DNA of 64,000 nt, taken from assembly GCA_041665305.1 (NCBI GenBank), contig JBAYJD010000004.1:27383-91382 (forward strand). The letters are read 5' to 3'. This document shows, in pieces, positions 1 through 64,000 of the stretch (within the stretch, counting starts at the first letter, position 1; each line of letters starts with the position of its first letter). The translations under genes were made by a program, and so were the position numbers. The notes under the pieces are model-generated. The model saw only the letters and a list, made by a program, of their open reading frames with translations. It did no database searches and was not told the origin of the DNA. This DNA comes from Elusimicrobiales bacterium. GTDB taxonomy: Bacteria; Elusimicrobiota; Elusimicrobia; Elusimicrobiales; UBA9959.

Positions 1-29
1 TTGTTTTAATCATTTCATATGTTTTCATA

Positions 30-1064
30 TTAATAGTTGAATTTTATATTCCGCAATTCTTTTTTTCTGGAATTAAACGAATCTTTATACAAATCCACTA
101 CCGGAGCCAGGATTTTTCTGGGAACAAGCAACGCACCCAGACTGAAAAGATAAAACAGCGGATTAAATAAGTTAGGGCGGTAGGCCTTTGCCATTATTCT
201 AATCTCCCTCGCCAGAACACCGGGTTCCGCATAATTTTTTAATTGGGCCAGGCCCAGGAAATGCGTAGCCATATGGCGCCGCCCCCACAAACGCTGCTCC
301 CTGAATTTGTCTCCCGCAAAAACCGTATCATACATCCGCAACCAGGAATCGGTCGGGGAAATGGAATAAATCGAGGAAACGGATCTCGTCTGACTGTCGC
401 GAATCCCGACCGCGACCGTAAAATCTTTGAGAAAAACGCATTTATGGCTTCGGAATATCCCAGCGAACGGGTAGATATGCGCCGGAAAACACTCTTCATT
501 AAACCGGACATCAAGGAACTCTCTCCGGTACGCAAGTCCCGTAAGCTGGCCGACAGAACCGAAAACGGCGCGAAAAACTTCCTCTCCGTCTTTTAGGGAT
601 AAAATGGAATCCTTTTGGGAATCGTGCGGAAATATCGCGCGGACGGGTTTGAGCATATCATCCATAAAACAATAAAAAGGCCGCGTTACGACACCGATAT
701 CGTCGTCCAGGAGAAAGGCATTATGAGTTTTAGATAAGGCGTCCTTGGCGAGGAAATCGTCCTGAGCCATAAGGAACAGGATATCACCGGAAGCCCTAGA
801 AACGATATCGCGCAAGTTAAGGGCATATCCCAGGTTCCTAGCATTTTGCGAATACTTAATGCGTTTATCGCCGAATGACGCGACAATATCGCGTGTCCGG
901 CTTAACTCTTCGGCGGCATCCGGAGGAGTATCATCTCCGATGATGATCTCATAAAAATCAAATCCCTGCCTATAAATGCTTTCCAGTGCGCCGCGCAGCA
1001 AATGTGACCCTTTATAAACCGGCATGCATATACTGAGAGAAAACTGTTTTTTTGCGTTACTCAT
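30..1064 (-). CDS. Glycosyltransferase family 2 (GT-A fold)
   Basis: 344-aa ORF. N-terminal GT2 signature LSICMPVYKGSHLL...IIIGDDTPPD and acidic motif LMAQDD. The ATG is preceded by AGGA. Confidence 0.8.
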   Translation of the reverse strand: MSNAKKQFSLSICMPVYKGSHLLRGALESIYRQGFDFYEIIIGDDTPPDAAEELSRTRDIVASFGDKRIKYSQNARNLGYALNLRDIVSRASGDILFLMAQDDFLAKDALSKTHNAFLLDDDIGVVTRPFYCFMDDMLKPVRAIFPHDSQKDSILSLKDGEEVFRAVFGSVGQLTGLAYRREFLDVRFNEECFPAHIYPFAGIFRSHKCVFLKDFTVAVGIRDSQTRSVSSIYSISPTDSWLRMYDTVFAGDKFREQRLWGRRHMATHFLGLAQLKNYAEPGVLAREIRIMAKAYRPNLFNPLFYLFSLGALLVPRKILAPVVDLYKDSFNSRKKELRNIKFNY

Positions 1065-1086
1065 CTTGAGTCCTATATCTCTATCT

Positions 1087-2244
1087 TCAATTTGCGCAGA
1101 GCATCTTCCTATGCTTTTCCGCGATCATTTCCCACGAATACCGGCCGACAAACTGCTTCCCGTCTGAAATATTTTTGAGAGAGCGCGCGGAGCCCCGCTC
1201 TTCCAGGATTTCGACAATCGCCGAAGCGAACTGCTTTAAATCATACCTTTTGACCGCAGTTATGTGCCCGCCAAACACCTCATTGTAGACCGGCAAATCC
1301 CATGCGACCACTCTTAACCCGCAGGCAAGGGCATCCGCGACCGCAATACCAAAACCCTCTTCATGACTTGGGAACAAAAAAACCTTTGCCCCGCGCATCA
1401 GAGCGCGCGCCCGCTGGTCCGGAACATATCCCAGAATAATTATATTATCTTCCAACCCGTTTTCACTAATTTCACGCCGCAATAAACCGATCGTGCCCGC
1501 ATCCCCCCACCCGACAATCCCTAATTTTGCCCCCGGCGCCTTATTTATAACATTCTTCCAGATTTCCACAAGCTCCCGAATTCCCTTGGTCGGGCTCATT
1601 CTTGCCAGAAAAAGCCCGTCATATCCTGGCTCGGAAGCTGTTTCCGCCTGATGCGAGGCAAGATCGATTCCCGGAGTGTTAATAACAATCTTTTCAGCGT
1701 CAAATCCTCTTGAAATCAACTCATCCCTGACCAGTGAATTAATATTTACTATGAGATCCGCACGCCGGATAAACCACAAAGACATCTTCTGCATGCTCTG
1801 GCCGATAAAGCTTCTGACACGACTGCCGGGCCTTGTCCGCCAATCGGGATATATATGAAAAACGCATTGAACCCACTTAACGCGCGGATGCGTAATCCGG
1901 TATAGGCATGCCGGAACCACATCCGGAAAAAAATCCGAACTCGAATATAAAACGTCCACCCCCGGCTTAAAACATATAACCGCTGCGTGAATTGTTCTGA
2001 ACAGATAAGCGCCATAAATCCCCAGTAAATCGTAGAATCTGGGCGAAACAAGAAACTCAATCCCCGGGATTTCTTTGCTTACCGCTTCCCGCCCGCTGTC
2101 ATTCGTGCAGCAATATACCTTCCGAAAAGAGCTGCGGATCCTTTTGAATATCTGGACCAGCATCTGATCGCCGCCGCTCATACCTTCACCGAAAATCCAG
2201 AAAGCGTTTACAAATATAAGAATATTTTTGTCAGGTTTTTTCAT
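1087..2244 (-). CDS. Glycosyltransferase family 4 (GT-B fold)
   Basis: C-terminal GT4 signature PSHEEGFGIAVADALACGLRVVAWD. The ORF track starts at a TTG (2298). I prefer the ATG at 2244 (MKKPDKNILIFV...), which removes a 26-nt overlap with the upstream gene. Confidence 0.7.
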   Translation of the reverse strand: MKKPDKNILIFVNAFWIFGEGMSGGDQMLVQIFKRIRSSFRKVYCCTNDSGREAVSKEIPGIEFLVSPRFYDLLGIYGAYLFRTIHAAVICFKPGVDVLYSSSDFFPDVVPACLYRITHPRVKWVQCVFHIYPDWRTRPGSRVRSFIGQSMQKMSLWFIRRADLIVNINSLVRDELISRGFDAEKIVINTPGIDLASHQAETASEPGYDGLFLARMSPTKGIRELVEIWKNVINKAPGAKLGIVGWGDAGTIGLLRREISENGLEDNIIILGYVPDQRARALMRGAKVFLFPSHEEGFGIAVADALACGLRVVAWDLPVYNEVFGGHITAVKRYDLKQFASAIVEILEERGSARSLKNISDGKQFVGRYSWEMIAEKHRKMLCAN

Positions 2245-2272
2245 ATCGTCCACAATATTCCGCTTGAATCTT

Positions 2273-3163
2273 TTAAGCGTCCAGAATAGCCCGCTCAAAA
2301 GCTATGGTCTTTTTCAAACCTGCGCTCAAAGATACCTGCGCTTTCCAGCCTAATTCTTTAATGCGTGATAAATCGGTTTCAGATTCCAACACCTCTCCCT
2401 TGCGATATGGGATAGCGCCGAAATTAAGCGTGGTATTATTATTTTTAATTAAACTCTTCACATGAGTCACGAAATCACGGATTTTAATGGATTTATCCGC
2501 ACCGATTTCATACGGACAATATCCGTTTTCCAGCAAAGCCGAAGATTTAATAACCCTTAAAAACGCGTCGACAACATCATCTATGTAAATAAATTCCCTT
2601 TTCTGGTCGCCGCTGGTCAGATTTAAACTCCTGCTGTTTTTCAGCAGTGCCCGGATAAGCCAAGTTACAAACTTTGACTCATCGTCGCCCGGACCATAGA
2701 AATGTTCCAAAGCAAGATTGACGCAAACCAAGCGGTCCGAATATACTTTCAACCACTCTTTAAATTGAGACTTTGACAACGAATAATGGCTGAGATTCAT
2801 CCCCAGGACCGTATCGGTATTAATGAAACAGTTCAACCCATTCTCAGCTCCGATCTGCAGAAGCTTAAGCGGGAGCACAAGATTAGTGTCAAGGATGGCC
2901 AGCGGCAATTGGCCCTTGCGCCCATAATTAGTCGCGCAATGGATGACGCAGTCTATCTTGTTTTGGGAGAAAAATTTCTCATAATTAGCATTCTCGGAAT
3001 AAAGCAAGGAGACCTTACCCAGCATATCGGAAATCTTGGAAAAATTTGAGGTATACCTGACCAGCAATACTACATGATATCCGACGGCTGTCAATTTACG
3101 GAGAAGGTTCGAGCCCAAAAAACCGGTCGCGCCAGTCAGGAGCAATTTAGGCTGTTCCCTCAT
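2273..3163 (-). CDS. NAD-dependent sugar epimerase/dehydratase/reductase (extended SDR)
   Basis: Rossmann motif LLLTGATGFLGSNLL and YxxxK (YSLSK). The start overlaps the upstream stop (ATGA). Confidence 0.75.
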   Translation of the reverse strand: MREQPKLLLTGATGFLGSNLLRKLTAVGYHVVLLVRYTSNFSKISDMLGKVSLLYSENANYEKFFSQNKIDCVIHCATNYGRKGQLPLAILDTNLVLPLKLLQIGAENGLNCFINTDTVLGMNLSHYSLSKSQFKEWLKVYSDRLVCVNLALEHFYGPGDDESKFVTWLIRALLKNSRSLNLTSGDQKREFIYIDDVVDAFLRVIKSSALLENGYCPYEIGADKSIKIRDFVTHVKSLIKNNNTTLNFGAIPYRKGEVLESETDLSRIKELGWKAQVSLSAGLKKTIAFERAILDA

Positions 3164-4179
3164 ACGCGGTGGGCCCTTTCCGGTAAACTTCCGTTACCGG
3201 GGAGAATAAAACTTAAAGCATATGTCCCGACCATCAGGAACAACGCGATTGGGTGTAAAAACCACGCCCCGTTTTTAGTCCTGGCAAAGCCAAGCAGGCT
3301 TCTGAATACGGGCTCCACAAATGTCGCGGCGCATACTATAGTCCACAAAAGTAAACCGCGATCGCGCACTGAACCCGCATCAAAAACTTTATACCTCCGC
3401 ATTTTGTTGAACTTGTCATGATGCATTTGTTTATAGCTTAACCTCTTTATGACACCCGCCCAGAGATTATGTTCCGCTATATGCAGAATGTCATTCTTTA
3501 CAATACCATAACAGGCGTCAGGATACTGCCGCAACAAGTCCACATGAATATCAATGTGAAAAAATTGCTCCGGACTTTTCAGTTTCAATAAATTCAAGAA
3601 ATCTCTTCTTACCAGAAAACCGTTACATCCGATTACCGGCAATTTTTTATAATCGAATCTAACCTTAAGATATCGCCCACGGTCTGCTACAAGTTCAGCT
3701 CCCCTGGGGAGAGAGTTCTTCATGTATGGGGCGCGGTCATTCTTGCCTAGATAATAAACCACCGGATCATTGCCGCCGATCATTGAGTAATACCTATTTG
3801 TCAGAGACATCATATTTTCAATACCATACCACTGCGTAAACGAAGCCATTATAGACGCATCATCAAATGGCCTCGTCATGTCCTTCAGCCAGTGTTGATT
3901 CGGCATAAGATTGTCCGAATCAAGATATAGCACGATTTCATTCCTGGACCGCAGCAGGCCGACATATCGCCGCGGCTCCTGATTATCGGGGAACCCGCCG
4001 TTAACAACCTCCGCTCCGTTAGCCGTCGCGATCTCCCGTGTTTTATCCGTAGAGCCTCCATCAACGACTAACACTTCGACTTTGGATAAGTCATAGTCTT
4101 GGACAGCGAGGCGGTTCAGACATAATGGCAGAGTCTTTTCCGCATTCTTGGCGACGATTATCACACTCATACTTTGCAT
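3160..4179 (-). CDS. Glycosyltransferase family 2
   Basis: VIIVAKNAEKTLPLCL...VLVVDGGSTDKT and YLDSDN (DxD). GGAGA lies upstream of the ATG. Confidence 0.75.
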   Translation of the reverse strand: MQSMSVIIVAKNAEKTLPLCLNRLAVQDYDLSKVEVLVVDGGSTDKTREIATANGAEVVNGGFPDNQEPRRYVGLLRSRNEIVLYLDSDNLMPNQHWLKDMTRPFDDASIMASFTQWYGIENMMSLTNRYYSMIGGNDPVVYYLGKNDRAPYMKNSLPRGAELVADRGRYLKVRFDYKKLPVIGCNGFLVRRDFLNLLKLKSPEQFFHIDIHVDLLRQYPDACYGIVKNDILHIAEHNLWAGVIKRLSYKQMHHDKFNKMRRYKVFDAGSVRDRGLLLWTIVCAATFVEPVFRSLLGFARTKNGAWFLHPIALFLMVGTYALSFILPGNGSLPERAHRV

Positions 4180-4335
4180 ATGTTCTCCGGCCCGGAGCCG
4201 GTTCCCCGCAGGATACAGCGTTTCGATACTCCTATACCGAGTCAGGTTCTTCTGATAAGGTCCGTTTTATGTGGTTTCTCCAGCGTTTTAAAATTGTTCA
4301 TGGCTGACCGGCAGCTCCTATTCCCATGGACGCCT

Positions 4336-5325
4336 TCAGTTATTATTAATCTTGGCCTTGGATACTCGTTCGATGTCGGAGTCAACCATCATTACAACCA
4401 ATTTCTCAAATTCAAGCTCAGGTCGCCAGCCAAGCATGTTATTAGCCAGTGCTGGATCACCTTTCAAAATTTCGGATTCCACCGGGCGAACAAACTCGGG
4501 GTCAACTTTCACATATTCTTCCCAATCGGCCACACCAATGTGTCTGAAGGCTATATTTATAAAATCACGCACGGAATGAGTTTCTCCGGTGGCTATAACA
4601 AAATCAGCAGGCTTTTTCTGCTGGAGCATAAGCCACATGGCTTTAACGAAATCGCCGGCGAAGCCCCAATCCCGCTGATTATCCAAATCCCCAAGCATTA
4701 TTTCGCGGGCAAGTCCGTATTTTATTTTAGCCACACCGTTTGAGATCTTGCGGGTAACAAAACTCATTCCCCTAATAGGGCTTTCGTGGTTAAATAGTAT
4801 AGCGCTGCTTGAAAAAAGGCCCTGACTTTTTCTGAAATTAACGGTCATCCAATGGGCATACACTTTGGCTGCGGCGTACGGAATGCCTGGATTAAAAGAT
4901 GTTGTTTCACTTTGCAGCCCCCCATCGTTATTACCGCCGAACATTTCGCGGGAAGAAGCCTGGCAAAACCTGGACCCTGGCGAAAACTGCTTTATAGCCT
5001 CAAGCAAATATAAAACCCCTAACGCATTAACCTTTGTGACAAGCTCCGGATCTTCCCATGGTTTACCGATAAACGATACCGCCGCCAAATTATACACCTC
5101 GTCCGGTTTCACAAGCCTGACCGCATTTGTGAGAGAGGCTTTATCCGTCATGTCACCGGTCACATACTCAAGTTCTTTTGTGATGCCCAGATAATCAGTA
5201 TTTTCAAAATCCGGCTTCGGCTCTTTTGTGACCAAACCATAGACTGCATACCCCTTCTCCAAAAGTAGCTTGGCGAGGTAGGCTCCGTCTTGTCCGGTCA
5301 CACCGGTGATAAAAGCTTTTCTCAT
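4336..5325 (-). CDS. gmd: GDP-mannose 4,6-dehydratase, short paralog
   Basis: ITGVTGQDGAYLAKLLLEKGY, YAAAKVY and NHESPIRG are GMD hallmarks. The catalytic block reads ASSREMFG rather than ASTSELFG. The gene is flanked by 156-nt and 64-nt spacers. Confidence 0.7.
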   Translation of the reverse strand: MRKAFITGVTGQDGAYLAKLLLEKGYAVYGLVTKEPKPDFENTDYLGITKELEYVTGDMTDKASLTNAVRLVKPDEVYNLAAVSFIGKPWEDPELVTKVNALGVLYLLEAIKQFSPGSRFCQASSREMFGGNNDGGLQSETTSFNPGIPYAAAKVYAHWMTVNFRKSQGLFSSSAILFNHESPIRGMSFVTRKISNGVAKIKYGLAREIMLGDLDNQRDWGFAGDFVKAMWLMLQQKKPADFVIATGETHSVRDFINIAFRHIGVADWEEYVKVDPEFVRPVESEILKGDPALANNMLGWRPELEFEKLVVMMVDSDIERVSKAKINNN

Positions 5326-5334
5326 ATTTTTAAT

Positions 5335-5343
5335 ATTTTAGCA
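5335..5343 (-). promoter_or_regulatory. Candidate extended -10 promoter (TGCTAAAAT) for the short gmd paralog
   Basis: The minus strand reads TGCTAAAAT, then 9 nt, then ATG. No Shine-Dalgarno lies between them, so the transcript would be leaderless or nearly so. The -35 is weak. Confidence 0.3.
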
Positions 5344-5389
5344 AGTATCCCGTAGGCAGGGAAAGGGCTATTCCGGCCGGGTTTAAAAT

Positions 5390-6388
5390 TCAACGAAGTT
5401 TGCTGACCAGGTTTTTTGTCAGGGCAAAACCTTGTATAAACCTGGCGCCATAAACCAGATGCGTTAAGAACATATAGAGCATCGAACATAATGAAACCGA
5501 CAATCGCTCATATTTAAGGAAATCCCTTAAGGCAAGCAAAAGTGCCGCACCGTACAAAATCCAACCGGCAAAAAATAAGTTTTCGGCGATCGACGGCATT
5601 AATGGCAGGAATACCGACAAAACAACAAACAATAGAAAGGCCGAAGGGATAAAATATTGCAATTTAAAAGAGGTTTCAGGGTATATCCTGGCAAAGTAGC
5701 CACGATGCAGGCCATAAGCGCCCAACTGTTTAAGGTGCGCCGCCAGCCCGGGACGTCTGTGGTGCCAAACTATAAGGTCCGGAGCATAAATTATTTTTCT
5801 GCCTGTTTTTACGATATCAAGGCAAAGTTTGGTGTCTTCGCCGGGCCAGTATGGGACACTAAATCCACCCACCGACATAAAATCAGCCCGTCGCATCATC
5901 AGATTAACCGAAGGCCAGTCGTCTACTTCGCGACTGGGGCCGAACGGAACATAGCGTTCAGGCGAGCCACCGGCAAAGCGGCTGAGGAATACCGCACCGG
6001 AAACCCTGGCCCAGAATGGGTCCTGCGCCGGGGTTATGGCCGGGCCTCCTATAGCCGCGATTTTGTCATTCGCAAAATATTTCAACGCCACATCCAACAG
6101 ATCCTTGCGCGGATAAGAATCATCATCCAGGAAAACAAGTATTTCCCCCTTCGCTTTTTCAGCACCCAGGTCCCGCTTAAGACCGGGACCTACTCTGCCG
6201 GATGGAATAACGCGGATCCGTTCATCCCGCCATTCCGTCACGGAGGATTCGTTCGGAATAATCAACAGTTCCCAGGCGGTTTGATTAAGCTTAAGAATAT
6301 ATGACACTGTTTCCAGCACATACACGTTGATCTCCTTCACAGGAATGATCAGCGTGAATTTAGGCATCTGCGGCATGTTAGGCGGCAT
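5390..6388 (-). CDS. Glycosyltransferase family 2 with C-terminal membrane segments
   Basis: FTLIIPVKE..., FLDDDSYP (DxD), and a hydrophobic C-terminal third. Confidence 0.7.
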   Translation of the reverse strand: MPPNMPQMPKFTLIIPVKEINVYVLETVSYILKLNQTAWELLIIPNESSVTEWRDERIRVIPSGRVGPGLKRDLGAEKAKGEILVFLDDDSYPRKDLLDVALKYFANDKIAAIGGPAITPAQDPFWARVSGAVFLSRFAGGSPERYVPFGPSREVDDWPSVNLMMRRADFMSVGGFSVPYWPGEDTKLCLDIVKTGRKIIYAPDLIVWHHRRPGLAAHLKQLGAYGLHRGYFARIYPETSFKLQYFIPSAFLLFVVLSVFLPLMPSIAENLFFAGWILYGAALLLALRDFLKYERLSVSLCSMLYMFLTHLVYGARFIQGFALTKNLVSKLR

Positions 6389-6451
6389 AACAATAAATCC
6401 TGCCTGAAACCGGAAAAGACATCTTAGGCATAGCGATAACCATTTGACCTC

Positions 6452-7915
6452 TTATCGTTTAAAATCTGTGAGGTGCCCCAGAAGTTTTTTTCCGGCCCGC
6501 AATAGGAACTTCACATCAGCCGGACTTCTTACGGATGCGATTTTGCGAAACATGTAGCCGGGCGTGGCGAAAGACTTGTATAGAGCGCGGGTCAGGTTTT
6601 TTGTGTCCTGTTCCGTGATCGGGGAGGCCATTACAGCTTCGCGCATGTCGTATCTGTCCCAATCTTCGGTAAGAAGCCAGCCATTTTCTTTACACTCCTT
6701 AAAAAGGGGAGTTCCGGGATATGGGATCACTATGGTCGCCTGGAGTGTATCCACGAACCCGCGCTTGAACAGATCTTTGGCGAATTCCACCGTCTTCGCG
6801 GCATCTTCCCTGTTTTCCCAGGGATAGCCCATCATAACAGTGATATGCGGAGAAAGCCCGGCCTTCTTAGCCATCCTGGCGCCTTCGGCTATCTGCTCAA
6901 CCTTAAGATTCTTGTCTATTCTGTCCAGCGTGCCCTGGTTGGCCGATTCCAGACCGAAAAGCACGAACCGGAAACCCGCTCCGGCCATAAGGTCATAGTC
7001 TTCCTGCCCAAGGGCGCCAAAGCGCATATTGCAGTCCATTCTGACCCGTTTGTTATAACCGCGGGCGATCATGCCTTCGCAGAATGATTTCAGCCATTGT
7101 CCGGCGGGGAAGGAGCCGCTGTCGTCCATTATTTCCTTCACACCGTAATTTTCAATAAGGTTTCCCACCTCGTCCAGCATTTTCTCCGGGGACCGGGAGC
7201 GGTATTTCTTGCCGGGGAAAAGCGTGGTCCAGGAACAAAAGGAACATTTTCCCCACCAGCAATCACGCGCGGCCATAGTGTAAGTGCCGGGAAGATATTT
7301 GTAATTGCCGTTCTTCTCGCTGTAGAGCCGCCATTTTGTAAGGTCGCGGTCTATCGCGGGAAGCGAGTCGAGATCGTTATTCAATTCGCAAGGCCCGCTG
7401 TTTACGATTTTTTCCTTCTCCCTATGCCAGACCCCGTGAGGAAGCGCCGGAACGCCGCCGGATAACCAGCCGCACAGACCGGCGAGCAGAAAATCATAAT
7501 CCCCGCCGGTCAACACATAGTCGACCGGGCAGTTAAGCATTGATTCTTCCGGCATGGCCGTAACATGATCGCCCATCAGGACTATTTTGGGTCGCCAATT
7601 CCCGGTTGCAAGGGACTTGACCTCTTTGATGATCGCCCAATGCCGCTTCACTACTGGAGTTTTGGTTTCAAACGCTATAACATCCGGCATTTCGCACTTA
7701 AGACGCTCTATCCAGGCGGCGTAAGAAAGCCCCTCCGCAATGGCGTCATCCCATACAACGGCGTGCCCTTTTTCTTTCAGCAGGGTGGCGGCATAAGCCG
7801 GAACCATGGGATAGATATAGGTGGGTTCGCTGAACCACTGGAACTGCCGATTCTGGCCCAGAAGCGGGATACCTTTTTCTGACTCAAGCGGCGGGTACGA
7901 GATGGAGATTTTCAT
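6452..7915 (-). CDS. B12-binding-domain radical SAM enzyme
   Basis: The N-terminal Rossmann-like part (IAFETKTP...IVLMGDHVT) is followed by the Cys cluster [14 protein letters not shown] and a radical-SAM-type barrel (FGLESANQ). The start overlaps the uxs stop (ATGA). Confidence 0.7.
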
Positions 7916-8868
7916 TTTTTCTCCGCAGCCAATGTTTCTTTGAAATATGAAACGGTCTTGACAAGGCCTTCGTTAAGCTTGATCCTGGGCTCCCAGCCCA
8001 GTTTCTCTTTCGCCAGCCGGATGTCCGGCTGCCTTTGCCTGGGGTCATCCTGCGGCAAGGGTTTATACACCAGTTTACTTTTGCTTTCGGGAATAAGTTT
8101 AAGGACTTTTTCCGCCAGTTCTTTTATGGTGAATTCGTCGGGGTTGCCTATATTCACAGGGCCGGTAAAGCCGGAGGTGTTGTTCATCATGGCCGTCATA
8201 CCGGCTATCAAGTCGTCCACATACTGAAAACTGCGCGTCTGGGAACCGTCGCCGTATATAGTAATATCCTTGTTCTGAAGAGCCTGCACGATAAAGTTGG
8301 ACACTACCCGTCCATCGTTGGGGTGCATGTTCGGGCCATAGGTGTTGAAGATCCTTATCACCCTTATCTGCAGCTTGTGCTGGCGATAATAATCGAAGAA
8401 CAGCGTTTCAGCGCAGCGTTTCCCCTCATCGTAACAAGCCCGCGGGCCTATGGTGTTTACCCGACCCCAGTAGGATTCCGTCTGGGGATGGATATCCGGG
8501 TCGCCATAGACTTCGCTGGTAGAGGCCTGGAGGATACGGGCTTTGGTGCGCCTGGCCAGACCCAACATGTTGATGGCGCCGTTGACCGAGGTTTTGGTGG
8601 TATGCACCGGATTGAACTGGTAATGGACAGGGGAAGCCGGACAAGCCAGGTTATAGATCTGGTCCACCTCTACGCAAAGCGGGGAAGTAATATCGTGCCG
8701 CAGGAATTCGAATCTTTTGTTGTCCATAAGGTCGGAAATGTTATCTTTATTTCCGGTAAATAAACTGTCGGCGCACAGGACATCATGACCTTCGGATAGA
8801 AGCTTACGGCACAAATGAGAGCCGATAAAGCCCGCTCCGCCCGTAACAAGTATTTTTAGTCTGCTCAT
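7912..8868 (-). CDS. uxs: UDP-glucuronate decarboxylase (UDP-xylose synthase)
   Basis: [44 protein letters not shown]. The true start is taken at ATG 8868, preceded by AAAGGAGAA. The longer ORF to 8946 would overlap the upstream flippase. Confidence 0.8.
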
Positions 8869-8900
8869 GATTTCTCCTTTACAGTGTGAACACCTAAATC

Positions 8901-10196
8901 TTATGCCCCTGCCCTTGCCCGCACGGCGCGGGCAGGCAATGCCCACTGCGCCGCTATGCCCGCCAGCAAAGCCAGAGTCCCGCCAGCCGACATAGCCTTG
9001 ACAATATCCAGAGGGACCCCGTGATACAAATACATGGCCGCTATTTCAAGCGCCGCGCCCGCCGCCATGATGTATGCGAAAAGCGTTTTTTCTTTGGCGA
9101 CCAGATAATTCATAAGGACCATAAGGAACGCCATGGGCAGCATAGCCAGGCCGAAATACTTCAACAAAGGCGCGGCTTCTATGTACCGGGCTCCGAAAAA
9201 AGAATGTATGATCCATTCCGGCAGGAAATAAAAAAGAAGCGCGCCGGTGCCGGAACAACCCAGGGTGGCAAGCATCGCTCTTAAAAGCAGGTGGCCGCTG
9301 GACTTATTAAGGGCATTGTTCTCACTGACCATCGGGAACATAGCCAGGACTATGGATCCGGGTATATACATCACCGCCCGGCCCAGGATCGCGGCTGAAG
9401 CGTACACTCCCGCCTGATGAGCCGGGAAATATCTGTTTACAAGCACCATGTCGGCCTGGGTCATAACGGTAAAAGCTAGATTTGCCAGAAAAACGGGCAT
9501 GATCTGCCCAAACGGCAGATGCCCAGCCCTGTGAGGGGCGCCGCCCATCAAAAGATACTTTTTAAGCGGGAAATAAGTCAGTGCCCACATAAAAACGGCC
9601 GTCACAACCAAACCACCCGCCGCCCCGTTCACGCCAAAGCCGGCCAGGACCAGCGCCGCGCAAAAAAACAATCTGACCGGGCCGCCAAACCCCATGCTTA
9701 TCCCCAGCCATTTATAATCCTGCAGGCCCTGCAGTAAGGCTGTGTTGATAGGCCCGGCCAGCGAGGCAAAAGCCGCCAAACCGATAAATATCACCGGCAG
9801 GGCGGAAGGAGCATGAAGATAGGCGCTGATATAAGCGGAGCACAACATAAAAAGCACAAGTCCTAAACCGCCCGCAGACAAGACAGTTCTATTCACCTGG
9901 GAAAAAAGGCCGTGTATGCCATTGTAATCGCTTCTGGCTTTGTACTCGGCCGTTTTTCTTGAAACCACCATCAACAAAGTCGCTATGGGTATACCCAGCA
10001 CCGCCATCAGGGCAAGAAGAGCGTTCAGGAATCCGTACTGGCCGGGTCCCAGCAGCCTGCCCATAATTACCTGGAAAAGATAGTTGAAAACACTGGAAAT
10101 CATAAAGGCGGTGAACATAAGTCCGCTGGACCTGATAAGGGTGTCCGAAAGTAAAGCGCGGGTTTTTTTAAGCATCGGATAAATATAGACCGCCAC
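8901..10196 (-). CDS. MOP-superfamily polysaccharide flippase (Wzx/MurJ-like)
   Basis: Polytopic hydrophobic 431-aa protein with a flippase-like N-terminus ([32 protein letters not shown]). GTG start preceded by GGAAGAGG. Confidence 0.6.
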
Positions 10197-10210
10197 TGCC
10201 TCTTCCCAGG

Positions 10211-11197
10211 CTACCGGACCAGGGAGTTTGGGAAATCGCTTGCACGCCGGCTGTTCTCACGGGTCGGCGCGGTCATATTAACGCGTTCCCGCACTATATA
10301 CAGCGGGCGGTTGGTGACTTCCGTATGGATGGTGCCGATATATAGAGCTATCACGCCCAGTGACATTAGCACCACGCCGATCAAGATGGTATTAGCCACC
10401 ACCACCATAGCCAGCGGGGTAAAAACTCCCGGAACGAGACCGACTTTGGCCAGCATCATCCAGGCAAAAAGGATGCTGGATATCGCGGTTATCGCCACGC
10501 CGAGGTAACTGGTCATCTTCAAAGGGACCAGAGAGAAAGAGGTTATGCTGGATAAAGCCAGGTCCCAGAGTTTGCCGTAGGAATAAGCCGCCACGCCCGA
10601 CTCCCGGCTGTCGGCGTGAAACTCCACATATTCCGTCTTAAAGCCCATCCAGTCGATTATGCCGCGGAACATGCGCTGCCGTTCGGTCATACGGTTAAAA
10701 ACATCCATAACTTTTTTATCGAAAAGGCGGAAATCAGTGGTATGGGCTACCATGTCGAGGCCCGACATCCACCCCATGATCTTGTAATACAGCCAGGAAA
10801 ACAGGCGGCGCGCCGAGGAATGTCCACCCACGCTCAGGCGGACAGTAGTAACAACCTCCGCTCCCGCGGTCCAGGCGTCCACCAGCTTGGGGATAAGCTC
10901 AGGCGGGTGCTGCAGGTCCGCGTCCATGCAGATCACCGCGTCCCCTGCGCAGGAATGCACACCGGCGGTCAGGGCTATCTCCTTGCCGAAATTCTTTGAA
11001 AAATCCAGCACCTTCACGCGCGGATCGCGGGCGGCCAGAGCCTTAAGGACGCCGATGGAATTGTCGGGGCTGCCGTCGTTGACGAACACATATTCCCACT
11101 GCGCTTTAATCCCGGAAGTGACGGCCTCCAATCTTTCATAGAACCTGGGCAGATTCTTCTCCTCGCGGTAAACCGGCACGACTATTGAAATACGCAT
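10211..11197 (-). CDS. Polyprenyl-phosphate glycosyltransferase, GT2 (ArnC/GtrB/DPM1-like)
   Basis: ISIVVPVYREEKNLPRF...NDGSPDNS...MDADLQHPPE plus two C-terminal TM helices. This is the typical architecture of Und-P-sugar synthases. Confidence 0.75.
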   Translation of the reverse strand: MRISIVVPVYREEKNLPRFYERLEAVTSGIKAQWEYVFVNDGSPDNSIGVLKALAARDPRVKVLDFSKNFGKEIALTAGVHSCAGDAVICMDADLQHPPELIPKLVDAWTAGAEVVTTVRLSVGGHSSARRLFSWLYYKIMGWMSGLDMVAHTTDFRLFDKKVMDVFNRMTERQRMFRGIIDWMGFKTEYVEFHADSRESGVAAYSYGKLWDLALSSITSFSLVPLKMTSYLGVAITAISSILFAWMMLAKVGLVPGVFTPLAMVVVANTILIGVVLMSLGVIALYIGTIHTEVTNRPLYIVRERVNMTAPTRENSRRASDFPNSLVR

Positions 11198-11228
11198 TTA
11201 AAGTTTTCCCTCCCGTAGTTGCTAAATA

Positions 11229-11978
11229 TCATATAAGCGGCGCGGATCCGGCGTACTTCAGCACGACTTCGCGCGGAACGCCGCTCATTCTTATGGTTTT
11301 GTTCTCTATCCACAGGACGCGGTCGCAGATCATTTCCACGCTGGACATTGAATGACTGACAAACAACATGGTAACGCCCTTTTTTTTAAATTCCTTCATT
11401 TTGTTAATGCACTTTTTCTGGAACTCCTCGTCCCCGACCGCCAGCACCTCGTCGATAACAAGGATCTCCGGCTCCAGCTGGGCCACCACGGAAAAGCCCA
11501 GCCTGGCCAGCATGCCGTTGGAATAGATCCGTACGGGCTGGTCGATGAATTCGCCCAGTTCGGAAAATTCGATTATGGCGTTTATCTTCGCCATGACCTC
11601 CGTTCGGGTCAAACCCAGCAGGATCCCGTTCAGGATTATATTTTCGCGGCCGGTCAGATCGCGGTGAAAACCGGCGCCTAATTCCAGCAAAGGGGAAACT
11701 CTTCCCGTTACACTTATCACCCCACAGCTCGCTTTCAGCACTCCGGCCACAAGCCCCAGTATGGTGCTTTTTCCGGCGCCATTGCCGCCGATAATGCCCA
11801 GAGTCTCCCCGGCCCGGACCTCAAAGGAAAGATCTTGAAGCGCCTCAAACCGGGTTTTCCTGAGCGCTTTTAACGCGGCCGGCATGTTAATGATAAAATT
11901 TTTTATCCCGCCCGTGAAATGATGATAGAGGGGATAGTTCTTACAAACCTTGTCGAACACTATCGGAGGCGCTGTCAC
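11229..11978 (-). CDS. wzt: Polysaccharide ABC exporter, ATP-binding protein
   Basis: Walker A GGNGAGKST, signature YSNGMLARLGF, Walker B ILVIDEVLAVGD. No C-terminal carbohydrate-binding extension. GTGA overlap with wzm. Confidence 0.85.
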   Translation of the reverse strand: MTAPPIVFDKVCKNYPLYHHFTGGIKNFIINMPAALKALRKTRFEALQDLSFEVRAGETLGIIGGNGAGKSTILGLVAGVLKASCGVISVTGRVSPLLELGAGFHRDLTGRENIILNGILLGLTRTEVMAKINAIIEFSELGEFIDQPVRIYSNGMLARLGFSVVAQLEPEILVIDEVLAVGDEEFQKKCINKMKEFKKKGVTMLFVSHSMSSVEMICDRVLWIENKTIRMSGVPREVVLKYAGSAPLI

Positions 11979-12730
11979 AGCACCTCCGCGAACTTCCAGA
12001 CCAGTTTCCTGTATATCAAAAAGCCCGCGAGTAAAGCCAAAGCGGCGTAAATAGAACTTATCAGCAGCAGAGGAGGGTCCAGCCTGCCGTCCAGAAAAAG
12101 GTCGCGCCAGCTTACCATGAGCGGCGACATGGGATTAAAATTGATAAGGCCCCTATACTTTTCCGGAACCATGGACTCGTTATAGATCACCGGGGTAAAA
12201 TAAAAAAGAAGCGCCACGCAGATGCCGGCGATGCGTTCCAGATCGCGGAAAAAAATATTCAGCGAAGAGATCGCCAGCGAGATGCCGTATGTAAATACGA
12301 GCTGTATGATCAGGAGAAGCGGTATCCCATAAAGCCAGGAAAAATGGGCGGTCCTGTGATACACGAACACAAAAAACGCTATCACGGGGATGGAAACGGC
12401 GAAATGTATGGTTTCGTTCAGAACGGAAGCCAGCACTATGGCGCTTCGCTGGAAATTCACTTTTTTTATTATAGAGGAATTGCTCAGGAAAATGTTCGGT
12501 GACATGTTGACTGAATTTGAGAACCACTGCCACGGAAAAAGTCCGGCTATCAGGAACAGGACATACCCCTCCATCTGCACCCGCATTATGACCTTAAAAG
12601 CCATGAAAAACACAAAAGCAAAGGCGAGCGGGTGCGCGATGGACCAGAGATAGCCGAGAAAACTGTTTTTATACCGGACTTTCAGCTCTTTCTGGGTCAA
12701 AACAGTTGTCAAGTCGATAAAATAGCGCAT
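11975..12730 (-). CDS. wzm: Polysaccharide ABC exporter, ABC-2 type permease
   Basis: 251-aa multi-TM protein directly upstream of, and overlapping, the ATPase gene. ABC-2 type N-terminus (LKVRYKNSFLGYLWSIAHPL). Confidence 0.8.
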   Translation of the reverse strand: MRYFIDLTTVLTQKELKVRYKNSFLGYLWSIAHPLAFAFVFFMAFKVIMRVQMEGYVLFLIAGLFPWQWFSNSVNMSPNIFLSNSSIIKKVNFQRSAIVLASVLNETIHFAVSIPVIAFFVFVYHRTAHFSWLYGIPLLLIIQLVFTYGISLAISSLNIFFRDLERIAGICVALLFYFTPVIYNESMVPEKYRGLINFNPMSPLMVSWRDLFLDGRLDPPLLLISSIYAALALLAGFLIYRKLVWKFAEVL

Positions 12731-12830
12731 GATGGTACGGAAAACAAATATAGACTTTAGGCCGGAGGTTTGTGTTCGGCATCTTGCCTGCGGTCTAAGC
12801 CCACAGCCTATTTACCTGGATTCCACTTTT

Positions 12831-12859
12831 ATTTTAGCAGTATATAAGCGGGTAATCAA
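12831..12859 (-). promoter_or_regulatory. Candidate sigma70-type promoter for wzm-wzt and downstream genes
   Basis: The minus strand reads TTGATT, 17 nt, TAAAAT. It sits in the 152-nt spacer upstream of wzm and would give a 5' UTR of roughly 95 nt. Confidence 0.45.
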
Positions 12860-12882
12860 ATTTGAAGGCTAAGAAAGCCGGG

Positions 12883-15168
12883 TTACAAATATCGGCTCGG
12901 AAGGCCGCGAATCTTTGCCACAAAATCCGCGAACTCTTTTTTAAATCTTTCGGTGGAGAACAATTCGGCGTTTTTCCGGATCTCGGACGGCAGGAAACTT
13001 TCTTCTGCCGACTCGAAACGGCGCACGGCGTCTACAATGCTTTGAACGGACTGCTCGTCAAAGAACAAGCCCGTCTTCTCCTCCACCACGGTTTCGCGCA
13101 CCGCGCCGTGACCATAGGCGATAACGGGGGTGCCGCAAGCCTGCGCCTCCAAAGGCGCGATCCCAAAATCTTCCTCGGCCGCGAAAACAAAGGCCTTCGC
13201 CCTTTGCATATAATCCCGCAGGACCTCATCGGGCTGATACCCGAGTATTTCGATGTTCCCAGCGGACTTGGTCCTAACTTTGTCGAATTCAGGACCGTCG
13301 CCTATAACCACAAGCTTCTTATCCGGCATAGCGGCGAAAGCTTCGACAATTAAAGGTATCCGCTTATAAGGCACCATCCTTGACGCGGTAAGGTAAAAAT
13401 CCTCTTTTTGGCCGCCCGGCACGAATTTGTCCACATAAACGGGCGGATATATCACGGAAAAATCCCGTCCGTAATTATGTTCTATCCTTTTGCCTATGTA
13501 TTCGGAGATCGCAATAAAATCGGTCACCCGCGGCGTCACTTTCAGATCCCAGGCCTTCACACGGTCAAGCAGCCGGTTGACAAGCCACCCCTTGACGCCG
13601 GTATTCAGGCCGGATTCTTCCAGATATTGGCCGCGCAGGTCCCAGGCGTACCGCATGGGAGAGCAGCAGATACAGATATGTTTTTGTCCGGGGCGGGTTT
13701 TAACGCCCTTGGCGACCGCGTGGGAAATGGAAACTACCAGGTCGTACCCGCCGACATCCAGCCGCTCTACGGCGTAAGACATCAAAGGCAGGAAACTGCG
13801 GTATTCGTTGCGGATAAACGGAAAATACTGCAAAAAAGAGGTTTTAACTTTTTTATTCTTAATGAAACCCCTTTTCCCTCGGGGCAGGAAATCAATAAGA
13901 CTGAACAGGTCAGCCTCGGGGAGAACCTCAAGCACCTGTTCCAGAACCCTTTCGGCGCCGGCGTAGGTCACCAGCCAGTCGCAAACGACGGCGACCTTTT
14001 TGCCCAAAAGCTTCCGGTAGCATCCGCTCACACCGGCGACCATTTTTTTCTCGGAAAATTTCTCAAGGAAGAGCGAAGCTCCGGCGCCGGCCAGTTTGCG
14101 CGCGGCAGCCGGGGAGTCAATCAGCTTTTTTATCGCCACCGCCATTTCCGGATAACTCCCGGCCTTGACCAACAGTCCCGTAAACCCGTCGGTTACGATT
14201 TCGCGGAGGCCTCCCGTGGCGGCGGCCACGACCGGTTTTTCCAGGGAAAAAGCCTCGACAGCGACATAGCCGAACGACTCAAAAAGGGACGGGATCAGGA
14301 TAATATCCATCGCGCACATATGCGGCGCCGGATCCGCAACCTCACCGTGAAATACGACTATCTCCATGATGCCGAGTTCCGAGGCCGCGCTCCCTAAAGC
14401 GCCCAGGTCCGGGCCGTTGCCGAAAAAATGCAGGCGGAGCCGCGCGCCACCTTTTTTAAGTTCGGCTGCGGCTTTAAGGGCGTACAGTTGGCCCTTCTGC
14501 CTTCTGAGCACTCCGAACACGCCGATCTCAGTTATCTCACTTTCGGGAGCCGGAGCGTATCCCAGATTCCGCGCTTCTGCTGAGAGAGCCGGCAGATCCG
14601 GCTCCGAAATGCCGTTATAATTGACGATCCAGTTTTCGGATTTCCTACCCACCTTGCTGAAATAGGCCTCGGCCGAGTAATTAGATTCAAAAATAAAATA
14701 ATCCGTAAGCCGGAAGAGAAATTTTTCCGCCGCCGTATACACGAATTCTTCGGGTCTGGAGAACATCTTGTGGACGGACCCTCCATGCGGCGTATAAACC
14801 GTTTTAACATTACAAAACAGCTTAAGAAGACGGGCGTAAGCGCCGCCTTTAGCCCCATGGCCGTGGACGATCTGGATCTTGTTATCCCTGACGAATTTAA
14901 CAAGCCGCAATAAATTACGCAGGTCCCCCGGCGCCGGCCGTTTGCGTATATCCTGCTCAAGCAGCCGGCCCCGCAATAACTCCGCTAGCCGGGGATAATC
15001 CTTTTTAAACCCTTCATCCAGCAGGTTGTTGGAAAAAGTGTAACTCTGCTCAAAAACGCCGGAGTCCAGGCCGAATAACAGGGAATGAACATGCTTCCGG
15101 ATGCCTCCGGTAGGCGCGCCGAGTATCTGCAACACCCGGATCTTATTTTTTGTTTCCATGCTATCCAT
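12883..15168 (-). CDS. Two-module GT4 glycosyltransferase (GT4-GT4 fusion, WbdA-like architecture)
   Basis: 761 aa with two separate GT4 signatures: ESFGYVAVEAFSLEKPVVAAATGG and EDFGIAPLEAQACGTPVIAYGHG. Confidence 0.75.
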   Translation of the reverse strand: MDSMETKNKIRVLQILGAPTGGIRKHVHSLLFGLDSGVFEQSYTFSNNLLDEGFKKDYPRLAELLRGRLLEQDIRKRPAPGDLRNLLRLVKFVRDNKIQIVHGHGAKGGAYARLLKLFCNVKTVYTPHGGSVHKMFSRPEEFVYTAAEKFLFRLTDYFIFESNYSAEAYFSKVGRKSENWIVNYNGISEPDLPALSAEARNLGYAPAPESEITEIGVFGVLRRQKGQLYALKAAAELKKGGARLRLHFFGNGPDLGALGSAASELGIMEIVVFHGEVADPAPHMCAMDIILIPSLFESFGYVAVEAFSLEKPVVAAATGGLREIVTDGFTGLLVKAGSYPEMAVAIKKLIDSPAAARKLAGAGASLFLEKFSEKKMVAGVSGCYRKLLGKKVAVVCDWLVTYAGAERVLEQVLEVLPEADLFSLIDFLPRGKRGFIKNKKVKTSFLQYFPFIRNEYRSFLPLMSYAVERLDVGGYDLVVSISHAVAKGVKTRPGQKHICICCSPMRYAWDLRGQYLEESGLNTGVKGWLVNRLLDRVKAWDLKVTPRVTDFIAISEYIGKRIEHNYGRDFSVIYPPVYVDKFVPGGQKEDFYLTASRMVPYKRIPLIVEAFAAMPDKKLVVIGDGPEFDKVRTKSAGNIEILGYQPDEVLRDYMQRAKAFVFAAEEDFGIAPLEAQACGTPVIAYGHGAVRETVVEEKTGLFFDEQSVQSIVDAVRRFESAEESFLPSEIRKNAELFSTERFKKEFADFVAKIRGLPSRYL

Positions 15169-16192
15169 TATGTCTTACCCTGGCCAAAAAATTCCTCCCC
15201 TGTGCCCCAAGAGGAACGAGAGAAAGAACCCACGCGGCCAGCCCGATGGCCAAAATCCTGGTTTGTCCCCGGCTCCTTAACGAATTTCTAATATTTTCAG
15301 GCTTGAGCGCCGGAGCGAGCAAACGCCGGGCACAGGCCCTTTCACCTTTGATAAGCAGGTTTATAGCGATGTTGATATCGTCCTTAAGCAGAAGCAGGCG
15401 GTAATCGGTCATCTCGCTTTGACCGATGAATGAACCGGAGTACTTTTTTAAATAAAAATCCAGCACAAGAAAGATGGCATGTCTTGTGGTTTTAAGCCTT
15501 GCGAAATTGTAACTATAACTACTCGCGCTTACGCGATACTTCATAAGCGGGATATTTATAAAACCCAGCGGGTGCCGCTCGGCTATCCGCAGCCAGACAT
15601 CCAGATCGGCGGAGGTGGAAAAGTGTTCGGGATCCCAGGCTTTTATTTCATCCTTATAAACGCGGGTCCGGACCATAGCGCTGGGGAAGACCATAAAGTT
15701 GCCCATTTTAAGCGCCGTCCTGAATACCTGCTGAAAATCAAATACGCCGCCTTTGGCGATACCGCCTTCGGACGGGAGCTTCCTCGCAGCTATAACACGC
15801 CCGGTTTCATCGATATCACGCGCTGCACAGAAAACAGCTCCGGCTTCTTTATGTTCCTCCAGGAACCTGACTTCCCGCTCTATGATCTCAGGATCGTAAA
15901 CGTCATCCGCGTGGTAAATCGCCGTGTATTCCCCCCCGGCCAGGTTTATGCAGCATGTAAAATTACCTTCACCCCCTAAATTGACCGGATTTCTTATAAT
16001 CCGAAGCCTACGATCTTTTTCAGCAATTTTCTCCGCTATTTTGACAGTGGCATCCGTGGAGGCGTTATCGACCATCATTACTATGAGATTGGCATAAGTC
16101 TGATCAAGGATAGAGCTAAGGGACTCCGCTATGGTAGCCTCCGAATTATAAGCCGGCACGCAGACGCATACAAGTGGAGAGTTTTCGGTCAT
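15161..16192 (-). CDS. Glycosyltransferase family 2
   Basis: VCVCVPAYNSEATIAESLSSILDQTY...MVDNASTDAT. TAATG overlap with the upstream radical SAM gene. Confidence 0.75.
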   Translation of the reverse strand: MTENSPLVCVCVPAYNSEATIAESLSSILDQTYANLIVMMVDNASTDATVKIAEKIAEKDRRLRIIRNPVNLGGEGNFTCCINLAGGEYTAIYHADDVYDPEIIEREVRFLEEHKEAGAVFCAARDIDETGRVIAARKLPSEGGIAKGGVFDFQQVFRTALKMGNFMVFPSAMVRTRVYKDEIKAWDPEHFSTSADLDVWLRIAERHPLGFINIPLMKYRVSASSYSYNFARLKTTRHAIFLVLDFYLKKYSGSFIGQSEMTDYRLLLLKDDINIAINLLIKGERACARRLLAPALKPENIRNSLRSRGQTRILAIGLAAWVLSLVPLGAQGRNFLARVRHNG

Positions 16193-17580
16193 TAGCGTTT
16201 GAATAGCATTTTTTTAAGCCGGCGCAGCCTGCCCATATTTTTTTTCACGGCAGCCACCGGGTGCAGAATATGGTTGAACATCCGCCTGCCCGCCTGCCGC
16301 CACGGCGTGCAGGCGAGGGTTATTCTGGCTACCATCATGTCCAGGCCTTCCTCACTGTGTTCAAGCGTAAAGAACGGGACATTCCGATCGGTAAGCCAGA
16401 AAGCGTCGTCTATGCGCCCACCAGCTTTCATAATATCATATACCTCCGTGTTCGGATAAACCCACAGACGGGCCACGCCTACGAATTCGAAATATTTTAT
16501 TTTTTGCAGGGTTTTCACCAGACTAATGGTCTCGGCGACTGTTTCGTTTGTTTCACCTGGGAAACCGACCATCAGGTAGGTCACGGCATTTATTTTTATG
16601 CCTTTGAGCATCTCAAAAGTTCTTACGACATCGGCTTTGGTTATATTTTTATGTATCGAACTGAGCAGCCTGGCGCTGCCGGTTTCCAGCCCGAACCCTA
16701 TATGGGTAAAGCCGGCCCGCGCCATAAGTTCGAAGAGTTCGACGCTGGCTGGTTTTATCCGCGCCGAACACAGGAATTTAACTTTAATGTTCCGTTTGAT
16801 TATTTCCCTGCAGAACGCTATGGCCCGCGGCTGATCCAGGGTAAAAGTATCGTCGGCAAGCTGGATGGATTTTATATTTTTAAAAGTTCCCAGTATGTAT
16901 TCGATTTCATCCGCCACATTGCCGACGGACCGTTTGCGGAATTTGCGGCGGGAAATCGTGTGAAGGCAGCAAAAACTGCATTTATAGGGACATCCCCTGG
17001 AAGTAAGGATGCAGGCCATTTCGCGGTCCGGCTTTATGAACAACTCGTGCCTGGGGAACGGAATGGAGTCCAGGTCTTCGATAAGAGGCCTGTCCGGGTT
17101 CTTTATCACCTTCCCCCCTTCCCGGTACGCCGCGCCCGCGATACCGGCGGCCGATCCGCCGGAGGAAAGCGCGTCGAGCAATTCTACGACCGTCGCCTCT
17201 CCCTCGCCTATAACGGCGCAGTCGACTTCAAAATTCTTCAGCAACTGGTCGTAGAAAATGGAAGCGTGGACGCCGCCGATAATTATCTTGACCCCGGGCA
17301 GGATCTCCCGCGCCATCCTGATAAGTCTGTAGCTTGCGACCCTGTTCATGGTGAAGATCTGAATAAGAAGGAAATCGGGGCAAAAGCGCGCCAGATCGGC
17401 GGCCATTTCGGCTTCGGAAGCGGCCAGATCGCTGTTGTTGAAGTTTTTGGTAAGGATCTCATAGCCGGCCTTCTCAATAACGGCGTGAAGATACCCAAGC
17501 CCCAGGCCGTAAGAATTGTCCTTTGACGGGGCCTGGACATCGGGCTGAAGGGCCGCGCTGAATAAAATAACTTTACGCAT
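16192..17580 (-). CDS. B12-binding-domain radical SAM enzyme
   Basis: N-terminal B12-like domain (IIIGGVHAS) and canonical CxxxCxxC (SRGCPYKCSFCC). Translationally coupled on both sides. Confidence 0.8.
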   Translation of the reverse strand: MRKVILFSAALQPDVQAPSKDNSYGLGLGYLHAVIEKAGYEILTKNFNNSDLAASEAEMAADLARFCPDFLLIQIFTMNRVASYRLIRMAREILPGVKIIIGGVHASIFYDQLLKNFEVDCAVIGEGEATVVELLDALSSGGSAAGIAGAAYREGGKVIKNPDRPLIEDLDSIPFPRHELFIKPDREMACILTSRGCPYKCSFCCLHTISRRKFRKRSVGNVADEIEYILGTFKNIKSIQLADDTFTLDQPRAIAFCREIIKRNIKVKFLCSARIKPASVELFELMARAGFTHIGFGLETGSARLLSSIHKNITKADVVRTFEMLKGIKINAVTYLMVGFPGETNETVAETISLVKTLQKIKYFEFVGVARLWVYPNTEVYDIMKAGGRIDDAFWLTDRNVPFFTLEHSEEGLDMMVARITLACTPWRQAGRRMFNHILHPVAAVKKNMGRLRRLKKMLFKR

Positions 17581-18601
17581 TGGTTATCACACGTGAAACA
17601 GTCTCCGCAAAGCAGACATCGCTGAAAGGATAAGCCGCGGGACTCGCAAGAAATTTTTTTATGGCCTGGAGCTTAAGCTGGTAATCTTTTTCGCTCATAT
17701 TTTTCATAAAATCGTAAAGCTGTTCATAAGTCGCGAATTTTCTTTTATCTATAAAACAATCTTCCGGGACATACCGCGAGATGTCAGGCGCGCCCCAGTA
17801 GACAGGAACGCAGCCGGCAAAAAAAGAATCAAAAATTTTTTCGGTTATATAGCCCGGGATCTCGCGGGCGTTTTCATAACAGATGGAAAACTTATAAGCG
17901 CGCATTATTTCCCGTTTTTCTCCGATCTTGCCTTTGTAGGACGGGAACCTTGGGCGCAGCAGCCCGGTCAGCGGTTTTATCCGGTTCAAGCCCCTGATCA
18001 GCCGCGGGCCGTCAAAAACGAAGCTATCCCACCCTACTCCGTAGAGATCGAACTCTTCGGGATGATTTTTTTCAAACCACCGTACCGCTCTTTCCCGCTC
18101 CGAGTACAGTTCCAAAGGGTGGGAGCGTTTTTTATGCGCCGCTATCATCAGGCAAAAAGCTTTTTTTTCTTCCGGCTGCACAAGGGATTCCTTAGGGAAA
18201 GCGTTGGCGAAATGCATCTCAAAGCAGCGTTTGTTATCCACCAGACGGGTATCCCAGGTAAAGATCGCGTCGAACTGACCCTGCCCGGCCGTCTTCCAGT
18301 TTTCCGGACGGATCACCTCGCATTCCGATAAAAGCGCGATATTCCTTGTTTTCCCCAGCCAGGCGCCCATGATTCCGGCAAGCGGGACACGGGGGATCTC
18401 CAGGAACAGAACCGTATCCGGGATCTCACGCGAGGCGAGGAAGATATCCTGCGTATGGCAGATCCAGCCCGAATGCGACAGCGATTCCTTGAGCAGCCTG
18501 AAAGCGGAAAGGCAATCATCCCTGTTAACGGGACTGCCGCTATTGAACAGCTCGTCTTGCCGGTACGGCGGTTCTACCCAAATAGCCAGTTTTCCGTGCA
18601 T
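17573..18601 (-). CDS. Glycosyltransferase family 10 (alpha-1,3/4-fucosyltransferase-like)
   Basis: C-terminal GT10 nucleotide-binding motif FSICYENAREIPGYITEKIFDSFFAGCVPVYWG. AGGTGA RBS. Confidence 0.65.
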   Translation of the reverse strand: MHGKLAIWVEPPYRQDELFNSGSPVNRDDCLSAFRLLKESLSHSGWICHTQDIFLASREIPDTVLFLEIPRVPLAGIMGAWLGKTRNIALLSECEVIRPENWKTAGQGQFDAIFTWDTRLVDNKRCFEMHFANAFPKESLVQPEEKKAFCLMIAAHKKRSHPLELYSERERAVRWFEKNHPEEFDLYGVGWDSFVFDGPRLIRGLNRIKPLTGLLRPRFPSYKGKIGEKREIMRAYKFSICYENAREIPGYITEKIFDSFFAGCVPVYWGAPDISRYVPEDCFIDKRKFATYEQLYDFMKNMSEKDYQLKLQAIKKFLASPAAYPFSDVCFAETVSRVITNA

Positions 18602-18608
18602 AATTCAC

Positions 18609-20090
18609 CTAAAAATGGAACCGGTTGATCTTTGCATACAACTCGGCTTTAAACTGTTGCGGCAGCCACTTATGCAATAGCACGGCATAAGCAAGGAACA
18701 AAAACGCCGTGGAAAACGCCAGGAACACCAGGGACCGGCCCATAACCGTTCCAGGCCCGCCGCCCCACCCCGCTGAAAAACGCAACGCCGCTAGCGGGAC
18801 CGACAACAGCGCCGCGTGCGCGATCCCCCCCCAGGGCAATTCCACGGGCAGAAGTTTGCGCATACTGAAATACAAAAGGATTCCTGACACTATCCAGCCG
18901 AAAACGATAGAGCTCCCTGCCCCGATAAAAGGATTTAAGGGCATAAGGACTGACAAACCGCAAAGCAAAGTGAGCGTCCCCGCGACTCCCGGCAATATTA
19001 TAGGCGACATTTTCAACTTGGAATGGGAAACCAGCGAGATCATGGAGATTATCATGCGCAAGCCTTCCGCCGCTGCGCCCCAGATAATTATATCCCCACC
19101 GCGCCGGAATTTTTCCGAAGCGACGATCCGGGCTATGGCCCCGCCGTTGGCAGCCACGAATACGGCGGTGACTATAACCATCGGGATAAACGCCGAGGCG
19201 TATCTGTTCCAGGCGGCGGTTTTTTCCTCATCGGAGCTGTGGGAAATTTTAGAATAATATATCGGCTGATAGAACTGGTTGAAAAGGCTTTCAAAGGCGA
19301 GCATCAGGCTGCTGCCTATCGCAAACCCCACCACAAATATGCCCAGGGCCTCGGAACCGGCGGCGCGCTGGAACAGGAACCTGTAACCCTGGGTGTGGAT
19401 CCAATACAGGAACACGCTGACGGACAGCGGCCATGAAAAGTTCCAGACAGGCGCCGCCGCGCTGAAAAAAGGAAGCGGCCCGGCACGGTCCGGCACGGCC
19501 GGCAACGCTTTATAAAAAAACCACAAGATCAGGACAAAAGCCAGGGCCTGGCCCAGCAACTGCCCGCTTAACCAGAATTCGGCCGAGGCCGTAAAGTTTT
19601 TAACCAGCAGCGCGGACAAGGCAAGTCCTGACCACAGGGTCAGCACGGACCCGGCGATAAAATAAAAACGATGCCCCATCAGGTTAAGAAAACCGGCGTA
19701 TGAAATGTTGCCCATGGTGATGACTATGCCGGCCGCCACGAGCGCCGCAAGCCATAGAGGATGTATCGCGATACCCAGAAAATTCCGGTATACCGGCAGC
19801 AGTATAACGCTAAACACGGAAACACCCAGAAGATAAACGGCCCAGCTGTTAAGGCCGCTTCTCAGCCGGTCCTCCTTCTCCCACTCCAGCAGGCGGCGGT
19901 TCATATACATACCCACAGGATTCAGCAGGACCAGCCCGAACCAGCCGGAGACGGTAAGGATAATATTCATCCGCCCGACTTCGGCGGGGCTTAACAGGCT
20001 GGTGAATACCCGTATGTAGAGAACGGAGGTAAGAGCTATTACCCCCCGGCCGAAGCCTAGAAGGATAAAATCCTTTATTCGTTTACCCAT
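18609..20090 (-). CDS. MOP-superfamily oligosaccharide flippase (Wzx-like)
   Basis: 493-aa polytopic protein with a flippase-type N-terminus (ILLGFGRGVIALTSVLYIRVFTSLLSPAEVG). Confidence 0.55.
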   Translation of the reverse strand: MGKRIKDFILLGFGRGVIALTSVLYIRVFTSLLSPAEVGRMNIILTVSGWFGLVLLNPVGMYMNRRLLEWEKEDRLRSGLNSWAVYLLGVSVFSVILLPVYRNFLGIAIHPLWLAALVAAGIVITMGNISYAGFLNLMGHRFYFIAGSVLTLWSGLALSALLVKNFTASAEFWLSGQLLGQALAFVLILWFFYKALPAVPDRAGPLPFFSAAAPVWNFSWPLSVSVFLYWIHTQGYRFLFQRAAGSEALGIFVVGFAIGSSLMLAFESLFNQFYQPIYYSKISHSSDEEKTAAWNRYASAFIPMVIVTAVFVAANGGAIARIVASEKFRRGGDIIIWGAAAEGLRMIISMISLVSHSKLKMSPIILPGVAGTLTLLCGLSVLMPLNPFIGAGSSIVFGWIVSGILLYFSMRKLLPVELPWGGIAHAALLSVPLAALRFSAGWGGGPGTVMGRSLVFLAFSTAFLFLAYAVLLHKWLPQQFKAELYAKINRFHF

Positions 20091-21291
20091 TTGTCGGAAA
20101 CACTCTCGAATCCCAGATTTCTAAAGGCTGCCCTGCCTTAGCTCCGATAGCGGAGATCTTCGCCGCGCACCCCGCGATATCGGTTATACCAAGATCGGAG
20201 CCTTTAATACGCTTGGCGCCGGCATGCCCGATGTACCGCCGCAGCGCGTCGAAAAGTCCCAGCTTCAGCAGCAAACTCCGCAAGCCCAGTTTAAGCTTCA
20301 ACAACAGCAGCCTGCGCCGGACGCTTCTCCCGGTCTGCAAGGGCAGTTCGCCTAATTTTTCATAGAACTCCGCAAGGTCGCGGTTCACATCGCCGCCTGC
20401 GCGCGCGACCTCCATCAGATCCTGATAATACAGCAAAAAATATTCGCCCATTGGAAGCGTATATTTACCGAAATTCTCGGGTTCAAGTTTTTGCAATCTT
20501 AACAATGATTCCGCGAGCGCGTTATATGTATATTTCCCCTTGCATGGGGTATGCCGGAAATCCGTGTCGGCATTCTTCCACATACTGGCCGGATCGTGGA
20601 TTTCCTGCGCCACCTGGGAAGTGTTGCCGCGGCCTATAACTGCCAGCGGTTTGTCTATGACATACATTGCCCCCGTCCGCCTGATCAGCCAGGGAACGGC
20701 TATAATTTCGCCAAGGGGCGTAAGGTAAAAGGCCCCGCATTTGGCCTTTAAGCCTTCAGCCGTTTTTTTACGGAACACCATGGCGGAAGGATGCGGAGGA
20801 TACCCAAGGCCGGATCTAAAAGACAAGTAATCGGAAATAACCTTTTCCGCGTCATGCCTGATAACTTTCCCGCTGAAATCCCTGGCCAGAATGGTGTTTT
20901 TAAGCCTCTCCTCGAAATAAGTGGAGTCGTAATAAGTGACTACCCCGAAAGACAGCAATTGGGCCTGCCGCTCTTTTATGACCGCGGCCGTCTGCGCCAG
21001 GGCGCCCGGCAGCAGCATATCGTCATCGCCCAGAACAAGAAGATATTCACCCAAGGCCCTGTCATAGCAGGCGTTCCAGTTTTCATGGGTAAGCAGAAAA
21101 CGGGAGGAACCGGCGTATTTGATCCTGGGGTCGGAAAAGCCGGCTACCGTCTCTCTGGTGGCGTCAGAGGACGCATTGTCGTTTATAACCACCTCAAAAT
21201 CGGTAAAATCCTGGTCAAGGACCGACTCCACAGCGTATGCCAGCAGGCGCGCCCTGTTGCGGGTCGGTATTAAAACAGAAAAAAAAGGCAT
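20083..21291 (-). CDS. Glycosyltransferase family 2
   Basis: MPFFSVLIPTRNRARLLAYAVESVLDQDF...VINDNASSD, and LGDDD. Start taken at ATG 21291, two nt after the upstream stop. The longer ORF to 21378 overlaps the upstream gene by 85 nt. Confidence 0.7.
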   Translation of the reverse strand: MPFFSVLIPTRNRARLLAYAVESVLDQDFTDFEVVINDNASSDATRETVAGFSDPRIKYAGSSRFLLTHENWNACYDRALGEYLLVLGDDDMLLPGALAQTAAVIKERQAQLLSFGVVTYYDSTYFEERLKNTILARDFSGKVIRHDAEKVISDYLSFRSGLGYPPHPSAMVFRKKTAEGLKAKCGAFYLTPLGEIIAVPWLIRRTGAMYVIDKPLAVIGRGNTSQVAQEIHDPASMWKNADTDFRHTPCKGKYTYNALAESLLRLQKLEPENFGKYTLPMGEYFLLYYQDLMEVARAGGDVNRDLAEFYEKLGELPLQTGRSVRRRLLLLKLKLGLRSLLLKLGLFDALRRYIGHAGAKRIKGSDLGITDIAGCAAKISAIGAKAGQPLEIWDSRVFPTNG

Positions 21292-21293
21292 AG

Positions 21294-22319
21294 TCACTGT
21301 TGTCCTTTCCCCCAGACGGCGGCAAAGATCTCCTGGAACCTTTTGAAATATGTATGTTCGTTTACCGCGCGGGAACATCCGGAAGAGGCGATGGAAAATC
21401 GTTCTTTCTCATTGTCGAGGTAATATCGTATAAGTCCGGCGCAGTCCTCCGGCGTGGTATAAACCGAAACTTCTTCGCCTATCTTCAGATAACGCTCCAG
21501 GCCGGGAACATAATTCGTAAGCTGAAAACCTCCGGCGAGCGGGATCTCAAAATTGCGGGCTTTGATCTGCTCCGCCGTCTTCGGCGAGCGCAGAAATCGC
21601 GCCAAATTCATAAACGAACCCAGCGCGAACCTGAGATCCCTGCTGACGCTGTTGGAAAGGTTCAGGTTTATCCGGCTCTCGCGGAAGATCTGCGACATTT
21701 CCTCAAAACTTGCCTTGCCGTTCGGCCAGCCCCGGCCGAAGCATTCCACTTTTACGCCTAGCCCGGCCAGCGTTTTAATAAACCAGCCCCGGACCTGGTT
21801 ATACGCCCCCACAAACGAAACTTCATAACGGAATTCGGACCCGGAAGGCATGGGTCCCGCGCAAGCGCCGAAGATCTGCCCGGCCCATTGGGTTAAGAGC
21901 GGTTCTACGCCAAGCTTCCGGTATTTTGCGACACTGAATAAGTCCGTGGTGCAGACATGCGTGAAATGCGGGGCAAGTTTTGAGGAATACCGTTCAAAGC
22001 GCCAGGTATCATCGCCGAACCAGGCGCAGGTGGCCCATTTTGCCTTTAAAAAGTCCAGGGTCCCGGCGTCGAATTGATCGGTATAAGGCAGGAAGAAGAT
22101 CAGGTCGGGGTTAAAACTTTCCGCTTTTTCCATAAGCGCCCTGCGCAAGGCGGGGATATCGTGAAGATAAGCGTCGTACCAGAAGGGTTCGACATTTCCC
22201 ACAAGCTTTTTAAAATTCTCATAAAAGCACGCCGCATCTCCAGAAGGACCTCGGGACTTCTCCCCATAGTCCCATTGCATCAGTACGGCCAGTATTTTTT
22301 TATTCCATTTGGGAGTCAT
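21294..22319 (-). CDS. CgeB-like glycosyltransferase (DUF3880/Glyco_trans_1_2-type)
   Basis: The C-terminal part (ARNFEIPLAGGFQLTNYVPGLERYL...SGCSRAVNEHTY) resembles the CgeB spore-maturation/glycosyltransferase family. Confidence 0.55.
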   Translation of the reverse strand: MTPKWNKKILAVLMQWDYGEKSRGPSGDAACFYENFKKLVGNVEPFWYDAYLHDIPALRRALMEKAESFNPDLIFFLPYTDQFDAGTLDFLKAKWATCAWFGDDTWRFERYSSKLAPHFTHVCTTDLFSVAKYRKLGVEPLLTQWAGQIFGACAGPMPSGSEFRYEVSFVGAYNQVRGWFIKTLAGLGVKVECFGRGWPNGKASFEEMSQIFRESRINLNLSNSVSRDLRFALGSFMNLARFLRSPKTAEQIKARNFEIPLAGGFQLTNYVPGLERYLKIGEEVSVYTTPEDCAGLIRYYLDNEKERFSIASSGCSRAVNEHTYFKRFQEIFAAVWGKGQQ

Positions 22320-22330
22320 TCTTAACCTTG

Positions 22331-22361
22331 CTCAATATTTCCGCAGGCAGCTTTTGAGCAT
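22331..22361. repeat. 31-bp direct repeat, copy 1 (duplicate of the colD-like 3' end)
   Basis: ctcaatatttccgcaggcagcttttgagcat is identical to 23894-23924. Confidence 0.95.
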
Positions 22362-22394
22362 TGCCCGGGCCGGAAACAGATTATTTCAAGCGGT

Positions 22395-23171
22395 CTAAAA
22401 CTCTAAAGACTTGATATAGGCCTCAAACATCCTGACTTTGTTACTGTCTCCACTGTTGACAAGAAAGGGTTCAAGGTCTCCCGCCAGCTCATTAAGATTT
22501 AATTCGGAAGTTCTGGCCAGAAGCCGTTCTTTTAGGCCGCGCCCGTCGGGAATGCCTGTTTTGTCGCGAAGATATCGGTAATTCGGTTTAGTTTGAGGCA
22601 TGAGGAACGCGATATCATAAAAATCCCTTCCTTTGGCGCGGGGACGGTTTAACGCCGCGTAAATCTTCTGCGATAAAAGAAGATCGATCGGGGAGGCATA
22701 GATCTGGGTAAACACATCGAATTTATTAAGGATCTTCAGGTCCCTCGCGTAATCAAACGCATGAGGAACGGTATCCATTTGTATCAGGATCTTTTCGTCA
22801 CGCAGGCCGGAAATATCGTTATCGAACAATACTCCGGGGAACCTGATATAGGACCGGTACGCCCCCTTAAAGACATTCTTTATTTCCACCGCATAGCCTT
22901 GCAGTTCCAGACCGCGTTTGACCGCCCCGGCAAGATCCGCGAACGCCCGCTCTGTAAGACCGAAATTATCAAAATCCAGGTCTTCTGAAAACCGATTGTT
23001 GCCGTAAACTATACGCAAAGCCGTTCCGCCAAGAAAAGCCAGGCCGCGGCCGGTCTCAGTATTAAACACTATTTCAAGTATCTTGCATTGTAGGTATTCC
23101 CGCAGGATATTACGTTTAAAAGGCCGTTCCCTGGGCGGATAATACTTTTCAATGTTCACAAGACTAAGCAT
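22395..23171 (-). CDS. abiEii: AbiEii/AbiGii-family nucleotidyltransferase toxin (type IV TA)
   Basis: AFLGGTALRIVYGNNRFSEDLDFD nucleotidyltransferase motif. The gene starts 3 nt downstream of the antitoxin gene. Confidence 0.8.
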   Translation of the reverse strand: MLSLVNIEKYYPPRERPFKRNILREYLQCKILEIVFNTETGRGLAFLGGTALRIVYGNNRFSEDLDFDNFGLTERAFADLAGAVKRGLELQGYAVEIKNVFKGAYRSYIRFPGVLFDNDISGLRDEKILIQMDTVPHAFDYARDLKILNKFDVFTQIYASPIDLLLSQKIYAALNRPRAKGRDFYDIAFLMPQTKPNYRYLRDKTGIPDGRGLKERLLARTSELNLNELAGDLEPFLVNSGDSNKVRMFEAYIKSLEF

Positions 23172-23174
23172 GGT

Positions 23175-23795
23175 TTATAGATCCAGGAACCGGCCGACTC
23201 TGGACGACAAGGCTCGCACGCCGAAAGCGTCAAGATATTTATTAAGCCTGCTCGTATCGGCTTTAGCTTTAAACTCGGCGGAATTAAATCGTAAACTTTC
23301 AAAATCCACGGCATCTTTTATGCGCGGATTAAGATATAAAAAATCAAGCAGGGCCTTTTCAATTTCAGCCACCAGCACCCGGCGGCCATTTTTCTCTCTG
23401 AGTTCATATCCGAACATCAGCGAAGGCTTGAGCTGCTTATAGGTAAAAACGCCTATGTTTGTTTTAAACTGATTTGTTTTTTGCGAAGTCACCGAAGTTA
23501 TGGCATAAACGGCTTCCGGAATAAGCCCATACAGAGAAAGCGCCATCTCAAGAGAAATATATGACGGCTTATAGATAGTATTGGCGATCAGAAACAACTC
23601 ATGTTCATCTAAACCGGCATCAGAAAAAATATAGTAGCCTCTCCTGACCTTATTTATATAACCTTTTGCCATCCATTCGTTTATGCGCCTGAAATCAAAA
23701 TCTGGCGCAATTTTTCTAACATCGGCCAGACCAAAAACATCGAAGCCTTTTAATTTTTCTTTGAAATTTAAAAATTTCATATCATATAATTCCAT
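23175..23795 (-). CDS. abiEi: AbiEi-family antitoxin / transcriptional regulator
   Basis: 206-aa protein upstream of abiEii with an AbiEi-like N-terminal wHTH region (FDVFGLADVRKIAP...RINEWMAKGYINKVRRGYYIF). Confidence 0.7.
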   Translation of the reverse strand: MELYDMKFLNFKEKLKGFDVFGLADVRKIAPDFDFRRINEWMAKGYINKVRRGYYIFSDAGLDEHELFLIANTIYKPSYISLEMALSLYGLIPEAVYAITSVTSQKTNQFKTNIGVFTYKQLKPSLMFGYELREKNGRRVLVAEIEKALLDFLYLNPRIKDAVDFESLRFNSAEFKAKADTSRLNKYLDAFGVRALSSRVGRFLDL

Positions 23796-23831
23796 AACAT
23801 GTGTTTTTTAACATGTTATGGAATTATATCA
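23784..23831 (-). promoter_or_regulatory. abiEi promoter/operator: 19-bp perfect inverted repeat containing the extended -10 and the start codon
   Basis: The arms at 23784-23802 and 23811-23829 (atataattccataacatgt / acatgttatggaattatat) are separated by an 8-nt loop. On the minus strand the upstream arm carries TGATATAAT and the downstream arm carries the abiEi ATG. Confidence 0.5.
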
Positions 23832-23893
23832 TAATTAAGCCTACACTCAGAATTTTCCAGCTCAATATATTTCGGGCGTACCGTTATACCATA

Positions 23894-23924
23894 CTCAATA
23901 TTTCCGCAGGCAGCTTTTGAGCAT
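23894..23924. repeat. 31-bp direct repeat, copy 2 (functional 3' end of the colD-like gene)
   Basis: Encodes MLKSCLRKY plus the stop of the colD-like ORF. Identical to 22331-22361. A degenerate partial third copy (ctcaatatatttcgggcgta) lies at 23861-23880. Confidence 0.95.
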
Positions 23925-25070
23925 GTCCAGGTCGGCTTCGGTAAGCTCCGGGTAATTGCCGAAGTAAAAGCCGCATTCGTGCAGGAACTGGCCGCCTTTA
24001 AGCTGCCAGTCGCCTTTAACATACTTGGCGAAAAAGGGCTGATGCTGCATATTGCCCGCTATAACAGGACGGATTTCCACACCGTCACCGGAGAACTGCT
24101 CGATGTATTTGGCGCGCAGTTCCCTGGTCTTGCAAAGCACCGGAAAAGCGAAATTGGAAACGAAGGAAAGATGTCCGTGCTTTATCGGCAGCAAGTCCGG
24201 ATTATTATTGACCTCTTCTTCAAGCGCCAGATAATTTTTCTGACGGACCTGACAATTTTCATCCAGGTATTTAAGCTGGGTTAAACCCAAAAATCCTGTG
24301 ATCTCGGTAGGCCGCAGATTAAAGCCGAGGTCATAAAAAGTATATTTGGCCTCAAATTCGCTCTTTACGCCGTATTTTTCCCGCAGGCGGCGCTGGGCCG
24401 AGAAGTTAAGGTTGCGGTCCCAACCGTTGGCGCGGGTTATACGCAGCATTTCGTCCAGCTCGTCGTCATCAGCGCAGGCGCAGCCGCCTTCTATGGTGGA
24501 CATATGATGAGCCACAAAAAAAGAAAAAGTGGAGGCCAGGCCGAAATTACCGGTTTTCCCCCCTGGCAGGACCGTGCCGAGGGATTCGCAATTATCCTCT
24601 ATGAGCAGGACGCCGTTTTTTTTGCAAAGTTCGCGGATCTCACCCAGGTCACCGGCGAACCCCAGCGCGTTGGTGATAAAAAAAGCGTTCAATTTTACCT
24701 TTTTAAGGGTTTCGGAAAGGTTGGCGGCCATGCAGTTAAGCGTCTGAGCCTCGCAGTCCACCGGCACGGCTTTCATGCCAAGCTGAAGGATGGGCATAAC
24801 ATTGGTGGACCAGGTAAGGGCTGAAAAGCCCACGGTATCGCCGTCTTTAAGACGGCCCAGATTCTTAAGGGCCTGGAGCAGGGCCAGGTTGGCGCTGCCG
24901 CCGCTGTTAAAAAGGATGCAATGCCGCCGCCCCTGCGCCTTGGCGAAAGCCTTCTCGAACTCCCGGCATTTTTCGCCCATGCTAAGGATTTTGGCCTTAA
25001 GTATAAAATCCACCAGTTCTTTTTTGGTTTCATACTCGTTCAGGAATGTGTTCTTCATTAACGGGATCAT
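23895..25070 (-). CDS. colD: GDP-4-keto-6-deoxy-D-mannose 3-dehydratase-like PLP/PMP enzyme (ColD-like, DegT family)
   Basis: DegT-fold protein in which the Schiff-base Lys position is His (TFSFFVAHHMSTIEGG). LIEDNCESLG and RANGWDRNL blocks match my recollection of E. coli ColD. RBS GAAGGA. Confidence 0.7.
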   Translation of the reverse strand: MIPLMKNTFLNEYETKKELVDFILKAKILSMGEKCREFEKAFAKAQGRRHCILFNSGGSANLALLQALKNLGRLKDGDTVGFSALTWSTNVMPILQLGMKAVPVDCEAQTLNCMAANLSETLKKVKLNAFFITNALGFAGDLGEIRELCKKNGVLLIEDNCESLGTVLPGGKTGNFGLASTFSFFVAHHMSTIEGGCACADDDELDEMLRITRANGWDRNLNFSAQRRLREKYGVKSEFEAKYTFYDLGFNLRPTEITGFLGLTQLKYLDENCQVRQKNYLALEEEVNNNPDLLPIKHGHLSFVSNFAFPVLCKTRELRAKYIEQFSGDGVEIRPVIAGNMQHQPFFAKYVKGDWQLKGGQFLHECGFYFGNYPELTEADLDMLKSCLRKY

Positions 25071-25118
25071 AAGTATTTTCCTTCGGGAAAGCCGCTTGCT
25101 TTACGCAGAAATTGCTTT

Positions 25119-25158
25119 CTTCCAACCTTCCAAACCTCTAACCTTCTAACCCTCACCG
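25119..25158. repeat. Degenerate 8-nt tandem array (cttccaac family), intergenic
   Basis: Five units: cttccaac cttccaaa cctctaac cttctaac cctcaccg. The array overlaps the fcl/colC-like stop codon and lies about 50 nt upstream of the colD-like start. Confidence 0.9.
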
Positions 25159-26085
25159 TTTCCCCTGACCTTCCAGTCCTTTAAAAAACTCATAAGCCTT
25201 GGCTATTCCGTCCTTCAGCGATGTGGACGGCGCCCAGCCCCAGGCGGCCTGACGGGCGGTGTCTACCAGCTTTTGTTTCATGCCCGCCGGCTTGGACAGG
25301 TCGTGGGTGAACGCGCCTGTATAACCGACTACTTCGGCCACGGTCTGATAATAGTCGTTGACTGAATGATCGAGCCCCAGTCCGGCATTCATCAGGTCCG
25401 GCAGGGTGTCGAAATCGGTTATGGCTTTATGGATGCAGCCGGCGATATCACCGGCGTACATAAATTCCCTGCGGGTCAGGCCGTCTCCCCAGATCTCTAC
25501 CGACTTGCCCCCATTCAGCTTTGCCAGATGCAGTTTACGGATGACAGCCGGGATCATGTGGGAGTGCTCGGGGGAGAACTTATCCCAGCGGCCATAAAGG
25601 TTGCACGGAATAAGGGTTTTATAGCGGAACTCCGGGATTTCTTTTGAAATATAGGCGCACAGCCTGGAAACCACGACCTTTGCCAATGCGTAGCCTTCAT
25701 TGGTAGGCTCAAGTTCGCCCTGTAGAACCATTTCCTCTTTAAGAGGATTGGGGGCGTTGCGCGGATACATGCAGGAACTGCCCAGATTTATAAACTTTAT
25801 AACGCCGCAGTTGCGGGCGGCCCAAACGGTATTGCGGCCCATATCCATATTTTCAAGCAGGAAAGCCACAGGGTTGGCCATATTGGCCTGTATGCCGCCG
25901 ACGCGGCCCGCGGCGTGGATAATGATGTCCGGCTTAATTTTTGCCATGTAGGCCCTGACAGCTTCGTAATCAAAAAGATCAAGCTCCGGGAGATCCGGCG
26001 CAAAAAACTCATGTTTCGAAGCGGCGGGATGTTCAAGGATATTGCGCCCGACCATCCCCGAACCGCCCGTCAGCATAACTTTCAT
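25153..26085 (-). CDS. GDP-L-fucose synthase family (Fcl / GDP-L-colitose synthase ColC-like)
   Basis: VMLTGGSGMVGRNI, LGSSCMYP, EPTNEGYALAKV, SHMIPAVIRK. Start taken at ATG 26085 (MKVMLTGG), 4 nt after the upstream stop. Confidence 0.75.
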   Translation of the reverse strand: MKVMLTGGSGMVGRNILEHPAASKHEFFAPDLPELDLFDYEAVRAYMAKIKPDIIIHAAGRVGGIQANMANPVAFLLENMDMGRNTVWAARNCGVIKFINLGSSCMYPRNAPNPLKEEMVLQGELEPTNEGYALAKVVVSRLCAYISKEIPEFRYKTLIPCNLYGRWDKFSPEHSHMIPAVIRKLHLAKLNGGKSVEIWGDGLTRREFMYAGDIAGCIHKAITDFDTLPDLMNAGLGLDHSVNDYYQTVAEVVGYTGAFTHDLSKPAGMKQKLVDTARQAAWGWAPSTSLKDGIAKAYEFFKGLEGQGKR

Positions 26086-26089
26086 AAGA

Positions 26090-27199
26090 TCACCCTCTAA
26101 TACCGTGGTCACCGGCCTGGCGTCGATCGCGGTAACTTTGTTTAAACTCCGCCAGCGCGGAACAAACTTCTCCCTCTTCGAGGTCGTTAACTCTTAACAT
26201 TTCAAGATCATCATTAACCATGACCAAAGCCAGCTGCGCGCCGGTCCGTTTTTTGTCCCGCCCCATAGCGGAGATCATCTCGGCCTCTTCCAGACGAACC
26301 TGCCCAAAATCAAATTTTAAGATCGGCAGCAGAAGCTGCGCTATGAATTTTTCGGTTTTAACGGACAAGAGCCCCCGTTGCCGCGCAACGATGTCAGCCA
26401 GCAGGATGCCTGCCGCGACCGCGACCCCGTGAGGGACAAGAAAATCGCCGGCGGACTCTATCGCGTGCCCGAAACAATGGCCGAAGTTAAGCATGTTCCT
26501 GCGCCCTGAATCGAATTCATCGTCCTCTATATAATCCTTCTTGATCTCAAGAGCCGCCTTGAGAAACCGTTCCAGAGAACCGGGATCCCTCCCTGCCAGT
26601 TTGCCGGAGGTGTTGGAGAAATCTTCGGCACGCCGCTTCCCGCCTATTATGCACAATTTGGCGATCTCTCCCAAGCCGCTCAGATAATCTTCGTCTTTCA
26701 GGGTTGAAATAAACCTCGAAGAAATAAACACCTCGGAGGGCGGATAAAAAGTGCCTATAAGGTTCTTATAGCCTCTATAATTAAGGGAGGTCTTTCCCCC
26801 TATACAGCTGTCGGCCTGGGCCAGCAGCGTAGTGGGGACGAACGTCCATTTGATCCCCCTGTAAAGGGTAGAGGCGGCAAAACCCGTAATATCCTGCGTT
26901 ATTCCCCCGCCGATGGAAACAAGACGCATATTCTTTTTAGTGGCAAGTCCGGCTAGGCGATCATACAGCATCTGCACGGAGTTCAGCGTCTTAACCTCTT
27001 CGCTGACGGGGAGGATGATGTTCGGAAAGGCCTCCAAAAGCTTTAGCGCGGAATTTTTGTGCAAGCGCCAGACATTTTCATCGATCACGAACACACAACA
27101 GGGGTCTGCGGCCAGACGGGGTAGATATGCTTCCGTCTCCCCGAAAAAAACGCCGTAGTCCCTCAGCCTGGAGCCGACGATAAAATTATCTAAAGGCAA
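26090..27199 (-). CDS. 3-dehydroquinate synthase-like sugar phosphate cyclase family protein
   Basis: GGGITQDITGFAASTLYRGIKWTFVPTTLLAQADSCIGGKTSLN and NFGHCFGHAIES match DHQS-family nucleotide and metal motifs. TTG start overlapping the SDR stop. Confidence 0.7.
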   Translation of the reverse strand: MPLDNFIVGSRLRDYGVFFGETEAYLPRLAADPCCVFVIDENVWRLHKNSALKLLEAFPNIILPVSEEVKTLNSVQMLYDRLAGLATKKNMRLVSIGGGITQDITGFAASTLYRGIKWTFVPTTLLAQADSCIGGKTSLNYRGYKNLIGTFYPPSEVFISSRFISTLKDEDYLSGLGEIAKLCIIGGKRRAEDFSNTSGKLAGRDPGSLERFLKAALEIKKDYIEDDEFDSGRRNMLNFGHCFGHAIESAGDFLVPHGVAVAAGILLADIVARQRGLLSVKTEKFIAQLLLPILKFDFGQVRLEEAEMISAMGRDKKRTGAQLALVMVNDDLEMLRVNDLEEGEVCSALAEFKQSYRDRRQAGDHGIRG

Positions 27200-27858
27200 G
27201 TATAGCCCCCATCGGCGACAATTGTCTGCCCCGTAATATAGGTGTTTTGGGCTGAAGCCAAAAAGGATACGATCTCGGCTATTTCCGGAGGCTCAGCCAG
27301 GCGTTTTACGGGTATAGCCTGTGAAATAACCCGGATAGCGTCTTCGGAATTATTTCTGCGCGTGAGTTCCGTGTTCACAAATCCTGGCGCCACAGCGTTA
27401 ACCAGAACCCCGTACTGGGCGCATTCGACAGCGGCCGCCCTGGTCATGCCGTTGACAGCCGCCTTGGCGGTGGAATAAACGAACCTGCGCGGTTTTGCCA
27501 CGAGGCTCCAGACCGAACTGATATTTACGATCCTGCCGTATCCCCCGGAGCGCATTGAAGGGAGCACGCCGCGGATAAGCCGCATAGGAGCCGTAAGGTT
27601 CACCTGCATGATCGAGATCAAATCGTCATCCGAGTACTCCTCGGCGGAGCCGATAGGATTTATTCCGGCATTGTTTACCAGGATCTCGACAGGACCGGCG
27701 ATACCGCGGAGATATTCGTCTATGGATCCGTTTGAAGACAGATCAAGTTCGGCGCGCGGAGGCGTAAGCAAAACCGCCCCTTTTTGCCTGAAGGCTTCCG
27801 CGATGGCCCTGCCGATCCCCTTTGAAGCGCCTGTGATAAGGGCCGTACGGCCTTTCAT
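27190..27858 (-). CDS. Short-chain dehydrogenase/reductase (classical SDR, FabG-like)
   Basis: TGASKGIGRAIA, NNAG, YSTAKAAV. ATGA overlap with the upstream aldolase gene. Confidence 0.85.
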   Translation of the reverse strand: MKGRTALITGASKGIGRAIAEAFRQKGAVLLTPPRAELDLSSNGSIDEYLRGIAGPVEILVNNAGINPIGSAEEYSDDDLISIMQVNLTAPMRLIRGVLPSMRSGGYGRIVNISSVWSLVAKPRRFVYSTAKAAVNGMTRAAAVECAQYGVLVNAVAPGFVNTELTRRNNSEDAIRVISQAIPVKRLAEPPEIAEIVSFLASAQNTYITGQTIVADGGYTCL

Positions 27859-28670
27859 GTTATTTTCACTCCGGCCTCTTCAATAAGGCGTTTGTATCGT
27901 TTTTCAAGCATATTTATGCGTTGTTCGTCTTCAGCATATATCCCACCGTAAAAATTGCGTTTATTCATAAGCCACATCAACTCAAAACCCACGGCTTTAA
28001 GGATGCCGCTGGGGGCGTCGTCTTTTAAGGATTCAGGGCACTTAAATATAACCTTGCGGGTTTCATACCGGTCCAGCAGCCCGTTGGGAAGTCTTTTAAA
28101 GAAAGGCAGGGAATCTTTTGAGACTCCGCCGCCCACCACGCACTCAAGGCCTTTTTCTTTGGCTTTGGTGAAAAGCTCTTTGGTGATCTCAAATATCGCG
28201 TCGGAATTAATATCTTCCCGCGTCATTCCGAGAGAACCTGTCATATCAACACGCCCCAGCACAATACCGTCAAGTTCCGAGATCCCGTCTATTTTCAGCA
28301 TTTCATCAAAATTTTCGAAGCCCATCACCGTCTCTATATTCGCCAGCAAAGACACCTGCTGCATCTCATCTTTCGGAAATACCATTTTAGCGGCGCTCAG
28401 GTATTTCTTCAGCGCGTAAGGGGATTCTATCATGGGCGCCACTATTCTACAGGCCCCTATAGACCTGGCATCATACATGTCTTTCAGGGCTTCACAGCCG
28501 CCGACCTTGATAGTCAGTTCAAGACCGGCGCGGGTTACAACTTCCTTAAGGCGCAGCGCCTCCTCAAGACGGGTGCCTTCGGCCTCAAATTCGGCTTTGA
28601 TGCCGGCTACATTATGATTCGCCTTCAGGTCCTGAAGCACTTCTACCATCTGCCTTTCCAGATTATTCAT
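27855..28670 (-). CDS. HpcH/HpaI aldolase / citrate-lyase-beta-like TIM-barrel protein
   Basis: AEFEAEG, IVAPMIESP, ANIETV and GRVDM blocks are typical of the HpcH/PEP-utilising barrel family. Start taken at ATG 28670 (MNNLERQ), preceded by GGGAG. Confidence 0.6.
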   Translation of the reverse strand: MNNLERQMVEVLQDLKANHNVAGIKAEFEAEGTRLEEALRLKEVVTRAGLELTIKVGGCEALKDMYDARSIGACRIVAPMIESPYALKKYLSAAKMVFPKDEMQQVSLLANIETVMGFENFDEMLKIDGISELDGIVLGRVDMTGSLGMTREDINSDAIFEITKELFTKAKEKGLECVVGGGVSKDSLPFFKRLPNGLLDRYETRKVIFKCPESLKDDAPSGILKAVGFELMWLMNKRNFYGGIYAEDEQRINMLEKRYKRLIEEAGVKIT

Positions 28671-28754
28671 AATACTCCCGCCTTTGTGATCGATTCCGGC
28701 CTCCGGCCGCACTCACATCTTACAAAACATTAGAAATTCCTGCCGCAAAAATTT

Positions 28755-30545
28755 TTAATCAATAATGTTGCGCTGGAATTCTTCCCTGTCCAGAAAAGGC
28801 CACATATCCTCCAGCGGCTTGGAGACCATGCCGCCGTCGGGCTTCTTTTCCGATGATAGTTTGGGCATAAATTTATGATCCGCAGGCAATCTCACATCGC
28901 AAAGCGCCGGACCCTTTACCGCCAGGATCCGCGCAATTTTTTCGCTCATATCGGCGACGCAGTGGATGGTCTCGGTGTACAGGCCGAAAGCTCCGGCTAC
29001 TTTGACAAAATCAGGAAATCCGACCCCCGATCCGGGATCGCAGGCTACATAACGGCTTTCAAAAAAATTTTCCTGGGTTTGTCTGATGGAAACATAACCT
29101 TCGTTGTTCAGAACGAATATTTTCACCGGCAGCCTGTAATGCGCGATGGTGGCGAGTTCCTGTATATTCATCATAATGCTGCCGTCACCCGCCAGGCAAA
29201 CCACTTCTTTTTTACCGCCGCCGATGCAGGCCCCTACCGCCGCCGGAAGATCGTATCCCATAGAGGCGCAGCCGGAATTCCAGAATATCCGTTGTCCTTT
29301 TTTAACTATCCCTGCCTGGAACAGGCAGACGCAGGCGGAGCCGTTGCCCGCCGCCACAGGGGTATCCGGCGCAAGCATGGCCGTAAGAGTTTCCATAAAA
29401 TGGTATGGATTGACTTTGGTTTTAAGTTTTTTATACTCTTCAAGAACAACCGGGTACCTGACCGACCGCTCCCGGCACCAGGCCAGCCAGCCGGAGAAGT
29501 CCCCAAGCCCCTCAACCGGGATCTCCGATAGAAGACCGGCTATGAAATCCTTAACATCCGCAAGTACAGGCAAATCCGGTTTTACCGTGGGCTTGGCCAA
29601 TTCGGACGGGTCGATATCCACGATTATTTTTTTAGCTTTTTTCGCGTAATTGTCCCAGTCATAACTTATCTGGCGGACATTGTTGCGGGAACCCAGCGAA
29701 AGCACCAGATCGGCGTTCTGCAGTGAAAAGTTTCCGCCCCTGGTGCCTACGGTGCCTATCCTGCCGGCGTACCAGGGGCTGTCATTGGGCACGAGGTCAA
29801 AACCGGCGAAGGTCGCCAGCACGGGTATTTTTAAATTATCAGCCAGTTTTTCAAACAACTCTCTGGCGCCCGCTAACGCTATACCATGTCCGGCGATCAT
29901 CACCGGCCTTTTAGCCGATCTCAGCATTTCAACCGTTTTGCAAATCTGGGCCTTACAGCCGTCATCGGCCGGAACCGGTATTTCAGGTTCATAGGGAACA
30001 AGTGCATCCTCGTCTATCAACGCCGCCTGGACATCCAGCGGTATATCTATCCACACAGGTCCCGGACGCCCGGTCATGGCCGTATGAACCGCCTTATCAA
30101 GCACATACTTTACCTGATACGGATCCGTCAGCATCTGGGAAAACTTTGTAACCGGCTTGACTATCTCGGCGATATTAATTTCCTGGTCGCCAAGCTGGCG
30201 CAGCCCGGTTTCAGGACAGAAGGCGGTCGTGGTCTTGAACTTCACCTGGCCGGAAATGTACAACGCCGGGATCGAATCCAGCCACTGGCCTATAACGCCG
30301 GTTAAGGTATTGACGCCGCCCGGACCGGTGGTAACGATAGAAACTCCAAGTTTATCCGAGACGCGGGAATAGCCCTCCGCCCCTATAGCGGAAGCCTGCT
30401 CATGATGATTACAGATATATTCCAGCCCTTTGCACTTGCCCACGGAATCGTTGAGATGCATGGCCCCGCCGCCGGAGATCATAAACACATGCTTTACGCC
30501 GTGTTCCACAAGCCTTTTGGCCACATAATCGGATAGTTTTATCAT
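28755..30545 (-). CDS. Thiamine-diphosphate-dependent enzyme, acetolactate-synthase-like (YerE-like candidate)
   Basis: N-terminal Pyr domain (VKHVFMISGGGAMHL) and ThDP-binding motif CLAGDGSIMMNIQELAT...FVLNNEGY. Start taken at ATG 30545 (MIKLSDY). Confidence 0.8.
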   Translation of the reverse strand: MIKLSDYVAKRLVEHGVKHVFMISGGGAMHLNDSVGKCKGLEYICNHHEQASAIGAEGYSRVSDKLGVSIVTTGPGGVNTLTGVIGQWLDSIPALYISGQVKFKTTTAFCPETGLRQLGDQEINIAEIVKPVTKFSQMLTDPYQVKYVLDKAVHTAMTGRPGPVWIDIPLDVQAALIDEDALVPYEPEIPVPADDGCKAQICKTVEMLRSAKRPVMIAGHGIALAGARELFEKLADNLKIPVLATFAGFDLVPNDSPWYAGRIGTVGTRGGNFSLQNADLVLSLGSRNNVRQISYDWDNYAKKAKKIIVDIDPSELAKPTVKPDLPVLADVKDFIAGLLSEIPVEGLGDFSGWLAWCRERSVRYPVVLEEYKKLKTKVNPYHFMETLTAMLAPDTPVAAGNGSACVCLFQAGIVKKGQRIFWNSGCASMGYDLPAAVGACIGGGKKEVVCLAGDGSIMMNIQELATIAHYRLPVKIFVLNNEGYVSIRQTQENFFESRYVACDPGSGVGFPDFVKVAGAFGLYTETIHCVADMSEKIARILAVKGPALCDVRLPADHKFMPKLSSEKKPDGGMVSKPLEDMWPFLDREEFQRNIID

Positions 30546-30552
30546 GTATGGT

Positions 30553-31434
30553 CTATTTGTCCACAAGCAACGCTTCCCTGTTTATGGACTTCTTATTAGC
30601 GTGATACCATGAATAAAGTTTTTTGATAGCCGCGTCAAGCGGAGTGAAAGATATAGTTTTTACCTCTGTTTTCAATCTGGAATTATCGCCGCTGTATTCG
30701 GCGCCCAGCCCCGGCCGGGCGACTTTAACAGGCAAATCTTTGCCGGCAACTGAAAGGACCCGTTCGGCCAGCTCTATAAGCTCCACGGATGTATCCGGGG
30801 TGACATTATAAGCCTGGTGCTCCGCCATGTTCTCCAAAAGGTATTCTATAACAGGATAGAGGTCGTCGATCCACAGATAATCGAACCTGCGGTTCTGTTT
30901 TATCGTAAGCGGCAGGTCGAAAATAGCCTTGCAGATCATGTTGGAAATAAAGCGGATGGAATAATCCTCGTATTTGCCGTAAATACCGAAAACGCGCAAG
31001 TCGGTTATCTTGCCGGTTTTCTCCATGTATTTGCCGCATACATATTTGCAGAACCCGTGCTCATCGGCGGGGACATGCGTATCAAAATAATTTTCTTTCA
31101 TTTTCGGCCGGTAATAGCGCATATCGTATATGGCGCCGGAACCTATCACCAGCATTTTTTTAAAATATTCCGCGTTGCGGGCTAGATTAAAGAACATCCG
31201 GGTGTTCTCATACAGGACTTTCCCCGGCTCCTCGGAGTTGCGGTGTCCCGGCTTCGCGGCGGCGTGTATAACAAAATCAAAACCCCCGTTTTTCAAACAG
31301 TTTTTTACCGCGTCATCGTTTAAAAGATCCAGATCGGCATGCCCTGGAGCGGCTATGCGGTATTTCCGGGCAAGCGGAGATTCAAGGAGATTTCTCCCGA
31401 TAAACCCGCTTCCTCCTGTAAGAAGGACCTTCAA
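30553..31434 (-). CDS. NAD(P)-dependent sugar epimerase/reductase (YerF-like candidate)
   Basis: VLLTGGSGFIGRNLL Rossmann motif. TTG start overlapping the upstream small-ORF stop (TTGA). Confidence 0.65.
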   Translation of the reverse strand: MKVLLTGGSGFIGRNLLESPLARKYRIAAPGHADLDLLNDDAVKNCLKNGGFDFVIHAAAKPGHRNSEEPGKVLYENTRMFFNLARNAEYFKKMLVIGSGAIYDMRYYRPKMKENYFDTHVPADEHGFCKYVCGKYMEKTGKITDLRVFGIYGKYEDYSIRFISNMICKAIFDLPLTIKQNRRFDYLWIDDLYPVIEYLLENMAEHQAYNVTPDTSVELIELAERVLSVAGKDLPVKVARPGLGAEYSGDNSRLKTEVKTISFTPLDAAIKKLYSWYHANKKSINREALLVDK

Positions 31435-31676
31435 GCGCGCCCCCGGAAACCGGCTATGGCGGGGTGTTTGTCACGGCAATCCTGGCATATCAGCACGGTC
31501 AGAAACGCCAGAGCGATGGTTTTTAAATACGCGCCTTCGGCGTCAATTTTAGAAACAGCGGTCTTCACATACCGCCACACGAACCAGGTGAATACCAAGA
31601 GCATGGCGACAAGCACAAAGTCATGGTGGACATCTTCTTTTACGATAAAATCCACGACATAGTCGGATAATTTCAT
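31431..31676 (-). CDS. Small hypothetical protein (two hydrophobic segments); possible gene remnant
   Basis: 81-aa ORF with no recognisable RBS. Its N-terminus (MKLSDYVVDFIVKEDVHHDF) mimics the N-terminus of ThDP enzymes, including the neighbour's (MIKLSDYVAKRLVEHGVKHVF). Confidence 0.3.
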   Translation of the reverse strand: MKLSDYVVDFIVKEDVHHDFVLVAMLLVFTWFVWRYVKTAVSKIDAEGAYLKTIALAFLTVLICQDCRDKHPAIAGFRGRA

Positions 31677-31686
31677 TGGTCGGGGG

Positions 31687-33126
31687 CTATTTATTCAACG
31701 GCGTAAAACCGCTGAAGGATTTAACCATATATTCGAGCATTTGCTTTGTCATGCCGGGGTAGACGCCTATCCAGAAGGTGGAGGACATGATGGTATCGGT
31801 AACGGGCAAAGCGGAAGGGCGGCCGGAAGCGGAAACCACACGGAAGCCGCTGCCGGAGCGGCGCATTTCGTCGAAACAGGGGTGCTTTATAAGATTGCCG
31901 GCGAACAGCATGCGGGTCTGGATCTTGTTCTTCTCAAGGTGCGCGACAAGCTGATCGCGGGTAAAACCGGCGTTCTCTTTGACAGTCAGCATAAAACCGA
32001 ACCAGCTGGGATCTGAATCCTGCGCCGGTTCCGGAAGGATAAGCCTGTCTGAAAAAACATCGAGGGCTTTGCGCAGATATTGCCAGTTCTTTTTGCGGGC
32101 ATCTATGAATCCCGGGAGTTTTTCCAGCTGCGCCAGGCCTATGGCCGCCTGCATCTCGGTGGCTTTGAGGTTATAGCCGAAATGGGAATAGACATACTTA
32201 TGATCGTAACCTGACGGAAGTTCGCCGAACTGCTGCGTGAATCTTTTGCCGCAGGTATTATCCTTGCCGGAAGGACACCAGCAATCGCGGCCCCAGTCGC
32301 GGAAAGAATCCACCAGCCGCTTTAACTGGGGATTATTGGTGTATACAGCCCCACCCTCGCCCATAGTCATATGATGCGGCGGGTAGAAGCTGGAAGTGCC
32401 GATGTCGCCGAATGTCCCGGTGTATTGGGAACTACGAGGGTTGGATGACCTGCCGGATAAAGGAATGCCTTCTTCTAACCCTCCAACCTTCCAACCTTCC
32501 AACCTTCTGTATTTACTCCCCAATGCGTCGCAGTTGTCTTCTATCAACCAAAGGTTGTGTTTTTCGCAGAAAGATTTTACGGCTTTAAGGTCGAAGGGGT
32601 TGCCGAGGGTGTGGGCGGCCATTACGGCTTTTGTTTTTTTGGAAACGGCTTTTGCGAGCAGGGAACAATCCATGTTATATGAGGGCAGACTGACATCCAC
32701 GAACACGGGGACCGCGCCGTACTGGATGATGGGGGTTACGGTCGTGGGGAACCCGGCGGCGACGGTTATAACCTCGTCTCCGGGGTTTATCCGCCTGGCG
32801 CCCAGTTTGGGAGAGGTGAGGGCCATGAAGGCCAGCAAATTGGCCGAGGAGCCGGAATTAACCAGGGAAACATGCCTGACCCCGAGGAATTCGCCTAATT
32901 TTTTTTCGAAAGCGTCAACATAGCGGCCGGAGGTAAGCCAGAAATCCAGGGCGGAATCGACGAGGTTCGCCACCTCTTTTTCGTCAAAAACCCTGCCGCC
33001 GTAAGCGACATGGGATTTGCCGGGCTCAAAATCTTTCTTTTTATGGAAAAGGCGGTGGTATTGCGAAACTTTGCCGAGTATTTCTTTGCGCAGCTGTTTG
33101 TCCGTTACGACCGTCTTAAGATTCAT
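31687..33126 (-). CDS. rfbH: CDP-6-deoxy-D-xylo-4-hexulose 3-dehydrase (E1), with an in-frame repeat insertion
   Basis: FYPPHHMTMGEGG (His in place of the PLP Lys), RDWGRDCWCPSGKDNTCGKRF (Fe-S Cys cluster), GYNLKATEMQAA. It carries about 29 extra residues (RRLEGWKVGGLEEGIPLSGRSSNPRSSQY). Confidence 0.85.
   Translation of the reverse strand: MNLKTVVTDKQLRKEILGKVSQYHRLFHKKKDFEPGKSHVAYGGRVFDEKEVANLVDSALDFWLTSGRYVDAFEKKLGEFLGVRHVSLVNSGSSANLLAFMALTSPKLGARRINPGDEVITVAAGFPTTVTPIIQYGAVPVFVDVSLPSYNMDCSLLAKAVSKKTKAVMAAHTLGNPFDLKAVKSFCEKHNLWLIEDNCDALGSKYRRLEGWKVGGLEEGIPLSGRSSNPRSSQYTGTFGDIGTSSFYPPHHMTMGEGGAVYTNNPQLKRLVDSFRDWGRDCWCPSGKDNTCGKRFTQQFGELPSGYDHKYVYSHFGYNLKATEMQAAIGLAQLEKLPGFIDARKKNWQYLRKALDVFSDRLILPEPAQDSDPSWFGFMLTVKENAGFTRDQLVAHLEKNKIQTRMLFAGNLIKHPCFDEMRRSGSGFRVVSASGRPSALPVTDTIMSSTFWIGVYPGMTKQMLEYMVKSFSGFTPLNK
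32472..32511. repeat. 8-nt tandem array inside rfbH
   Basis: cttctaac cctccaac cttccaac cttccaac cttctgta. An inverted single unit, gagggttgga (32436-32445), is complementary at 9 of 10 positions to 32474-32483. Confidence 0.9.
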
Positions 33127-33159
33127 GTTCAGTCCCTCAAATCGCTTATTATATAGTTA

Positions 33160-33168
33160 ATTATAGCA
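33160..33168 (-). promoter_or_regulatory. Candidate extended -10 promoter (TGCTATAAT) upstream of rfbH
   Basis: The minus strand reads TGCTATAAT about 34 nt upstream of the rfbH ATG. It lies in the 104-nt AT-rich spacer after the MBL gene. Confidence 0.35.
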
Positions 33169-33230
33169 ATTTGGGCTACAGAATGAGAGCCGCTAAGGAG
33201 TTGCGAGTTTCGAATGCCGCGAAATTATTT

Positions 33231-33980
33231 TTAAAGCTTGATGCGGAGCCCGTCTACGGCGGCCTGGGTGTTTTTAAATATTTTCCGGGCTATTTTCTGG
33301 GCGTTAGCGCGGTCGTTCATGGCGGGGTATCTGTCGGCGCCGAAATGGGCGAGAGCCAGTTTTTTAGCCCCGGCCTTTTTTGCAAGCGCCGCCGCGCTTG
33401 CGGGGTCCATATGGGGCCAGCCGGGATTGGTTTCCCCCGGTCTGTGGGCGCATTCGCTTATCAGAAGGTCGGCGTTTTGCGCCAGTTTCACGGAGTTGGC
33501 GCAGGGGCCTGTGTCGGTGCAATAAGCGACCGCCTTGCCGTCTATCTCGAATCTGTAGCCGAGTACCGGGTCCGCGTGGACCAAAGGCAGGCATTTCAGG
33601 GTAAAAGGAAGCCTTGCGGCGTCCGAGGGCAGTTCCAGGACTTCGGTCTTATATTTCAGGTTTTTCAGCGGCACGGTGAACGGACGGCGCAGGATCAGGG
33701 CCAGCGTTTTCCTGGCGCCTTTGCCCGCGCAGATAGTGAGGCCTTTTTTGAACCTGGAATTAAATTTCACCAGTATATGCAGACCGGCGATATGGTCCAG
33801 ATGAAAATGGCTTAAGAACAAGTAAATGGGTTTGGAGCCGTCCACATATTTGCCCAGCTTATAAAGGCCGTTGCCGGCATCCAGGACAATATCATATTTT
33901 TCGGTTTTAACCAGCACGCAGATAGCGTTGCCCGTTTTTGTATCATACCAGCCGTTGGTTCCGAGGAAGATTATTTCCAT
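33231..33980 (-). CDS. MBL-fold metallo-hydrolase (RNase Z/BN-like)
   Basis: LSHFHLDHIAGL metal motif, CTDTG and SECAH blocks. Start taken at ATG 33980 (MEIIFLGTNGW). Confidence 0.75.
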   Translation of the reverse strand: MEIIFLGTNGWYDTKTGNAICVLVKTEKYDIVLDAGNGLYKLGKYVDGSKPIYLFLSHFHLDHIAGLHILVKFNSRFKKGLTICAGKGARKTLALILRRPFTVPLKNLKYKTEVLELPSDAARLPFTLKCLPLVHADPVLGYRFEIDGKAVAYCTDTGPCANSVKLAQNADLLISECAHRPGETNPGWPHMDPASAAALAKKAGAKKLALAHFGADRYPAMNDRANAQKIARKIFKNTQAAVDGLRIKL

Positions 33981-34012
33981 AATAAAAGCACCTTGTTTAC
34001 TATACGCAGATC

Positions 34013-35320
34013 TTAATGGCTTCTGATCGGAAATTCGAGCGCCCATTTATAGAAGGGGAGCGCCCGCACTGTTACACCGTCCAGGCGCTCCTCATACTCT
34101 TCCGACCAAGTTACTATCTTACCCGCCGCAAGATTAAGAGATTTACAGGCTTTAATCAAGCCGCTGAACTCCCTTTTCTTTGTTGAAGGAGAAGTGAGAT
34201 CACAAGCCGCCTGAAACACCTCCGGAGGGCCCTGCTCGTTAAGCCGCACAAAATCACACTCGCTGCCGCCTTTTATATAGTAGATCTCACTTCCGGCGGT
34301 GTGAAGCTCCGTAAAAACGGCGTTTTCAAGCAGCTTGCCGCGATCTTCGGAAAACCCGAAAGACACGGAGGTCGCCAGCCCGTTATCGACCACATATATC
34401 TTTTTCTCGGAACCTTCCCGTTTTATAAGCGATTCATTATATTTTTTCAACGGGAAAAAGAAATATATCGCGCGCAGCTCTTCCAGTAATTCGTATAAAA
34501 GATTTTTATCGGCTTTATAGCCCTGTGAATGGAGCTCATTATAGATCTTGTGCACGGACACCGGGGTCGAAATGCAGGCTAAAAGACGCTTTATAAAATA
34601 CTTCAGCAGATGCGCATGCGGCTTGCGTTCATACCGCTCGATAAGGTCCTTAAACAACATCACATTAAAATATTCCTGCAATGTTTTCACTCTCAGCCCC
34701 TCCTCCATTGAAAGGACTTCGGGAAAACCGCCGGCACGCAGATATTCTTCGGATTTAGCCGCCACCCTGTTCCTTGAAGCGGCGGGATACATCTCCGCCG
34801 CCGTTCCGGAGAAAGACAGATATTCCCGGAACGATAAGGGGTAGACTTCATAAGTCAGATTACGCCCGCGTAAACTTGTGGAGATGTCGGTGCTTAGTAA
34901 TTTAGAATTGGAGCCCGTCAAAAAAACATTTTTAGAAACGGAGTCATACACCCGGCGGACAAATTTTTCCCACCCCTCGACATTCTGGATCTCGTCAAAA
35001 AAGAAATAAGATTTCGAGAGATCCGCATCCGGATAAAGCTCACCATAAGCCTGCAGGATCAGGTCCAGGTCGTCTCTCCCGGCCTCTAAACGCTCATCTT
35101 CAAAATTCACATATATAATGCCGCGTATATCCGCGCCGCGCGCTAAAAGCCGTGAAACAGCATCCAGAAGAAGGAAGGTTTTTCCGCTGCGGCGTACGCC
35201 GGATACAGCAACGACCTTACCTGAATCCAAAGGCACGCTGATAAACCGTTTTTTAACGGGAGGAACCGGTCGTGTCTGGAAAGAGCGAATTATCTCTTTA
35301 AACACTTCTTTCTTGACCAT
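34013..35320 (-). CDS. AAA-family ATPase with DUF4143-type C-terminal domain
   Basis: Walker A GVRRSGKTFLL and Walker B FFFDEIQ. The C-terminal block (GSECDFV) is typical of the COG1373-type ATPase family. Confidence 0.75.
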   Translation of the reverse strand: MVKKEVFKEIIRSFQTRPVPPVKKRFISVPLDSGKVVAVSGVRRSGKTFLLLDAVSRLLARGADIRGIIYVNFEDERLEAGRDDLDLILQAYGELYPDADLSKSYFFFDEIQNVEGWEKFVRRVYDSVSKNVFLTGSNSKLLSTDISTSLRGRNLTYEVYPLSFREYLSFSGTAAEMYPAASRNRVAAKSEEYLRAGGFPEVLSMEEGLRVKTLQEYFNVMLFKDLIERYERKPHAHLLKYFIKRLLACISTPVSVHKIYNELHSQGYKADKNLLYELLEELRAIYFFFPLKKYNESLIKREGSEKKIYVVDNGLATSVSFGFSEDRGKLLENAVFTELHTAGSEIYYIKGGSECDFVRLNEQGPPEVFQAACDLTSPSTKKREFSGLIKACKSLNLAAGKIVTWSEEYEERLDGVTVRALPFYKWALEFPIRSH

Positions 35321-35326
35321 AAAGAT

Positions 35327-35355
35327 ATTATATCACAAAATTTCTTTATATTCAA
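35327..35355 (-). promoter_or_regulatory. Near-consensus promoter of the ATPase/MBL pair (leaderless start predicted)
   Basis: The minus strand reads TTGAAT, 17 nt, TATAAT with an extended TGA. Only 6 nt (ATCTTT) separate the -10 from the ATPase ATG, and there is no SD. Confidence 0.55.
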
Positions 35356-35388
35356 GAAATTTAACGCAATAGGAGAGGCATTGTACAG

Positions 35389-36537
35389 TCAACTTAATAT
35401 ATGACAATATTCTTCGATTTGCTTAATACACACTTCCCGCATGTCTTGACGGCGCTCGCAGGCTATCGTCCATTCTATGATCTTATCGATAGCCCGGCCT
35501 ATATGCCACCGTGGGGCCCAATGGAGTTCTTTTCTGGCCTTGGAAGAATCCAGTTTTAAGTAATGAGCTTCGTGGGGATGGGGACCTTTGTCTATGGCGT
35601 AGCCTGGGGCTTCGGGCCATTTGCGGAACATCCGCCTGACTATCCATTCCACATTTTTAGCGTCTCCGGCGTCGGGTCCGAAATTCCAGGCCTGGGCGTA
35701 GCGGGGGCCGTGCTTATATAGTTTTTCGGCCAGCATAAGATAGCCGTTCAACGGTTCAAGGACATGCTGCCAGGGACGGATGGCGCGCGGATTGCGGATA
35801 TGAACTTTCTCTCCCTTTAAAGCCGCCCGGATAATGTCCGGGATAAGCCGGTCCGCCGCCCAGTCCCCGCCTCCGATAACATTGCCGGCGCGGGCGGAGG
35901 CGAGCGCTATATGGTGGAGCGAAGGTTGGAGGGTTGGAGGGTTGGAGGGTTGGAGGGAGGCGGAGTAATTTTTGGGATTAAAGAAGGAACTGCGGTAGGC
36001 GGAGGTGACAAGCTCGGAACAGGCTTTGCTGGACGAATAAGGGTCGTAACCGCCCAAGGGTTCGTCTTCTTTATAGCCGCGCAGGTGTTCTTTATTCTCG
36101 TAGCATTTGTCGGTGGTGACATTGACTATGGCACGGACGGAACTGCATTTGCGGGCGGCCTCAAGCAGGTTTATAGTGCCCATGACATTGGTTTCGTAAG
36201 TTTCGCGCGGATCTTTATAAGACAGTCTCACAAGGGGCTGGGCGGCCATGTGAATGATTATGTCCGGCTTTGCCGCTAATACGGCTTTTTGCAGGCGGAC
36301 TGCGTCGCGCACATCGCCTATGGTCGTTTTTGTGATCTTTTTAAGCGCGCACAATTCATAAAGACTGGGGTTCGTATTGGGCTTTAAAGCGTAGCCGTAA
36401 ACCTTCGCACCGAGCGCGTGCAGCCAGATGGAAAGCCACGAGCCTTTAAAGCCGGTGTTGCCTGTTAAGAATACTTTTTGGCCATGCCAAAAAGTATGAG
36501 GGTTGGAGGGTTGGAGGGCTGGAGGGTTGGAGGACAT
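35389..36537 (-). CDS. rfbG: CDP-glucose 4,6-dehydratase, with two in-frame repeat insertions
   Basis: FWHGQKVFLTGNTGFKGSWLSIWL, YSSSKACSE, ARAGNVIGGGDW, RPWQHVLEPL. AGGAGA RBS inside the manC 3' end. Confidence 0.85.
   Translation of the reverse strand: MSSNPPALQPSNPHTFWHGQKVFLTGNTGFKGSWLSIWLHALGAKVYGYALKPNTNPSLYELCALKKITKTTIGDVRDAVRLQKAVLAAKPDIIIHMAAQPLVRLSYKDPRETYETNVMGTINLLEAARKCSSVRAIVNVTTDKCYENKEHLRGYKEDEPLGGYDPYSSSKACSELVTSAYRSSFFNPKNYSASLQPSNPPTLQPSLHHIALASARAGNVIGGGDWAADRLIPDIIRAALKGEKVHIRNPRAIRPWQHVLEPLNGYLMLAEKLYKHGPRYAQAWNFGPDAGDAKNVEWIVRRMFRKWPEAPGYAIDKGPHPHEAHYLKLDSSKARKELHWAPRWHIGRAIDKIIEWTIACERRQDMREVCIKQIEEYCHILS
35924..35955. repeat. Four perfect 8-nt units (ggttggag) inside rfbG
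   Basis: ggttggag x4 on the plus strand. Translated on the minus strand as ...SLQPSNPPTLQPSL... between the conserved FFNPKNY and ARAGNVIGGGDW blocks. Confidence 0.95.
36501..36532. repeat. Four 8-nt units (one variant) occupying the first codons of rfbG after the start
   Basis: ggttggag ggttggag ggctggag ggttggag on the plus strand. The minus strand reads ATG TCC TCC AAC CCT CCA GCC CTC CAA CCC TCC AAC CCT. Confidence 0.95.
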
Positions 36538-36543
36538 TTTTAT

Positions 36544-37974
36544 TTATCTCCTGTTGTAAATGTCGTTAAAGCGGAGAATGTCGTCTTCTCCGACATATTC
36601 CCCGTTCTGGACTTCTATCAGTTCCAGCGGGACTTTGCCGGGATTTTCCAGACGGTGGCCCATGGATTTGGGGACATAGGTGCTCTCATTCTCGTGCACA
36701 ATAGAGGTTTTTTCGCCGATGGTGACTTTTGCCGCGCCTTTGACCACTATCCAATGCTCGCTGCGGTGGTAATGCAGCTGATGGCTGAGTTTCTGGCCGG
36801 GCTTCACGACTATGCGTTTTATCTTGTAGCGGGAGCCCTCTTCCAGTACGGTGTAGGCGCCCCACGGGCGGTAGGTGGTGGTGTGCTCCACGACCTCTTT
36901 TCGCTTGCGCTCTTTAAGCAGCTCCACGACTTCTTTAACCCGCTGCGCCTGGCCGCGATGCGCCACCAGCAGGGCGTCGGCGGTGTCTATTATGATCAGG
37001 TCCTTTACGCCTATTGTCGAAATAAGGCGGTTTTCCCCCAGCACTATGGTCTTTGCCGTATCCAGCGCTATCACATCGCCCACTTTTACATTGCCGTCCG
37101 CATCCGGTTTTATAACTTCCGGCAGGGAATCCCAGGACCCGACATCCGACCAGAGCAGATCTATGGGCAGGACGGCGGCTTTTTTGGATTTTTCCATGAC
37201 CGCGTAGTCTATGGAGATGGCCGGCATATTTTTAAAATCCGCGGTCATGCGGGCCAGGGTCAGCCCCATTCTGCGGCTTATCGCCGGGGAATGGGCTTTA
37301 AACTGCGACAGCATCGTCCCGATAGTAAAAGCGAACATCCCCGAATTCCAGTAATAATTACCGTCCTTGACATATTTTTCCGCCGTCTCCTGATCGGGCT
37401 TTTCGGCGAACCTGGCGACATGGTAAAGTTCTCCGTATGCGGAGCTCTTCAGCACACCGGCCCTATCCGTTCTCCCCCCCGCCGCGGCCCCCGTTTTTAT
37501 ATACCCGTAGCCGGTCTCAGGACGGACCGGTTTTATGCCGAAGGTGACAATGCTCCCGGCTTTGGCGGCGGTTTCGGCCTGCCTTGCGTAACGGGCGAAT
37601 TTTTCGACCGGCTGGATTATGTGGTCGGAGGGACAGATGAAGATCACTTCGTCCTTTGCGCATTTAAGCTTTTCAGCGCAATATTTCATCACCAGCGCGA
37701 TGGCTGGGGCGGTATTGCGGCCCACCGGCTCAAGGATAATATTATGTTCGATGTCCGGGGACACGGCCTTCAGGTCTTCCTGCACATGAAAGCGGTAATC
37801 CTCGTTGGTGATCACAAAAATATCTTTCAGCGGCAGCACGGCCGCCAGCCTCTCCACCGTGCTGCAAAGCAGAGATTTACCGCCGTTCAATTTTATGAAC
37901 TGCTTGGGCAGGCCGTAACGGGAAACCGGCCACAGGCGCGTACCGGAACCACCGGCAAGGATTATCGCTTTCAT
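36544..37974 (-). CDS. manC: Mannose-1-phosphate guanylyltransferase / mannose-6-phosphate isomerase (bifunctional)
   Basis: [18 protein letters not shown]-terminal NTP-transferase domain and a C-terminal cupin (HRSEHWIVVKGAAKVTIGE). Confidence 0.9.
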   Translation of the reverse strand: MKAIILAGGSGTRLWPVSRYGLPKQFIKLNGGKSLLCSTVERLAAVLPLKDIFVITNEDYRFHVQEDLKAVSPDIEHNIILEPVGRNTAPAIALVMKYCAEKLKCAKDEVIFICPSDHIIQPVEKFARYARQAETAAKAGSIVTFGIKPVRPETGYGYIKTGAAAGGRTDRAGVLKSSAYGELYHVARFAEKPDQETAEKYVKDGNYYWNSGMFAFTIGTMLSQFKAHSPAISRRMGLTLARMTADFKNMPAISIDYAVMEKSKKAAVLPIDLLWSDVGSWDSLPEVIKPDADGNVKVGDVIALDTAKTIVLGENRLISTIGVKDLIIIDTADALLVAHRGQAQRVKEVVELLKERKRKEVVEHTTTYRPWGAYTVLEEGSRYKIKRIVVKPGQKLSHQLHYHRSEHWIVVKGAAKVTIGEKTSIVHENESTYVPKSMGHRLENPGKVPLELIEVQNGEYVGEDDILRFNDIYNRR

Positions 37975-37983
37975 AGATCGCCT

Positions 37984-39096
37984 CTAACAATTCTTCAGGC
38001 CGGCGTAACCGGCTTTTTTAAGGCACAGTTCGCTTAAGGCCAGCTTAAGGTCGGCTGCGGCCATTTCGGAAACAAGCTGTCCGAAAGAGATCTCCGGCTT
38101 CCAGCCCAGCAATTTTTTCGACTTTGCGGGATCGCCCAGCAATGTATCGACCTCCGCAGGACGGTAGAACCCGGGATCCACGCGCACTATCACATCGCCT
38201 TTTTTGATCCTTATTTCTCCCGCAAGGCCGGGCAGCGGCTTGACCGAGCTTACTATTCCCAGCTCTTTTACGCCTTTGCCCTGCCAAGCCAGCGTTATGC
38301 CCAGCTCTTTGGCGGCGAACTCGATAAATTTGCGCACGGAATATTGCCTGCCGGTCGCGATAACGAAATCCTCGGCTTTTTTTTGCTGGAGGATCAGCCA
38401 CATGGCGCGCACATAATCCGCGGCATGGCCCCAGTCGCGCAAAGAATTCAGGTTGCCCATGTAAAGGCAGGGCTGGGCGCCGAGCAAAATGCGGGCCAGA
38501 GCGCGAGTGATCTTGCGGGTGACGAACTCTTCGCCGCGCAGCGGGCTTTCATGGTTAAAAAGGATGCCGTTGCTGGCGAAAAGGCCGTAAGCCTCGCGGT
38601 AATTCACGGTTATCCAGTAAGCGTACATCTTGGCCACGCCGTACGGGCTGCGCGGGTAGAACGGGGTCTTTTCGCTCTGGGGTATTTCCTGGACCTTGCC
38701 GAACAGTTCCGACGTGGATGCCTGATAAATGCGGGTCCGCTTCTGAAAACCCAGCAGGCGGACGGCCTCAAGCAGACGCATGGTGCCCAGGCCGTCGCAA
38801 TCGGCGGTATATTCCGGCTCTTCAAAACTTACGGCCACATGGCTCTGCGCTCCGAGGTTGTAAATTTCCACGGGCTTCACCTGCGCCACAAGGCGGATCA
38901 GGTTGGTGGAATCCGTCATATCGCCGTAATGCAGCTTCAGACGCGGATGTTTTAACATGTGGTCTATGCGCACGGTGTTTACGGAAGCGGAACGGCGGCG
39001 GATGCCGTGCACCACATAGCCTTTCCCTAGCAAAAGTTCCGCAAGATACGAGCCGTCCTGTCCGGTGATCCCTGTAATTAACGCTGTTTTAGACAT
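37984..39096 (-). CDS. gmd: GDP-mannose 4,6-dehydratase (canonical long form)
   Basis: [46 protein letters not shown]. Confidence 0.9.
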
Positions 39097-39135
39097 TACA
39101 TCTCCTCGGAAGTATTACTCTGCCGCCGGCCGTTA

Positions 39136-39906
39136 TTATCTTTTCCACGGGGCCGTATTATCCCGCCAAAGTTTTTCAAACTCGACTTTATCCCTTAAAG
39201 TGTCCATGCATTTCCAGAACCCGGAATGTTTGTAAGCGCCCAGCTTGTTCTCCCTGGCCAGGCGTTCAAGCGGCTCGCGCTCCCAGACGGTGGAATCTCC
39301 GCCGGTTATATAATCCAGGGCTTCGGGTTCAAGCACAAAAAAACCGCCGTTGATCCAGGCGCCGTCGCCTATGGGTTTTTCCCGGAAGGCATTGACGCCT
39401 CCCCTGGCGCCTATTTCAAGCGCGCCGAAGCGCCCCAGGGTCTGTACGGCCGTAAGCGTGGCGTAGTTTCCGCTTTTTTTATGGAATTCAACTAGAGCTT
39501 TTATGTTCACATCGGAAAGTCCGTCGCCGTAGGTAAGAAAAAAAGGCTTGTTGCCGGTGTACTTAGCCACTTTTTTTATCCTGCCGCCGGTCATGGTGTT
39601 CAAGCCGGTGTCCACCAGGGTAACTTTCCAGGGTTCAGCTTTCTGGTGGTGGATCTCCATTTTGTTGGTCTTCATGTCTATGGTGACATCGGCCTGATGC
39701 AGAAAATAATTCGCGAAGTATTCCTTTATCATGTACCCTTTGTAACCCAGGCAGATGATAAAGTCGTTAAATCCGTAATGGGAATAAAGCTTCATGATGT
39801 GCCAGAGCATGGGCTTTTCGCCTATTTCCACCATGGGTTTGGGCTTCAGATCGGTCTCTTCGCTTAAACGGGTGCCCATTCCGCCGGCTAAAATGACTAC
39901 CTTCAT
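39136..39906 (-). CDS. rfbF: Glucose-1-phosphate cytidylyltransferase
   Basis: VVILAGGMGTRLSEET, LTYGDGLSDV, WINGGFFVLEP. AAGGAGAG RBS. Confidence 0.9.
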   Translation of the reverse strand: MKVVILAGGMGTRLSEETDLKPKPMVEIGEKPMLWHIMKLYSHYGFNDFIICLGYKGYMIKEYFANYFLHQADVTIDMKTNKMEIHHQKAEPWKVTLVDTGLNTMTGGRIKKVAKYTGNKPFFLTYGDGLSDVNIKALVEFHKKSGNYATLTAVQTLGRFGALEIGARGGVNAFREKPIGDGAWINGGFFVLEPEALDYITGGDSTVWEREPLERLARENKLGAYKHSGFWKCMDTLRDKVEFEKLWRDNTAPWKR

Positions 39907-39978
39907 AGGTCTCTCCTTGATCCCGGAAATCTTAATCTCCCAAATGAAGACTATATTGAATCATGCACTCAGACTAAT

Positions 39979-39987
39979 ATTGTATCA
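39979..39987 (-). promoter_or_regulatory. Candidate extended -10 promoter (TGATACAAT) upstream of rfbF
   Basis: Lies in the 137-nt AT-rich spacer between rfbB and rfbF. No convincing -35. Confidence 0.3.
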
Positions 39988-40043
39988 AAAAAATATTTGC
40001 GGAGTTCCCTACGGAAACAAGAACGGATATTTCCCCGCATGAA

Positions 40044-41138
40044 CTATCTCGTATAGTTTTTATTAAGCCAGTTGCGATAAGCTCCCGTTTTTACATTCCT
40101 AGTCCATTCCGGGTTGGCCAGATACCAGGCCACGGTACGCGCCAGTCCCTCTTTAAAGGTTACGGAAGGGCGCCAGCCCAGTTCTTTTTTTATTTTGCCG
40201 AAGTCTATGGCGTAACGGCGGTCGTGGCCGGGCCGGTCTTTGACATAGGTGATAAGGTCGGCATAGTTTTTGCCGCCGAGGGCCTTGTTGCGGACTGCCG
40301 GAACGGCGCATTCCAGGGCGCGGCAGATGCCGCGCACCACTTCTATATTTTTCATTTCGCAATTGCCGCCCACATTGTAGGTTTCCCCGGTCCGGCCTTT
40401 GTTAAGAATGCGCCAGACGGCCGCGCAGTGGTCCTCTACAAAAAGCCAGTCGCGCACCTGCAGCCCGTCGCCGTAGACTGGCAGGGGTTTGCCCTCCAGC
40501 GCGTTAAGGATGGCCAGCGGAATAAGCTTTTCGGGGAAATGATACGGTCCGTAATTGTTGGAACAGTTTGAAATAGTGACCGGCAGGCCGTAAGTGTGAT
40601 GATAGGCCATGACAAGATGGTCGGAGGACGCTTTTGAAGCCGAGTACGGGCTGCGCGGGTCGTAGGGTGTGGTCTCCTTGAATTTCCCGGTCCTGCCCAG
40701 CGAACCGTACACTTCGTCGGTACTGATATGATGGAAACGGGCGCCGGGTCGCGAGCTGCCGGCTGCGGATCGCCAGCTCTGCCGGGCGGTTTCAAGCAGG
40801 GCAAAGGTTCCATTTATATTGGTCTCTATAAAATCTTTGGGTCCGAAAATGGAGCGGTCCACATGGGACTCGGCGGCAAAATGCACTACCGTATCCGGCT
40901 TGTGTTTTTTAAACAGCTTGTCGAGAAGTTTAAAGTCGCGGATATCGCCTTTTTCAAAGGAATACCGGCTTTTATATTTGCGCGCGATATCGGACAGATT
41001 CTCAGGATTGCCGGCATAGGTCAGCCTGTCCAGATTGACTATTTTTCCCCTAAAGCCGGTTTTTTCGAAAACAAAACGGATAAAGTTGGAACCGATAAAT
41101 CCCGCTCCGCCGGTGACAAGCATAACGGTGTTGTTCAT
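40044..41138 (-). CDS. rfbB: dTDP-glucose 4,6-dehydratase
   Basis: [32 protein letters not shown]. Confidence 0.9.
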
Positions 41139-41974
41139 TTACTCTCCTTTATAAATTTCCGCACGGAATCCTGCCATGCAGGTATTTCTATACCGAACTC
41201 TTTTGAAATGGCGGCATTGGACATGGCGGAAAAGGCGGGACGGCGGGCCGGAAGCTTGAACTCCGCCAGGCTCGCCTGTTCGATCTTTTTATCTATGCCT
41301 AATTCCTTCAAAGCCAGTTTTGCCCAGTCATACCGCGAACAATACCCGCTGTTCGTCAAATGCCTGACGCCGGTAAGTCCGCGCTTTAAAGCCGCCGCGA
41401 CGCCGCTTACCACATCTTCGGTATAAGTGGGGACCGAGATCTCGTCGAAGGAAACCCGCAGCGGCCCGGGACCGGCAGCCCAGCCTTTAAGCTTATGGAT
41501 AAAATTCTGTTCGCCGCGGCCGTAAACCCAGCTCAGGCGCAAAACAAGGCTGTTGACAGGCAGGCTCGCGTATTCTTCGCCTTTCAGTTTGGAGCGGCCG
41601 TAAACATTGAGCGGGTTCGGCTTGTCCCGCTCGGTATACGGGACCGTCTTGGCGCCGTCAAAAACATAATCAGTGCTGAAATGCACAAAAAAAGCCTCCA
41701 GCCGGCGAGCAGCCGACGCCAGGTTGCGCGGGCCGAAGGCGTTGACCGCGAAGGCTTTCTCGCCGTCGGTCTCAGCCTTGTCTACGAGGTTGTAAGCGGC
41801 GCAATTTACTATCAGGCCGGGTCGGTAGGCCGTAACGGCGTCCATTACGGCGTCCGGATCGGTTATGTCAAGGATGTCCAGGTCGGCCGCTTTGTAATCC
41901 CAGCCGTTCCTTTCGAAATATTCCGCAAATGCCAAGCCCAACTGGCCCTTTGAACCTGTAAGGAGCGCGCGCAT
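41135..41974 (-). CDS. rfbD: dTDP-4-dehydrorhamnose reductase
   Basis: Size, position between rfbC and rfbB, and the STDYVFDG and YGRSKLKGE motifs. Confidence 0.9.
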
Positions 41975-42516
41975 CAGGATCGCATCTCCTTAAGCCGCGG
42001 CAGAAGCTTATCTTTGGCGGAAAGCGCCGGGTCTCTTATCCCCCATTCCACGCCGATATCGGGGTCGTTCCAGATGATCCCGGCATCGGCCGAGGGGTCG
42101 TACTCGGTCGTGCATTTATACATTATTTCAGCGGTTTCGCTGAGCACCAGGAAGCCGTGGGCAAAACCGGGCGGGAGGTACAGCATCCGGGCGTTGGCGG
42201 CGCTCAGTTTCACCGCGGTCCAGCGGCCGAAACCGAGCGAGTCCCGCCGGATATCCACGGCCGCATCCAGGATCTCGCCCGCCGTGCAGCGCACCAGCTT
42301 GCCCTGGGCGGCCGTTCCGCGTTGGTAATGCAGGCCGCGCAGTACGCCTTTGGAGGAGCGGGAATGGTTGTCCTGGACAAAACTTTCTTTTATGCCGGCT
42401 TTTTCAAAATCGCTTTTTTTATAGCTCTCTACAAAAAAACCGCGCGCATCGGTAAAAACGCGGGGCTTGACCAGCACAAGACCGTCCGGGTTCAGTTTTT
42501 CAAATTCAAAAGGCAT
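41974..42516 (-). CDS. rfbC: dTDP-4-dehydrorhamnose 3,5-epimerase
   Basis: DARGFF.E, RGLHYQ and FAHGF cupin motifs. Confidence 0.9.
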   Translation of the reverse strand: MPFEFEKLNPDGLVLVKPRVFTDARGFFVESYKKSDFEKAGIKESFVQDNHSRSSKGVLRGLHYQRGTAAQGKLVRCTAGEILDAAVDIRRDSLGFGRWTAVKLSAANARMLYLPPGFAHGFLVLSETAEIMYKCTTEYDPSADAGIIWNDPDIGVEWGIRDPALSAKDKLLPRLKEMRS

Positions 42517-42522
42517 GGCTTT

Positions 42523-43401
42523 TTATTCCCCGTCCGCCACTTTCCTGAGATACCGGCCGTAGCTGTTCTTGTTAAGTCCGTCGGCCAGGCGCAGCAACTG
42601 CTCTTTTTTTATGTAGCCCATGTTGTAGGCGATCTCTTCTATGCAGGCTATCTTAAGGCCCTGACGGCGCTCGACGGTGGAGATGAACTCGCCCGCTTCA
42701 AGCAGGCTTTCAAAGGTGCCGGTATCAAGCCAGGCATAGCCGCGGCCCAGCAGCTCGACCTTAAGGGCTCCGCGGTCAAGGTACGCCCTGTTCACATCCG
42801 TAATCTCAAGCTCCCCCCGGGCAGAAGGTTTTATGCGCCTGGCGGTTTCCACAACATCGGCGGGGTAAAAATACAGGCCGGTAACGGCATAGTTGGACCT
42901 GGGCGCGGCGGGTTTTTCCTCTATGGAAAGCGCGCGGCCGGAGCCGTCGAAGTCCACCACGCCGTACCTTTCCGGATCGGTCACATAATAGCCGAACACG
43001 GTAGCGGCTTTTTCTTTTGCAGCGGTTTTTACCGCCTTAAGAAAGGCTTCCGGCAGGCCGTGGCCGTAAAAAATATTATCGCCCAGCACCAGGCAGACTT
43101 CCTCGCCCGCGATAAAATCCGCGCCGATAAGCAGGGCCTGGGCTATGCCTTCTGGTTTGGGCTGTTCCTTATAGCTGAGCTTCAGGCCCCAGGGAGTTCC
43201 GTCGCCGAAGATCTCCCTGAAGCGCGGCAGGTCTTTCGGCGTGGAGATGATCAGGATTTCCCGTATCCCGGCCAGCATCAGCGCGGACAAAGGGTAATAG
43301 ATCATGGGTTTGTCGTAAACCGGGAGCAGTTGTTTGCAAACCGCGTTGGTAATAGGATAAAGCCGCGTACCGCTGCCGCCCGCCAGTATTATTCCTTTCA
43401 T
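42523..43401 (-). CDS. rfbA: Glucose-1-phosphate thymidylyltransferase
   Basis: [41 protein letters not shown]. Confidence 0.92.
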
Positions 43402-43423
43402 ATTTCCTCCAGAATCTCCCCTC

Positions 43424-43451
43424 AGCCTTTAGCCTTTAGCCTTCAGCCTAA
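43424..43451. repeat. 7-nt tandem array (agccttt family) across the GT2 stop codon
   Basis: agccttt agccttt agccttc agcctaa. The minus strand reads (AAGGCTR)x4 across the last codons and stop of the GT2 gene, running into the spacer upstream of rfbA. Confidence 0.9.
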
Positions 43452-44172
43452 GCACCCCATATTCCAGCAGTCCGCACCTGTGAAGGACCTGCCGGAAAAT
43501 GACATACAACGAACACAATCCGTATTTAACGCTCCTGGAAAAATTTATCGAGGAGGCATCTTTAAAGTACCTGGCGGGGACCGGAACATCGCCGATCCTG
43601 AACCCGGCTGAAACGCATTGCACCAGGAACTGCGTGTCAAAAACAAAATCGTCCGAATTGTTCTCCCAGTTTATGGTCTCAAGCACTTTCCTGGAATAGG
43701 CGCGCAGGCCGCTGTGCCACTCGCCGAGATTCTCGCCCATGACCAGGTTGCTGAACAGGGTAAGCGCCCTGTTGGCCAGGTATTTATAGACCGGCATCCC
43801 TCCGGCCAGGGCTTCCTTTCTGGTGCGGATCCTGTTGCCGAGGACCACATCGCAAATGTCGTTCTCTATCAGGCCGCGCAGATACGGCACGACCCGCGGG
43901 TCATACTGATAATCCGGATGCAGCATGACCACGATCCCGGCGCCCGCCTCCAGCGCCAGGCGATAACAGGTCTTCTGATTGCCGCCGTAACCCGTGTTCT
44001 TTTCATGCCTGACGGCCGGGAGTCCGAGCCGGACGGCCAGTTCATAAGTGCCGTCCGAAGAACGGTCGTCCACCAGCAGGAAACTCTGGTCCGGACTTTT
44101 CGGGATGCCCGCGAAAGTTTTTTCAAGCGTTTCGGCGGCGTTATAGGCCGGGAACACTATGACTGTCTTCAT
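43429..44172 (-). CDS. Glycosyltransferase family 2 (DPM1-like, soluble)
   Basis: [18 protein letters not shown]...[10 protein letters not shown]. Start taken at the second ATG (44172), which has the better spacing to GGCGGG. The alternative start is 44178. Confidence 0.7.
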
Positions 44173-44191
44173 ATTCATTTCCCGCCGCCGG

Positions 44192-45181
44192 CTACTTGTT
44201 CAGCAGCACTATATCTATGCGCTGCTGGGGAAAGCTGTCGTCCATACCTTCGGCGCTGATAACGCTTTCTCCGGCCATCAGCTCCTTTTTAAGGAATCCT
44301 TTGATCTGATCGGCCTGCAGTTCCGCCAGGTCTTTCGTCTGGGCGTAAACCGTGACCTTGACCGGCATATTGTAATACCGCCGCTTTATAAGGTCGCAGG
44401 TGGCGGAGAGCAGCACTTCGCCCTGCGTCTTGTCGATGGTTTTCATGGACTTCGTGGGCCCGAAAAGAGCCGTCGAATCCAGGCTGATATTAAGATTGCT
44501 CCCTTTTTGAAAAACGATGGCCGTGAACTTGATGATCTCTCCGATCACCGTCTTGGGCGTTCCGGCCTCGTCCACGAAAACATAGACCGGGGCGTAATTA
44601 TGGCCGGCGCTCAGCCATTCCTTCTGGTCGTTCTCTCCGGTCCAGCTTATGGATTCCGGCGGCAGGCCTGAGCCCGAATACTTGTGAAAGATCTTCCCTT
44701 CCTCGTCCGTGACCGAAAGGGTCCACTGTATCTCTTTGGCGGCCTTTTCCGTGAAATTTTTACTGAAGACCTCCTCGAATTTTTTCAGCGGATAAAAAAC
44801 TATCACTGTCTTGTCGCTGAAACCCGCCCTCCAGGGCTGAATGACGCCGTCCGTGAACAGTTTGTCCGGATAATTGCGGGACAGGCTTATGAACTCCCCG
44901 GATTCGAACAGGAAAAGGTCCTTGTCCGGCTCAAGCGATTTCCTGATGCTCTCAAAATCATCCGTGGCGATCTTCAACGGCGGCTTGGCCGTGCGGAGCT
45001 TGTCTTCGCCTTCTGATTTGACGACTATCTCCTCGGGGACTTCATTGTAGGTCACGGTCGAGGCGGCGACCTGCGCCTCCTGGGCGCGCGCGGCGGCGGG
45101 CCACGCTCCGCAGGCCGCGAACTGGCCGGCCAGGAATAAAGACAAAACGCTTAAAAACCGTCCGTGAATATTTGTCGTCAT
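44192..45181 (-). CDS. Secreted hypothetical protein (possible divergent OmpA/Pal-like C-terminus)
   Basis: Start taken at ATG 45181 (AAAGGAAAA RBS), which gives a signal peptide ([34 protein letters not shown]). The C-terminus ends in ...RIDIVLLNK. The gene directly follows the TonB-like gene. Confidence 0.45.
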
Positions 45182-45246
45182 AATTGTTTTCCTTTTTCCT
45201 GAAACATCAAATGTCGTAAGACGACATTTTAAAGAACAATTCCCCT

Positions 45247-46338
45247 CTAATCCGTCACGAACCTGAAGGTGATTATTCCCCACTGGCGGGAGGCGGCGCC
45301 GGAGAACGGTTCGAACCGCCACCGTTTTATAGCCTCCATGGCGCTCCGGTCCAGAGCGCCGTAGCCGGAAGTTTTTTCAACCGAGGCGTTGTCCAGGACC
45401 CGGCCCGTATTGTCGACGTAAAACTTGATGGCCACCGAGGCCTCAAGCAGGCCGCGTTCGCGCGCCCAGGCGGGGAAGTCCGGCACGAAATATTTAAGCA
45501 CCTTCCGCTTTGAAAGCGGCCCTTCTATTTCCACTTTTTTCGTTTCTTCGGCCTGCTTCATGGAAGCGCTTTTCAGCCCGCCCAGGCCGGCGGCCGACAG
45601 CGACGGTTTCGCCCTTAGCCCCCTCGTCAGGCTTTCCGCCGGAGCGACGCGGGCCTCGGCCAGCCGCTCCGGCATGGCGGGGGCGAGCCGGGCGCTTTCG
45701 CGCATGGCGGCCGCGCCGCCCTGCCTTTCGGAAAGCCCCTGCGGCAGGGCGGAAACTTTTTTGGCCCTGTCCACCGCGATATTAAGTTCCTGCATGGTTT
45801 GCGGCGTGAAGGACCGGGCGTTCTCGTCGAATTTGAGATTATCGGGGAGCGTCGGCGCCCGCTTCATTCCCACTTCCTCCAGCTCTATTTTAGGCGCCAG
45901 GGCGGCGGCGGAGCGTTCCGCCTTGATGCCCAGGTCCGCGCTCAGGGCCGAGGTTTCCCGCCTGGCGGCGTTCATATCGAGGCGCTCCTGAGCCTGCACG
46001 CGGCCGGAGCGTTCCAGTAATTTTTGCGGCAGTTCAAAATTCTTCCTGCGCGCTTCGGGCGCTTTTATGTCGATCACCGGCGGTTTGGGGGCCGGGGCGG
46101 CCTCTATCTTGGGGATCTTGGGCAGGGCCAGCTTTAAAAAATCCAGCGTTTTGTTGCCGGGAGCCCTGGGAACACGGGCCTCTTTTTCCTGAAGCAGCAG
46201 ATCCACATTGCTTATGACGATATTCCTGGTCTCCGGCGCCAGCAGCACAAAATTAAGATAAAGGAAGAACAGAAGCCCGTGGAATAGAACGGCTCCGATC
46301 GCGGCGTATATGAGCGTTTTATCGGAATCGGAATGCAT
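45247..46338 (-). CDS. TonB/TolA-like energy transducer
   Basis: N-terminal TM helix, long Pro/Ala/Lys-rich linker, and a C-terminal TonB_C-like domain (ASVAIKFYVDNTGRV...ALDRSAMEAIKRWRFEP). Confidence 0.7.
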   Translation of the reverse strand: MHSDSDKTLIYAAIGAVLFHGLLFFLYLNFVLLAPETRNIVISNVDLLLQEKEARVPRAPGNKTLDFLKLALPKIPKIEAAPAPKPPVIDIKAPEARRKNFELPQKLLERSGRVQAQERLDMNAARRETSALSADLGIKAERSAAALAPKIELEEVGMKRAPTLPDNLKFDENARSFTPQTMQELNIAVDRAKKVSALPQGLSERQGGAAAMRESARLAPAMPERLAEARVAPAESLTRGLRAKPSLSAAGLGGLKSASMKQAEETKKVEIEGPLSKRKVLKYFVPDFPAWARERGLLEASVAIKFYVDNTGRVLDNASVEKTSGYGALDRSAMEAIKRWRFEPFSGAASRQWGIITFRFVTD

Positions 46339-46389
46339 AATTAAAATACCGGCCTGCGGCGCGCCGCCCGCCGAAGGAACAGCCGCGGG

Positions 46390-46806
46390 CTATTTCTTCT
46401 TTGTCTGTTCCGTGGCTATCGTGATACTTGCGGCGCCGGCTTCTTTTGAGCGCTGCATGACCTCCGTAAGCAGCCCGTAACCGGCGGCCTGGTCGGCCTT
46501 GATGACCACGAGTTTATAGCCGCTGTCCCGGATCGCGCGGTCCAGCGCCGCGTAAAAATCGTCTTTGACCGTGAATTCCTTTTCGTTGACGGCGTATTTG
46601 GCTTCTTTGGCCAGGGAAACCACTATTTTTTCCTTCTCCTCCCCTTCCTGGGTCCGCGCGCGCGGCAAGTTCACCTTGAAGACCGGGTCCGACAGGAGCG
46701 GGGCGGTGACCATAAAAATTATGACCAGCACCAGGCAGACGTCCACCAAAGGCGTGACATTGATGCCGGTGACCAGATCCGTGTCGTCCTCGGTTTTAAA
46801 AGCCAT
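46390..46806 (-). CDS. exbD: ExbD/TolR biopolymer transport protein
   Basis: INVTPLVDVCLVLVIIFMV signature. 138 aa. Confidence 0.85.
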   Translation of the reverse strand: MAFKTEDDTDLVTGINVTPLVDVCLVLVIIFMVTAPLLSDPVFKVNLPRARTQEGEEKEKIVVSLAKEAKYAVNEKEFTVKDDFYAALDRAIRDSGYKLVVIKADQAAGYGLLTEVMQRSKEAGAASITIATEQTKKK

Positions 46807-46809
46807 ATA

Positions 46810-47214
46810 TTAATTTTTCATCAGCGCCATTTTCAGGGCGCCGGCCTGTTTTGAGAGGTCCATCAGGCCGACCACCTCGCCGACCTTGTTGCCGTCGTCG
46901 GCTTTGATGATAACGAATTTATCTTTGCTGGCCGTAAGCGCCTGCGCTATGCGCGCCGGAAACTCCAGGGCCGGGACCGCCGCGCCGTTAAGTTTTATCT
47001 CTCCGGCGGAGTTAAGTTTTACCTGAATGCTTTCCGATAACGAAACTTTGCCCACCTGGGCGCTGGCCTTGGATTGAAGCACTTTGATGCCGGACTGGAT
47101 CGCGAACGGGGCCACGGCCATAAAAATAATGACCAGCACCAGCGACACATCCACAAGGGGCGTGACATTGATGTCGGTTATCGCTTCGTCTGATTTGCTT
47201 GTGGAAAAACCCAT
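46810..47214 (-). CDS. exbD: ExbD/TolR biopolymer transport protein (second copy)
   Basis: INVTPLVDVSLVLVIIFMA signature. 134 aa. Confidence 0.85.
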   Translation of the reverse strand: MGFSTSKSDEAITDINVTPLVDVSLVLVIIFMAVAPFAIQSGIKVLQSKASAQVGKVSLSESIQVKLNSAGEIKLNGAAVPALEFPARIAQALTASKDKFVIIKADDGNKVGEVVGLMDLSKQAGALKMALMKN

Positions 47215-47288
47215 AAATTCACGATGCGTAAAGCGCGGCTTGGCGCAAAACGACGGGGGTTTTCTTTACGCTTTGTTCCCCGTTGATC

Positions 47289-47906
47289 CTATTTGGTCCC
47301 CATCGTTATTATCAGGCGGGAGGAGAAGATCTCCAGTTCGCTCATGATAACTTTTACGCGGCGCGTGAAATAGTTGTAAATAACGACCGCGGGAATAGCC
47401 ACGGCCAGGCCCGCCGCGGTGGCGACCAGGGCTTCGGCTATGCCCCTGGCGACCACCGTGGGGCCGCCGACGCCGGAAAGCGCCAGGTCGCGGAAAGCCT
47501 TTATGATGCCTACCACCGTGCCGAAGAGCCCGATGAACGGCGCGATATTGCCCATGGTGCCCAGCACTCCGAGCAGCCTTTCAAGGTTAAGCTTCTCTTC
47601 CTGGCGTTTGGTGGCCAGCAGCTCTTCTATATCGCGTTTGGGCATTTCGCGGTGGCGCAGGGCATAATTGAACAGCCTTGAAACCGGGGAATCTATCCTG
47701 GCGGTGTACTCAAGGGCTTTGTCCGCTTTTCCTTCTTTAAGCAGGCCGCTTATATGAGCCAGGAAATCGTCGACTTTACCGTGCCGTGCTTTCCTAAAGA
47801 ACCACCAGCGTTCGAAAGCTACTGTAAAAGAAAGCAGGGAACAGCAGATCAGGATGATCAGCGTAAAACTATCCCTTAAAATGTTCAGATAATTGATGTT
47901 TTCCAT
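47289..47906 (-). CDS. exbB: MotA/TolQ/ExbB proton-channel protein
   Basis: [24 protein letters not shown] signature. Start taken at ATG 47906, preceded by GGAGG. Confidence 0.85.
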
Positions 47907-47960
47907 AATGACCTCCGCACCTAGTGTAGCGTCTCGCAAACGGCTTTATTGCGGTGAAAT

Positions 47961-50900
47961 TTAGTTCCCCGGCTCCGTCCCCGCGCCGCGCAGCCCCGGC
48001 AGGTCGTCGACCTTTACCGGGGTTTTGGTTTTGCCGCCCCGTTTTAAGGCCTTTTCAGGAGCCGCCGGTTTTTCCTCGGCGGCGGCGGACGGCTTCTCTT
48101 CTTTCTTTGCGGGGCCGGACTTTTCCGGATAAGTCATGCGGATAAGCGCCTTGGCCCGTTCGGCCGCGGCCTTGGCCACTTCCGGAGCGGCCGCGTTCTT
48201 TGAAATATCTTCGTAGATCCGGGCCGCCTCTGGGTAGTTCTTCTCCCCCTCGTAAATTTCGCCGAGCTTGACCAGGCCCTGGAGCCGCCAGGCGCTGTTG
48301 GAGGGTTTCTGGAGCGACAACCTCTCCCAATAGTCGCGCGCCTCGTCAGCCTGCTTGTTCTCCAGGCTGATCTCACCCATCTGGTAGAGCGCTTCCAGCG
48401 CGTCTTCCTTGCCTTCAGCCTCGCCGTAGATCCCGGAGAGTGTTTTAAGGGAGCCTGCCAGGTCGCCCCGGATCTTCTGGATGTTGAAGATCTCCCAAAG
48501 GGCGCTTAAAGCCTCTTCCGACTTGCCCGACAGCTCATAATACCGGCGATAGGTCTCCTCCGCCAGGTCGGTGGCGCCGGTGTTCTTATAGCAGAGCGCC
48601 AGGTTAAAAAGGGCGGGCTTGATATATTCGTTATCCGGATAGAGCTCGGCCAGTTTGGAGTACGCTTTGGCGGCGGGCTCGTATTTTTTGCCGTTATAAT
48701 AGGCGTTGCCCAGCCTGAAAAGAGCGAGCGGGTGCTCCTTGGCTTCGGGGTAATTGGCCGCGAAGCGCTCGAACACGCCGGCGGCGTTCTCCATGTCGCC
48801 GGTCTGGAAATACGCCTCGCCCAGGTAGAACTGAGCGTCCTTGACCGAGGAATGGTCGATATATTCTACGCAGAATTTTTTCAGGTACTCGACGGCGCCG
48901 GGATAATCTTTCTTCTCGAACAGGCGGCGGCCCAGGCGGAACAGGGCCTCTCCCGAAGATTTGGTTCCGGGCCCAAGGGCGGAAAGTCCGAGGAAATAAG
49001 CCTTGAAATCCATGGCGGGGGCGCGGTCGAAGACCACTTCCGCCAGGTCGAATGCGTCATAGGCCTCGGGGGCGTCCGGGAAATCGGCGACCACGGTCCT
49101 GGCCTGCTCCACCGCCTGGGCGTCCTGCTTCAGGTTATAATAGACCTGCGCCACGCGCAGATAGGCGAGCGGAAGCTGGCGGCTTTTGGGATACCTGGCT
49201 ATGATGGCGTTGTAAGCGGCAATGCTGTCGTCGTACTTCTGGGCCCTGAAATAAGTGTCGGCGGTCTGGAAATCGGCCAGTTCGGTCTCGGGGGCGGACG
49301 GGTAATTTTTCGAAAGTTTGACCCACTGCTCCACGGCCTGGGTATAGTAGCGCAACCGGTAGAGCGCGAGACCCGCCCGGTAAAGCGCGCCGGCGGCGTA
49401 GGAACTGGCCGCGTTCTCGGCGGCGAACTTATCGTAAAGCTGATAAGCCTTCTCGAACTCCTTCTGGTTGAAGTAGCTGTCGGCCGTCGCCAGGGACTCC
49501 ACGCCTTCGGCTTTCGGCAGATCGGGGAAGGCCGCGCGCATGGTCTTAAGTTTATCCCCGGCCTTCACGGCCGCTTCGGCGTCCCCGGCCAGGGCGTTGC
49601 ACCAGACCAGGCCTTCCTGCGCGTAAATGGAGGAAACATCATTGGGGTAGATACGCGTCACGGTGTTATAGATGTTCCGGGCGTCGTCCGTCAGGTTAAG
49701 CGCCATATAGGCCTCGGCGACATACAGGAGGCTGAGCGCGCGCCACTTGGAGCCCACCGGGGGCAGGTGCTTGAAAATGAACTGGTAGGAGGTGAGGATA
49801 TTGTTATAGTTCCCGCGCGCGTATTCGGTCCGCAGGATCATAAAAAGCGACTGCTCGGCCGTCTCGCTGGAAGGCGACAGGTCGACCGCGCTCTGGAAAG
49901 CCCGCAGGGCCTCCTGGTTTTTTTTAAGCGCCAGATAAACGTTGCCGGAAAGATACCAGGCGTTCTTGGCCAGGGCGTGGCCGGGATAGAGGACGAGAAA
50001 ATTCTCCAGCGCGTGCACGGCCTGGAGGTAATCGTTGAGGAGATACTGGCACCAGGCGAGCTTATACTGGGAGGCCGGGGCGACCGAGGAACCGGCGTAA
50101 TTCACGGTGATCTTCGTATAGGCGAACAGCGCGTCCCTGGTCTGGTTGTTCTCCAGATAGGACTCGGCGATGAAGAACTGGGCGTACGGGGCGAAAAAAT
50201 CCTGGGGGCTCCGGTCTATGATGCTCTGAAAATTGGAACGCGCGCTGGGATAATCCTTCTTGTTGAATTGCGAGGCGCCGATGCGGAAAACAGCGGCGCT
50301 CTTAAGCTTGGAAGCCGGATATTTTTTAAGGAAACCCTGGTACTTGGCGATGGCCCCGTCGAAATCCTTGGCGTAAAAGAACGAATCGGCCGTAAGGAAT
50401 TCCGCCTCTTCCCTGTAATCGGACTGGGGATAATCTTTAAGCAGTTTTTCGAACACGCCCGCCGCCATATAGGTCTTGCCCTCGTACAGATAGGACTTTC
50501 CGAGGAAGAACCGGGCCTGGACCGTGTCCAGTTGGGCGAACATCTTCTGCGCGGCGACATAATTCTTGCGGTTCATTTCTATGACCGCCTTGGCGAAGAT
50601 CACCGACGGGTCCCGCGCGTAGGGAAGGTAGGTTTCCTCCAGATGAAAAAGCATGGACTGCGCCGTCTGGAACCTGCCGGCGGCGATATTGGCGTACACC
50701 ACGCCCAGAAGGCTGACCGGCACGATGTAGCTGCCCGGATACTTGTCCTCCACCCGCCCGAATTCCTTGATCGCGCGCTCCCAATACCCCATGTTATAAT
50801 ACGCCTCGCCGATACGGTACTGGGCCGAAGCTTCCAGCCCCGACTTCTTATAGTCCTCTATGACCTTAAGGTAGGCCGCCGCGGCGTTGTTAAGCTCGGC

Positions 50901-51221
50901 TATGGCCAGCGGATTGGCTCCCGCCAGCACCCTGGCGTCGGAAGAGATCTTGGAAAGCTTTTCCTGGCGCAGAAGCCCGAGGCCTTTGGACATATACGCC
51001 TCGCCCTGCATGAACCGCGCGTCCACGGCGCGCAGGCTCTTGGGGTATTTTGCTATGAATTTGTCGAAGGAATCCACGACCGCGGACCGGTCGGAGGAGG
51101 CGCGATAAATGTCCGCTAGGTTCTGAAAAGCGGCCTCATCCTCGCTAAGCTGCGCGGAGGCAGGCCCCGAGCGCGCTACGACCGGCGCGAGCAGGAGTAA
51201 AGCCAGGAAAATAATTTTCAT
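47961..51221 (-). CDS. Very large secreted tetratricopeptide-repeat protein
   Basis: Signal peptide MKIIFLALLLLAPVVARSGPASA, dozens of TPR-like A..Y/F..G.Y..A units, and a Lys/Pro/Ala-rich tail. Start taken at ATG 51221, after the thrS stop. Confidence 0.75.
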   Translation of the reverse strand: MKIIFLALLLLAPVVARSGPASAQLSEDEAAFQNLADIYRASSDRSAVVDSFDKFIAKYPKSLRAVDARFMQGEAYMSKGLGLLRQEKLSKISSDARVLAGANPLAIAELNNAAAAYLKVIEDYKKSGLEASAQYRIGEAYYNMGYWERAIKEFGRVEDKYPGSYIVPVSLLGVVYANIAAGRFQTAQSMLFHLEETYLPYARDPSVIFAKAVIEMNRKNYVAAQKMFAQLDTVQARFFLGKSYLYEGKTYMAAGVFEKLLKDYPQSDYREEAEFLTADSFFYAKDFDGAIAKYQGFLKKYPASKLKSAAVFRIGASQFNKKDYPSARSNFQSIIDRSPQDFFAPYAQFFIAESYLENNQTRDALFAYTKITVNYAGSSVAPASQYKLAWCQYLLNDYLQAVHALENFLVLYPGHALAKNAWYLSGNVYLALKKNQEALRAFQSAVDLSPSSETAEQSLFMILRTEYARGNYNNILTSYQFIFKHLPPVGSKWRALSLLYVAEAYMALNLTDDARNIYNTVTRIYPNDVSSIYAQEGLVWCNALAGDAEAAVKAGDKLKTMRAAFPDLPKAEGVESLATADSYFNQKEFEKAYQLYDKFAAENAASSYAAGALYRAGLALYRLRYYTQAVEQWVKLSKNYPSAPETELADFQTADTYFRAQKYDDSIAAYNAIIARYPKSRQLPLAYLRVAQVYYNLKQDAQAVEQARTVVADFPDAPEAYDAFDLAEVVFDRAPAMDFKAYFLGLSALGPGTKSSGEALFRLGRRLFEKKDYPGAVEYLKKFCVEYIDHSSVKDAQFYLGEAYFQTGDMENAAGVFERFAANYPEAKEHPLALFRLGNAYYNGKKYEPAAKAYSKLAELYPDNEYIKPALFNLALCYKNTGATDLAEETYRRYYELSGKSEEALSALWEIFNIQKIRGDLAGSLKTLSGIYGEAEGKEDALEALYQMGEISLENKQADEARDYWERLSLQKPSNSAWRLQGLVKLGEIYEGEKNYPEAARIYEDISKNAAAPEVAKAAAERAKALIRMTYPEKSGPAKKEEKPSAAAEEKPAAPEKALKRGGKTKTPVKVDDLPGLRGAGTEPGN

Positions 51222-51232
51222 ATCACCCCGCA

Positions 51233-53005
51233 TTAACAATAGGAACCGGCAAGCCTTCTTTCGGCGGCCTCTTTAACGAGGTTAGCCGTCACTTCTCCGG
51301 GGTCCAGGCCGTAAATATTCTTATTGCCCCGCAGCCGCAGGGAAACCTTCCCTTCGGCCCGTTCGTTCTTGCCGACGATAAGCGCGTAAGGCACTTTTTC
51401 GTTCGCGGCGGCGCGGACCTTGGCCGAGATGGTATCGGAACGGAGATCGGCGACGGCTCTAAGACCCGCGGACTTCAACCTGGCCGTGAGCTCCCCCGCG
51501 TACCCCTCCTCGGCGGAAGTGATGTTCAAAACCTTGATCTGCACCGGGGAAAGCCAAAGCGGAAAATTGCCGGCGAAGTGCTCTATCAGGAAGCCTATGA
51601 ACCGCTCATGCGTGCCCAGCGGCGCCCGGTGGATGCAAAGCGGGATCTTTTCCGAACCGTCCGAATCCTTGTAGGCCAGGTTGAAACGGCCGGGAACCAC
51701 GAAGTCCACCTGGTTGGTGGCGAGAGTGAATTCCTTGCCGATGGCGCTCCAGATCTGGACGTCTATCTTGGGACCGTAGAACGCCGCCTCGTTGGGGACT
51801 TCCTTGTAGGCAAGGCCCCCCTCCCGCAGGCATTTGAGGACCATCGCCTCCGTGCTCTTCCAAAGTTCCGGTTCGTCCACATATTTCTTGCCCAGCCCCT
51901 CCGCCGCGTGGGTGCTGAACCGCATCAGATATTTTTCAATGCCGAAGATCCTGAAGTAGTCGGTGTACATCCGCGCCACGCCCAGGAATTCCTCCTGGAA
52001 CTGCTCCGGCGTGCAATAGATATGGGCGTCGTTCATCTGGAGGGACCGGACGCGCATAAGGCCGAACAGCTCGCCGGATTGTTCGTAACGGTAGCAGGTG
52101 CCGTACTCCGCCATTCTTACGGGCAGGTCGCGGTAACTGCGGGGCTTGGAACCGAAGATCTTGTGATGGTGCGGACAGTTCATGGGCTTAAGGCAGTATT
52201 TCACGCCGTCGATATCCATGGGAGGGAACATGCTGTCGGCGTAATATGGAAGATGCCCGCTGCGCAGATAGATGGCCTCTTTGGCCAGATGGGGGGTTTT
52301 CACGCGCACATAGCCGGCGCGGCCTTCGGTTTCCTTGGCCAACCGCTCTATTTCCTCTATTATGACCGCGCCGTTGGGCAGCCACAGAGGAAGGCCGGGG
52401 CCGACCTCTTCGTCGAAGGTAAAAAGTTCCAGCTGTTTGCCGAGCTTGCGGTGGTCGCGTTTGGCGGCCTCTTCCTGCTGCTTAAGATGGGCGTCAAGTT
52501 CTTCTTTGGTTTCAAAAGCCACGGCGTAGATGCGCTGGAGCATGGGCCGCTTCTCATCTCCGCGCCAATAGGCCCCGGCTATGGAAACAAGTTTGTATGC
52601 TTTGAGCTGGCCGGTATGCTGCACATGAGGGCCGCGGCACAGGTCCTCGAAAGGGCCGTTCTTGTAAATGCTGATGGGTTCCGAGGCCGGGAGATCGGTG
52701 ATAAGCTCGACCTTGAACTTCTCCCCCCTCTCTTCGAAATGTTTCAGCGCTTCTTCCCGCGGAAGTTCGACGCGCTCGAACTTCTGGGCCTGCGCGATGA
52801 TGTGCTTCATCTTCTTTTCTATTTTGGGCAGGTCTTCGGGGGTAAAATGGTGCGCGGAGTCAAAATCATAATAGAAGCCGTTCTCAATGGACGGCCCGAT
52901 GGCCAGCCTGGTGCCGGGGAACAGGTCTACCACGGCCTGCGCCATCACATGCGCCAGGGAGTGGCGCATCGTTTCGACAAAACCGTCGTTTTTTTCTTCA
53001 GCCAT
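51233..53005 (-). CDS. thrS: Threonine--tRNA ligase (no N-terminal TGS domain)
   Basis: Starts at the editing-domain motif RHSLAHVMAQA, followed by the class II catalytic core and a C-terminal anticodon-binding domain. Confidence 0.93.
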   Translation of the reverse strand: MAEEKNDGFVETMRHSLAHVMAQAVVDLFPGTRLAIGPSIENGFYYDFDSAHHFTPEDLPKIEKKMKHIIAQAQKFERVELPREEALKHFEERGEKFKVELITDLPASEPISIYKNGPFEDLCRGPHVQHTGQLKAYKLVSIAGAYWRGDEKRPMLQRIYAVAFETKEELDAHLKQQEEAAKRDHRKLGKQLELFTFDEEVGPGLPLWLPNGAVIIEEIERLAKETEGRAGYVRVKTPHLAKEAIYLRSGHLPYYADSMFPPMDIDGVKYCLKPMNCPHHHKIFGSKPRSYRDLPVRMAEYGTCYRYEQSGELFGLMRVRSLQMNDAHIYCTPEQFQEEFLGVARMYTDYFRIFGIEKYLMRFSTHAAEGLGKKYVDEPELWKSTEAMVLKCLREGGLAYKEVPNEAAFYGPKIDVQIWSAIGKEFTLATNQVDFVVPGRFNLAYKDSDGSEKIPLCIHRAPLGTHERFIGFLIEHFAGNFPLWLSPVQIKVLNITSAEEGYAGELTARLKSAGLRAVADLRSDTISAKVRAAANEKVPYALIVGKNERAEGKVSLRLRGNKNIYGLDPGEVTANLVKEAAERRLAGSYC

Positions 53006-53015
53006 AATGAAAAGA

Positions 53016-53077
53016 TAGAGGGCGGGGCAAAAGGGGAAAAAATCCTTATTTCTCTACCCTTTCCCCTCCGCCCTCTA
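53016..53077 (-). terminator. Long imperfect GC-rich hairpin followed by a U-tract, between tRNA-Val and thrS
   Basis: Outer 10-bp stem tagagggcgg (53016-53025) / ccgccctcta (53068-53077), plus an inner AAAGGG/CCCTTT pairing. On the minus strand the stem is followed by TCTTTTCATT and then the thrS ATG. Confidence 0.4.
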
Positions 53078-53091
53078 CCCTGCCGTTAAAA

Positions 53092-53166
53092 TGGTGCCCA
53101 GTATAGGGATCGAACCTATGACCTTTCCCATGTCAAGGGAACGCGCTACCGCTGCGCCAACTGGGC
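53092..53166 (-). tRNA. tRNA-Val (anticodon GAC), CCA encoded
   Basis: Manual cloverleaf fold: 7-bp acceptor stem GCCCAGT/ACTGGGC, D arm GCGC-AGCGGTA-GCGC, anticodon arm TTCCC-TTGACAT-GGGAA, variable loop AGGTC, T arm ATAGG-TTCGATC-CCTAT, discriminator A, CCA. Confidence 0.9.
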
Positions 53167-53293
53167 CCTTGTCGCACCCCGCGCGATGCACATGCGCGGG
53201 GCGGATCGCCGCCGGACCTCTAATGGAAATCGGTCCGGTAAATTGATGGTATCATATACTTTACCGCGTTGGCAATATGACAAACTCGCATTT

Positions 53294-53325
53294 CGGCAAT
53301 TCCGCGGCCGTTCGCGGAATTGCCG
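53294..53325. promoter_or_regulatory. 13-bp perfect stem hairpin in the tRNA-Val / polymerase divergent region
   Basis: cggcaattccgcg gccgtt cgcggaattgccg, ending 47 nt upstream of the Y-family polymerase ATG. Two further hairpins lie at 53177-53201 and 53212-53238. Confidence 0.4.
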
Positions 53326-53372
53326 GGACGGACTGGAATACTTGAGGCGATTAATGATGTAATTTATGCGAT

Positions 53373-54602
53373 ATGGACCACCGTGACGCCTCCAAACTTG
53401 TCAGCTGGCTTTATGTGGATATGAACTCCTTCTTTGCGTCCGTGGAACAGGAGCTTGACCCCTCGCTGCGCGGCAGGCCCGTGGCGGTGGTGCCGCTGCA
53501 CGCCGATTCTACCTGCTGCATCGCCGTCAGTTACGAGGGGAAGGCTTTCGGCGTAAGGACCGGCACCAAGGTGGGCGAAGCGAAAAGATTGTGCCCCCGG
53601 ATGATCTTTATCGAGGGGAACCACGGCAACTATGTCAGATACCACAATCGGATCGTCGAAGCGGTCGAGTCGTGCCTGCCTGTGGAGGCCGTATGCTCCA
53701 TCGATGAAATGGCGTGCCGCCTGACCGGCTCGCAGCGGGAGCCGGAAGCGGCCGAAACCCTGGCTGTCAAGATCAAAGCCGCCATCAGGACCACGGTAGG
53801 CTCGTCGCTGAAATGTTCCATCGGCGCCGGCCCGAACCGCTATCTCGCCAAGATCGCCGGGGATATGAAGAAACCGGACGGTTTTACGGTTATCCGCCCC
53901 TGCGACCTGCCGGAGATCCTTTATCAACTGAAGCTTCGGGACCTCACCGGCGTCGGGGCGCGGATGGAGGCAAGGCTGAACCGGGAAGGCATCCGCAGTC
54001 TGGAGGCTCTCTGCTCCCTGACGCCCGGGGAACTGGGCCGGGCGTGGGGCAGCGTCTGCGGGGAGGAGCTGTGGCATCTTCTGCGGGGCATGGAACTGCC
54101 GGAAAAATTAACACAGCAAAAATCCATCAGCCACTCCCATGTGCTGCCGCCGGAACTTCGCAATCCGCAGGGCGCGATGCGGATCCTTAAAAAACTTACG
54201 GACAAAGCCGCCGTAAGGCTCCGGCAGGAGGGCTTCTTTGCCTCCGGGATCCAGATCTTCGCCGGGTTCGCGGGGCGGGACGGCTGGAAAGCCCGCTGCG
54301 GATTGATGGAAACCCAGGACACCCTGGCGTTCATCGACGCCGTAAAAACCCTTTGGGAGGAGCTGCCGGAAGGCCCGCTCTTCTCAGTGGGCGTGGCGCT
54401 GACGGGACTTGTGCCCGAAGCGTTCCATGCCCCGTCGTTGTTCGAGAATTACCGCCGGATCAGTCTGATCAAGACGCTTGACCGGCTGAATGTGAAATAC
54501 GGGAAGGACGCCCTCCATTTCGGAGCGACCCACGAAGCCGCGGGGCTGATCCCGCTTCGCATAGCCTTCACCAGGATCCCGGGCGAGGACGAAGGCTGTT
54601 GA
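53373..54602 (+). CDS. dinB: Y-family DNA polymerase (DinB/Pol IV-like)
   Basis: LYVDMNSFFASVEQ (catalytic Asp/Glu), CSIDEM and the KCSIGAGPNRYLAKIAGDMKKPDG block. The only plus-strand gene in the window. Confidence 0.85.
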   Translation: MDHRDASKLVSWLYVDMNSFFASVEQELDPSLRGRPVAVVPLHADSTCCIAVSYEGKAFGVRTGTKVGEAKRLCPRMIFIEGNHGNYVRYHNRIVEAVESCLPVEAVCSIDEMACRLTGSQREPEAAETLAVKIKAAIRTTVGSSLKCSIGAGPNRYLAKIAGDMKKPDGFTVIRPCDLPEILYQLKLRDLTGVGARMEARLNREGIRSLEALCSLTPGELGRAWGSVCGEELWHLLRGMELPEKLTQQKSISHSHVLPPELRNPQGAMRILKKLTDKAAVRLRQEGFFASGIQIFAGFAGRDGWKARCGLMETQDTLAFIDAVKTLWEELPEGPLFSVGVALTGLVPEAFHAPSLFENYRRISLIKTLDRLNVKYGKDALHFGATHEAAGLIPLRIAFTRIPGEDEGC

Positions 54603-54613
54603 GCGGCCGCCGG

Positions 54614-55021
54614 TTACTTTTTATACGGATACCGGGCTTCTATCACCGAGCGGAGGCCGCCGCGCGGCGTGAAGTCTCCGGTGACGGTGCAGGACCTTGG
54701 GCTTACGGCCTTAACGACATCGTCCAGCACGCGGTTGGCGATATTCTCCATGAAGATGCCGCGGTTACGGTATTGCAGAAAATAATACTTGAGGGATTTG
54801 AGTTCCAGGCAAAGTTTTTTCGGCACATACTCTATCGTCACCGTCCCGAAGTCGGGCAGGCCGGTCTTTGGGCAGACCGAAGTGAACTCCGGATGCACGA
54901 TCCTGATGGTATAGGCGCGCCGGTACTGGTTCTCCCACGCCTCTATCGTCGGAAGCTCCAGGTCGTTGACGCTCTGCGCCTGGGCCGAGGTATAACCGAA
55001 TCTGGTCGAGGTGTTTTTCAT
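54614..55021 (-). CDS. queF: NADPH-dependent 7-cyano-7-deazaguanine (preQ0) reductase, unimodular type
   Basis: EFTSVCPKTGLPDFG (catalytic Cys) and the QueF motif ELKSLKYYF. Start taken at ATG 55021 with an AAGGAGAG RBS. Confidence 0.9.
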   Translation of the reverse strand: MKNTSTRFGYTSAQAQSVNDLELPTIEAWENQYRRAYTIRIVHPEFTSVCPKTGLPDFGTVTIEYVPKKLCLELKSLKYYFLQYRNRGIFMENIANRVLDDVVKAVSPRSCTVTGDFTPRGGLRSVIEARYPYKK

Positions 55022-55053
55022 AATACGGCTCTCCTTGTCCGGGCGGCTCTCCG

Positions 55054-57261
55054 TCAAAGTTTCATCTTCCGGAGCCTCAGGGAATTCATTACCACGGAAA
55101 CCGAACTTAAAGCCATCGCGCCGCCGGCGAAGTACGGAGGGATGACCAGGCCGAAGGCCGGGTAAAAAACGCCGGCCGCCAGAGGTATCAATACCACATT
55201 GTAGGCGAACGCCCAGAGCAGATTCTCCATTATGACCTTACGGATCATCCTGGCGAGCTTTACCGCTTTGGCCACTCCGGAGATCCCGCTGTGCATGAGC
55301 GTGATATCCCCGGCCTTTACGGCGATGTCCGTGCCGGACCTTAGCGCGATCCCTATATCGGCTTCGGAAAGCGCCGCGGCGTCGTTAAAGCCGTCCCCGA
55401 CCACGGCGACCTTCCGCCCAAGCGCCTTATGGCGCAGGACGATCTGTCGTTTTTCCTCCGGAAAAACCTCGGCGTAAAATTCGCTTATCCCGAGGGCCGC
55501 CGCCACGGAAGAAACGGCGGCCCGCCTGTCGCCGGAGGCGATCACCGGGATTATGCCCATGGCGCCCAGTTCCCGCACCAGTCCGGCCGCCTCCGGACGG
55601 ACGGCGTCGGAAAGCTCGACGTACCCGATAAAGCGTCCGCCGTCGGCGGCGAGCAGCAGCGAAGCGTCTCCGCCCCGGAACTCCTCCTGCACCTCGGCCG
55701 GCAGTTCTATGCCTTCCTCTATGAACCATTTAGGGCTGCCGGCCCTGATCTCGCGGCCTCGCAGCCTGGCGATTATCCCCTTGCCGGGCACGGCCTCTAT
55801 GGCGGACGGGGCTTCATAATCCCGCACGCGGCCTTCCGCGTACAGCCTGACCGCCTGCGCAAAAGGATGTTCGGACTTGGATTCGGCGCTTAAAAGAAGC
55901 GTAAGGAATTCGTCCTCCGGGATCTTCCAGGAGCGCAGTCTGGATACCGTAAGGCGGCTTTCGGTTATGGTGCCCGTCTTGTCGAAGATCACCACATCGA
56001 CTTTGGAGATGCGTTCCAGCACGGAACCGTTGTTGATAAGAATGCCCAGGCCGGCGGCCCGGCCGAAACCGACCGCCACGGCCATAGGCACGGCCAGCCC
56101 CATGGCGCAGGGGCAGGCCACAGCCAGCACCGCGGCGAAAACGTTCACCGCGCGGGGGATATCGGCGTAATAAAGCCATAAGCCCAGCGCCGTAAAGGCC
56201 GTCAGCAGGACGAAAGGCACGAACCAGGCCGAGATGCGGTCCACCAACCGCTGGGTGGAGGTTTTAGCCGCCTGGCTTTCCTCCACCGCTTTGATGATCT
56301 TCATCAGGACCATATCTTCCCCGACCCCGGTGGCGGTGAATTCGAGCGCGCCGGTCTTATTTATGGTCCCCGCGTAAAGTTTGGAGCCGGGCCCCTTTTC
56401 CTGGGGCAGGGACTCGCCGGTCAGGAGCGCCTCGTCCAGGGCGGAGAAGCCGCTCAGGACCTCTCCGTCCACGGGAGTCTGTTCCCCGGGCCGGAGAGTG
56501 AGAATGTCGCCGGGCAGTATTTCCGAGACCCGCAGCAGTTCTTCCTTTCCGTCCCTGAGGCGGCGGGCGAACTTGGGCGCTATCTTAAAAAGACCGGAAA
56601 CGGCGTCCGCGGCCCTGCTCTTTGAGCGGGCCTCAAGCCAGCGCCCGAGATTTATAAAGGTTATCAGCATGGCCGCTTCATGCCACTGGGCATGGTAATG
56701 CACGGGCATAACGGCGGGGAAGACGGTTATGAACACCCCGTAAAAGAACATTACGCTGGTGCTCAGGGACACGAGCGTGTCCATATCCGCGACATGCGCT
56801 TTAAGCGAACGGAGAAAGCCCTCGTGAAAATGGGAACCGCACCAGCCCCAGGCGAAGGCGGCGGCTATCATCATGGTATACGGCGAAGAGTCAAAAATTC
56901 CGCCCAGCAGCAGCAACCCCGTGACCGCCGCCGAAACGATGAATTTTTTCAGGAAGTAATATTTTTCCCGCTCCAGTCCGGCCCCCGCTATGTTCCCCGC
57001 CCCGGCCGACGATTCCGAAACGGCGAGAGCCTTGTACCCAAGCTCGGTTATCTTGAGCGTGATCCCCTTTGAGGTAGCGAGCTCGGGATCGTAGGTAAGA
57101 AAAGCGGTCCTGGAAGGAAGATGCACGGAAACCCGCCGGACACCGGGCATCCCGGACAGGCCCTTCTCTATGCGCTGCACACAGGAGGCGCAATGGACTC
57201 CCTCCAGCGGAATTACCGCTTTCTTCATGATTTTTTCTTCAGGAACGGAGATTGCCGGCAT
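55054..57261 (-). CDS. copA: Copper-translocating P1B-type ATPase
   Basis: N-terminal HMA domain with GVHCASC, transmembrane CPC (ACPCAMGLA), DKTGTIT and GDGFNDA. Confidence 0.9.
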   Translation of the reverse strand: MPAISVPEEKIMKKAVIPLEGVHCASCVQRIEKGLSGMPGVRRVSVHLPSRTAFLTYDPELATSKGITLKITELGYKALAVSESSAGAGNIAGAGLEREKYYFLKKFIVSAAVTGLLLLGGIFDSSPYTMMIAAAFAWGWCGSHFHEGFLRSLKAHVADMDTLVSLSTSVMFFYGVFITVFPAVMPVHYHAQWHEAAMLITFINLGRWLEARSKSRAADAVSGLFKIAPKFARRLRDGKEELLRVSEILPGDILTLRPGEQTPVDGEVLSGFSALDEALLTGESLPQEKGPGSKLYAGTINKTGALEFTATGVGEDMVLMKIIKAVEESQAAKTSTQRLVDRISAWFVPFVLLTAFTALGLWLYYADIPRAVNVFAAVLAVACPCAMGLAVPMAVAVGFGRAAGLGILINNGSVLERISKVDVVIFDKTGTITESRLTVSRLRSWKIPEDEFLTLLLSAESKSEHPFAQAVRLYAEGRVRDYEAPSAIEAVPGKGIIARLRGREIRAGSPKWFIEEGIELPAEVQEEFRGGDASLLLAADGGRFIGYVELSDAVRPEAAGLVRELGAMGIIPVIASGDRRAAVSSVAAALGISEFYAEVFPEEKRQIVLRHKALGRKVAVVGDGFNDAAALSEADIGIALRSGTDIAVKAGDITLMHSGISGVAKAVKLARMIRKVIMENLLWAFAYNVVLIPLAAGVFYPAFGLVIPPYFAGGAMALSSVSVVMNSLRLRKMKL

Positions 57262-57280
57262 AATTCATCCTGGATCGGGT

Positions 57281-58156
57281 TCAGCTTTTTATGTGAAGCA
57301 GCCACGCTTTTTCCAGATCGCCGGGTTTTTTCCAGAGGTTCGGGAACGCGTCTCCGATGGCGGCATCCGTGGCGGCCCCGGCTTTCAGGCTGGTGATAAA
57401 ACTAGAGAATCCCAGCGTGCTGCCTTCGTTTATCATATAAGCGACCACGGAATACGCCTGGGCGTACCAGCGCTCTACCGAGCCGATCTGCTCGCTCTGC
57501 GGGGCCAGGTTGATCATCTGCGCGAAAGGGATCGGATTGGGCGCGACCTGCGAAACCAGCCGTTGGTTGTAGACGGCCTGGGAGGCGGCGGAGGCGCGGG
57601 TCTCTTCGTATACCGCCAGGCCTTCATTGATCCATTTAAGGTTCACGCTGTTGGCCGGCCCCATGAACTCGTTGAAGATAAGGTGCGTCATTTCGTGCGC
57701 GAGCGTGCCCGCCGCTCCTTCCGACTCGTACACCAGTATGGCGTTGCCGTACGACAACCCGCCCGACCACTCGGGCTGGTTGGTCTTCTTCCGGTATTCG
57801 TCCGCGTCCTTATAGACGACTATGTTGTAAGGTTTGGCCGGAGCGAACGAATAAAGCCCCACATCGCTCATCACGCGGCTGTAGTTCGCCTCGCAGATCA
57901 CGGAATACGCGACCGCCGTTTCGCTGGAATAAGCTTTTACCATGAAATGAGCGCTCTCATAGGTCTTGTAGCCCGGGGCAAGGCCGGCATACGGCGGTTC
58001 GGTCGCCTGCGTGACGGGCGAAGCGGCGGCCATGCTCTTTAATGTTTCTTCGGGCAGGGGCACGCAGCCCGCCGTAAAAAGGCACAGGGCCGCGAAAACG
58101 CAAAGACGCGGCGCCGGGGCGGTTCCGATGATCCTGCAATTTTGCGTCTTTGCCAT
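57281..58156 (-). CDS. Lipoprotein zinc metalloprotease (HExxH, peptidase MA-like)
   Basis: Lipobox LFTAGC and HEMTHLIFNEF. Start taken at ATG 58156, preceded by GGGAGG. Confidence 0.6.
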   Translation of the reverse strand: MAKTQNCRIIGTAPAPRLCVFAALCLFTAGCVPLPEETLKSMAAASPVTQATEPPYAGLAPGYKTYESAHFMVKAYSSETAVAYSVICEANYSRVMSDVGLYSFAPAKPYNIVVYKDADEYRKKTNQPEWSGGLSYGNAILVYESEGAAGTLAHEMTHLIFNEFMGPANSVNLKWINEGLAVYEETRASAASQAVYNQRLVSQVAPNPIPFAQMINLAPQSEQIGSVERWYAQAYSVVAYMINEGSTLGFSSFITSLKAGAATDAAIGDAFPNLWKKPGDLEKAWLLHIKS

Positions 58157-58192
58157 ATTGACCTCCCTGACACCCCGGTCCATGCGCGGCTT

Positions 58193-60358
58193 TTACGAAA
58201 TTTCCAGCATCTGATTGTTCATGCTTATGCGGCTGAACCGGAGGCGATAAGGCAGGCCGGACAGGTCATACCTGAACCGGAGCATCTCCAGCAGGAAGCC
58301 GGGCATATCATAATCGCCGTAAGCGAAATCCTTCAGCCGGAGCTCCAGTTCCGGCGGCTTCGCCGAAAGCGCCAGTTCCCAGTATACGGGGGTTCCTTTG
58401 CGTTCGCCGCTGATCGTGATCGTCTTGTCCAGCTTAACCTCTATTTTTTTCAGACCGCCGTATTTGCCGGTCAGATACCGTTCTATGGCGTAGTTGGTGA
58501 TCCTCGCCGAAACGATCCTGACGGTATCGGCGCCGGTCACCCGGATACCGGCGACGCCGCCAGCCTCCGAAAAACAGGAAAAACCGGTTATCTCGATATC
58601 CAGGCCGTATATGTCGAAATCACCAAGCATGGCGTAAGGGGAAAAGAATTCCGCCCTGGCGTAAACGCCCCGCGCCGGATCAAAACCGGAAAGTTCGAGG
58701 GAACCGTCCTCCATAAAAATCCCCCCCAGATCGAGCTTATGGACGGGATATTTTCCGGGCGGAATGGGAGGCCCGGAGACCGGCCTTTTAGCGTAAATAA
58801 CGAGTTGTGAAAGATCCGACAGATTGAATGCGGCCGTACTGAAGAAAACCTTTGAGAACCAGGGCCGGGAGATCTCCCGCGCCAAAGCGTTCGAACCGCC
58901 CGGCTTGATCGTCCCGAAAGCGGCGGTTTTATAGGCCACGAAATCAGCCAGGCCGAGCGTGCCGGGCTGGTAGGCCGCGAACTTTATACCGGTCCTGTCC
59001 GTCACATCCGAGAGCCCGGCGAGGTTCGCGTGGCTGAAGCTTTCGTCTTCGTCCGCGCCCGCAAGCGCCACCATGGCGGTCTTCCGTCCGGCGGTCCTGG
59101 ACTTAATTTCGGCCATAAGTTTCGGCATCATGTATTGCCCCCCGGAAGGCCTTGGGAGGCCGGCGACGCGCGCGCGGCCCAGGAAAAACGGTCCCACCAG
59201 CCCGGACTGGTTGACCAGCAGGAAGGCCAGGGCCAGGCCCGTCAAGTATGCGCGCACCCGGCCGGGCGTCATCACCGCCACCGCCAAAGCCAGGGGCAGC
59301 AGCGCCGGATACATATATTCGGTCCGGCCCGCGAACAGGAAATAAACCGCCGCGAAAGGGACCCAGAACCAGGCGGCGACTATTTTCTTGGAGGAATACG
59401 GCATGAAGACGGAAAAATACATCCAGACCAGGGCGATGGCCCCGAGAAGAAAGAGCGGAAGTCCGGCGGCCCCGGAAAGGCTTACCAGGTAAAGCCATAA
59501 GCCCGGCCTGAAAACCGCGGGCGCGGTGGAACCGGCATAATATTTAAGCGCCCAGGAAACGGAGGCGAAAGCGTACCAGGGCAGGGCCAGGACCGCGCCG
59601 GGCAGCAGCCCCCTTAGAATGGGCCAGCTTGACAACCGGCCCGAAAGGCCGCTCACCATAAAGGGGACCAGCGGCAGCATGTAGACCCAGAACATGGTGT
59701 CCGCTAAAAAACCGATGCCGAAAAAAATGCCGCATAGGGTGCTCCACTCCGGGTATTCGAATTCCTCCGAATTTATATAGGCCGCGTAGGCCGCCGCGGC
59801 CAGCGCCATGGAGGCCAGGCTGTGGACGGGATGCCTGGCGGATTCCAGGACGAACGGCAGCGCCGCGACAAAACAGGCGCCGAGCCAGCCGGATTTGTTG
59901 TTCCGGTTTTTTTTGACGGCGGTGAAAACGGCCAGGGTCAGCCCCGTCAGGTAAAAACTGTTGACGAGGATCATGGCCCAATTGAGATCGGAGGTGACGA
60001 ACTTCAGAACCGGCACGAAGGTGAGATAATAGAGCGGCGGCACCGGCGCGGCGCCGAAACCGCCCGAAAGCGGCACGAAAATATTCCACACGCCTCCGGA
60101 CCTGAAATGCTCCACGGCCGCGGACACCATCTGAAACCCCGCGGCATCCGCGGCGGTGAATAAATATCCCTGCCGCAGCACCCACTGGGCGGTAAGAATG
60201 GACGCGAAAAGCCCCACGGCAAAGGCCCCGGCCAGGCCCTTAACAAGACTCTCCCGCTCCCGGACCACCAGTTCCTTTTCGAACAGGATGCTTTCAAACG
60301 ACATCCTGTTGGCCAGGAATCTTTTGCGCCAGCCGGAAAGTTCTTTTTGTTCGGTCAT
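58193..60358 (-). CDS. Polytopic GT-C-fold glycosyltransferase-like membrane protein (PMT_2/ArnT-like) with a large C-terminal extracytoplasmic domain
   Basis: The N-terminal ~450 aa are multi-TM, with the PPLYYL loop motif seen in GT39/GT83 enzymes. The C-terminal ~250 aa are soluble and of unknown fold. Confidence 0.45.
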   Translation of the reverse strand: MTEQKELSGWRKRFLANRMSFESILFEKELVVRERESLVKGLAGAFAVGLFASILTAQWVLRQGYLFTAADAAGFQMVSAAVEHFRSGGVWNIFVPLSGGFGAAPVPPLYYLTFVPVLKFVTSDLNWAMILVNSFYLTGLTLAVFTAVKKNRNNKSGWLGACFVAALPFVLESARHPVHSLASMALAAAAYAAYINSEEFEYPEWSTLCGIFFGIGFLADTMFWVYMLPLVPFMVSGLSGRLSSWPILRGLLPGAVLALPWYAFASVSWALKYYAGSTAPAVFRPGLWLYLVSLSGAAGLPLFLLGAIALVWMYFSVFMPYSSKKIVAAWFWVPFAAVYFLFAGRTEYMYPALLPLALAVAVMTPGRVRAYLTGLALAFLLVNQSGLVGPFFLGRARVAGLPRPSGGQYMMPKLMAEIKSRTAGRKTAMVALAGADEDESFSHANLAGLSDVTDRTGIKFAAYQPGTLGLADFVAYKTAAFGTIKPGGSNALAREISRPWFSKVFFSTAAFNLSDLSQLVIYAKRPVSGPPIPPGKYPVHKLDLGGIFMEDGSLELSGFDPARGVYARAEFFSPYAMLGDFDIYGLDIEITGFSCFSEAGGVAGIRVTGADTVRIVSARITNYAIERYLTGKYGGLKKIEVKLDKTITISGERKGTPVYWELALSAKPPELELRLKDFAYGDYDMPGFLLEMLRFRYDLSGLPYRLRFSRISMNNQMLEIS

Positions 60359-60438
60359 AAGTTGTCCCGTTGGAAACGGCTCAGCTTACCGCATGATTAC
60401 TCCGCCCTAAAGGGCGGGGTATGGTAAAAAATTTTTAA

Positions 60439-61416
60439 TCACCGCACTTCCAAAACGCTTTGTTTCTTACGACGCTTCGGCGCGGACATGCGCGCCGGAG
60501 CGGGATGGTCAAGAAGGGCCAGTCTGGCCCGATAGAAAACGCCGTTGGCGGGGTCGAGAGACAGGGCCTTGGCGTAACTTTCACGCGCCGCCGGCATGTC
60601 CTTCAGAAGCGCGCAAAGATCGCCTTTTAAAAGCCAGGCGCGCGCGTAGGACGGAGAGGTTTGCAGCGTCCGCTCCAGGCCGGCCAGCGCGTCCGCGAGG
60701 CGGCCGGCCTTAAAAACCGCCAGGGCGCGCCAGTAGCCGTAGGCCGCGGCGCCGGGCTTGAGCCGCGCGGCTTTTTCAAGATCGTCCGCGGCGCCGGCAT
60801 AATCTTTTGTATCGTATCTGAGCCGGCCGCGCTCGAACCATACCGCCGCAGCCGCGGGACCGGCGTTCAGCAGCAGATCCAGGTCTCCGAACGCCGCCGC
60901 CGGGTCGCCGAGCTTGATGGAAACCAAAGCGCGCTGATACCTTGCCAGCCCGAGTCCCGGATCCAGCTGTATGGCCCTGGAAAGGTCGCTTCCGGCGCCG
61001 GCATAGTCGGAAAGTTTATAACGGGCTATGCCGCGGTTAAGGTAAGCCTGAGCATAGGAGGGATCTGCGTCCAGGGCGGACGACAGATGCTTGACGGCTT
61101 CCGCATACTCTCCCGCGTCCAGATACAGCGCGGCAAGGTTATTGCGGGCCGGACCGTAGGAGGGGTCCAGCTCTATGGCCCTGCGATAGTCGTACGCGGC
61201 CTTCTGCTTGTCCCCCAGTTTCTCATAGACCATTGCGCGGGAGGTGAGCGCTTCCGGATACCGCTTCTTAAGCAGTATGGCCCTGTTATACATTTCTACG
61301 GATTCCATGGCCCGGCCGGACAAAGCCAGGCGGTTTCCCCGCTCGAAATAATATTCCGGCGCCCTGTTGCAGGCGGCCGCTAAAAGGACCAAAATAAGAA
61401 CGAGCTCATGCTTCAT
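60439..61416 (-). CDS. TPR-repeat lipoprotein
   Basis: Lipobox LLAAAC followed by tandem TPR units (A..Y..AI.LDP). ATGA overlap with lspA. Confidence 0.7.
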   Translation of the reverse strand: MKHELVLILVLLAAACNRAPEYYFERGNRLALSGRAMESVEMYNRAILLKKRYPEALTSRAMVYEKLGDKQKAAYDYRRAIELDPSYGPARNNLAALYLDAGEYAEAVKHLSSALDADPSYAQAYLNRGIARYKLSDYAGAGSDLSRAIQLDPGLGLARYQRALVSIKLGDPAAAFGDLDLLLNAGPAAAAVWFERGRLRYDTKDYAGAADDLEKAARLKPGAAAYGYWRALAVFKAGRLADALAGLERTLQTSPSYARAWLLKGDLCALLKDMPAARESYAKALSLDPANGVFYRARLALLDHPAPARMSAPKRRKKQSVLEVR

Positions 61417-61925
61417 AAAGTTCGGGAACCGGCGGTCTCGCAGCCCCCGGTCCTCATGCCTAAGGTCAAAAGGACCGCACCGGCCGTTATCGCGCTGTCG
61501 GCGATGTTAAAGACCGCCGGGAAAAAAGAAAGATCGAAAAAATCCACCACAAAACCGTAAGCCAGCCTGTCGTAAAGATTCCCCAGGGCCCCGCCCAGCA
61601 CCAGAGCGAGGCCCGCTGAAACGGCCGGGCCGCGCCCGGAACACTTCCGCCTGAAAACAAGCAGGGCCGCGATAAGTACCGCGGAAAAAACTATAAAAAA
61701 ATCATTGCTGTCCCTGAACATGCCGAAAGCCACGCCGGTATTCTCGACATAAGTGAGCTTGAAAAAAGGCAGGACCGGCTCCGATCCGGGATACAGATAT
61801 TTGAGGACCAGCGTCTTGGACAGGCGGTCCAGAAAAAAAACAGCCAGGATCAGCGCCGGATCGAGCGCCCTGATAAAAAGGCCCGGCTGCGCCGTGGTTT
61901 CGCGGACATGCTTGAATATACCCAT
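61413..61925 (-). CDS. lspA: Lipoprotein signal peptidase (signal peptidase II)
   Basis: YVENTGVAFG and FNIADSAI catalytic Asp motifs. Classical position downstream of ileS. Confidence 0.9.
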   Translation of the reverse strand: MGIFKHVRETTAQPGLFIRALDPALILAVFFLDRLSKTLVLKYLYPGSEPVLPFFKLTYVENTGVAFGMFRDSNDFFIVFSAVLIAALLVFRRKCSGRGPAVSAGLALVLGGALGNLYDRLAYGFVVDFFDLSFFPAVFNIADSAITAGAVLLTLGMRTGGCETAGSRTL

Positions 61926-61935
61926 AAACTCCGGT

Positions 61936-64000
61936 TCAGCTCTTAAGGAGCGCTTCGGCGCAGCGGCCGCAGACTCCGGCGTGCTGCGGGCCGTGCGCGC
62001 CTATATCCGTCGTCCACCGCCAGCACCTCGGGCACTTGTCGCCGCCCGCATGTTCCACCCGCACTTCCAGTTCCCCGGCGCCCGGGTCGAACTCCAGCGC
62101 GCAGGCTGAAACGATCAGCACCTGGGGCCAGAAAGGCAGGGTCTCCGAAAGGAACTTGTTCATGCCGGGGCTGGAAGTACGGAACACAACGCCGGCTTCG
62201 AGCGAAGAGCCCACCACGCCCTCGCGGCGGCGCTCCTCTATGGCCTTGGTGACGGTTTCGCGCAGGGCCATGATGCGCGCCCATTTTTCCCCCAGCGCGC
62301 GGTCCAGCCGCGAAGCGGGAAATTGCGGATAATCGGCCAGGAAAACGCTTTCCTCAGCGCCCGGCGCGATCTCGGACCTGAACGCCTGCCAGCCTTCTTC
62401 GGCCGTGAACGACAAGACGGGGCTTATCAGCTTCAGCACGGCGCACAGGATGTCATAAAGAGCCGTCTGCGCCGACCGTCTTTCCAGGGAATCGGCGCTG
62501 TAAGTGTACAGGCGGTCCTTAAGGGCGTCCAGGTAAAACGCCGAAAGGTCGAGGATGCAGAAATCCGTTACGGCGCGGATAGCCTGCCTGAACTCGAAGG
62601 CCTCGTAATGCTTCCGGACCGCGGCGGAAACCTCGGCCAGCCGCATAAGCATATAGCGGTCAGGTTCAAGAAGCCGGGCTTCCTCAAGCTTGTTTTCCGG
62701 TTTAAACCCGTTCAGATTCCCCAGCAGATAACGGATGGTGTTGCGGATCTTGCGGTAGGTATCGATGGGCCCGGCCAGGATCTTCTCGGAAATGCGCACA
62801 TCCTCCGAATAATCGCACAAGGCGACCCACAGACGCAGGATCTCGGCGCCGTACTTGGAGATCACTTCCTGCGGGGACACGACATTGCCGGCGGATTTAT
62901 GCATGGCGCGGCCGTTCTCATCCAACACCATGCCGTGGGTCAGCACGGCGCGGAACGGCGGTTCCCCCAGCAGGGCCACCGACGGGATAAGCGAGGTCTG
63001 GAACCAGCCGCGGTGCTGATCGGAACCCTCCAGATACAGGTCGACGGGCAGGAAGTTCCCAGGACCGAGCATCCCGTTCTTCACCACGGCGTACCAGCTG
63101 ACGCCGGAATCCAGCCAGACATCCAGGATATCCTTTTCTTTGGAGAATTCCGTTCCGCCGCAGGAACATTTATGCCCCGGCCCCATCAGTTTTTCAACGG
63201 GCTCTGAAAACCAGAAATCGCTGCCTTCGGCGTAAACGCGCTCTTCCATGCGTTTGAGGAAGGCGGAGTCGGTCCGGACCTTGCCGCATTCCTTGCAATA
63301 CACCGCTATTACCGGCGTGCCCCAGTAGCGCTGGCGCGACAGGCACCAGTCTGGACGGGTTTTAAGCATGCCGATCATGCGGTCATGTCCGGTCTCCGGC
63401 AGCCAGCGCACGCCGTCGGCGGCCTTCATAAGCTTGCCGCGAAGGCCGTTCAGGTCCACTTTAAGGAACCACTGTTCGGTGGCGCGGAAGATCACGGGCT
63501 GTTTGCAGCGCCAGCAGTGCGGGTAGCTGTGCTCTATCTTTTTGTGGCCCAGCAGAAGTCCGTCGGCCCGCAGGGTTTCCACGACCTTATCGTTGGCTTC
63601 AAAAACCTTCAGGCCCTCGAAGATCCCCGCGTCGGAATTGAACCTGCCGTCTTCCTTGACTGGGCAGAAGATGTCCAGGCCCCATTTCTTGCCGGCGTGA
63701 AAATCTTCCTCGCCATGCCCCGGGGCGATATGCACGATCCCGGTGCCGGTGGACATATCCACGAAATCGGTAGAGATGATAGTTCTGGGGAAACGGCGGC
63801 TCTCCGGCAAATGCGCCGCAAGGCAATGTCCGTACTTCAGGCCCACCAGCTTTTCACCGGATATCAGCCCGCCTTTGGAGGCGTTAAGGCCGGTCTCGGC
63901 CAGGAAAGCGTCAGCAAGTTTGTCGGCCACTACCAGACATTCCCCGTCCGCGTCCAGCAGGCGGTAGTTTTCTTCTTTCGAAACGGCGGCCGCCATGTTG
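61936..64000 (-). CDS. ileS: Isoleucine--tRNA ligase, C-terminal two-thirds (5' end outside the window)
   Basis: Editing-domain and anticodon-binding regions, a KMSKS-like MHKSAGN, and the C-terminal zinc knuckles CPRCWRW...CGRC. The ORF stays open to the window edge. Confidence 0.9.
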   Translation of the reverse strand, partial: NMAAAVSKEENYRLLDADGECLVVADKLADAFLAETGLNASKGGLISGEKLVGLKYGHCLAAHLPESRRFPRTIISTDFVDMSTGTGIVHIAPGHGEEDFHAGKKWGLDIFCPVKEDGRFNSDAGIFEGLKVFEANDKVVETLRADGLLLGHKKIEHSYPHCWRCKQPVIFRATEQWFLKVDLNGLRGKLMKAADGVRWLPETGHDRMIGMLKTRPDWCLSRQRYWGTPVIAVYCKECGKVRTDSAFLKRMEERVYAEGSDFWFSEPVEKLMGPGHKCSCGGTEFSKEKDILDVWLDSGVSWYAVVKNGMLGPGNFLPVDLYLEGSDQHRGWFQTSLIPSVALLGEPPFRAVLTHGMVLDENGRAMHKSAGNVVSPQEVISKYGAEILRLWVALCDYSEDVRISEKILAGPIDTYRKIRNTIRYLLGNLNGFKPENKLEEARLLEPDRYMLMRLAEVSAAVRKHYEAFEFRQAIRAVTDFCILDLSAFYLDALKDRLYTYSADSLERRSAQTALYDILCAVLKLISPVLSFTAEEGWQAFRSEIAPGAEESVFLADYPQFPASRLDRALGEKWARIMALRETVTKAIEERRREGVVGSSLEAGVVFRTSSPGMNKFLSETLPFWPQVLIVSACALEFDPGAGELEVRVEHAGGDKCPRCWRWTTDIGAHGPQHAGVCGRCAEALLKS

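Follow-up and report, generated by a model that had tools for sequence, protein, structure and literature searches.

Gene content and features of the locus

The window analysed in this study is a 64,000-nt stretch of the genome of an uncultured Elusimicrobiales bacterium, located on a 95-kb contig (C4). On the minus strand of the window, a surface-glycan operon carries a colD-like gene of the DegT family and a gene for a CgeB-like glycosyltransferase, and the two are separated by an insert that is bracketed by identical copies of the 31-mer CTCAATATTTCCGCAGGCAGCTTTTGAGCAT (Table 1). A preliminary description of the locus had placed these copies at 22331-22361 and 23894-23924, and the exact match was confirmed (0 of 100 shuffles matched). 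Its reading of the second copy as the C-terminal codons and stop of the colD-like gene (MLKSCLRKY*) also proved correct, with one further base to be added, and the coordinates agree with its statement that the CgeB-like gene starts 11 nt past the first copy. Copy B retains the native GCAAGGTTAAGA spacer and the ribosome-binding context of the cgeB-like gene.

Table 1 Features of the AbiE insertion at the colD-cgeB junction (positions in the window).
Feature	Coordinates	Strand	Description
CgeB-like glycosyltransferase gene, downstream target	21294..22319	-	intact, 341 aa; PF13524 E=2e-27
Repeat copy B	22331..22361	-	orphan colD 3' end; cgeB-like ATG 11 nt downstream
Insert	22362..23893	-	1,532 bp: 98 nt leader/promoter, abiEi, abiEii, 33-nt tail
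abiEii, nucleotidyltransferase toxin gene (predicted)	22395..23171	-	PF08843 E=3e-17; PADLOC AbiEii E=2.5e-92
abiEi, antitoxin/autorepressor gene (predicted)	23175..23795	-	PADLOC AbiEi E=8e-66, aligned from residue 6
Inverted repeat	23780..23833	-	23 nt, 96% complementary, 8-nt spacer, upstream of abiEi; contains extended -10 (TGATATAAT)
Proposed degenerate third repeat	23861..23880	-	treated as chance
Repeat copy A	23894..23924	-	last nine colD-like codons (MLKSCLRKY*), stop and one base; continuous with intact gene
colD-like DegT-family gene, upstream target	23895..25070	-	intact, 391 aa; PF01041 E=2e-57
Predicted joined-flank (insert-free) sequence			...GACCTGGAC + 31-mer + CAAGGTTAAGAATG...
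Predicted circle-junction sequence			...CCCGGGCA + 31-mer + TATGGTATAACGG...

Across the whole 2.9-Mb genome, with up to 3 mismatches allowed, these two copies were the only ones detected, and the alternative that the repeat is a common genomic one was therefore not borne out. The exact 31-mer was also absent from the scanned genome contigs and metagenome contigs, in scans that may not cover this genome or its close kin. A repeat search with mismatches lengthened the repeat to 44 nt (39/44 identical), and the flanks beyond the 31-mer matched at 8/13 positions (p about 0.006). The partial third repeat that had been proposed at 23861-23880 did not reach significance, as local alignment in a shuffle test of the first 100 nt of the insert placed it at chance level (p about 0.09).

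The insert had a GC content of 0.435, compared with 0.570 for the genome and 0.51-0.52 for the flanking genes, and falls in the lowest 0.4% of the genome's 1.5-kb windows. This GC profile bears out the earlier remark that the insert is AT-richer than its surroundings, and by base composition the insert is foreign. It contains two ORFs, both of them AbiE, with a predicted palindromic promoter/operator upstream, which is consistent with the earlier view of a segment carrying abiEi and abiEii alone under their own promoter. By family assignment (PADLOC, Pfam), the operon is predicted to be a type IV toxin-antitoxin/abortive-infection module. The PADLOC AbiEii match spans residues 1-255, and the translation contains the GGTAL and SEDLDFD motifs, while AbiEi gave no Pfam match at E<0.001. 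The abiEi stop is separated from the abiEii ATG by 3 nt. The ATG at 23780 (MKFLNF...; 201 aa) is the probable true start of abiEi, since the ENA gene call has 201 aa, homologues begin MKFIDF and the PADLOC alignment starts at residue 6. The 23-nt inverted repeat is a putative AbiEi operator/promoter. Its TATAAT and its ACATGTTAAAAA..ACATG palindrome are conserved in two other cassettes (G021 and G211), and homology with other cassettes starts at the promoter palindrome and goes no further than the abiEii stop.

No terminal inverted repeats were found at the insert ends by the repeat search, and the insert holds no transposase ORF. Contig C4 gave no match to tyrosine or serine recombinases (PF00589, PF00239), in agreement with the earlier statement that integrase and transposase are absent; elsewhere in the genome, three tyrosine and two serine recombinases are encoded on C5, C10, C15, and C28. 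The search for a vehicle returned no phage match, and the best plasmid relative was 48% identical. The abiE clade of the insert was found in uncultured bacteria only.

Insert-free junctions in related genomes

The colD-cgeB junction was free of the insert in six related Elusimicrobiota genomes (L031, L033, L036, L037, L038, and G026), where the cgeB ATG follows the colD stop after 8-13 nt, which is the direct abutment that had been predicted from the repeat. These comparators are other species, none of them conspecific, and their colD DNA is 78-84% identical to the gene studied here. The empty state occurs in at least six genomes of several genera and a second family, and the filled state in this population only. 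Exact-protein look-ups of colD, cgeB, AbiEi, and AbiEii led to three assemblies of the same population (100% identical) and to no conspecific empty allele. Based on the six relatives with an empty site, the AbiE cassette is a true insertion with target duplication in which both neighbouring genes were preserved, and the ancestral state is a tight colD-cgeB junction. The colD ORF and the ribosome-binding context of cgeB are intact and the target is duplicated, as expected from the earlier suggestion that the insertion spares its target ORF. Sliding-window identity of colD against 13 orthologues was about 80% throughout, and a donor-derived tract was not discernible.

The colD-like protein showed 87-93% amino-acid identity to its Elusimicrobiota orthologues and the CgeB-like protein only 57-66%, which makes the junction the boundary between a conserved and a variable block. 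Other cargo occupies the same junction in relatives, either an MNT-HEPN pair (G002) or extra glycan genes, and the junction is a hotspot. No duplication was detected around the MNT-HEPN insert or the other cargo at this position. Within this genome, three of the four AbiE pairs sit in surface-glycan operons, and the cassettes in G001, G002, G211, and L108 are likewise located in such operons, which probably encode phage receptors. Accumulation of defence and toxin-antitoxin cassettes at conserved/variable block junctions of surface-glycan operons, as these positions suggest, would have a bearing on the joint movement of defence genes and receptor diversity.

Flanking repeats among AbiE cassettes

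A second AbiE case was found in the same genome. The AbiE and DUF4143 insert on C8 duplicates the 3' end of a Bac_transf (sugar-transferase) gene (41/45), leaving a Bac_transf relic with its own stop codon and a different C-terminus. The C8 junction is empty in a genome of the same genus (G006), and this insertion is older than the one at colD-cgeB. G001 carries a C8-type cassette at a Bac_transf-capD junction with a 44-bp repeat (93%). The cassette closest to the colD-cgeB insert (G211; 78% DNA identity) lies amid duplicated capD-like segments, and the targets of the G211 and L108 cassettes (78-79% DNA identity) differ from colD-cgeB.

Direct repeats that match exactly over 19 bp or more, within 400 nt of the cassette, flanked 10 of 50 non-redundant homologous AbiE cassettes, compared with 1 of 256 control windows (20% vs 0.4%; Fisher p=6e-8). 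The count of 10 is an upper bound for true target duplications, given that some of these repeats are multi-copy local repeats or whole-gene duplications; the L136 repeat, for example, has a third copy 2.7 kb away. Exact, sharp-edged repeats of 19-35 bp were observed at the L115, L124, L155, and L177/L178 cassettes. When mismatches were allowed, the family repeats ranged from 19 to 672 bp at 80-100% identity (the longest imperfect one being 672 bp at 89%), and every sequence was different. No conserved termini or inverted repeats were found beside the repeats in the 15 cassettes inspected, no recombinase between the repeats of the compact units, and no transposase in or beside those units. The signature of a flanking duplication appears to be general among homologous AbiE cassettes. 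A genome-wide scan also returned several other repeat-flanked inserts, on C5, C7, C17, and C55.

Mode of insertion

[quoted passage not shown] Under this reading, a foreign, self-contained abiEi-abiEii operon would have arrived exactly at the colD-cgeB junction of the surface-glycan operon. A 31-bp piece of the target (perhaps some 44 bp, if imperfect edges are included) now brackets the insert in two copies. Through this duplication colD retains the final nine codons with their stop, and cgeB retains its native 12-nt spacer and ribosome-binding context. Integration was probably driven by host recombination functions acting on the incoming DNA, by one of two likely routes: the conserved colD may have served as the anchor for homology-facilitated illegitimate recombination, or a circular copy with short homology to the target may have entered by a single crossover. 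Only events that spared both neighbouring genes would have survived. Despite its flanking repeats the insert would persist through addiction, as a cell that lost the antitoxin gene would pay a penalty, and its retention is probably owed to the addictive cargo. The long imperfect repeats (672 bp at 89%; the C8 relic) suggest that one copy arrived with the cassette, which fits homology-anchored recombination. ComEC and DprA are encoded in the genome, but these proteins are present in most bacteria and are therefore weak evidence of competence. The cassette has the same orientation as the operon and no terminator follows abiEii, so transcription may run on into cgeB.

Sharp edges and 100% identity, as in the 31-bp repeat, would also be expected of a staggered-cut duplication or of an att core, and both possibilities have to be weighed. 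We regard as unlikely, if still worth considering, a reading in which a tyrosine or serine recombinase acted in trans to integrate the cassette site-specifically, with the 31-mer as shared att core and the cassette as a non-autonomous (CIME-/IMEX-like) element carrying an attP that imitates the 3' end of colD. It would account for an exact repeat of a length typical of att cores, for the regenerated target ORF and for the weak added similarity just beyond the core, and the five recombinases encoded elsewhere in the genome could supply the enzyme. Yet the 95-kb contig holds no recombinase, conserved element ends were not seen, and the other cargo at this junction in relatives lacks such a repeat. 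The closest cassettes occupy different targets, and the repeats that flank homologous cassettes are unrelated. A conserved att core does not fit these unrelated sites, the range of repeat lengths, and the lack of a recombinase between the repeats. The preliminary description had left the choice between site-specific and duplication-generating insertion of a minimal module; the latter is supported by the six empty sites, whereas the former disagrees with the unrelated sites and repeats of 19-672 bp. The likeness to island integration at tRNA 3' ends, which it had also drawn, is not retained for the same unrelated sites and repeats and for the lack of a recombinase between them.

Doubtful as well, and quite unlikely to our judgement, is an enzyme acting in trans that would nick the target at two points about 31 bp apart, the gaps then being filled (transposase-like, Cas1/casposase-like, or of the IS1630 type). 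Enzymes of the IS1630 type yield long, variable duplications, and identical copies with boundaries sharp on both sides, here and in the exact repeats at several other cassettes, would be expected from staggered nicks. Such an enzyme is at odds with the absence of terminal inverted repeats and conserved ends, with family repeat lengths that vary more than 30-fold, many of them imperfect over hundreds of base pairs, and with compact units that have no transposase inside or alongside. It is very improbable that the relatives lost, by deletion, an ancestral cassette with both repeats, or that two copies of the sequence already existed and the cassette came to lie between them by chance. Recombination between the repeats would indeed give exactly the empty junction of the relatives, but the empty state is seen in at least six genomes of several genera and a second family and the filled state in this population only; moreover, the composition of the insert is foreign, and the orphan copy of an otherwise single-copy 31-mer has no function of its own. 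An assembly artefact, in which an empty junction and a separate 1,563-bp circle or strain variant were misthreaded via a k=31 node, is the most improbable of the readings considered. In its favour, 31 nt is also a common k-mer size, and the k=31 Logan assembly is broken, as expected, exactly at the repeat, leaving a 1,592-bp contig of the cassette that ends on both sides in 30 nt of the repeat. A MEGAHIT contig of 127 kb (k=141) and a JGI contig of 51 kb, from independent assemblies of the same population, however, span colD, repeat, cassette, repeat, and cgeB in the same linear order at 100% identity, and a k=141 contig that spans the insert implies that real reads cover each junction.

Comparison with known systems

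AbiE systems are known from Lactococcus pNP40 and Streptococcus agalactiae, and the MenAT systems of Mycobacterium are related to them. The operon described here shares with them the predicted order of AbiEi (DNA-binding antitoxin/autorepressor) and AbiEii (DUF1814, PF08843), as well as a promoter inverted repeat. The mode of insertion is not part of the description of the family.

Prophages and islands that enter the 3' ends of genes and regenerate the target include e14 and phage 21 at icd. SGI1 integrates at trmE (PMC8409611). With these elements the AbiE cassette has in common a direct repeat equal to the 3' end of the target, and an intact target ORF. They carry or need an integrase and a conserved att core, while the AbiE cassette has no linked integrase on contig C4, and the flanking repeats of related cassettes are unrelated or lacking, with no recurrence of the 31-bp core in the contigs scanned. 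A classical DNA transposon or insertion sequence was rejected, as there are no terminal inverted repeats and no transposase ORF, and the duplications in the family span 19-672 bp. With regard to integron gene cassettes, the insert has its own promoter, and C4 encodes no tyrosine recombinase.

Two further processes resemble parts of the proposed mechanism. Homology-facilitated illegitimate recombination in naturally transformable bacteria, reportedly described by de Vries & Wackernagel in 2002 and Prudhomme et al. in 2002, likewise places foreign DNA beside a conserved homologous anchor with no element-encoded enzyme. Recombinase-free unconventional circularizable structures flanked by direct repeats, which Palmieri et al. 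are said to have reported in 2013, share with the locus a segment between direct repeats that can loop out as a circle. Both are laboratory or resistance-gene observations, and we know of no work that links either process to toxin-antitoxin cassettes or shows it to give such duplications.

By analogy, the best-matching known mode would be insertion with long, variable target duplication, as described for restriction-modification units (Nobusato 2000, Gene 259:99; Furuta, Abe & Kobayashi 2010, NAR 38:2428, PMC2853133). The target duplications of these units measure 46 to over 400 bp, with no mobility genes and mostly in naturally competent species (PMC2853133; PMC3874152). Shared with our locus are a compact addictive unit with neither mobility gene nor terminal inverted repeats, direct copies of a unique local sequence for which an empty-site genome gives a single alignment, and flanking repeats far commoner than for average genes. 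The repeat may also extend into the upstream gene at its 3' end; in the Haemophilus influenzae cases, the overlap is with HI0105 and measures 15 bp (PMC2853133). When the features used by Furuta et al. are applied, empty-site genomes with a single repeat and contiguous flanks are available, in other species; the insert (1,532 bp) is a whole addictive unit of under 20 kb without a mobility gene; and the duplication is not multi-copy and barely exceeds the 30-bp threshold (31 bp exact; 44 bp at 39/44), which was meant to exclude site-specific events (PMC2853133). The locus differs from the restriction-modification insertions in that its duplication (31 bp exact; 44 bp with mismatches) falls at the short end of the lengths known for them, its empty sites are not conspecific, and its cargo is AbiE and not a restriction-modification system. 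The authors proposed that double-strand breakage by the restriction-modification cargo explains the mode of insertion (PMC2853133). This cannot apply to AbiE, whose toxin is a nucleotidyltransferase and not DNA-cutting, which argues against cargo-made double-strand breaks and points to host recombination and addiction-based retention.

It is possible, and we put it forward as a tentative extension, that insertion with long target duplication is a general recombinase-free invasion route for addiction modules, including both toxin-antitoxin/Abi and restriction-modification systems. Considering that AbiEii is a nucleotidyltransferase, the common factor would then be post-segregational killing that guards an unstable, repeat-flanked insert, and not cleavage of DNA by the cargo. 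Gene junctions inside surface-glycan operons would be the preferred landing pads in this Elusimicrobiota group, and the flanking repeats could allow excision as a circle and re-entry at homologous sites of other strains. We found no paper describing recombinase-free, target-duplicating insertion for toxin-antitoxin cassettes. The movement of two-gene toxin-antitoxin and defence cassettes with no transposase or integrase is poorly understood, and this locus provides a clean, datable example. On the reading we favour, a mode known only for restriction-modification systems would now extend to a toxin that does not cut DNA.

A repeat-flanked AbiE operon in a glycan locus

All genes between 18.6 and 27.2 kb of the window lie on the minus strand, and within this run a foreign, self-contained AbiE operon has been inserted at the junction of a colD-like gene (colD) and a CgeB-like glycosyltransferase gene (cgeB); the target was duplicated, and no recombinase gene is linked to the insert. 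The exact 31-mer that the preliminary description placed at both ends of the operon was found again and was reproduced by no shuffle. It is not a common genomic repeat, as these are its only two copies in the 2.9-Mb genome, and a search for a second copy of the cassette DNA showed it to be single-copy. Read on the coding strand, the copy next to colD consists, as first described, of the last nine codons of that gene and its stop, with one further base, and the downstream copy is followed after 11 nt by the cgeB ATG, again as first described.

Features of the AbiE insertion locus, in transcription order
Feature	Coordinates	Strand	Remarks
DHQS-like gene		-	first of the genes listed
Fcl-like epimerase gene		-	second, between DHQS-like and colD-like genes
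colD-like gene (DegT family)	25070..23895	-	
31-mer, copy next to colD	23894-23924		
Insert between the 31-mers	22362..23893	-	1,532 bp
abiEi	23795..23175	-	longest ORF 206 aa; PADLOC AbiEi E=8e-66
abiEii	23171..22395	-	258-aa ORF; PF08843 (Pfam); PADLOC AbiEii E=2.5e-92
31-mer, downstream copy	22331-22361		
cgeB (CgeB-like glycosyltransferase)	22319..21294	-	
GT2 gene		-	3' of cgeB
493-aa ORF		-	3' of GT2 gene; no Pfam match

The DNA between the 31-mers is AT-richer, as had been noticed, with a GC content of 0.435 compared with 0.570 for the genome and 0.51-0.52 for the neighbouring genes, which places it within the lowest 0.4% of 1.5-kb genome windows. The glycan operon as a whole has a GC content about 5 points below that of the genome. 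Besides the AbiE pair, whose identity was borne out by Pfam and PADLOC, we found no ORF in the insert and no terminal inverted repeats at its ends. A repeat search extends the duplication to 44 nt (39/44 identical; 8/13 matches beyond the exact core, p about 0.006). A proposed degenerate third repeat at 23861-23880 was not significant (p about 0.09).

The longest abiEi ORF begins at 23795 (MELYDM...), but the start favoured by homologues, by the PADLOC alignment and by one public gene call is an ATG at 23780 (MKFLNF...). With this start, the right arm of a 23-nt inverted repeat with TGATATAAT, which lies 5' of abiEi and is kept in homologous cassettes, falls in the 5' leader outside the coding sequence. 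No terminator was detected after abiEii, and since the cassette has the same orientation as the operon, transcriptional read-through into cgeB is plausible.

With regard to the assembly, three assemblies of the same population were 100% identical across 13 kb, and the order colD-repeat-cassette-repeat-cgeB was found in both a JGI/NCBI contig (51 kb) and a MEGAHIT k141 contig (127 kb). In the Logan assembly (k=31) the break falls exactly at the repeat. A k=141 contig cannot cross a 31-bp repeat without spanning reads, so the linear arrangement is real; an empty allele or a circle may co-exist with it.

Empty sites and other cargo at the junction

Empty sites, which the preliminary description had proposed looking for, were identified in six relatives (L031, L033, L036, L037, L038 and G026), where 8-13 nt separate the colD stop from the cgeB ATG. 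Removing the insert and one repeat copy from the window leaves a 12-nt spacer in line with these, the tight junction that had been predicted, and the empty sites support a duplication-generating insertion that preserved the target ORF.

The junction is a cargo hotspot. Two same-genus genomes (G001, L020:3139-9824; G003, L019:2881-9565) carry a 6.8-kb block of glycan genes there, which by sequence inspection encodes a 711-aa membrane protein, a split transketolase, an epimerase-GT2 fusion and a methyltransferase. One additional epimerase gene occurs in loci L030 and L034, and 3 kb of cargo in L041. The same-genus genome G002 has a different two-gene insert of ~0.86 kb (L018:3023-3735, contig C16), with a 107-aa minimal-nucleotidyltransferase-like ORF (weak PADLOC matches only) and a 133-aa ORF that has an RNRTVH (Rx4H) motif and no PADLOC match; by eye, it appears to be an MNT-HEPN toxin-antitoxin pair. 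No flanking duplication was detected around the G002 insert, and a long flanking repeat was absent from all of this other cargo.

Among Elusimicrobiota orthologues (window 21294-25070 vs L028-L041), ColD identity is 87-93%, whereas that of the adjacent CgeB is only 57-66%. A conserved sugar-nucleotide block thus meets a variable transferase block at this junction, and for recombination between strains such an edge is a natural end-point of homology. So sharp a boundary is typical of O-antigen-like loci.

AbiE cassettes and repeats elsewhere

Three further AbiEii genes are present in the genome. The AbiE pair on contig C8 (G000:C8:35556-38842; L204:3556-6842), accompanied by a DUF4143/AAA_14 ATPase gene, lies outside the window, between a run of epimerase, DegT and Bac_transf (sugar-transferase) genes and a capD-like gene. 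The 45-bp repeat (41/45) on its two sides copies the 3' end of Bac_transf, and the right copy of this repeat is a decayed relic with its own stop codon. This Bac_transf-capD junction is empty in the same-genus genome G006 (C50), and in G001 (C105) it holds a cassette of the same type, whose abiEii is truncated and whose repeat is 44 bp long (93%). The other two pairs, both outside the window, showed no flanking repeats; one has a WbaP-like Bac_transf gene on one side and a GT4 glycosyltransferase gene on the other (G000:C4:9029-10514), and the second lies between glutamine synthetase and an unassigned 571-aa membrane protein (G000:C27:35567-37056). Glycan loci thus hold 3/4 AbiE pairs of the genome; that cassettes of this group repeatedly sit at glycan-operon gene junctions is an observation, not yet a statistic.

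To survey homologues, we fetched 80 metagenome loci that code for relatives of AbiEii (57-82% identity) and clustered their cassettes at 95% identity into 50. An exact direct repeat, 19 bp or longer and with one copy in the 400 nt to each side of the two genes, was seen for 10/50 clustered cassettes compared with 1/256 same-size control windows from the same contigs (Fisher p=6e-8). Permitting mismatches, about 25 loci had flanking repeats of 19-672 bp (80-100% identity). Some of the flanking repeats are local sequences present in several copies, or duplications of whole genes, and a clean target duplication is therefore not present in every case. The repeats vary in sequence by locus and span upstream-gene 3' ends, terminators or downstream-gene starts; the bracketed unit is a leader of 80-155 nt, the two genes and a tail of 0-113 nt, and nothing more.

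Other repeats were seen in the source genome. Four segments of 1.2-1.8 kb (G000:C5:67998-69579, C7:54767-56028, C17:45396-47226 and C55:16260-18153), each holding a single ORF (about 290-370 aa), lie between exact 45-140-bp direct repeats and may be paralogue duplications or more repeat-flanked inserts; the C5 segment is 1.4 kb away from a tyrosine recombinase gene (C5:70950). A ~70-bp repeat (GGCCGAACCGAAGTTGCGCGAAACGCGCAGGCTCCAATGAACCTGTAAGTTTCGCGCAAC...) common to the starts of contigs C76, C56, C31 and C23, with a second copy 8.6-20 kb downstream inside each, is probably a dispersed element where assembly breaks.

Mechanism of insertion

We infer that host recombination took in incoming DNA anchored on the conserved upstream gene, either by homology-facilitated illegitimate recombination or by a single crossover with a circular copy carrying a short homologous stretch. 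Selection would then have retained only outcomes with both neighbour genes intact, since a duplication leaves them so and a deletion does not. Repeat lengths that vary, long repeats that are in many cases imperfect, with one copy resembling another allele, and a site where a conserved block ends all fit such recombination. The 31-bp repeat is nevertheless exact and sharp, which would fit a staggered cut or an att core equally well, and for this reason we regard recombinase-free insertion as no better than fairly probable.

A site-specific recombinase acting in trans, to which an att core would point, is rather unlikely. Of the five recombinase genes of the genome, three tyrosine and two serine, none is on the 95-kb contig with the window, consistent with the earlier report of no integrase, and related cassettes are at unrelated targets. 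The nearest (78-79% DNA identity) are both at other targets: that of genome G211 is surrounded by duplicated segments of a capD-like gene, and that of groundwater contig L108 has an epimerase gene on one side, a sugar-transferase gene on the other and no repeat. Homology with a G021 cassette (69% DNA identity) is confined to the stretch that begins at the promoter palindrome and ends at the abiEii stop, and that cassette sits in an unrelated context. Without a linked recombinase or site specificity among related cassettes, the likeness first drawn to island integration at tRNA 3' ends is not upheld. An unknown staggered-cutting enzyme, for which the sharpness of the repeat likewise speaks, seems distinctly unlikely.

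Repeat-flanked inserts are inherently deletion-prone. Addictive cargo would make such a deletion costly, which may account for the occurrence of this signature on toxin-antitoxin and restriction-modification units.

Comparison with known systems

In place of the tRNA-island analogy, the locus is better described as insertion with long target duplication. Restriction-modification insertions have repeats of 46 to >400 bp, some overlapping the upstream-gene 3' end; flanking repeats are significantly commoner for these units than for average genes, most cases are from naturally competent species, and double-strand breakage by the cargo has been proposed as a common cause (PMC2853133; PMC2875022; review PMC3874152). 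For toxin-antitoxin pairs, the literature searched yielded only a passing mention of flanking direct repeats, in mycoplasmas, as 'scars of previous recombination events', in a paper that also mentions that an AbiE pair lies within the surface-protein locus vpma (PMC8562856); no description of insertion with long target duplication turned up for AbiE. Our case is of moderate interest as a single locus and of more as part of a general pattern. Compared with the insertions defined by Furuta (PMC2853133), it shares an empty-site genome, a small insert free of mobility genes and a duplication of >30 bp, a length that it only just exceeds, but differs in its cargo, which is AbiE here and a restriction-modification system there.

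Follow-up and report, generated by a model that had tools for sequence, protein, structure and literature searches.

Related repeat elements in bacterial genes

The intervening sequence (IVS) of the Coxiella 23S rRNA gene is a selfish element of 428 nt, which is closed by a 28-bp terminal stem, contains an S23p open reading frame (ORF) and is cut by RNase III (PMC4990558). The cassettes considered here resemble the IVSs of Leptospira and Coxiella in having a length of around 430–480 nt, no transposase and terminal inverted repeats, with arms of 26–36 nt against a stem of about 28 bp, in enclosing an ORF of some 120 codons for a four-helix bundle, in occurring also as short forms that lack the ORF, and in their insertion-tolerant host positions and sporadic, horizontal distribution (PMC4990558). 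Unlike the rRNA elements, which occupy helices 9, 25 or 45, the copies described below lie between or inside protein-coding genes, and their arms are visibly composed of 7–8-nt tandem units that are translated within ORFs. The stretch of DNA analysed, 64,000 nucleotides from an Elusimicrobiales MAG and hereafter the window, contains only ORF-less candidate relics.

The Rickettsia palindromic elements (RPEs) are palindromic in-frame mini-insertions in unrelated metabolic genes, which add a peptide that the host protein's fold can accommodate (PMC10969869). The inserts in the window are likewise in frame, fall in enzymes of the SDR and aminotransferase folds, appear disordered in structural models and have a palindromic form in homologues. 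Whereas the RPE is about 150 bp long, encodes a conserved peptide, has no tandem-unit substructure and is restricted to Rickettsia, the arm seen here is a 32-nt octamer array that encodes a different peptide in each orientation, and the element is linked to a PF05635 cassette.

Two further systems consist of tandem units. STRRs, short repetitive sequences repeated in tandem, reportedly form heptamer arrays in the gene for RNase P RNA in heterocyst-forming cyanobacteria, to go by the title of a 1997 article by Vioque cited in PMC2858038. As far as that title indicates, they share with the present tracts the character of dispersed short tandem arrays that also enter a functional gene; they are, however, described as units of 7 nt from heterocystous cyanobacteria and are not known to be attached to any element, whereas the Elusimicrobiales units are octamers and are translated. 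The contingency loci of Haemophilus, Neisseria and Campylobacter also carry non-triplet units within surface-glycan genes or just behind their starts. Hypermutable tracts of this type are, as a general rule, usually many units long, and their length varies among strains and reads. The tracts in the window, in contrast, have four units each, are length-stable among relatives and follow a fixed modular build.

Four tracts with a common 40-nt build

Tracts of the unit GGTTGGAG occur at four places in the window, in both orientations (Table 1). A scan for two octamer units with up to 3 mismatches gives 13 matches in the 64 kb, all of them inside tracts A–D, against 0.69 expected, and none of 100 shuffles reaches 13. 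When the window is rescanned with 4 mismatches allowed no tracts beyond A–D appear, and the remaining 52 kb, with at least 12 glycosyltransferase genes of the same polysaccharide locus, is free of them. An Rfam search of the window returns one tRNA only and no family matching the tracts. Heptamer arrays are also present elsewhere in the window and in relatives.

Table 1. Positions, strands and repeat statistics of the tracts and their host genes in the window
Feature	Position	Strand	Description	TRF, period 8
Arm A	25114..25154	−	GAG GGTTAGAA GGTTAGAG GTTTGGAA GGTTGGAA GAAAGC	25119–25151, 4.1 copies, 80% matches
NAD-dependent sugar epimerase/reductase ORF	25153..26112	−	Stop codon overlapped by arm A	
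rfbH	31687..33126	−	CDP-6-deoxy-4-hexulose 3-dehydrase (E1), 479 aa; hosts arm B	
Whole RfbH insertion	32425..32505	−	Residues 208–234; absent from 3bcx and several close homologues	
Decayed opposite arm of the rfbH hairpin	32436..32447	−	Coding strand CATCCAACCCTC; translated within SSNPRSS	
Arm B	32467..32507	−	GAA GGTTGGAA GGTTGGAA GGTTGGAG GGTTAGAA GAAGGC; translated in rfbH as RRLEGWKVGGLEEG	32472–32507, 4.5 copies, 89% matches
rfbG	35389..36537	−	CDP-glucose 4,6-dehydratase, 382 aa; hosts arms C and D	
Arm C	35921..35961	+	GAA (GGTTGGAG)x4 GGAGGC; antisense to rfbG; coincides with the 14-residue insertion ASLQPSNPPTLQPS	35924–35957, 4.2 copies, 100% matches (four perfect units)
Arm D	36498..36537	+	GAG GGTTGGAG GGTTGGAG GGCTGGAG GGTTGGAG GACAT; rfbG codons 1–13 (MSSNPPALQPSNP); ends in the start codon	36498–36533, 4.5 copies, 92% matches

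On the forward strand A and B are C-rich and C and D are G-rich, and the host and neighbouring genes are all on the reverse strand. The four tracts share one build, namely GAR followed by exactly four octamers and a short tail, to a length of 40–41 nt. The tail GRARGC is common to A–C, and D instead terminates in GACAT within the start codon. Pairwise identity is 80–94% over 34–41 nt; A and B agree at 33 of 41 positions, and B is a 41-nt inverted copy of C with 36 of 41 identical. Given this fixed build and mutual identity, the tracts look like copies of a module of about 40 nt and not like free-running microsatellites. An earlier note on this DNA had described four arrays of a single repeat family, concentrated in this part of the locus and with A and B inverted relative to C and D, and on each of these points TRF, the pattern scan and the common unit and build agree with it. 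Its description of A as intergenic and degenerate is not simply so, as this solo G-rich arm has the four-unit build of B–D and begins 2 nt inside the stop codon of the epimerase ORF, lying 44 nt upstream of the next gene's ATG (25070).

That the arrays are independent local microsatellites, or the outcome of protein-level selection for charged or P/S/N/Q-rich loops, is highly improbable. Low-complexity loops are common in proteins, and a heptamer array in manC of the relative L204 is clearly derived from conserved AYG codons (GCCTATGGC), from which it has grown, but four tracts that share a unit, a four-unit length and similar ends and that occur in both orientations in the space of 11.5 kb cannot have arisen independently. 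Furthermore, the two orientations encode unrelated peptides, which show little conservation and a predicted disorder. B and C, being 88% complementary over 41 nt and 3413 nt apart, might also serve as a recombination substrate, in which inverted copies flank an invertible 3.4-kb segment whose inversion could disrupt rfbG and rfbH together. We give this idea very little credence, in that perfect complementarity extends over about 13 nt at most, a short length for homologous recombination, the annotated parts of the locus show no gene for a recombinase, three of three assemblies of the same organism have a single orientation and gene order is unchanged in relatives.

In-frame insertions in RfbH and RfbG

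When RfbH is aligned with 3bcx, residues 208–234 stand unmatched against two residues of the solved structure, a surplus of about 25 residues that exceeds array B itself. Residues 201–233 are coil with a pLDDT below 50 in the AlphaFold model. The decayed opposite arm pairs with arm B in the predicted fold, though weakly (z = −1.76, not better than shuffles), and in relatives the second arm is intact at this position. Some 45 of 120 RfbH homologues have the sequence RLEDWK...SNPPTLQPS at one fixed position, which corresponds to a forward arm and then an inverted arm, and the inserts are wholly missing from many close homologues.

In RfbG, alignment with the solved structures 1wvg/1rkx leaves a 14-residue gap-insert, residues 183–210 are coil in the model and the N-terminus has a pLDDT below 50. 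The start ATG that carries arm D is preceded by AGGAGA. The peptides that had been read from the DNA, RLEGWKVGGLEEG in the 479-aa RfbH ORF and LQPSNPPTLQPS in the 382-aa RfbG ORF, are indeed encoded there, and alignment delimits both as genuine in-frame inserts (about 25 residues against 3bcx and 14 against 1wvg/1rkx). An array right behind the rfbG start codon, as the note had it, is equally real and occupies codons 2–13. The units GGTTGGAG, GGTTGGAA and GGCTGGAG are free of stops in all six frames, as is GGTTGGAR, so that an insertion of GGTTGGAR or GGCTGGAG units totalling a multiple of three is read through.

The same sites in relatives

The same sites are occupied in other lineages, often by a two-armed hairpin. 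L203 and L204, whose RfbG proteins are 80% and 79% identical to that of the window, have octamer arrays at both rfbG sites. In L211 the internal site of rfbG and the two sites of rfbH carry arrays, and L210, a Geobacteraceae MAG, has them at these positions and also at the rfbG N-terminus and at one intergenic site. In L209 the C site holds a two-armed hairpin, and three further sites are occupied, two of them in rfbH and one intergenic. The arrays of L208 and L210 run to 8–16 units, the rfbH hairpin of L208 is built of 8.9 + 8.1 units (−68 kcal/mol), and L121 has a perfect 7-mer array at the rfbG site equivalent to C. A two-armed stem of the type with about 28 bp is present at the orthologous sites in L210, L126, L208, L209 and L211, whereas in the window B keeps a 12-nt remnant of its partner and A, C and D are solo.

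The note's hypermutable-switch reading, in which slippage would add or remove one 8-nt unit, change the reading frame of rfbG or rfbH and turn the CDP-dideoxyhexose part of the surface glycan on or off, is unlikely. The unit is not divisible by 3, the hosts are surface-glycan genes, one tract lies directly behind a start codon and array C is perfect throughout; the perfect 7-mers of L121 and the longer arrays of L208 and L210 also imply that units turn over and expand over evolutionary time. Against this, each tract has only four units. The 13 codons before TFW that make up tract D keep their length in relatives that are 80% and 72% identical, where they differ by nothing but point substitutions, and at site C the relatives differ by 3–6 nt, not by whole 8-nt units. 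Tracts B, C and D do not differ among three assemblies of the same organism, and all recovered homologues are in frame, although ORF calling biases this sample. The locus has 12 or more glycosyltransferases, the usual phase-variable targets, and no tract lies in any of them; the common 40-nt build favours copied modules over tracts tuned for slippage.

It is also rather improbable that the tracts form a functional RNA structure, with stems that act as RNase III processing sites or as translation brakes setting the stoichiometry of the pathway. With all genes on one strand, a polycistronic mRNA would have the C-rich D and C upstream and the G-rich B and A downstream, giving long duplexes with predicted energies of −60.9 (B–C), −51.8 (B–D) and −44.8 kcal/mol (A–D). 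Local hairpins are possible in relatives, that of L208 being strong, the element is kept at the same sites in distant lineages, and RNase III acts on the stems of rRNA intervening sequences (PMC4990558). However, the arms of L209, although each is internally homogeneous, have diverged from one another until pairing is left at about 5 of 8 positions (−23.9 kcal/mol over 120 nt), so that pairing is not what is conserved. The local folds in the window are no better than shuffles, around A (z = +1.1) as at B, and the element matches no Rfam family and is missing from many close homologues.

The PF05635 cassette

In three relatives (L210, L126 and the P0004 contig) a PF05635 gene, annotated as "23S rRNA intervening-sequence protein" and encoding a four-helix bundle, lies directly upstream of rfbG. 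In L210 the gene (6217–6585) is located between arms at 6168–6201 and 6613–6646, which are identical at 32 of 34 positions as inverted repeats, and the right arm falls in rfbG codons 11–22. L126 similarly has inverted arms flanking the gene, the right arm lying in the first codons of rfbG, and in the P0004 contig 2 nt separate the end of the PF05635 gene from an rfbG that begins MPSNLPILQSSNP. The right arm of the cassette in L210 and L126 occupies the position orthologous to arm D of the window.

The association extends beyond these genomes. Inverted arms made of tandem 7–9-mers flank nine of the ten PF05635 genes at the loci examined, with repeat scores of 27–81 against a mean of 16 and a 95th percentile of 21 in 360 random segments. 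Among cultured isolates from a plasmid collection, three of six PF05635 genes have inverted tandem arms and two of the six have direct tandem arrays on both sides; heptamer arrays flank four-helix-bundle genes on Anabaena and Nostoc plasmids. In their sequences, PF05635 genes are thus generally paired with arms built of tandem units.

The window itself has no PF05635-like ORF, and the link of its tracts to the cassette therefore rests on positional orthology and arm similarity, from which we infer that the tracts descend from cassettes of the PF05635 type. Other observations also count against this reading. In L203 and L204, the two closest relatives whose DNA was compared, the PF05635 genes are located downstream of rfbG, with arms made of heptamers rather than octamers, and in other phyla a PF05635 gene is adjacent to GGYTRGAR arrays in only 3 of 120 loci. 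The cross-phylum GGYTRGAR arrays could be convergent.

A proposed origin of the tracts

The explanation that we favour, by a modest measure, is that the tracts are relic stem arms of an IVS-type selfish hairpin cassette, now read through as disordered loops. In its full form the cassette consists of two inverted arms of about 26–36 nt, built of 7–8-nt tandem units, around a PF05635 gene of some 120 codons for an Avd-like four-helix bundle (S23p, the 23S rRNA intervening-sequence protein), whereas the short form has only arm, loop and arm. Such elements may have entered the rfbF-G-H cassette in an ancestor and then travelled with it across lineages. One would have inserted directly upstream of rfbG, its right arm becoming the first codons of the gene (array D), ORF-less hairpins would have entered one loop of RfbG (array C) and one of RfbH (array B, with its decayed partner), and array A would be a solo arm behind a stop codon. 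A read-through insertion would survive where it lands in a surface loop.

In the present genome the PF05635 gene would have been lost, together with one arm of each hairpin or its recognisable sequence. Single arms may be favoured because RNase III would cleave a stem of about 30 bp within coding sequence, by analogy with the rRNA intervening sequences. What remains is translated as peptide that is disordered in the structural models, and it is probably close to neutral. The homogeneity within arrays, with perfect units in C and in L121, shows some slippage or conversion, which is more than a purely inert relic would need and counts against the relic reading. Moreover, the persistence of a recognisable unit in rfbG and rfbH genes that are about 55–70% identical hints at a maintaining force. 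The note's alternative suggestion, of an undescribed mini-repeat that colonises coding DNA in frame, comes closer to the evidence than its switch did, except that the repeat is not wholly undescribed, being tied to the arms of known IVS cassettes.

Wider significance

A broader proposal, which we put forward tentatively and hold to be possible rather than probable, is that the IVS/S23p (PF05635) hairpin cassettes form a pan-bacterial class of mobile element. Their arms of 7–8-nt units would be the source of dispersed tandem-repeat families such as the STRRs, and units open in all frames would colonise ORFs as translated loops, persisting here at four fixed RfbG/RfbH sites in at least two phyla. 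If this is true, three problems that are commonly considered separately would be united: it would explain the nature of rRNA intervening sequences and of stray genes annotated as "four helix bundle" or "S23 ribosomal protein", and the same element would account for both the origin of dispersed 7–8-nt tandem-repeat families and the in-frame non-triplet repeats of conserved enzymes. For annotation, it would follow that phase variation should not be inferred from a non-triplet repeat in a glycan gene alone. Arms at known protein sites across many lineages would provide a tractable system in which to study cassette movement, and the loops of RfbG and RfbH would be marked as tolerating 14–60 extra residues.

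The octamer tracts

The four octamer arrays reported in the earlier note, here called tracts A to D, are found where it placed them, both on direct reading of the sequence and with Tandem Repeats Finder. Matches P0001 and P0121, both at 100% identity, belong to the Elusimicrobiales MAG from which the window comes. Tract A overlaps the stop codon of an epimerase gene, B lies in rfbH, C inside rfbG and D over the first rfbG codons. When up to three mismatches are allowed, a pattern of two units has 13 matches in the 64 kb against 0.69 expected, a count reached by none of 100 shuffles, and all 13 fall within the tracts; a looser scan of the whole 64-kb window revealed no octamer tract beyond these four. 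The minus strand carries all the genes concerned, and on it A and B read GGTTGGAR, C and D CTCCAACC. Each tract contains exactly four units over a total of 40–41 nt, and pairwise identity is 80–94%. A, B and C have the tail GRARGC in common, instead of which D ends in the start codon. Tracts B and C, 3.4 kb apart, emerged from a repeat search as 41-nt inverted copies that are 88% complementary. To judge from their sequence, the tracts are modules rather than free-running microsatellites.

As the units GGTTGGAG, GGTTGGAA and GGCTGGAG are stop-free in all six frames, inserts with lengths divisible by three would be read through. A G-quadruplex was rejected as a common feature, since there are four GGG runs in each of C and D but one in each of A and B. 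A Chi-like or uptake signal was also rejected, since no solitary octamers are scattered over the 64 kb. A search of the literature on this sequence, or on octanucleotide and heptanucleotide repeats, found nothing relevant.

Positions of the tracts and associated features (window coordinates, or positions in loci of relatives and pattern matches, L, and in protein homologs, P; array matches from Tandem Repeats Finder)
Feature	Position	Strand	Details
Tract A, period-8 array	25119-25151		80% matches; G-rich strand GAG GGTTAGAA GGTTAGAG GTTTGGAA GGTTGGAA GAAAGC
Tract B, period-8 array	32472-32507		89% matches; G-rich strand GAA GGTTGGAA GGTTGGAA GGTTGGAG GGTTAGAA GAAGGC
Tract C, period-8 array	35924-35957		100% matches; G-rich strand GAA (GGTTGGAG)x4 GGAGGC
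Tract D, period-8 array	36498-36533		92% matches; G-rich strand GAG GGTTGGAG GGTTGGAG GGCTGGAG GGTTGGAG GACAT
RfbH/E1 3-dehydrase ORF	31687-33126	minus	
CDP-glucose 4,6-dehydratase (RfbG) ORF	35389-36537	minus	
rfbF	39136-39906		
Acetolactate-synthase-like gene	28755-30566		TPP-dependent
manC	36544-37974		
ManC-loop heptamer arrays	L121:7782-7812; L204:5651-5732		
AbiEii gene and partner ORF	22395-23795		
Direct repeats, 44 nt	22325-22368; 23888-23931		89% identical
Inverted repeat, 23 nt	23780-23833		96% complementary, 8-nt spacer
AAA_14/DUF4143 ATPase genes	34013-35320; L121:8798-9976 and 17183-18580; L210:3526-4611		
Stem ACTTTTTGGCcatGCCAAAAAGT	36473-36495		10 bp, 3-nt loop
AGCCTTT x3.7	43424-43449		7-nt array
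CTCTACC x4.3	53052-81		7-nt array
tRNA gene	53095-53166		
Arm-enclosed PF05635 loci	L069:1858-2350; L210:6168-6646; L126:2146-2591; L203:1760-2252; L204:7800-8241; L212, L216, L217		
PemK-RfbH fusions	P0177, P0180, P0198, P0203, P0235, P0239; L210:8001-9815		

Insertions in RfbG and RfbH

The claim that these are true insertions in both enzymes was borne out by alignment. Compared with the solved structures 1wvg and 1rkx, RfbG has a 14-residue insert and an N-terminal extension of ~10 residues, and RfbH has ~25 extra residues relative to 3bcx, between positions 207 and 235. In AlphaFold models the RfbH insert (residues 201–233) is coil with a pLDDT below 50; the RfbG N-terminus is also below 50, and RfbG residues 183–210 are coil. 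A PemK-toxin-like domain (PF02452) of ~100 residues is fused to several RfbH homologs; it was discarded as the source of the insert because it is N-terminal, away from the insertion site.

Relatives carry the repeat at the same protein sites. All of the closest RfbG homologs (72–81% identical) are extended at the N-terminus and interrupted at the same internal site, with decayed LQPSNPPT-like peptides. In L203 (80%), CCCTCCAA x4.6 follows the rfbG start codon and CCTTCCAA x3.2 occupies the internal site, arrays of the CCAATCCT type fill both sites in L204, and the internal site of L121 is a perfect heptamer array, CCCTCAT x4.6. The start-codon tract does not vary in length between the window, L203 and L121, each with 13 codons before TFW, and they differ there by substitutions only; at the internal site, lengths differ by 3–6 nt among relatives. 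The repeat is present in none of 80 more distant rfbG loci (L123–L202, 50–72% relatives among the metagenome matches listed), a set useful as a negative control only.

The RfbH insert is found at one exact position, between GS-x-Y-R and QYTGTFG, in ~45 of the best 120 homologs (65–83% identical). SNPPTLQPS is also frequent at a second site, close to the C-terminus. Insert presence is patchy on a neighbour-joining tree, and from their sequences the insert-free close homologs (P0125 against P0123, for example) look like deletions of the insert. Three further loci carry multiple arrays: L209 at three rfbG sites, two rfbH sites and one intergenic site, L210 at the rfbG N-terminus and internal site, both rfbH sites and one intergenic site, and L211 at the rfbG internal site and both rfbH sites. 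L210 would come from a different phylum, as it has the accession prefix JANNRW01 in common with L050, a Geobacteraceae MAG; its genome also contains a 10.9-unit array between aminopeptidase-like and dUTPase-like ORFs, identified by eye from translations.

A typical RfbH insert, RLEDWKVGRLE ... SNPPTLQPSNP, corresponds to a forward array followed by an inverted one and hence to a hairpin, which in the DNA of L208 comprises 8.9 + 8.1 units (-68 kcal/mol); L209 has a two-armed hairpin at its C site. A role of the tracts in RNA structure, for which the predicted B-C (-61 kcal/mol) and B-D (-52 kcal/mol) duplexes speak, is nevertheless doubtful. The arms in L209 have drifted apart yet are internally uniform, many close homologs lack the inserts, and local folds of the tract regions in the window are not significant against shuffles, so that a local hairpin function there was rejected.

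The polysaccharide locus

Window positions 1–46 kb form one very large polysaccharide locus. Besides nucleotide-sugar genes, one of them for a TPP-dependent enzyme, it contains genes for at least 12 glycosyltransferases, for radical-SAM enzymes and for an ABC exporter. The tracts are confined to its nucleotide-sugar segment and none of its glycosyltransferase genes has one, which counts against a contingency switch operating by octamer slippage in rfbG and rfbH. Slippage or conversion has acted, as the uniform arrays of tract C, the L121 heptamers and the 100%-identical arms in L209 indicate. However, each tract has four units only and a fixed modular build common to all four, the length of tract D is stable over deep relatives, and site C does not change in steps of 8 nt. 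Moreover, the JGI, ENA and Logan assemblies of the organism are identical through B, C and D, although they may have reads in common. The hypermutable switch raised in the earlier note is thus not favoured and appears improbable; a single-unit change in any array would be a null allele.

The acetolactate-synthase-like gene lies downstream of rfbF, rfbG and rfbH, an arrangement reminiscent of the YerE route, by which a branched CDP-3,6-dideoxyhexose (yersiniose type) is made; none of the genes near rfbF/G/H was recognised as an E3 reductase. The AbiEii toxin-domain gene and its 206-aa partner ORF, which has no Pfam match, are bracketed by the 44-nt direct repeats, one of which overlaps the 3' end of an aminotransferase gene, an arrangement suggesting that a cassette inserted here. 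The 23-nt inverted repeat lies between that aminotransferase gene and the partner ORF. Which spacer of the rfb cluster holds an AAA_14/DUF4143 ATPase gene differs from relative to relative, and the same is true of NTase/HEPN-type, PIN/HicB and PF05635 genes; the rfb operon spacers serve small selfish genes as landing sites.

Other short repeats and structures were observed. The ACTTTTTGGCcatGCCAAAAAGT stem immediately after tract D encodes the conserved TFWHGQK; the surrounding 106 nt fold with z = -3.3, and L203 has a similar palindrome. Two relatives have heptamer arrays, each with a unit of its own, in the ManC loop between GYGYIK and AYGE, a loop also present in the window. One array in L204 (GCCTATG) grew from conserved AYG codons, and its unit also flanks the PF05635 gene 2.5 kb off. 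The AGCCTTT array is at a glycosyltransferase 3' end, with the first dTDP-rhamnose-type gene (NTP_transferase) just downstream, and CTCTACC adjoins the tRNA gene.

PF05635 genes and their arms

PF05635 is the S23p or 23S rRNA intervening-sequence (IVS) protein, an Avd-like four-helix bundle. In L210 such a gene lies between rfbF and rfbG with inverted octamer arms (6168-6201 and 6613-6646, 32/34 identical), the right arm falling within rfbG codons 11–22 and the PF05635 stop being overlapped by the rfbG ATG. L126 is arranged similarly with more degenerate arms. On the P0004 contig, rfbG starts 2 nt after the end of the PF05635 gene with MPSNLPILQSSNP, the position of tract D in the window. L203 and L204 have PF05635 genes downstream of rfbG with four-unit inverted heptamer arrays either side. 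Among the loci examined, three of them chosen by array pattern and the others not, inverted repeats scoring 27–81 flank nine of ten PF05635 genes, compared with a mean of 16 and a 95th percentile of 21 for 360 random segments; the arms are tandem 7–9-mers, typically of 26–36 nt. An independent sample, cultured isolates in a plasmid collection, has inverted tandem arms at three of six four-helix-bundle genes (Anabaena AGGTGAC, Nostoc GGGAAAA, Picosynechococcus AGGAGATA), direct tandem arrays on both sides at two and neither at one.

PF05635 genes enclosed by inverted ~26–36 nt arms of 7–8-nt units occur in several phyla. Those in cyanobacterial plasmids have a cas gene on either side (cas6/cas4, cas10/cmr3), and their arms look like STRR heptamers. 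No PF05635 gene was found in the window.

A permissive scan of a genome collection with GGYTRGAR x3 returned at least 120 loci from more than 20 phyla, with no Elusimicrobia among the matches listed. Among the listed arrays, ~32% lie no more than 250 nt from an inverted partner and ~27% are contained in an ORF of 120 aa or longer, some of these ORFs perhaps being spurious; only three of 120 adjoin a PF05635 gene. A tblastn search with RfbG and RfbH against these 120 placed the arrays of other phyla outside rfb genes, and the cross-phylum arrays may be partly convergent. A peptide-repeat query of a protein collection matched nothing but 36 hypothetical ORFs, all tiny, and failed to recover known positives, P0149 among them.

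Origin of the tracts

Among the closest analogies for in-frame residence are the STRR heptamers, reportedly found in the cyanobacterial RNase P RNA gene. The other is provided by the Rickettsia palindromic elements (PMC10969869). The Coxiella 23S rRNA IVS is a selfish element of 428 nt that carries an S23p ORF, has a terminal stem of 28 bp and is cut by RNase III (PMC4990558); its dimensions match those of the PF05635 cassettes described here.

On balance, and with some reserve, the window tracts are best read as ORF-less relic arms of IVS-type cassettes. Such cassettes would have entered rfbF-G-H and have been carried along with it since. Loss or decay of one arm would probably be favoured inside ORFs, because RNase III would attack a ~30-bp stem. 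The remaining arms may persist as translated loops, since no frame of the unit contains a stop and the sites tolerate insertion.

Follow-up and report, generated by a model that had tools for sequence, protein, structure and literature searches.

For the long acyl-branched sugars erwiniose, caryophyllose, and gastriose, a scheme has been published in which an aldolase, a ThDP enzyme, and a reductase act in succession (PMC9306805). Pectobacterium atrosepticum has such a cluster for erwiniose (ErwE, ErwF, ErwI, and ErwJ), in which pyruvate aldolase action is followed by ThDP ligation to the CDP-keto sugar and by ketoreduction; ErwI and ErwJ form a BphI/BphJ-type aldolase-dehydrogenase pair that uses acetaldehyde, and a C4 branch results. 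Pyruvate is not a donor for ErwE, which requires gamma-hydroxy-alpha-keto acids; these are also accepted by MMAR_2332 (PMC9306805). The latter is the ThDP enzyme of the caryophyllose pathway that Steitz et al. (2022) proposed for Mycobacterium marinum, together with MMAR_2331 of the aldolase/citrate lyase family, and for a cluster of R. palustris CGA009 (PMC9306805). The branch of caryophyllose is a 1,3,4,5-tetrahydroxyhexyl group that ends in a methyl (PMC5706390). Such a branch is what one would expect if pyruvate and a C4 unit were combined, a terminal phosphate were lost, and a ketone were reduced. How the methyl-terminated C4 aldehyde part arises was left unexplained in the M. marinum scheme (PMC9306805). 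In the yersiniose A pathway of Yersinia pseudotuberculosis (YerE/YerF), YerE takes pyruvate, giving a two-carbon branch.

The locus described here was found in an Elusimicrobiales MAG, in a 64-kb window (64,000 nucleotides, the whole stretch that was analysed). Five co-directional, tightly packed ORFs on the minus strand (26090–31434) encode, in this order, a reductase, a YerE-like ThDP enzyme, a divergent class II aldolase, an SDR, and a DHQS-like enzyme. They are set in a 44-kb glycan cluster and adjoin the CDP-glucose genes rfbF, rfbG, and rfbH. Because the aldolase, ThDP enzyme, and reductase adjoin CDP-keto sugar genes, the core matches the published acyl-branched scheme. With the M. marinum and R. 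palustris scheme, the locus has in common an "aldolase/citrate lyase family" aldolase, a YerE-like carboligase, and a putative NAD(P)H reductase, as well as CDP-4-keto-3,6-dideoxyglucose genes, of which rfbF, rfbG, and rfbH were identified here. The product predicted here, with a C6 branch and a methyl end, would have the constitution of caryophyllose (constitution only), and the SDR and DHQS-like enzyme are proposed as the maker of the methyl-terminated unit. The mycobacterial aldolase was absent from the 120 closest relatives of one actinobacterial member of the cassette aldolase family. The erwiniose route follows the same logic, but unlike the cassette it involves no phosphate and no DHQS-like enzyme, and its aldolase belongs to an unrelated family; the yersiniose A pathway lacks aldolase, SDR, and DHQS-like genes.

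The five ORFs, their strand, the junction overlaps, and the 84-nt gap given in the preliminary description were read from the sequence, and Pfam profile matches agreed with its five assignments. The reductase gene ends with a TAG codon (30553–30555) 7 nt ahead of the ThDP ATG at 30545. The TAA stop of the ThDP gene (28755–28757) is followed by the 84-nt gap and by the aldolase ATG at 28670, which is preceded by GGCGGGAG. The aldolase stop and SDR start share ATGA (27855–27858), and the SDR gene, ending with TAG (27190–27192), overlaps the DHQS-like gene, starting with TTG at 27199, by 10 nt. The overlapping aldolase-SDR-DHQS gene order does not decide the order of action of the enzymes. Independent assemblies carry identical proteins in unchanged gene order, and the genes recur in dozens of other genomes, indicating that they are real genes and not chance ORFs.

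The acceptor-sugar genes, also on the minus strand, encode an rfbF/ddhA-type glucose-1-phosphate cytidylyltransferase (39136–39906; TIGR02623, 424.6 bits, cut-off 300), an rfbG/ddhB-type CDP-glucose 4,6-dehydratase (35389–36537; TIGR02622, 491.5 bits, cut-off 278), and an rfbH/ddhC-type (E1) CDP-6-deoxy-4-keto-glucose 3-dehydrase (31687–33126; NF011936 RfbH, 738 bits, cut-off 423). Each scored above its equivalog cut-off. By homology, the first makes CDP-glucose, the first step toward the acceptor sugar, and the last yields the 3,6-dideoxy-4-keto acceptor. No E3-type (Fer2/FNR-like) partner reductase for RfbH was found among the ORFs of the window. Between rfbH and the reductase gene lies an 81-aa ORF (31431–31676, minus strand), which is called as a gene in two assemblies and has no Pfam match. 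Over its first 22 residues, it shares 45% identity with the ThDP-enzyme N-terminus, and tblastn across the other cassette loci gave no match to it. It is of doubtful function, probably a leftover with similarity to the 5′ end of a ThDP-enzyme gene.

The YerE-like ThDP-dependent carboligase (28755–30545, minus strand) contains three TPP_enzyme domains. Its best PDB match was JanthE (8rph, YerE-like; 423 bits, E 1.8e-125), followed by the best acetolactate synthase (AHAS) structure with 261 bits, and all AHAS NCBIfam models scored far under their cut-offs. By these similarities, the enzyme belongs to the YerE-like group rather than to the acetolactate synthases, which bears out the first assignment. 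By analogy, it would decarboxylate an alpha-keto acid donor and add the product to C4 of a CDP-4-keto-3,6-dideoxyhexose. The YerF-like extended-SDR (epimerase-fold) reductase (30553–31434, minus strand; PF01370, Epimerase, 1.4e-21; RmlD_sub_bind) is encoded directly upstream of the ThDP enzyme in most loci and was kept, at 45% identity or more, in 26 of the 39 loci with long flanks. By analogy with YerF and ErwF (PMC9306805), it is predicted to act on the branch once this has been attached, reducing its C1′ ketone.

The third core enzyme, 271 aa long (27855–28670, minus strand), is a divergent metal-dependent aldolase of class II (HpcH/HpaI-like) that matched HpcH_HpaI (PF03328) weakly (E 2.5e-9, 37.2 bits, cut-off 25). 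Its AF2 model had a pLDDT of 95, and the best Foldseek matches were the TIM-barrel enzymes HpaI, HpcH, and YfaU (probability 1.00, TM 0.53–0.57). The two predicted acidic metal ligands, E113 (NIET) and D142 (GRVD), aligned with the VES and GPADL motifs of YfaU. Enzymes of the HpcH/HpaI/YfaU type join pyruvate to aldehydes to form 4-hydroxy-2-keto acids. The cassette aldolase shares the fold and alignable metal-ligand motifs with them but differs in its low identity (12–16%, at a TM of about 0.55), in a long additional C-terminal helix (residues 219–266), and in its proposed acceptor, a phosphorylated aldehyde. Judged by profile and model, it is a distant member of the HpcH/HpaI class II family. 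Its own family is unusually conserved, with 65–90% identity across phyla. The enzyme is predicted to join pyruvate and a phosphorylated aldehyde into a 3-deoxy-2-ulosonate phosphate. The aldehyde is most likely erythrose 4-phosphate, its chain length having been deduced solely from the conserved active site.

The two remaining genes encode a classical SDR ketoreductase of 222 aa (27190–27858, minus strand; adh_short_C2, 3.7e-48), which reached the cut-off of no NCBIfam model, and the DHQS-like enzyme (26090–27199, minus strand; DHQ_synthase 5e-34, DHQS_C 7e-27). In loci with this pair, the SDR gene is always directly after the aldolase gene and before or overlapping the DHQS-like gene. The DHQS-like enzyme is of the TIGR04425 kind, a hypothetical equivalog named "AroB-related putative sugar phosphate phospholyase" in NCBIfam, with "cyclizing" included in the name. 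It scored 382.1 bits against TIGR04425, a near miss of the cut-off of 400, and 250.5 bits against the aroB equivalog TIGR01357, below the cut-off of 305. Homologues with 52–53% identity from Paenibacillus and Effusibacillus, encoded in the same cassette, are named as the TIGR04425 product in NCBI, and the window protein was treated as belonging to the same functional group. In a phmmer search of the PDB, the four best matches were DHQS structures (141–149 bits), to which the protein is about 30–35% identical, followed by DOIS (2d2x; 119 bits), 4p53 (93 bits), which we take to be ValA, and 5tpr (77 bits), deposited as 3-dehydroquinate synthase and presumably a DDGS. By these scores, the protein is nearer DHQS than EEVS, DDGS, or DOIS.

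The nucleotide and metal motifs previously pointed out in the DHQS-like protein (VPTTLLAQADSCIGGKT and NFGHCFGHAIE) are present. Residues equivalent to E. coli AroB R120, D136, K142, N152, E184, K187, K226, R240, N244, H247, H251, H264, and K323/K324 were conserved throughout the family (36 of 36 members). With the residue roles taken over from the published A. nidulans DHQS structure, these positions serve catalysis and the binding of NAD, the metal, the phosphate, the hydroxyls, and the carboxylate at C1, the last being contacted in DAHP by K226 and R240. Because these residues are invariant, a DAHP-like carboxylated substrate is indicated, and the enzyme would therefore act after the aldolase. 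The family has two specific cysteines, Cys132 and Cys242, and beside catalytic residues it shows DSC in place of DSS and GHC in place of GHT. The enzyme is predicted to be an NAD+- and metal-dependent phospho-lyase that takes the DAHP-like aldol product as its substrate and works by beta-elimination, and it probably strips the phosphate, leaving a methyl end, rather than forming a ring. The SDR is predicted to reduce the ketone that lyase action leaves at the (omega-1) position. The DHQS-like enzyme has the same fold as AroB and the sugar phosphate cyclases (DOIS, EEVS, DDGS, and EVS), the same NAD+ and metal sites, and all of the DAHP contacts; the first three chemical steps are probably shared as well. 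It differs from them in its separate NCBIfam family, the DSC/GHC changes, the glycan-cluster setting, the coupling to an SDR, and the interchange with a phosphatase described below. Its proposed product is a linear methyl ketone, whereas that of the superfamily is a carbocycle, and to our knowledge no non-cyclising member of the superfamily has been described.

The cassette is not unique: relatives of the aldolase were found in 437 species genomes. Gene neighbourhoods were counted at 80 loci, 39 of them with long flanks, where ThDP-enzyme, rfbF, rfbG, and rfbH genes were present in 38, 32, 30, and 31 loci, respectively. The ThDP and aldolase genes were adjacent in nearly all of the 80 loci, and the ThDP enzyme, aldolase, and reductase formed the constant core. 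Paenibacillus and Elusimicrobia have an identical five-gene order, and Effusibacillus has the ThDP and reductase genes beside the aldolase-SDR-DHQS triad in divergent orientation. The recurrence of the triad in many phyla and the DHQS-like score under the aroB cut-off ran against the refuting condition set in the preliminary description and upheld its proposal that these genes form one co-conserved module.

What varied was the slot directly after the aldolase stop codon. It was occupied by the SDR and DHQS-like genes in 28 complete loci from many phyla (class A), with further cases in one locus with a divergent DHQS and in five truncated loci, and by a HAD phosphatase gene in 27 loci (class B), with gaps of −12 to +164 nt. 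Of the HAD proteins, 12 best matched Hydrolase_6-type exemplars and 15 a HAD_2-type exemplar. The two modules occurred together in this slot in none of the loci; locus L063 has both, with an extra HAD gene 3′ of the DHQS-like gene. One locus (L053) has the SDR alone, another (L054) has the triad but no ThDP gene close by, and about 12 loci have neither module after the aldolase; these cases, like L063, were counted against the best explanation. The aldolases, ThDP enzymes, and reductases did not separate by class. Mean aldolase identity was 67.5% between the classes and 68% inside class A, the closest cross-class pair was 96.6% identical, and no class-discriminating alignment column was found. 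Since the core enzymes are the same in both classes, one aldol product appears to be processed in two ways, one of them being plain dephosphorylation. This swap points to removal of phosphate from a linear alpha-keto acid that remains the ThDP donor. The alternation of the SDR and DHQS-like pair with a HAD phosphatase directly after the aldolase is the new point of this study. The preliminary description knew of no characterised glycan-cluster module of this composition, but the logic of aldolase, ThDP enzyme, and reductase has been published (PMC9306805), and it was only for the SDR and DHQS-like pair that no published role was found in the literature.

Taken as the side-chain half of a caryophyllose-type pathway for a long acyl-branched 3,6-dideoxyhexose with a methyl-ended branch, destined for an ABC-transporter-dependent surface glycan, a reading to which we give a probability of roughly 55%, the region would work as follows. 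RfbF, RfbG, and RfbH would form CDP-4-keto-3,6-dideoxy-D-glucose; the lack of an E3 gene among the ORFs of the window counts against this reading. The aldolase would join pyruvate and, likely, D-erythrose 4-phosphate into a DAHP-like 3-deoxy-hept-2-ulosonate 7-phosphate. The DHQS-like enzyme would run the first three steps of DHQS catalysis, oxidising C5 with NAD+, eliminating the phosphate, and carrying out the re-reduction; the enol would be released or protonated as the 6-ketone with no cyclisation, and reduction of this ketone by the translationally coupled SDR would give a 3,7-dideoxy-heptulosonate ending in CH3. In DHQS, the enol-pyranose intermediate cyclises readily, even off the enzyme, so a non-cyclising outcome needs active diversion, of which Cys132 and Cys242 are the only hint; the word "cyclizing" in the family name was counted against a linear product. 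The YerE-like enzyme would then decarboxylate the alpha-keto acid and add the remainder to C4 of the CDP-keto sugar, a reaction type demonstrated for homologues in the literature, and reduction of the C1′ ketone by the YerF-like enzyme would give CDP-3,6-dideoxy-4-C-(1,3,4,5-tetrahydroxyhexyl)hexose (constitution only).

The DHQS-like enzyme and SDR may instead act before the aldolase, turning an aldose phosphate, erythrose 4-phosphate or another, into an aldehyde with a deoxy terminus (e.g., 4-deoxytetrose) that is then joined to pyruvate, while the HAD phosphatase of sister loci would release the free aldose. The swap is compatible with either order, and in the scheme of Steitz et al. the caryophyllose donor is drawn as made from pyruvate and a free aldehyde (PMC9306805); we regard this order as unlikely, since the invariant carboxylate-contacting residues would serve no purpose with a tetrose phosphate.

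The preliminary description had offered a cyclitol or carbasugar beside a higher-carbon branched sugar, and it is the latter that is favoured here. For a true cyclase, turning the aldol product into a dehydroquinate-like carbocycle that the SDR reduces to a cyclitol or carbasugar unit of the glycan, speak the fully kept catalytic residues, the family name, the fact that every characterised close relative (DHQS, DOIS, EEVS, and DDGS) is a cyclase, and the existence of carbocyclic LPS sugars, such as caryose, still without known biosynthesis (PMC9092360). However, cyclisation would consume the C2 ketone and thus destroy the alpha-keto acid required as ThDP donor, leaving the conserved ThDP enzyme and reductase without an operon-encoded donor; moreover, with the core indistinguishable, the same slot can be taken by a phosphatase, which cannot give a carbocycle, and no ligase, acyltransferase, or nucleotidyltransferase that could activate a cyclitol acid is conserved in the cassette. 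A carbocyclic product thus appears rather improbable.

Tailoring at a late stage, in which the ThDP enzyme takes the phosphorylated keto acid and the HAD phosphatase or the DHQS-like enzyme and SDR dephosphorylate the CDP-linked branched sugar, would suit the likeness of the ThDP enzymes in both classes, as expected with a shared phosphorylated donor. It is very improbable: the DHQS-like enzyme keeps residues for binding a carboxylate that the ThDP step would already have removed, DHQS chemistry requires the pyranose form of the ulosonate, and the donor promiscuity of characterised YerE-like enzymes equally explains the absence of class-specific residues. That the DHQS-like gene is an ordinary shikimate aroB lying by chance in a glycan cluster is hardly credible despite its conserved active site and its identity to DHQS structures, given its better score on TIGR04425 than on the aroB model, its coupling to the SDR gene after the aldolase in 28 loci of many phyla, and the absence of shikimate genes nearby.

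The methyl-ended branch thus remains the preferred reading, and the widespread cassette most likely equips a 3,6-dideoxyhexose, destined for a cell-surface glycan, with a long sugar-like side chain. If this is true, the fate of the phosphate would set the end of the branch: hydrolysis by the HAD phosphatase of sister loci, in place of the DHQS-like enzyme and SDR, would be expected to leave a terminal CH2OH, whereas beta-elimination followed by reduction of the ketone would leave a terminal CH3, as in caryophyllose.

All of the minus-strand ORFs that the preliminary description listed for the cassette at 26090–31434 were present in the window, the domains assigned to them held up, and the gene junctions agreed with the sequence. 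The stop codon of the reductase gene is followed after 7 nt by the ATG of the YerE-like ThDP enzyme gene (30545), whose stop codon is separated by 84 nt from the ATG of the aldolase gene (28670). The aldolase and SDR genes share an ATGA overlap, and the SDR gene overlaps by 10 nt with the DHQS-like gene, which starts with TTG at 27199. The window comes from an Elusimicrobiales MAG, and its proteins and gene order were identical in contig JBAZBE010000008.1 of GCA_041671625.1 and in two independent read assemblies. The first 22 residues of an 81-residue ORF at 31431–31676 (minus strand) are 45% identical to the N-terminus of the ThDP enzyme; this ORF had no counterpart among the other loci and may be what is left of a ThDP gene after duplication or rearrangement.

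The cassette is part of one minus-strand glycan cluster spanning 30–44178, which contains rmlBDCA, rfbF (39136–39906), gmd (37984–39096), manC (36544–37974), rfbG (35389–36537), rfbH (31687–33126), many glycosyltransferase genes, and a Wzm/Wzt-type ABC transporter. An E3-type reductase partner for RfbH was not found within the window. The genes directly downstream of the cassette (23895–26112) are an fcl/colC-like gene, whose product scored 281 bits on the GDP-fucose synthase model (cut-off 500), and, immediately behind it, a second DegT-family gene, encoding 391 residues with RfbH as its top model (213 bits, under the cut-off). This pair was 78–87% identical in another Elusimicrobia locus (L011), and together with gmd and manC it looks like a GDP-colitose (ColD/ColC) route, not a plain GDP-fucose route. 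The G+C content was 45–55% in the cluster (1–44178) and 58–61% in the flanking housekeeping genes at 44179–64000, which encode ThrRS, a class I tRNA synthetase, ExbB/TonB, and a P-type ATPase; this difference suggests that the cluster is a surface-glycan island that is hypervariable or has been exchanged laterally.

Several other minus-strand genes were found inside the cluster. At 22395–23795, a nucleotidyltransferase toxin of the AbiEii type and a 206-residue partner without Pfam hits are encoded, with sugar-synthesis genes on one side and glycosyltransferase genes on the other, and the G+C content falls to 45% at this pair. An MBL-fold hydrolase resembling RNase Z and cyclic-nucleotide phosphodiesterases and an AAA_14/DUF4143 ATPase (33231–35320) separate rfbH from rfbG and are outside the conserved cassette of the other loci. 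Two radical SAM enzymes are encoded amid glycosyltransferases, a B12-binding one at 16192–17580 and another at 6452–7915, and possibly serve C- or O-methylation or other tailoring of the glycan; at another locus (L061), a SPASM radical SAM gene comes after the HAD phosphatase gene. A GT10 glycosyltransferase of the fucosyltransferase type is encoded at 17573–18601, and a similar GT10 was found near the Effusibacillus cassette (L007).

The ThDP enzyme scored 423 bits against JanthE, a YerE-like carboligase (PDB 8rph), versus 261 bits against the best acetolactate synthase. Pfam placed the aldolase, at 37 bits, distantly within the class II HpcH/HpaI family. Its AF2 model, with a pLDDT of 95, had HpaI, HpcH, and YfaU as top fold matches (TM 0.53–0.57), and its NIET and GRVD motifs aligned to the VES and GPADL motifs of YfaU. 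The aldolase is unusually conserved, nearly always 270–271 residues long with 65–90% identity across phyla, and its GFELMW motif is not retained in distant subfamilies. Two plasmid-encoded homologs belonged to other subfamilies and were uninformative: one from Novosphingobium humi (46% identical), which adjoins CDP-glucose-type genes and had no ThDP or DHQS gene among the plus-strand ORFs scanned around it, and one from Ilyobacter (40% identical), located amid organic-acid catabolism genes. When an actinobacterial aldolase served as the query, none of its best 120 matches came from Mycobacterium.

When the aldolase alignment was used to scan a single genome from each species, 437 genomes proved to contain a relative. 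The best 80 of these 437 loci came from Elusimicrobia, Margulisbacteria, Saganbacteria, Spirochaetes, gut Bacteroidales (the cultured Gabonibacter massiliensis among them), Actinomycetota, Chloroflexi, Rickettsiales, Nitrospirae, Gammaproteobacteria, and Firmicutes. A Paenibacillus and other Elusimicrobia had the five genes in the same order, and all five were present in Effusibacillus, with the ThDP enzyme and reductase genes divergent from the other three. The tblastn census defined a constant core of the ThDP enzyme, the aldolase, and usually the reductase. The cassette often adjoins CDP-glucose genes. Among the 39 loci with long flanks, tblastn detected the ThDP enzyme in 38, rfbF in 32, rfbG in 30, and rfbH in 31.

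The position directly after the aldolase gene was occupied by alternative modules. The SDR and DHQS-like genes were found there in 28 loci, with aldolase–SDR gaps of 6–45 nt in 26 of the 28 and SDR–DHQS gaps of −6 to +36 nt; the aldolase–SDR gap was 111 nt in L050, and the pair lay about 9 kb upstream of the aldolase gene in L024. One further locus had an SDR with a divergent DHQS gene, and five truncated loci had an SDR at a contig end. A HAD-family phosphatase gene occupied the position in 27 loci (gaps of −12 to +164 nt); Hydrolase_6-type exemplars matched best in 12 of them and a HAD_2-type exemplar in 15. About 12 loci had neither module there, and in no locus of the census did a HAD gene share the position with the SDR and DHQS-like genes. 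One locus (L063) carries both modules, and another (L053) has the SDR without the DHQS-like gene. In one Bacteroidetes MAG (L054, 10001–13600), the aldolase, SDR, and DHQS-like genes and a GT2 gene stand alone amid rpsB, tsf, hemA, and hemC, with no ThDP, reductase, or rfb genes within 10 kb.

The aldolase, ThDP enzyme, and reductase did not separate according to the module. The mean aldolase identity was 67.5% between the two classes of loci, compared with 68% within the class with SDR and DHQS-like genes, and the most similar aldolases from different classes (L051 and L048) were 96.6% identical. No residue of these three proteins tracked the HAD or DHQS-like module, and no alignment column discriminated between the two classes.

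The DHQS-like protein scored 382 bits on TIGR04425 (cut-off 400), a hypothetical equivalog described as 'AroB-related putative sugar phosphate phospholyase (cyclizing)', and 250.5 bits on the aroB model (cut-off 305). Its nearest solved structures were those of DHQS (141–149 bits for the four best), followed by DOIS (119 bits); PDB entry 4p53, which is named 'Cyclase' and which we take to be ValA, scored 93 bits. The window protein and 35 members from other loci were aligned with E. coli AroB, assuming the residue roles of the published DHQS structure. All residues that bind NAD+, the metal, or DAHP (through its phosphate, hydroxyls, or C1 carboxylate) were invariant in the family. Beside catalytic residues, the DSS and GHT motifs of AroB were replaced by DSC (C132) and GHC (C242), respectively. 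Divergent variants occurring with the aldolase in L030 (11566–12705) and L026 (about 2829–3900), which are 33–36% identical to the window protein, have DSC but retain GHT as in AroB, so that the first cysteine marks the family more generally than the second.

The aldolase gene precedes either a phosphatase gene, of two independent kinds, or the SDR and DHQS-like genes; most simply, the product of the aldolase would bear a phosphate that needs to be removed. In DHQS chemistry, phosphate is lost through oxidation, β-elimination, and re-reduction, and the enol becomes a methyl ketone by tautomerization unless the C2 ketone is attacked. The core genes match the scheme of Steitz et al. 2022 (PMC9306805), in which an aldolase joins pyruvate and an aldehyde to give a γ-hydroxy-α-keto acid, a YerE-like enzyme ligates this acid to CDP-4-keto-3,6-dideoxy-D-glucose, and a reductase reduces the branch ketone, leading to erwiniose, caryophyllose, or gastriose. 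In the route that we propose, the aldolase would convert pyruvate and erythrose 4-phosphate into a DAHP-like C7 ulosonate phosphate. The DHQS-like enzyme would carry out NAD+-dependent oxidation, β-elimination of phosphate, and re-reduction, with the enol diverted to a methyl ketone, and the coupled SDR would reduce this ketone to give an (ω-1) hydroxyl and a terminal methyl group; as its donor, the ThDP enzyme would receive a 3,7-dideoxy-heptulosonate derived from pyruvate and a C4 unit. At the sequence level, the conserved carboxylate-binding residues argue for action of the DHQS-like enzyme on the ulosonate, after the aldolase, and for a C7, DAHP-like substrate, which would make erythrose 4-phosphate the aldehyde. 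The caryophyllose branch, 1,3,4,5-tetrahydroxyhexyl (PMC5706390), has the same constitution as the proposed product of the lyase and SDR, with a terminal CH3 and an (ω-1) hydroxyl. From the structure of the sugar, we infer that the published aldehyde '28' (PMC9306805) is a 4-deoxytetrose, and we infer the chain length and stereochemistry of the branch as well.

One reading in the preliminary description was a carbocyclic product, which would make the DHQS-like protein a true cyclase. This is improbable, because cyclization would destroy the α-keto acid that the conserved ThDP enzyme requires and because a phosphatase could not stand in for a cyclase. The DHQS enol intermediate cyclizes easily; therefore, any diversion to a methyl ketone must be enzyme-controlled, and the two family-specific cysteines may take part in it. 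We assign a probability somewhat below one half (roughly 45%) to the most far-reaching version of this proposal, namely that TIGR04425 comprises the first non-cyclizing members of the DHQS superfamily, that the module swap sets CH3 versus CH2OH on long C-branched surface sugars, and that hundreds of species, gut Bacteroidales among them, encode such sugars.

The version consisting of aldolase, HAD, ThDP enzyme, and reductase genes was found beside rfbF, rfbG, and rfbH in gut or fecal Bacteroidales, including the cultured G. massiliensis and a Sanguibacteroides (loci L027, L029, L032, L034, L036, L037, L046, L057, L059, L062, and L067). A hydroxyl-terminated long-branched dideoxyhexose is therefore predicted in these bacteria, from which we know of no report of such a sugar.

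A literature search for TIGR04425 or an AroB-like gene in branched-sugar clusters found none; Krug et al. 2024, who reportedly surveyed more than 200 YerE-like clusters, lay outside this search. The overall type of pathway is known, and what is new is the alternation of lyase and SDR with phosphatase and the proposed non-cyclizing DHQS-type reaction. Caryophyllose and other long C-branched sugars have antigenic and immunomodulatory properties and, to our knowledge, have been described from just a few organisms. The cassette occurs in at least 437 species genomes from many phyla, including cultured gut bacteria, and this chemistry is therefore probably far commoner than glycan analyses suggest. 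The locus comparison provides a concrete, testable function for a widespread, uncharacterized DHQS-like family, a possible origin for the polyol portion, ending in a methyl group, of branches of the caryophyllose type, and a sequence rule for the branch end group, in which a HAD phosphatase predicts CH2OH and the SDR and DHQS-like pair predicts CH3. A DHQS relative that halts before cyclization would inform the long-standing debate on enzyme control of the DHQS reaction. If the proposal is true, bacteria pick a CH3 or CH2OH terminus on their long C-branched surface sugars by means of one small module.
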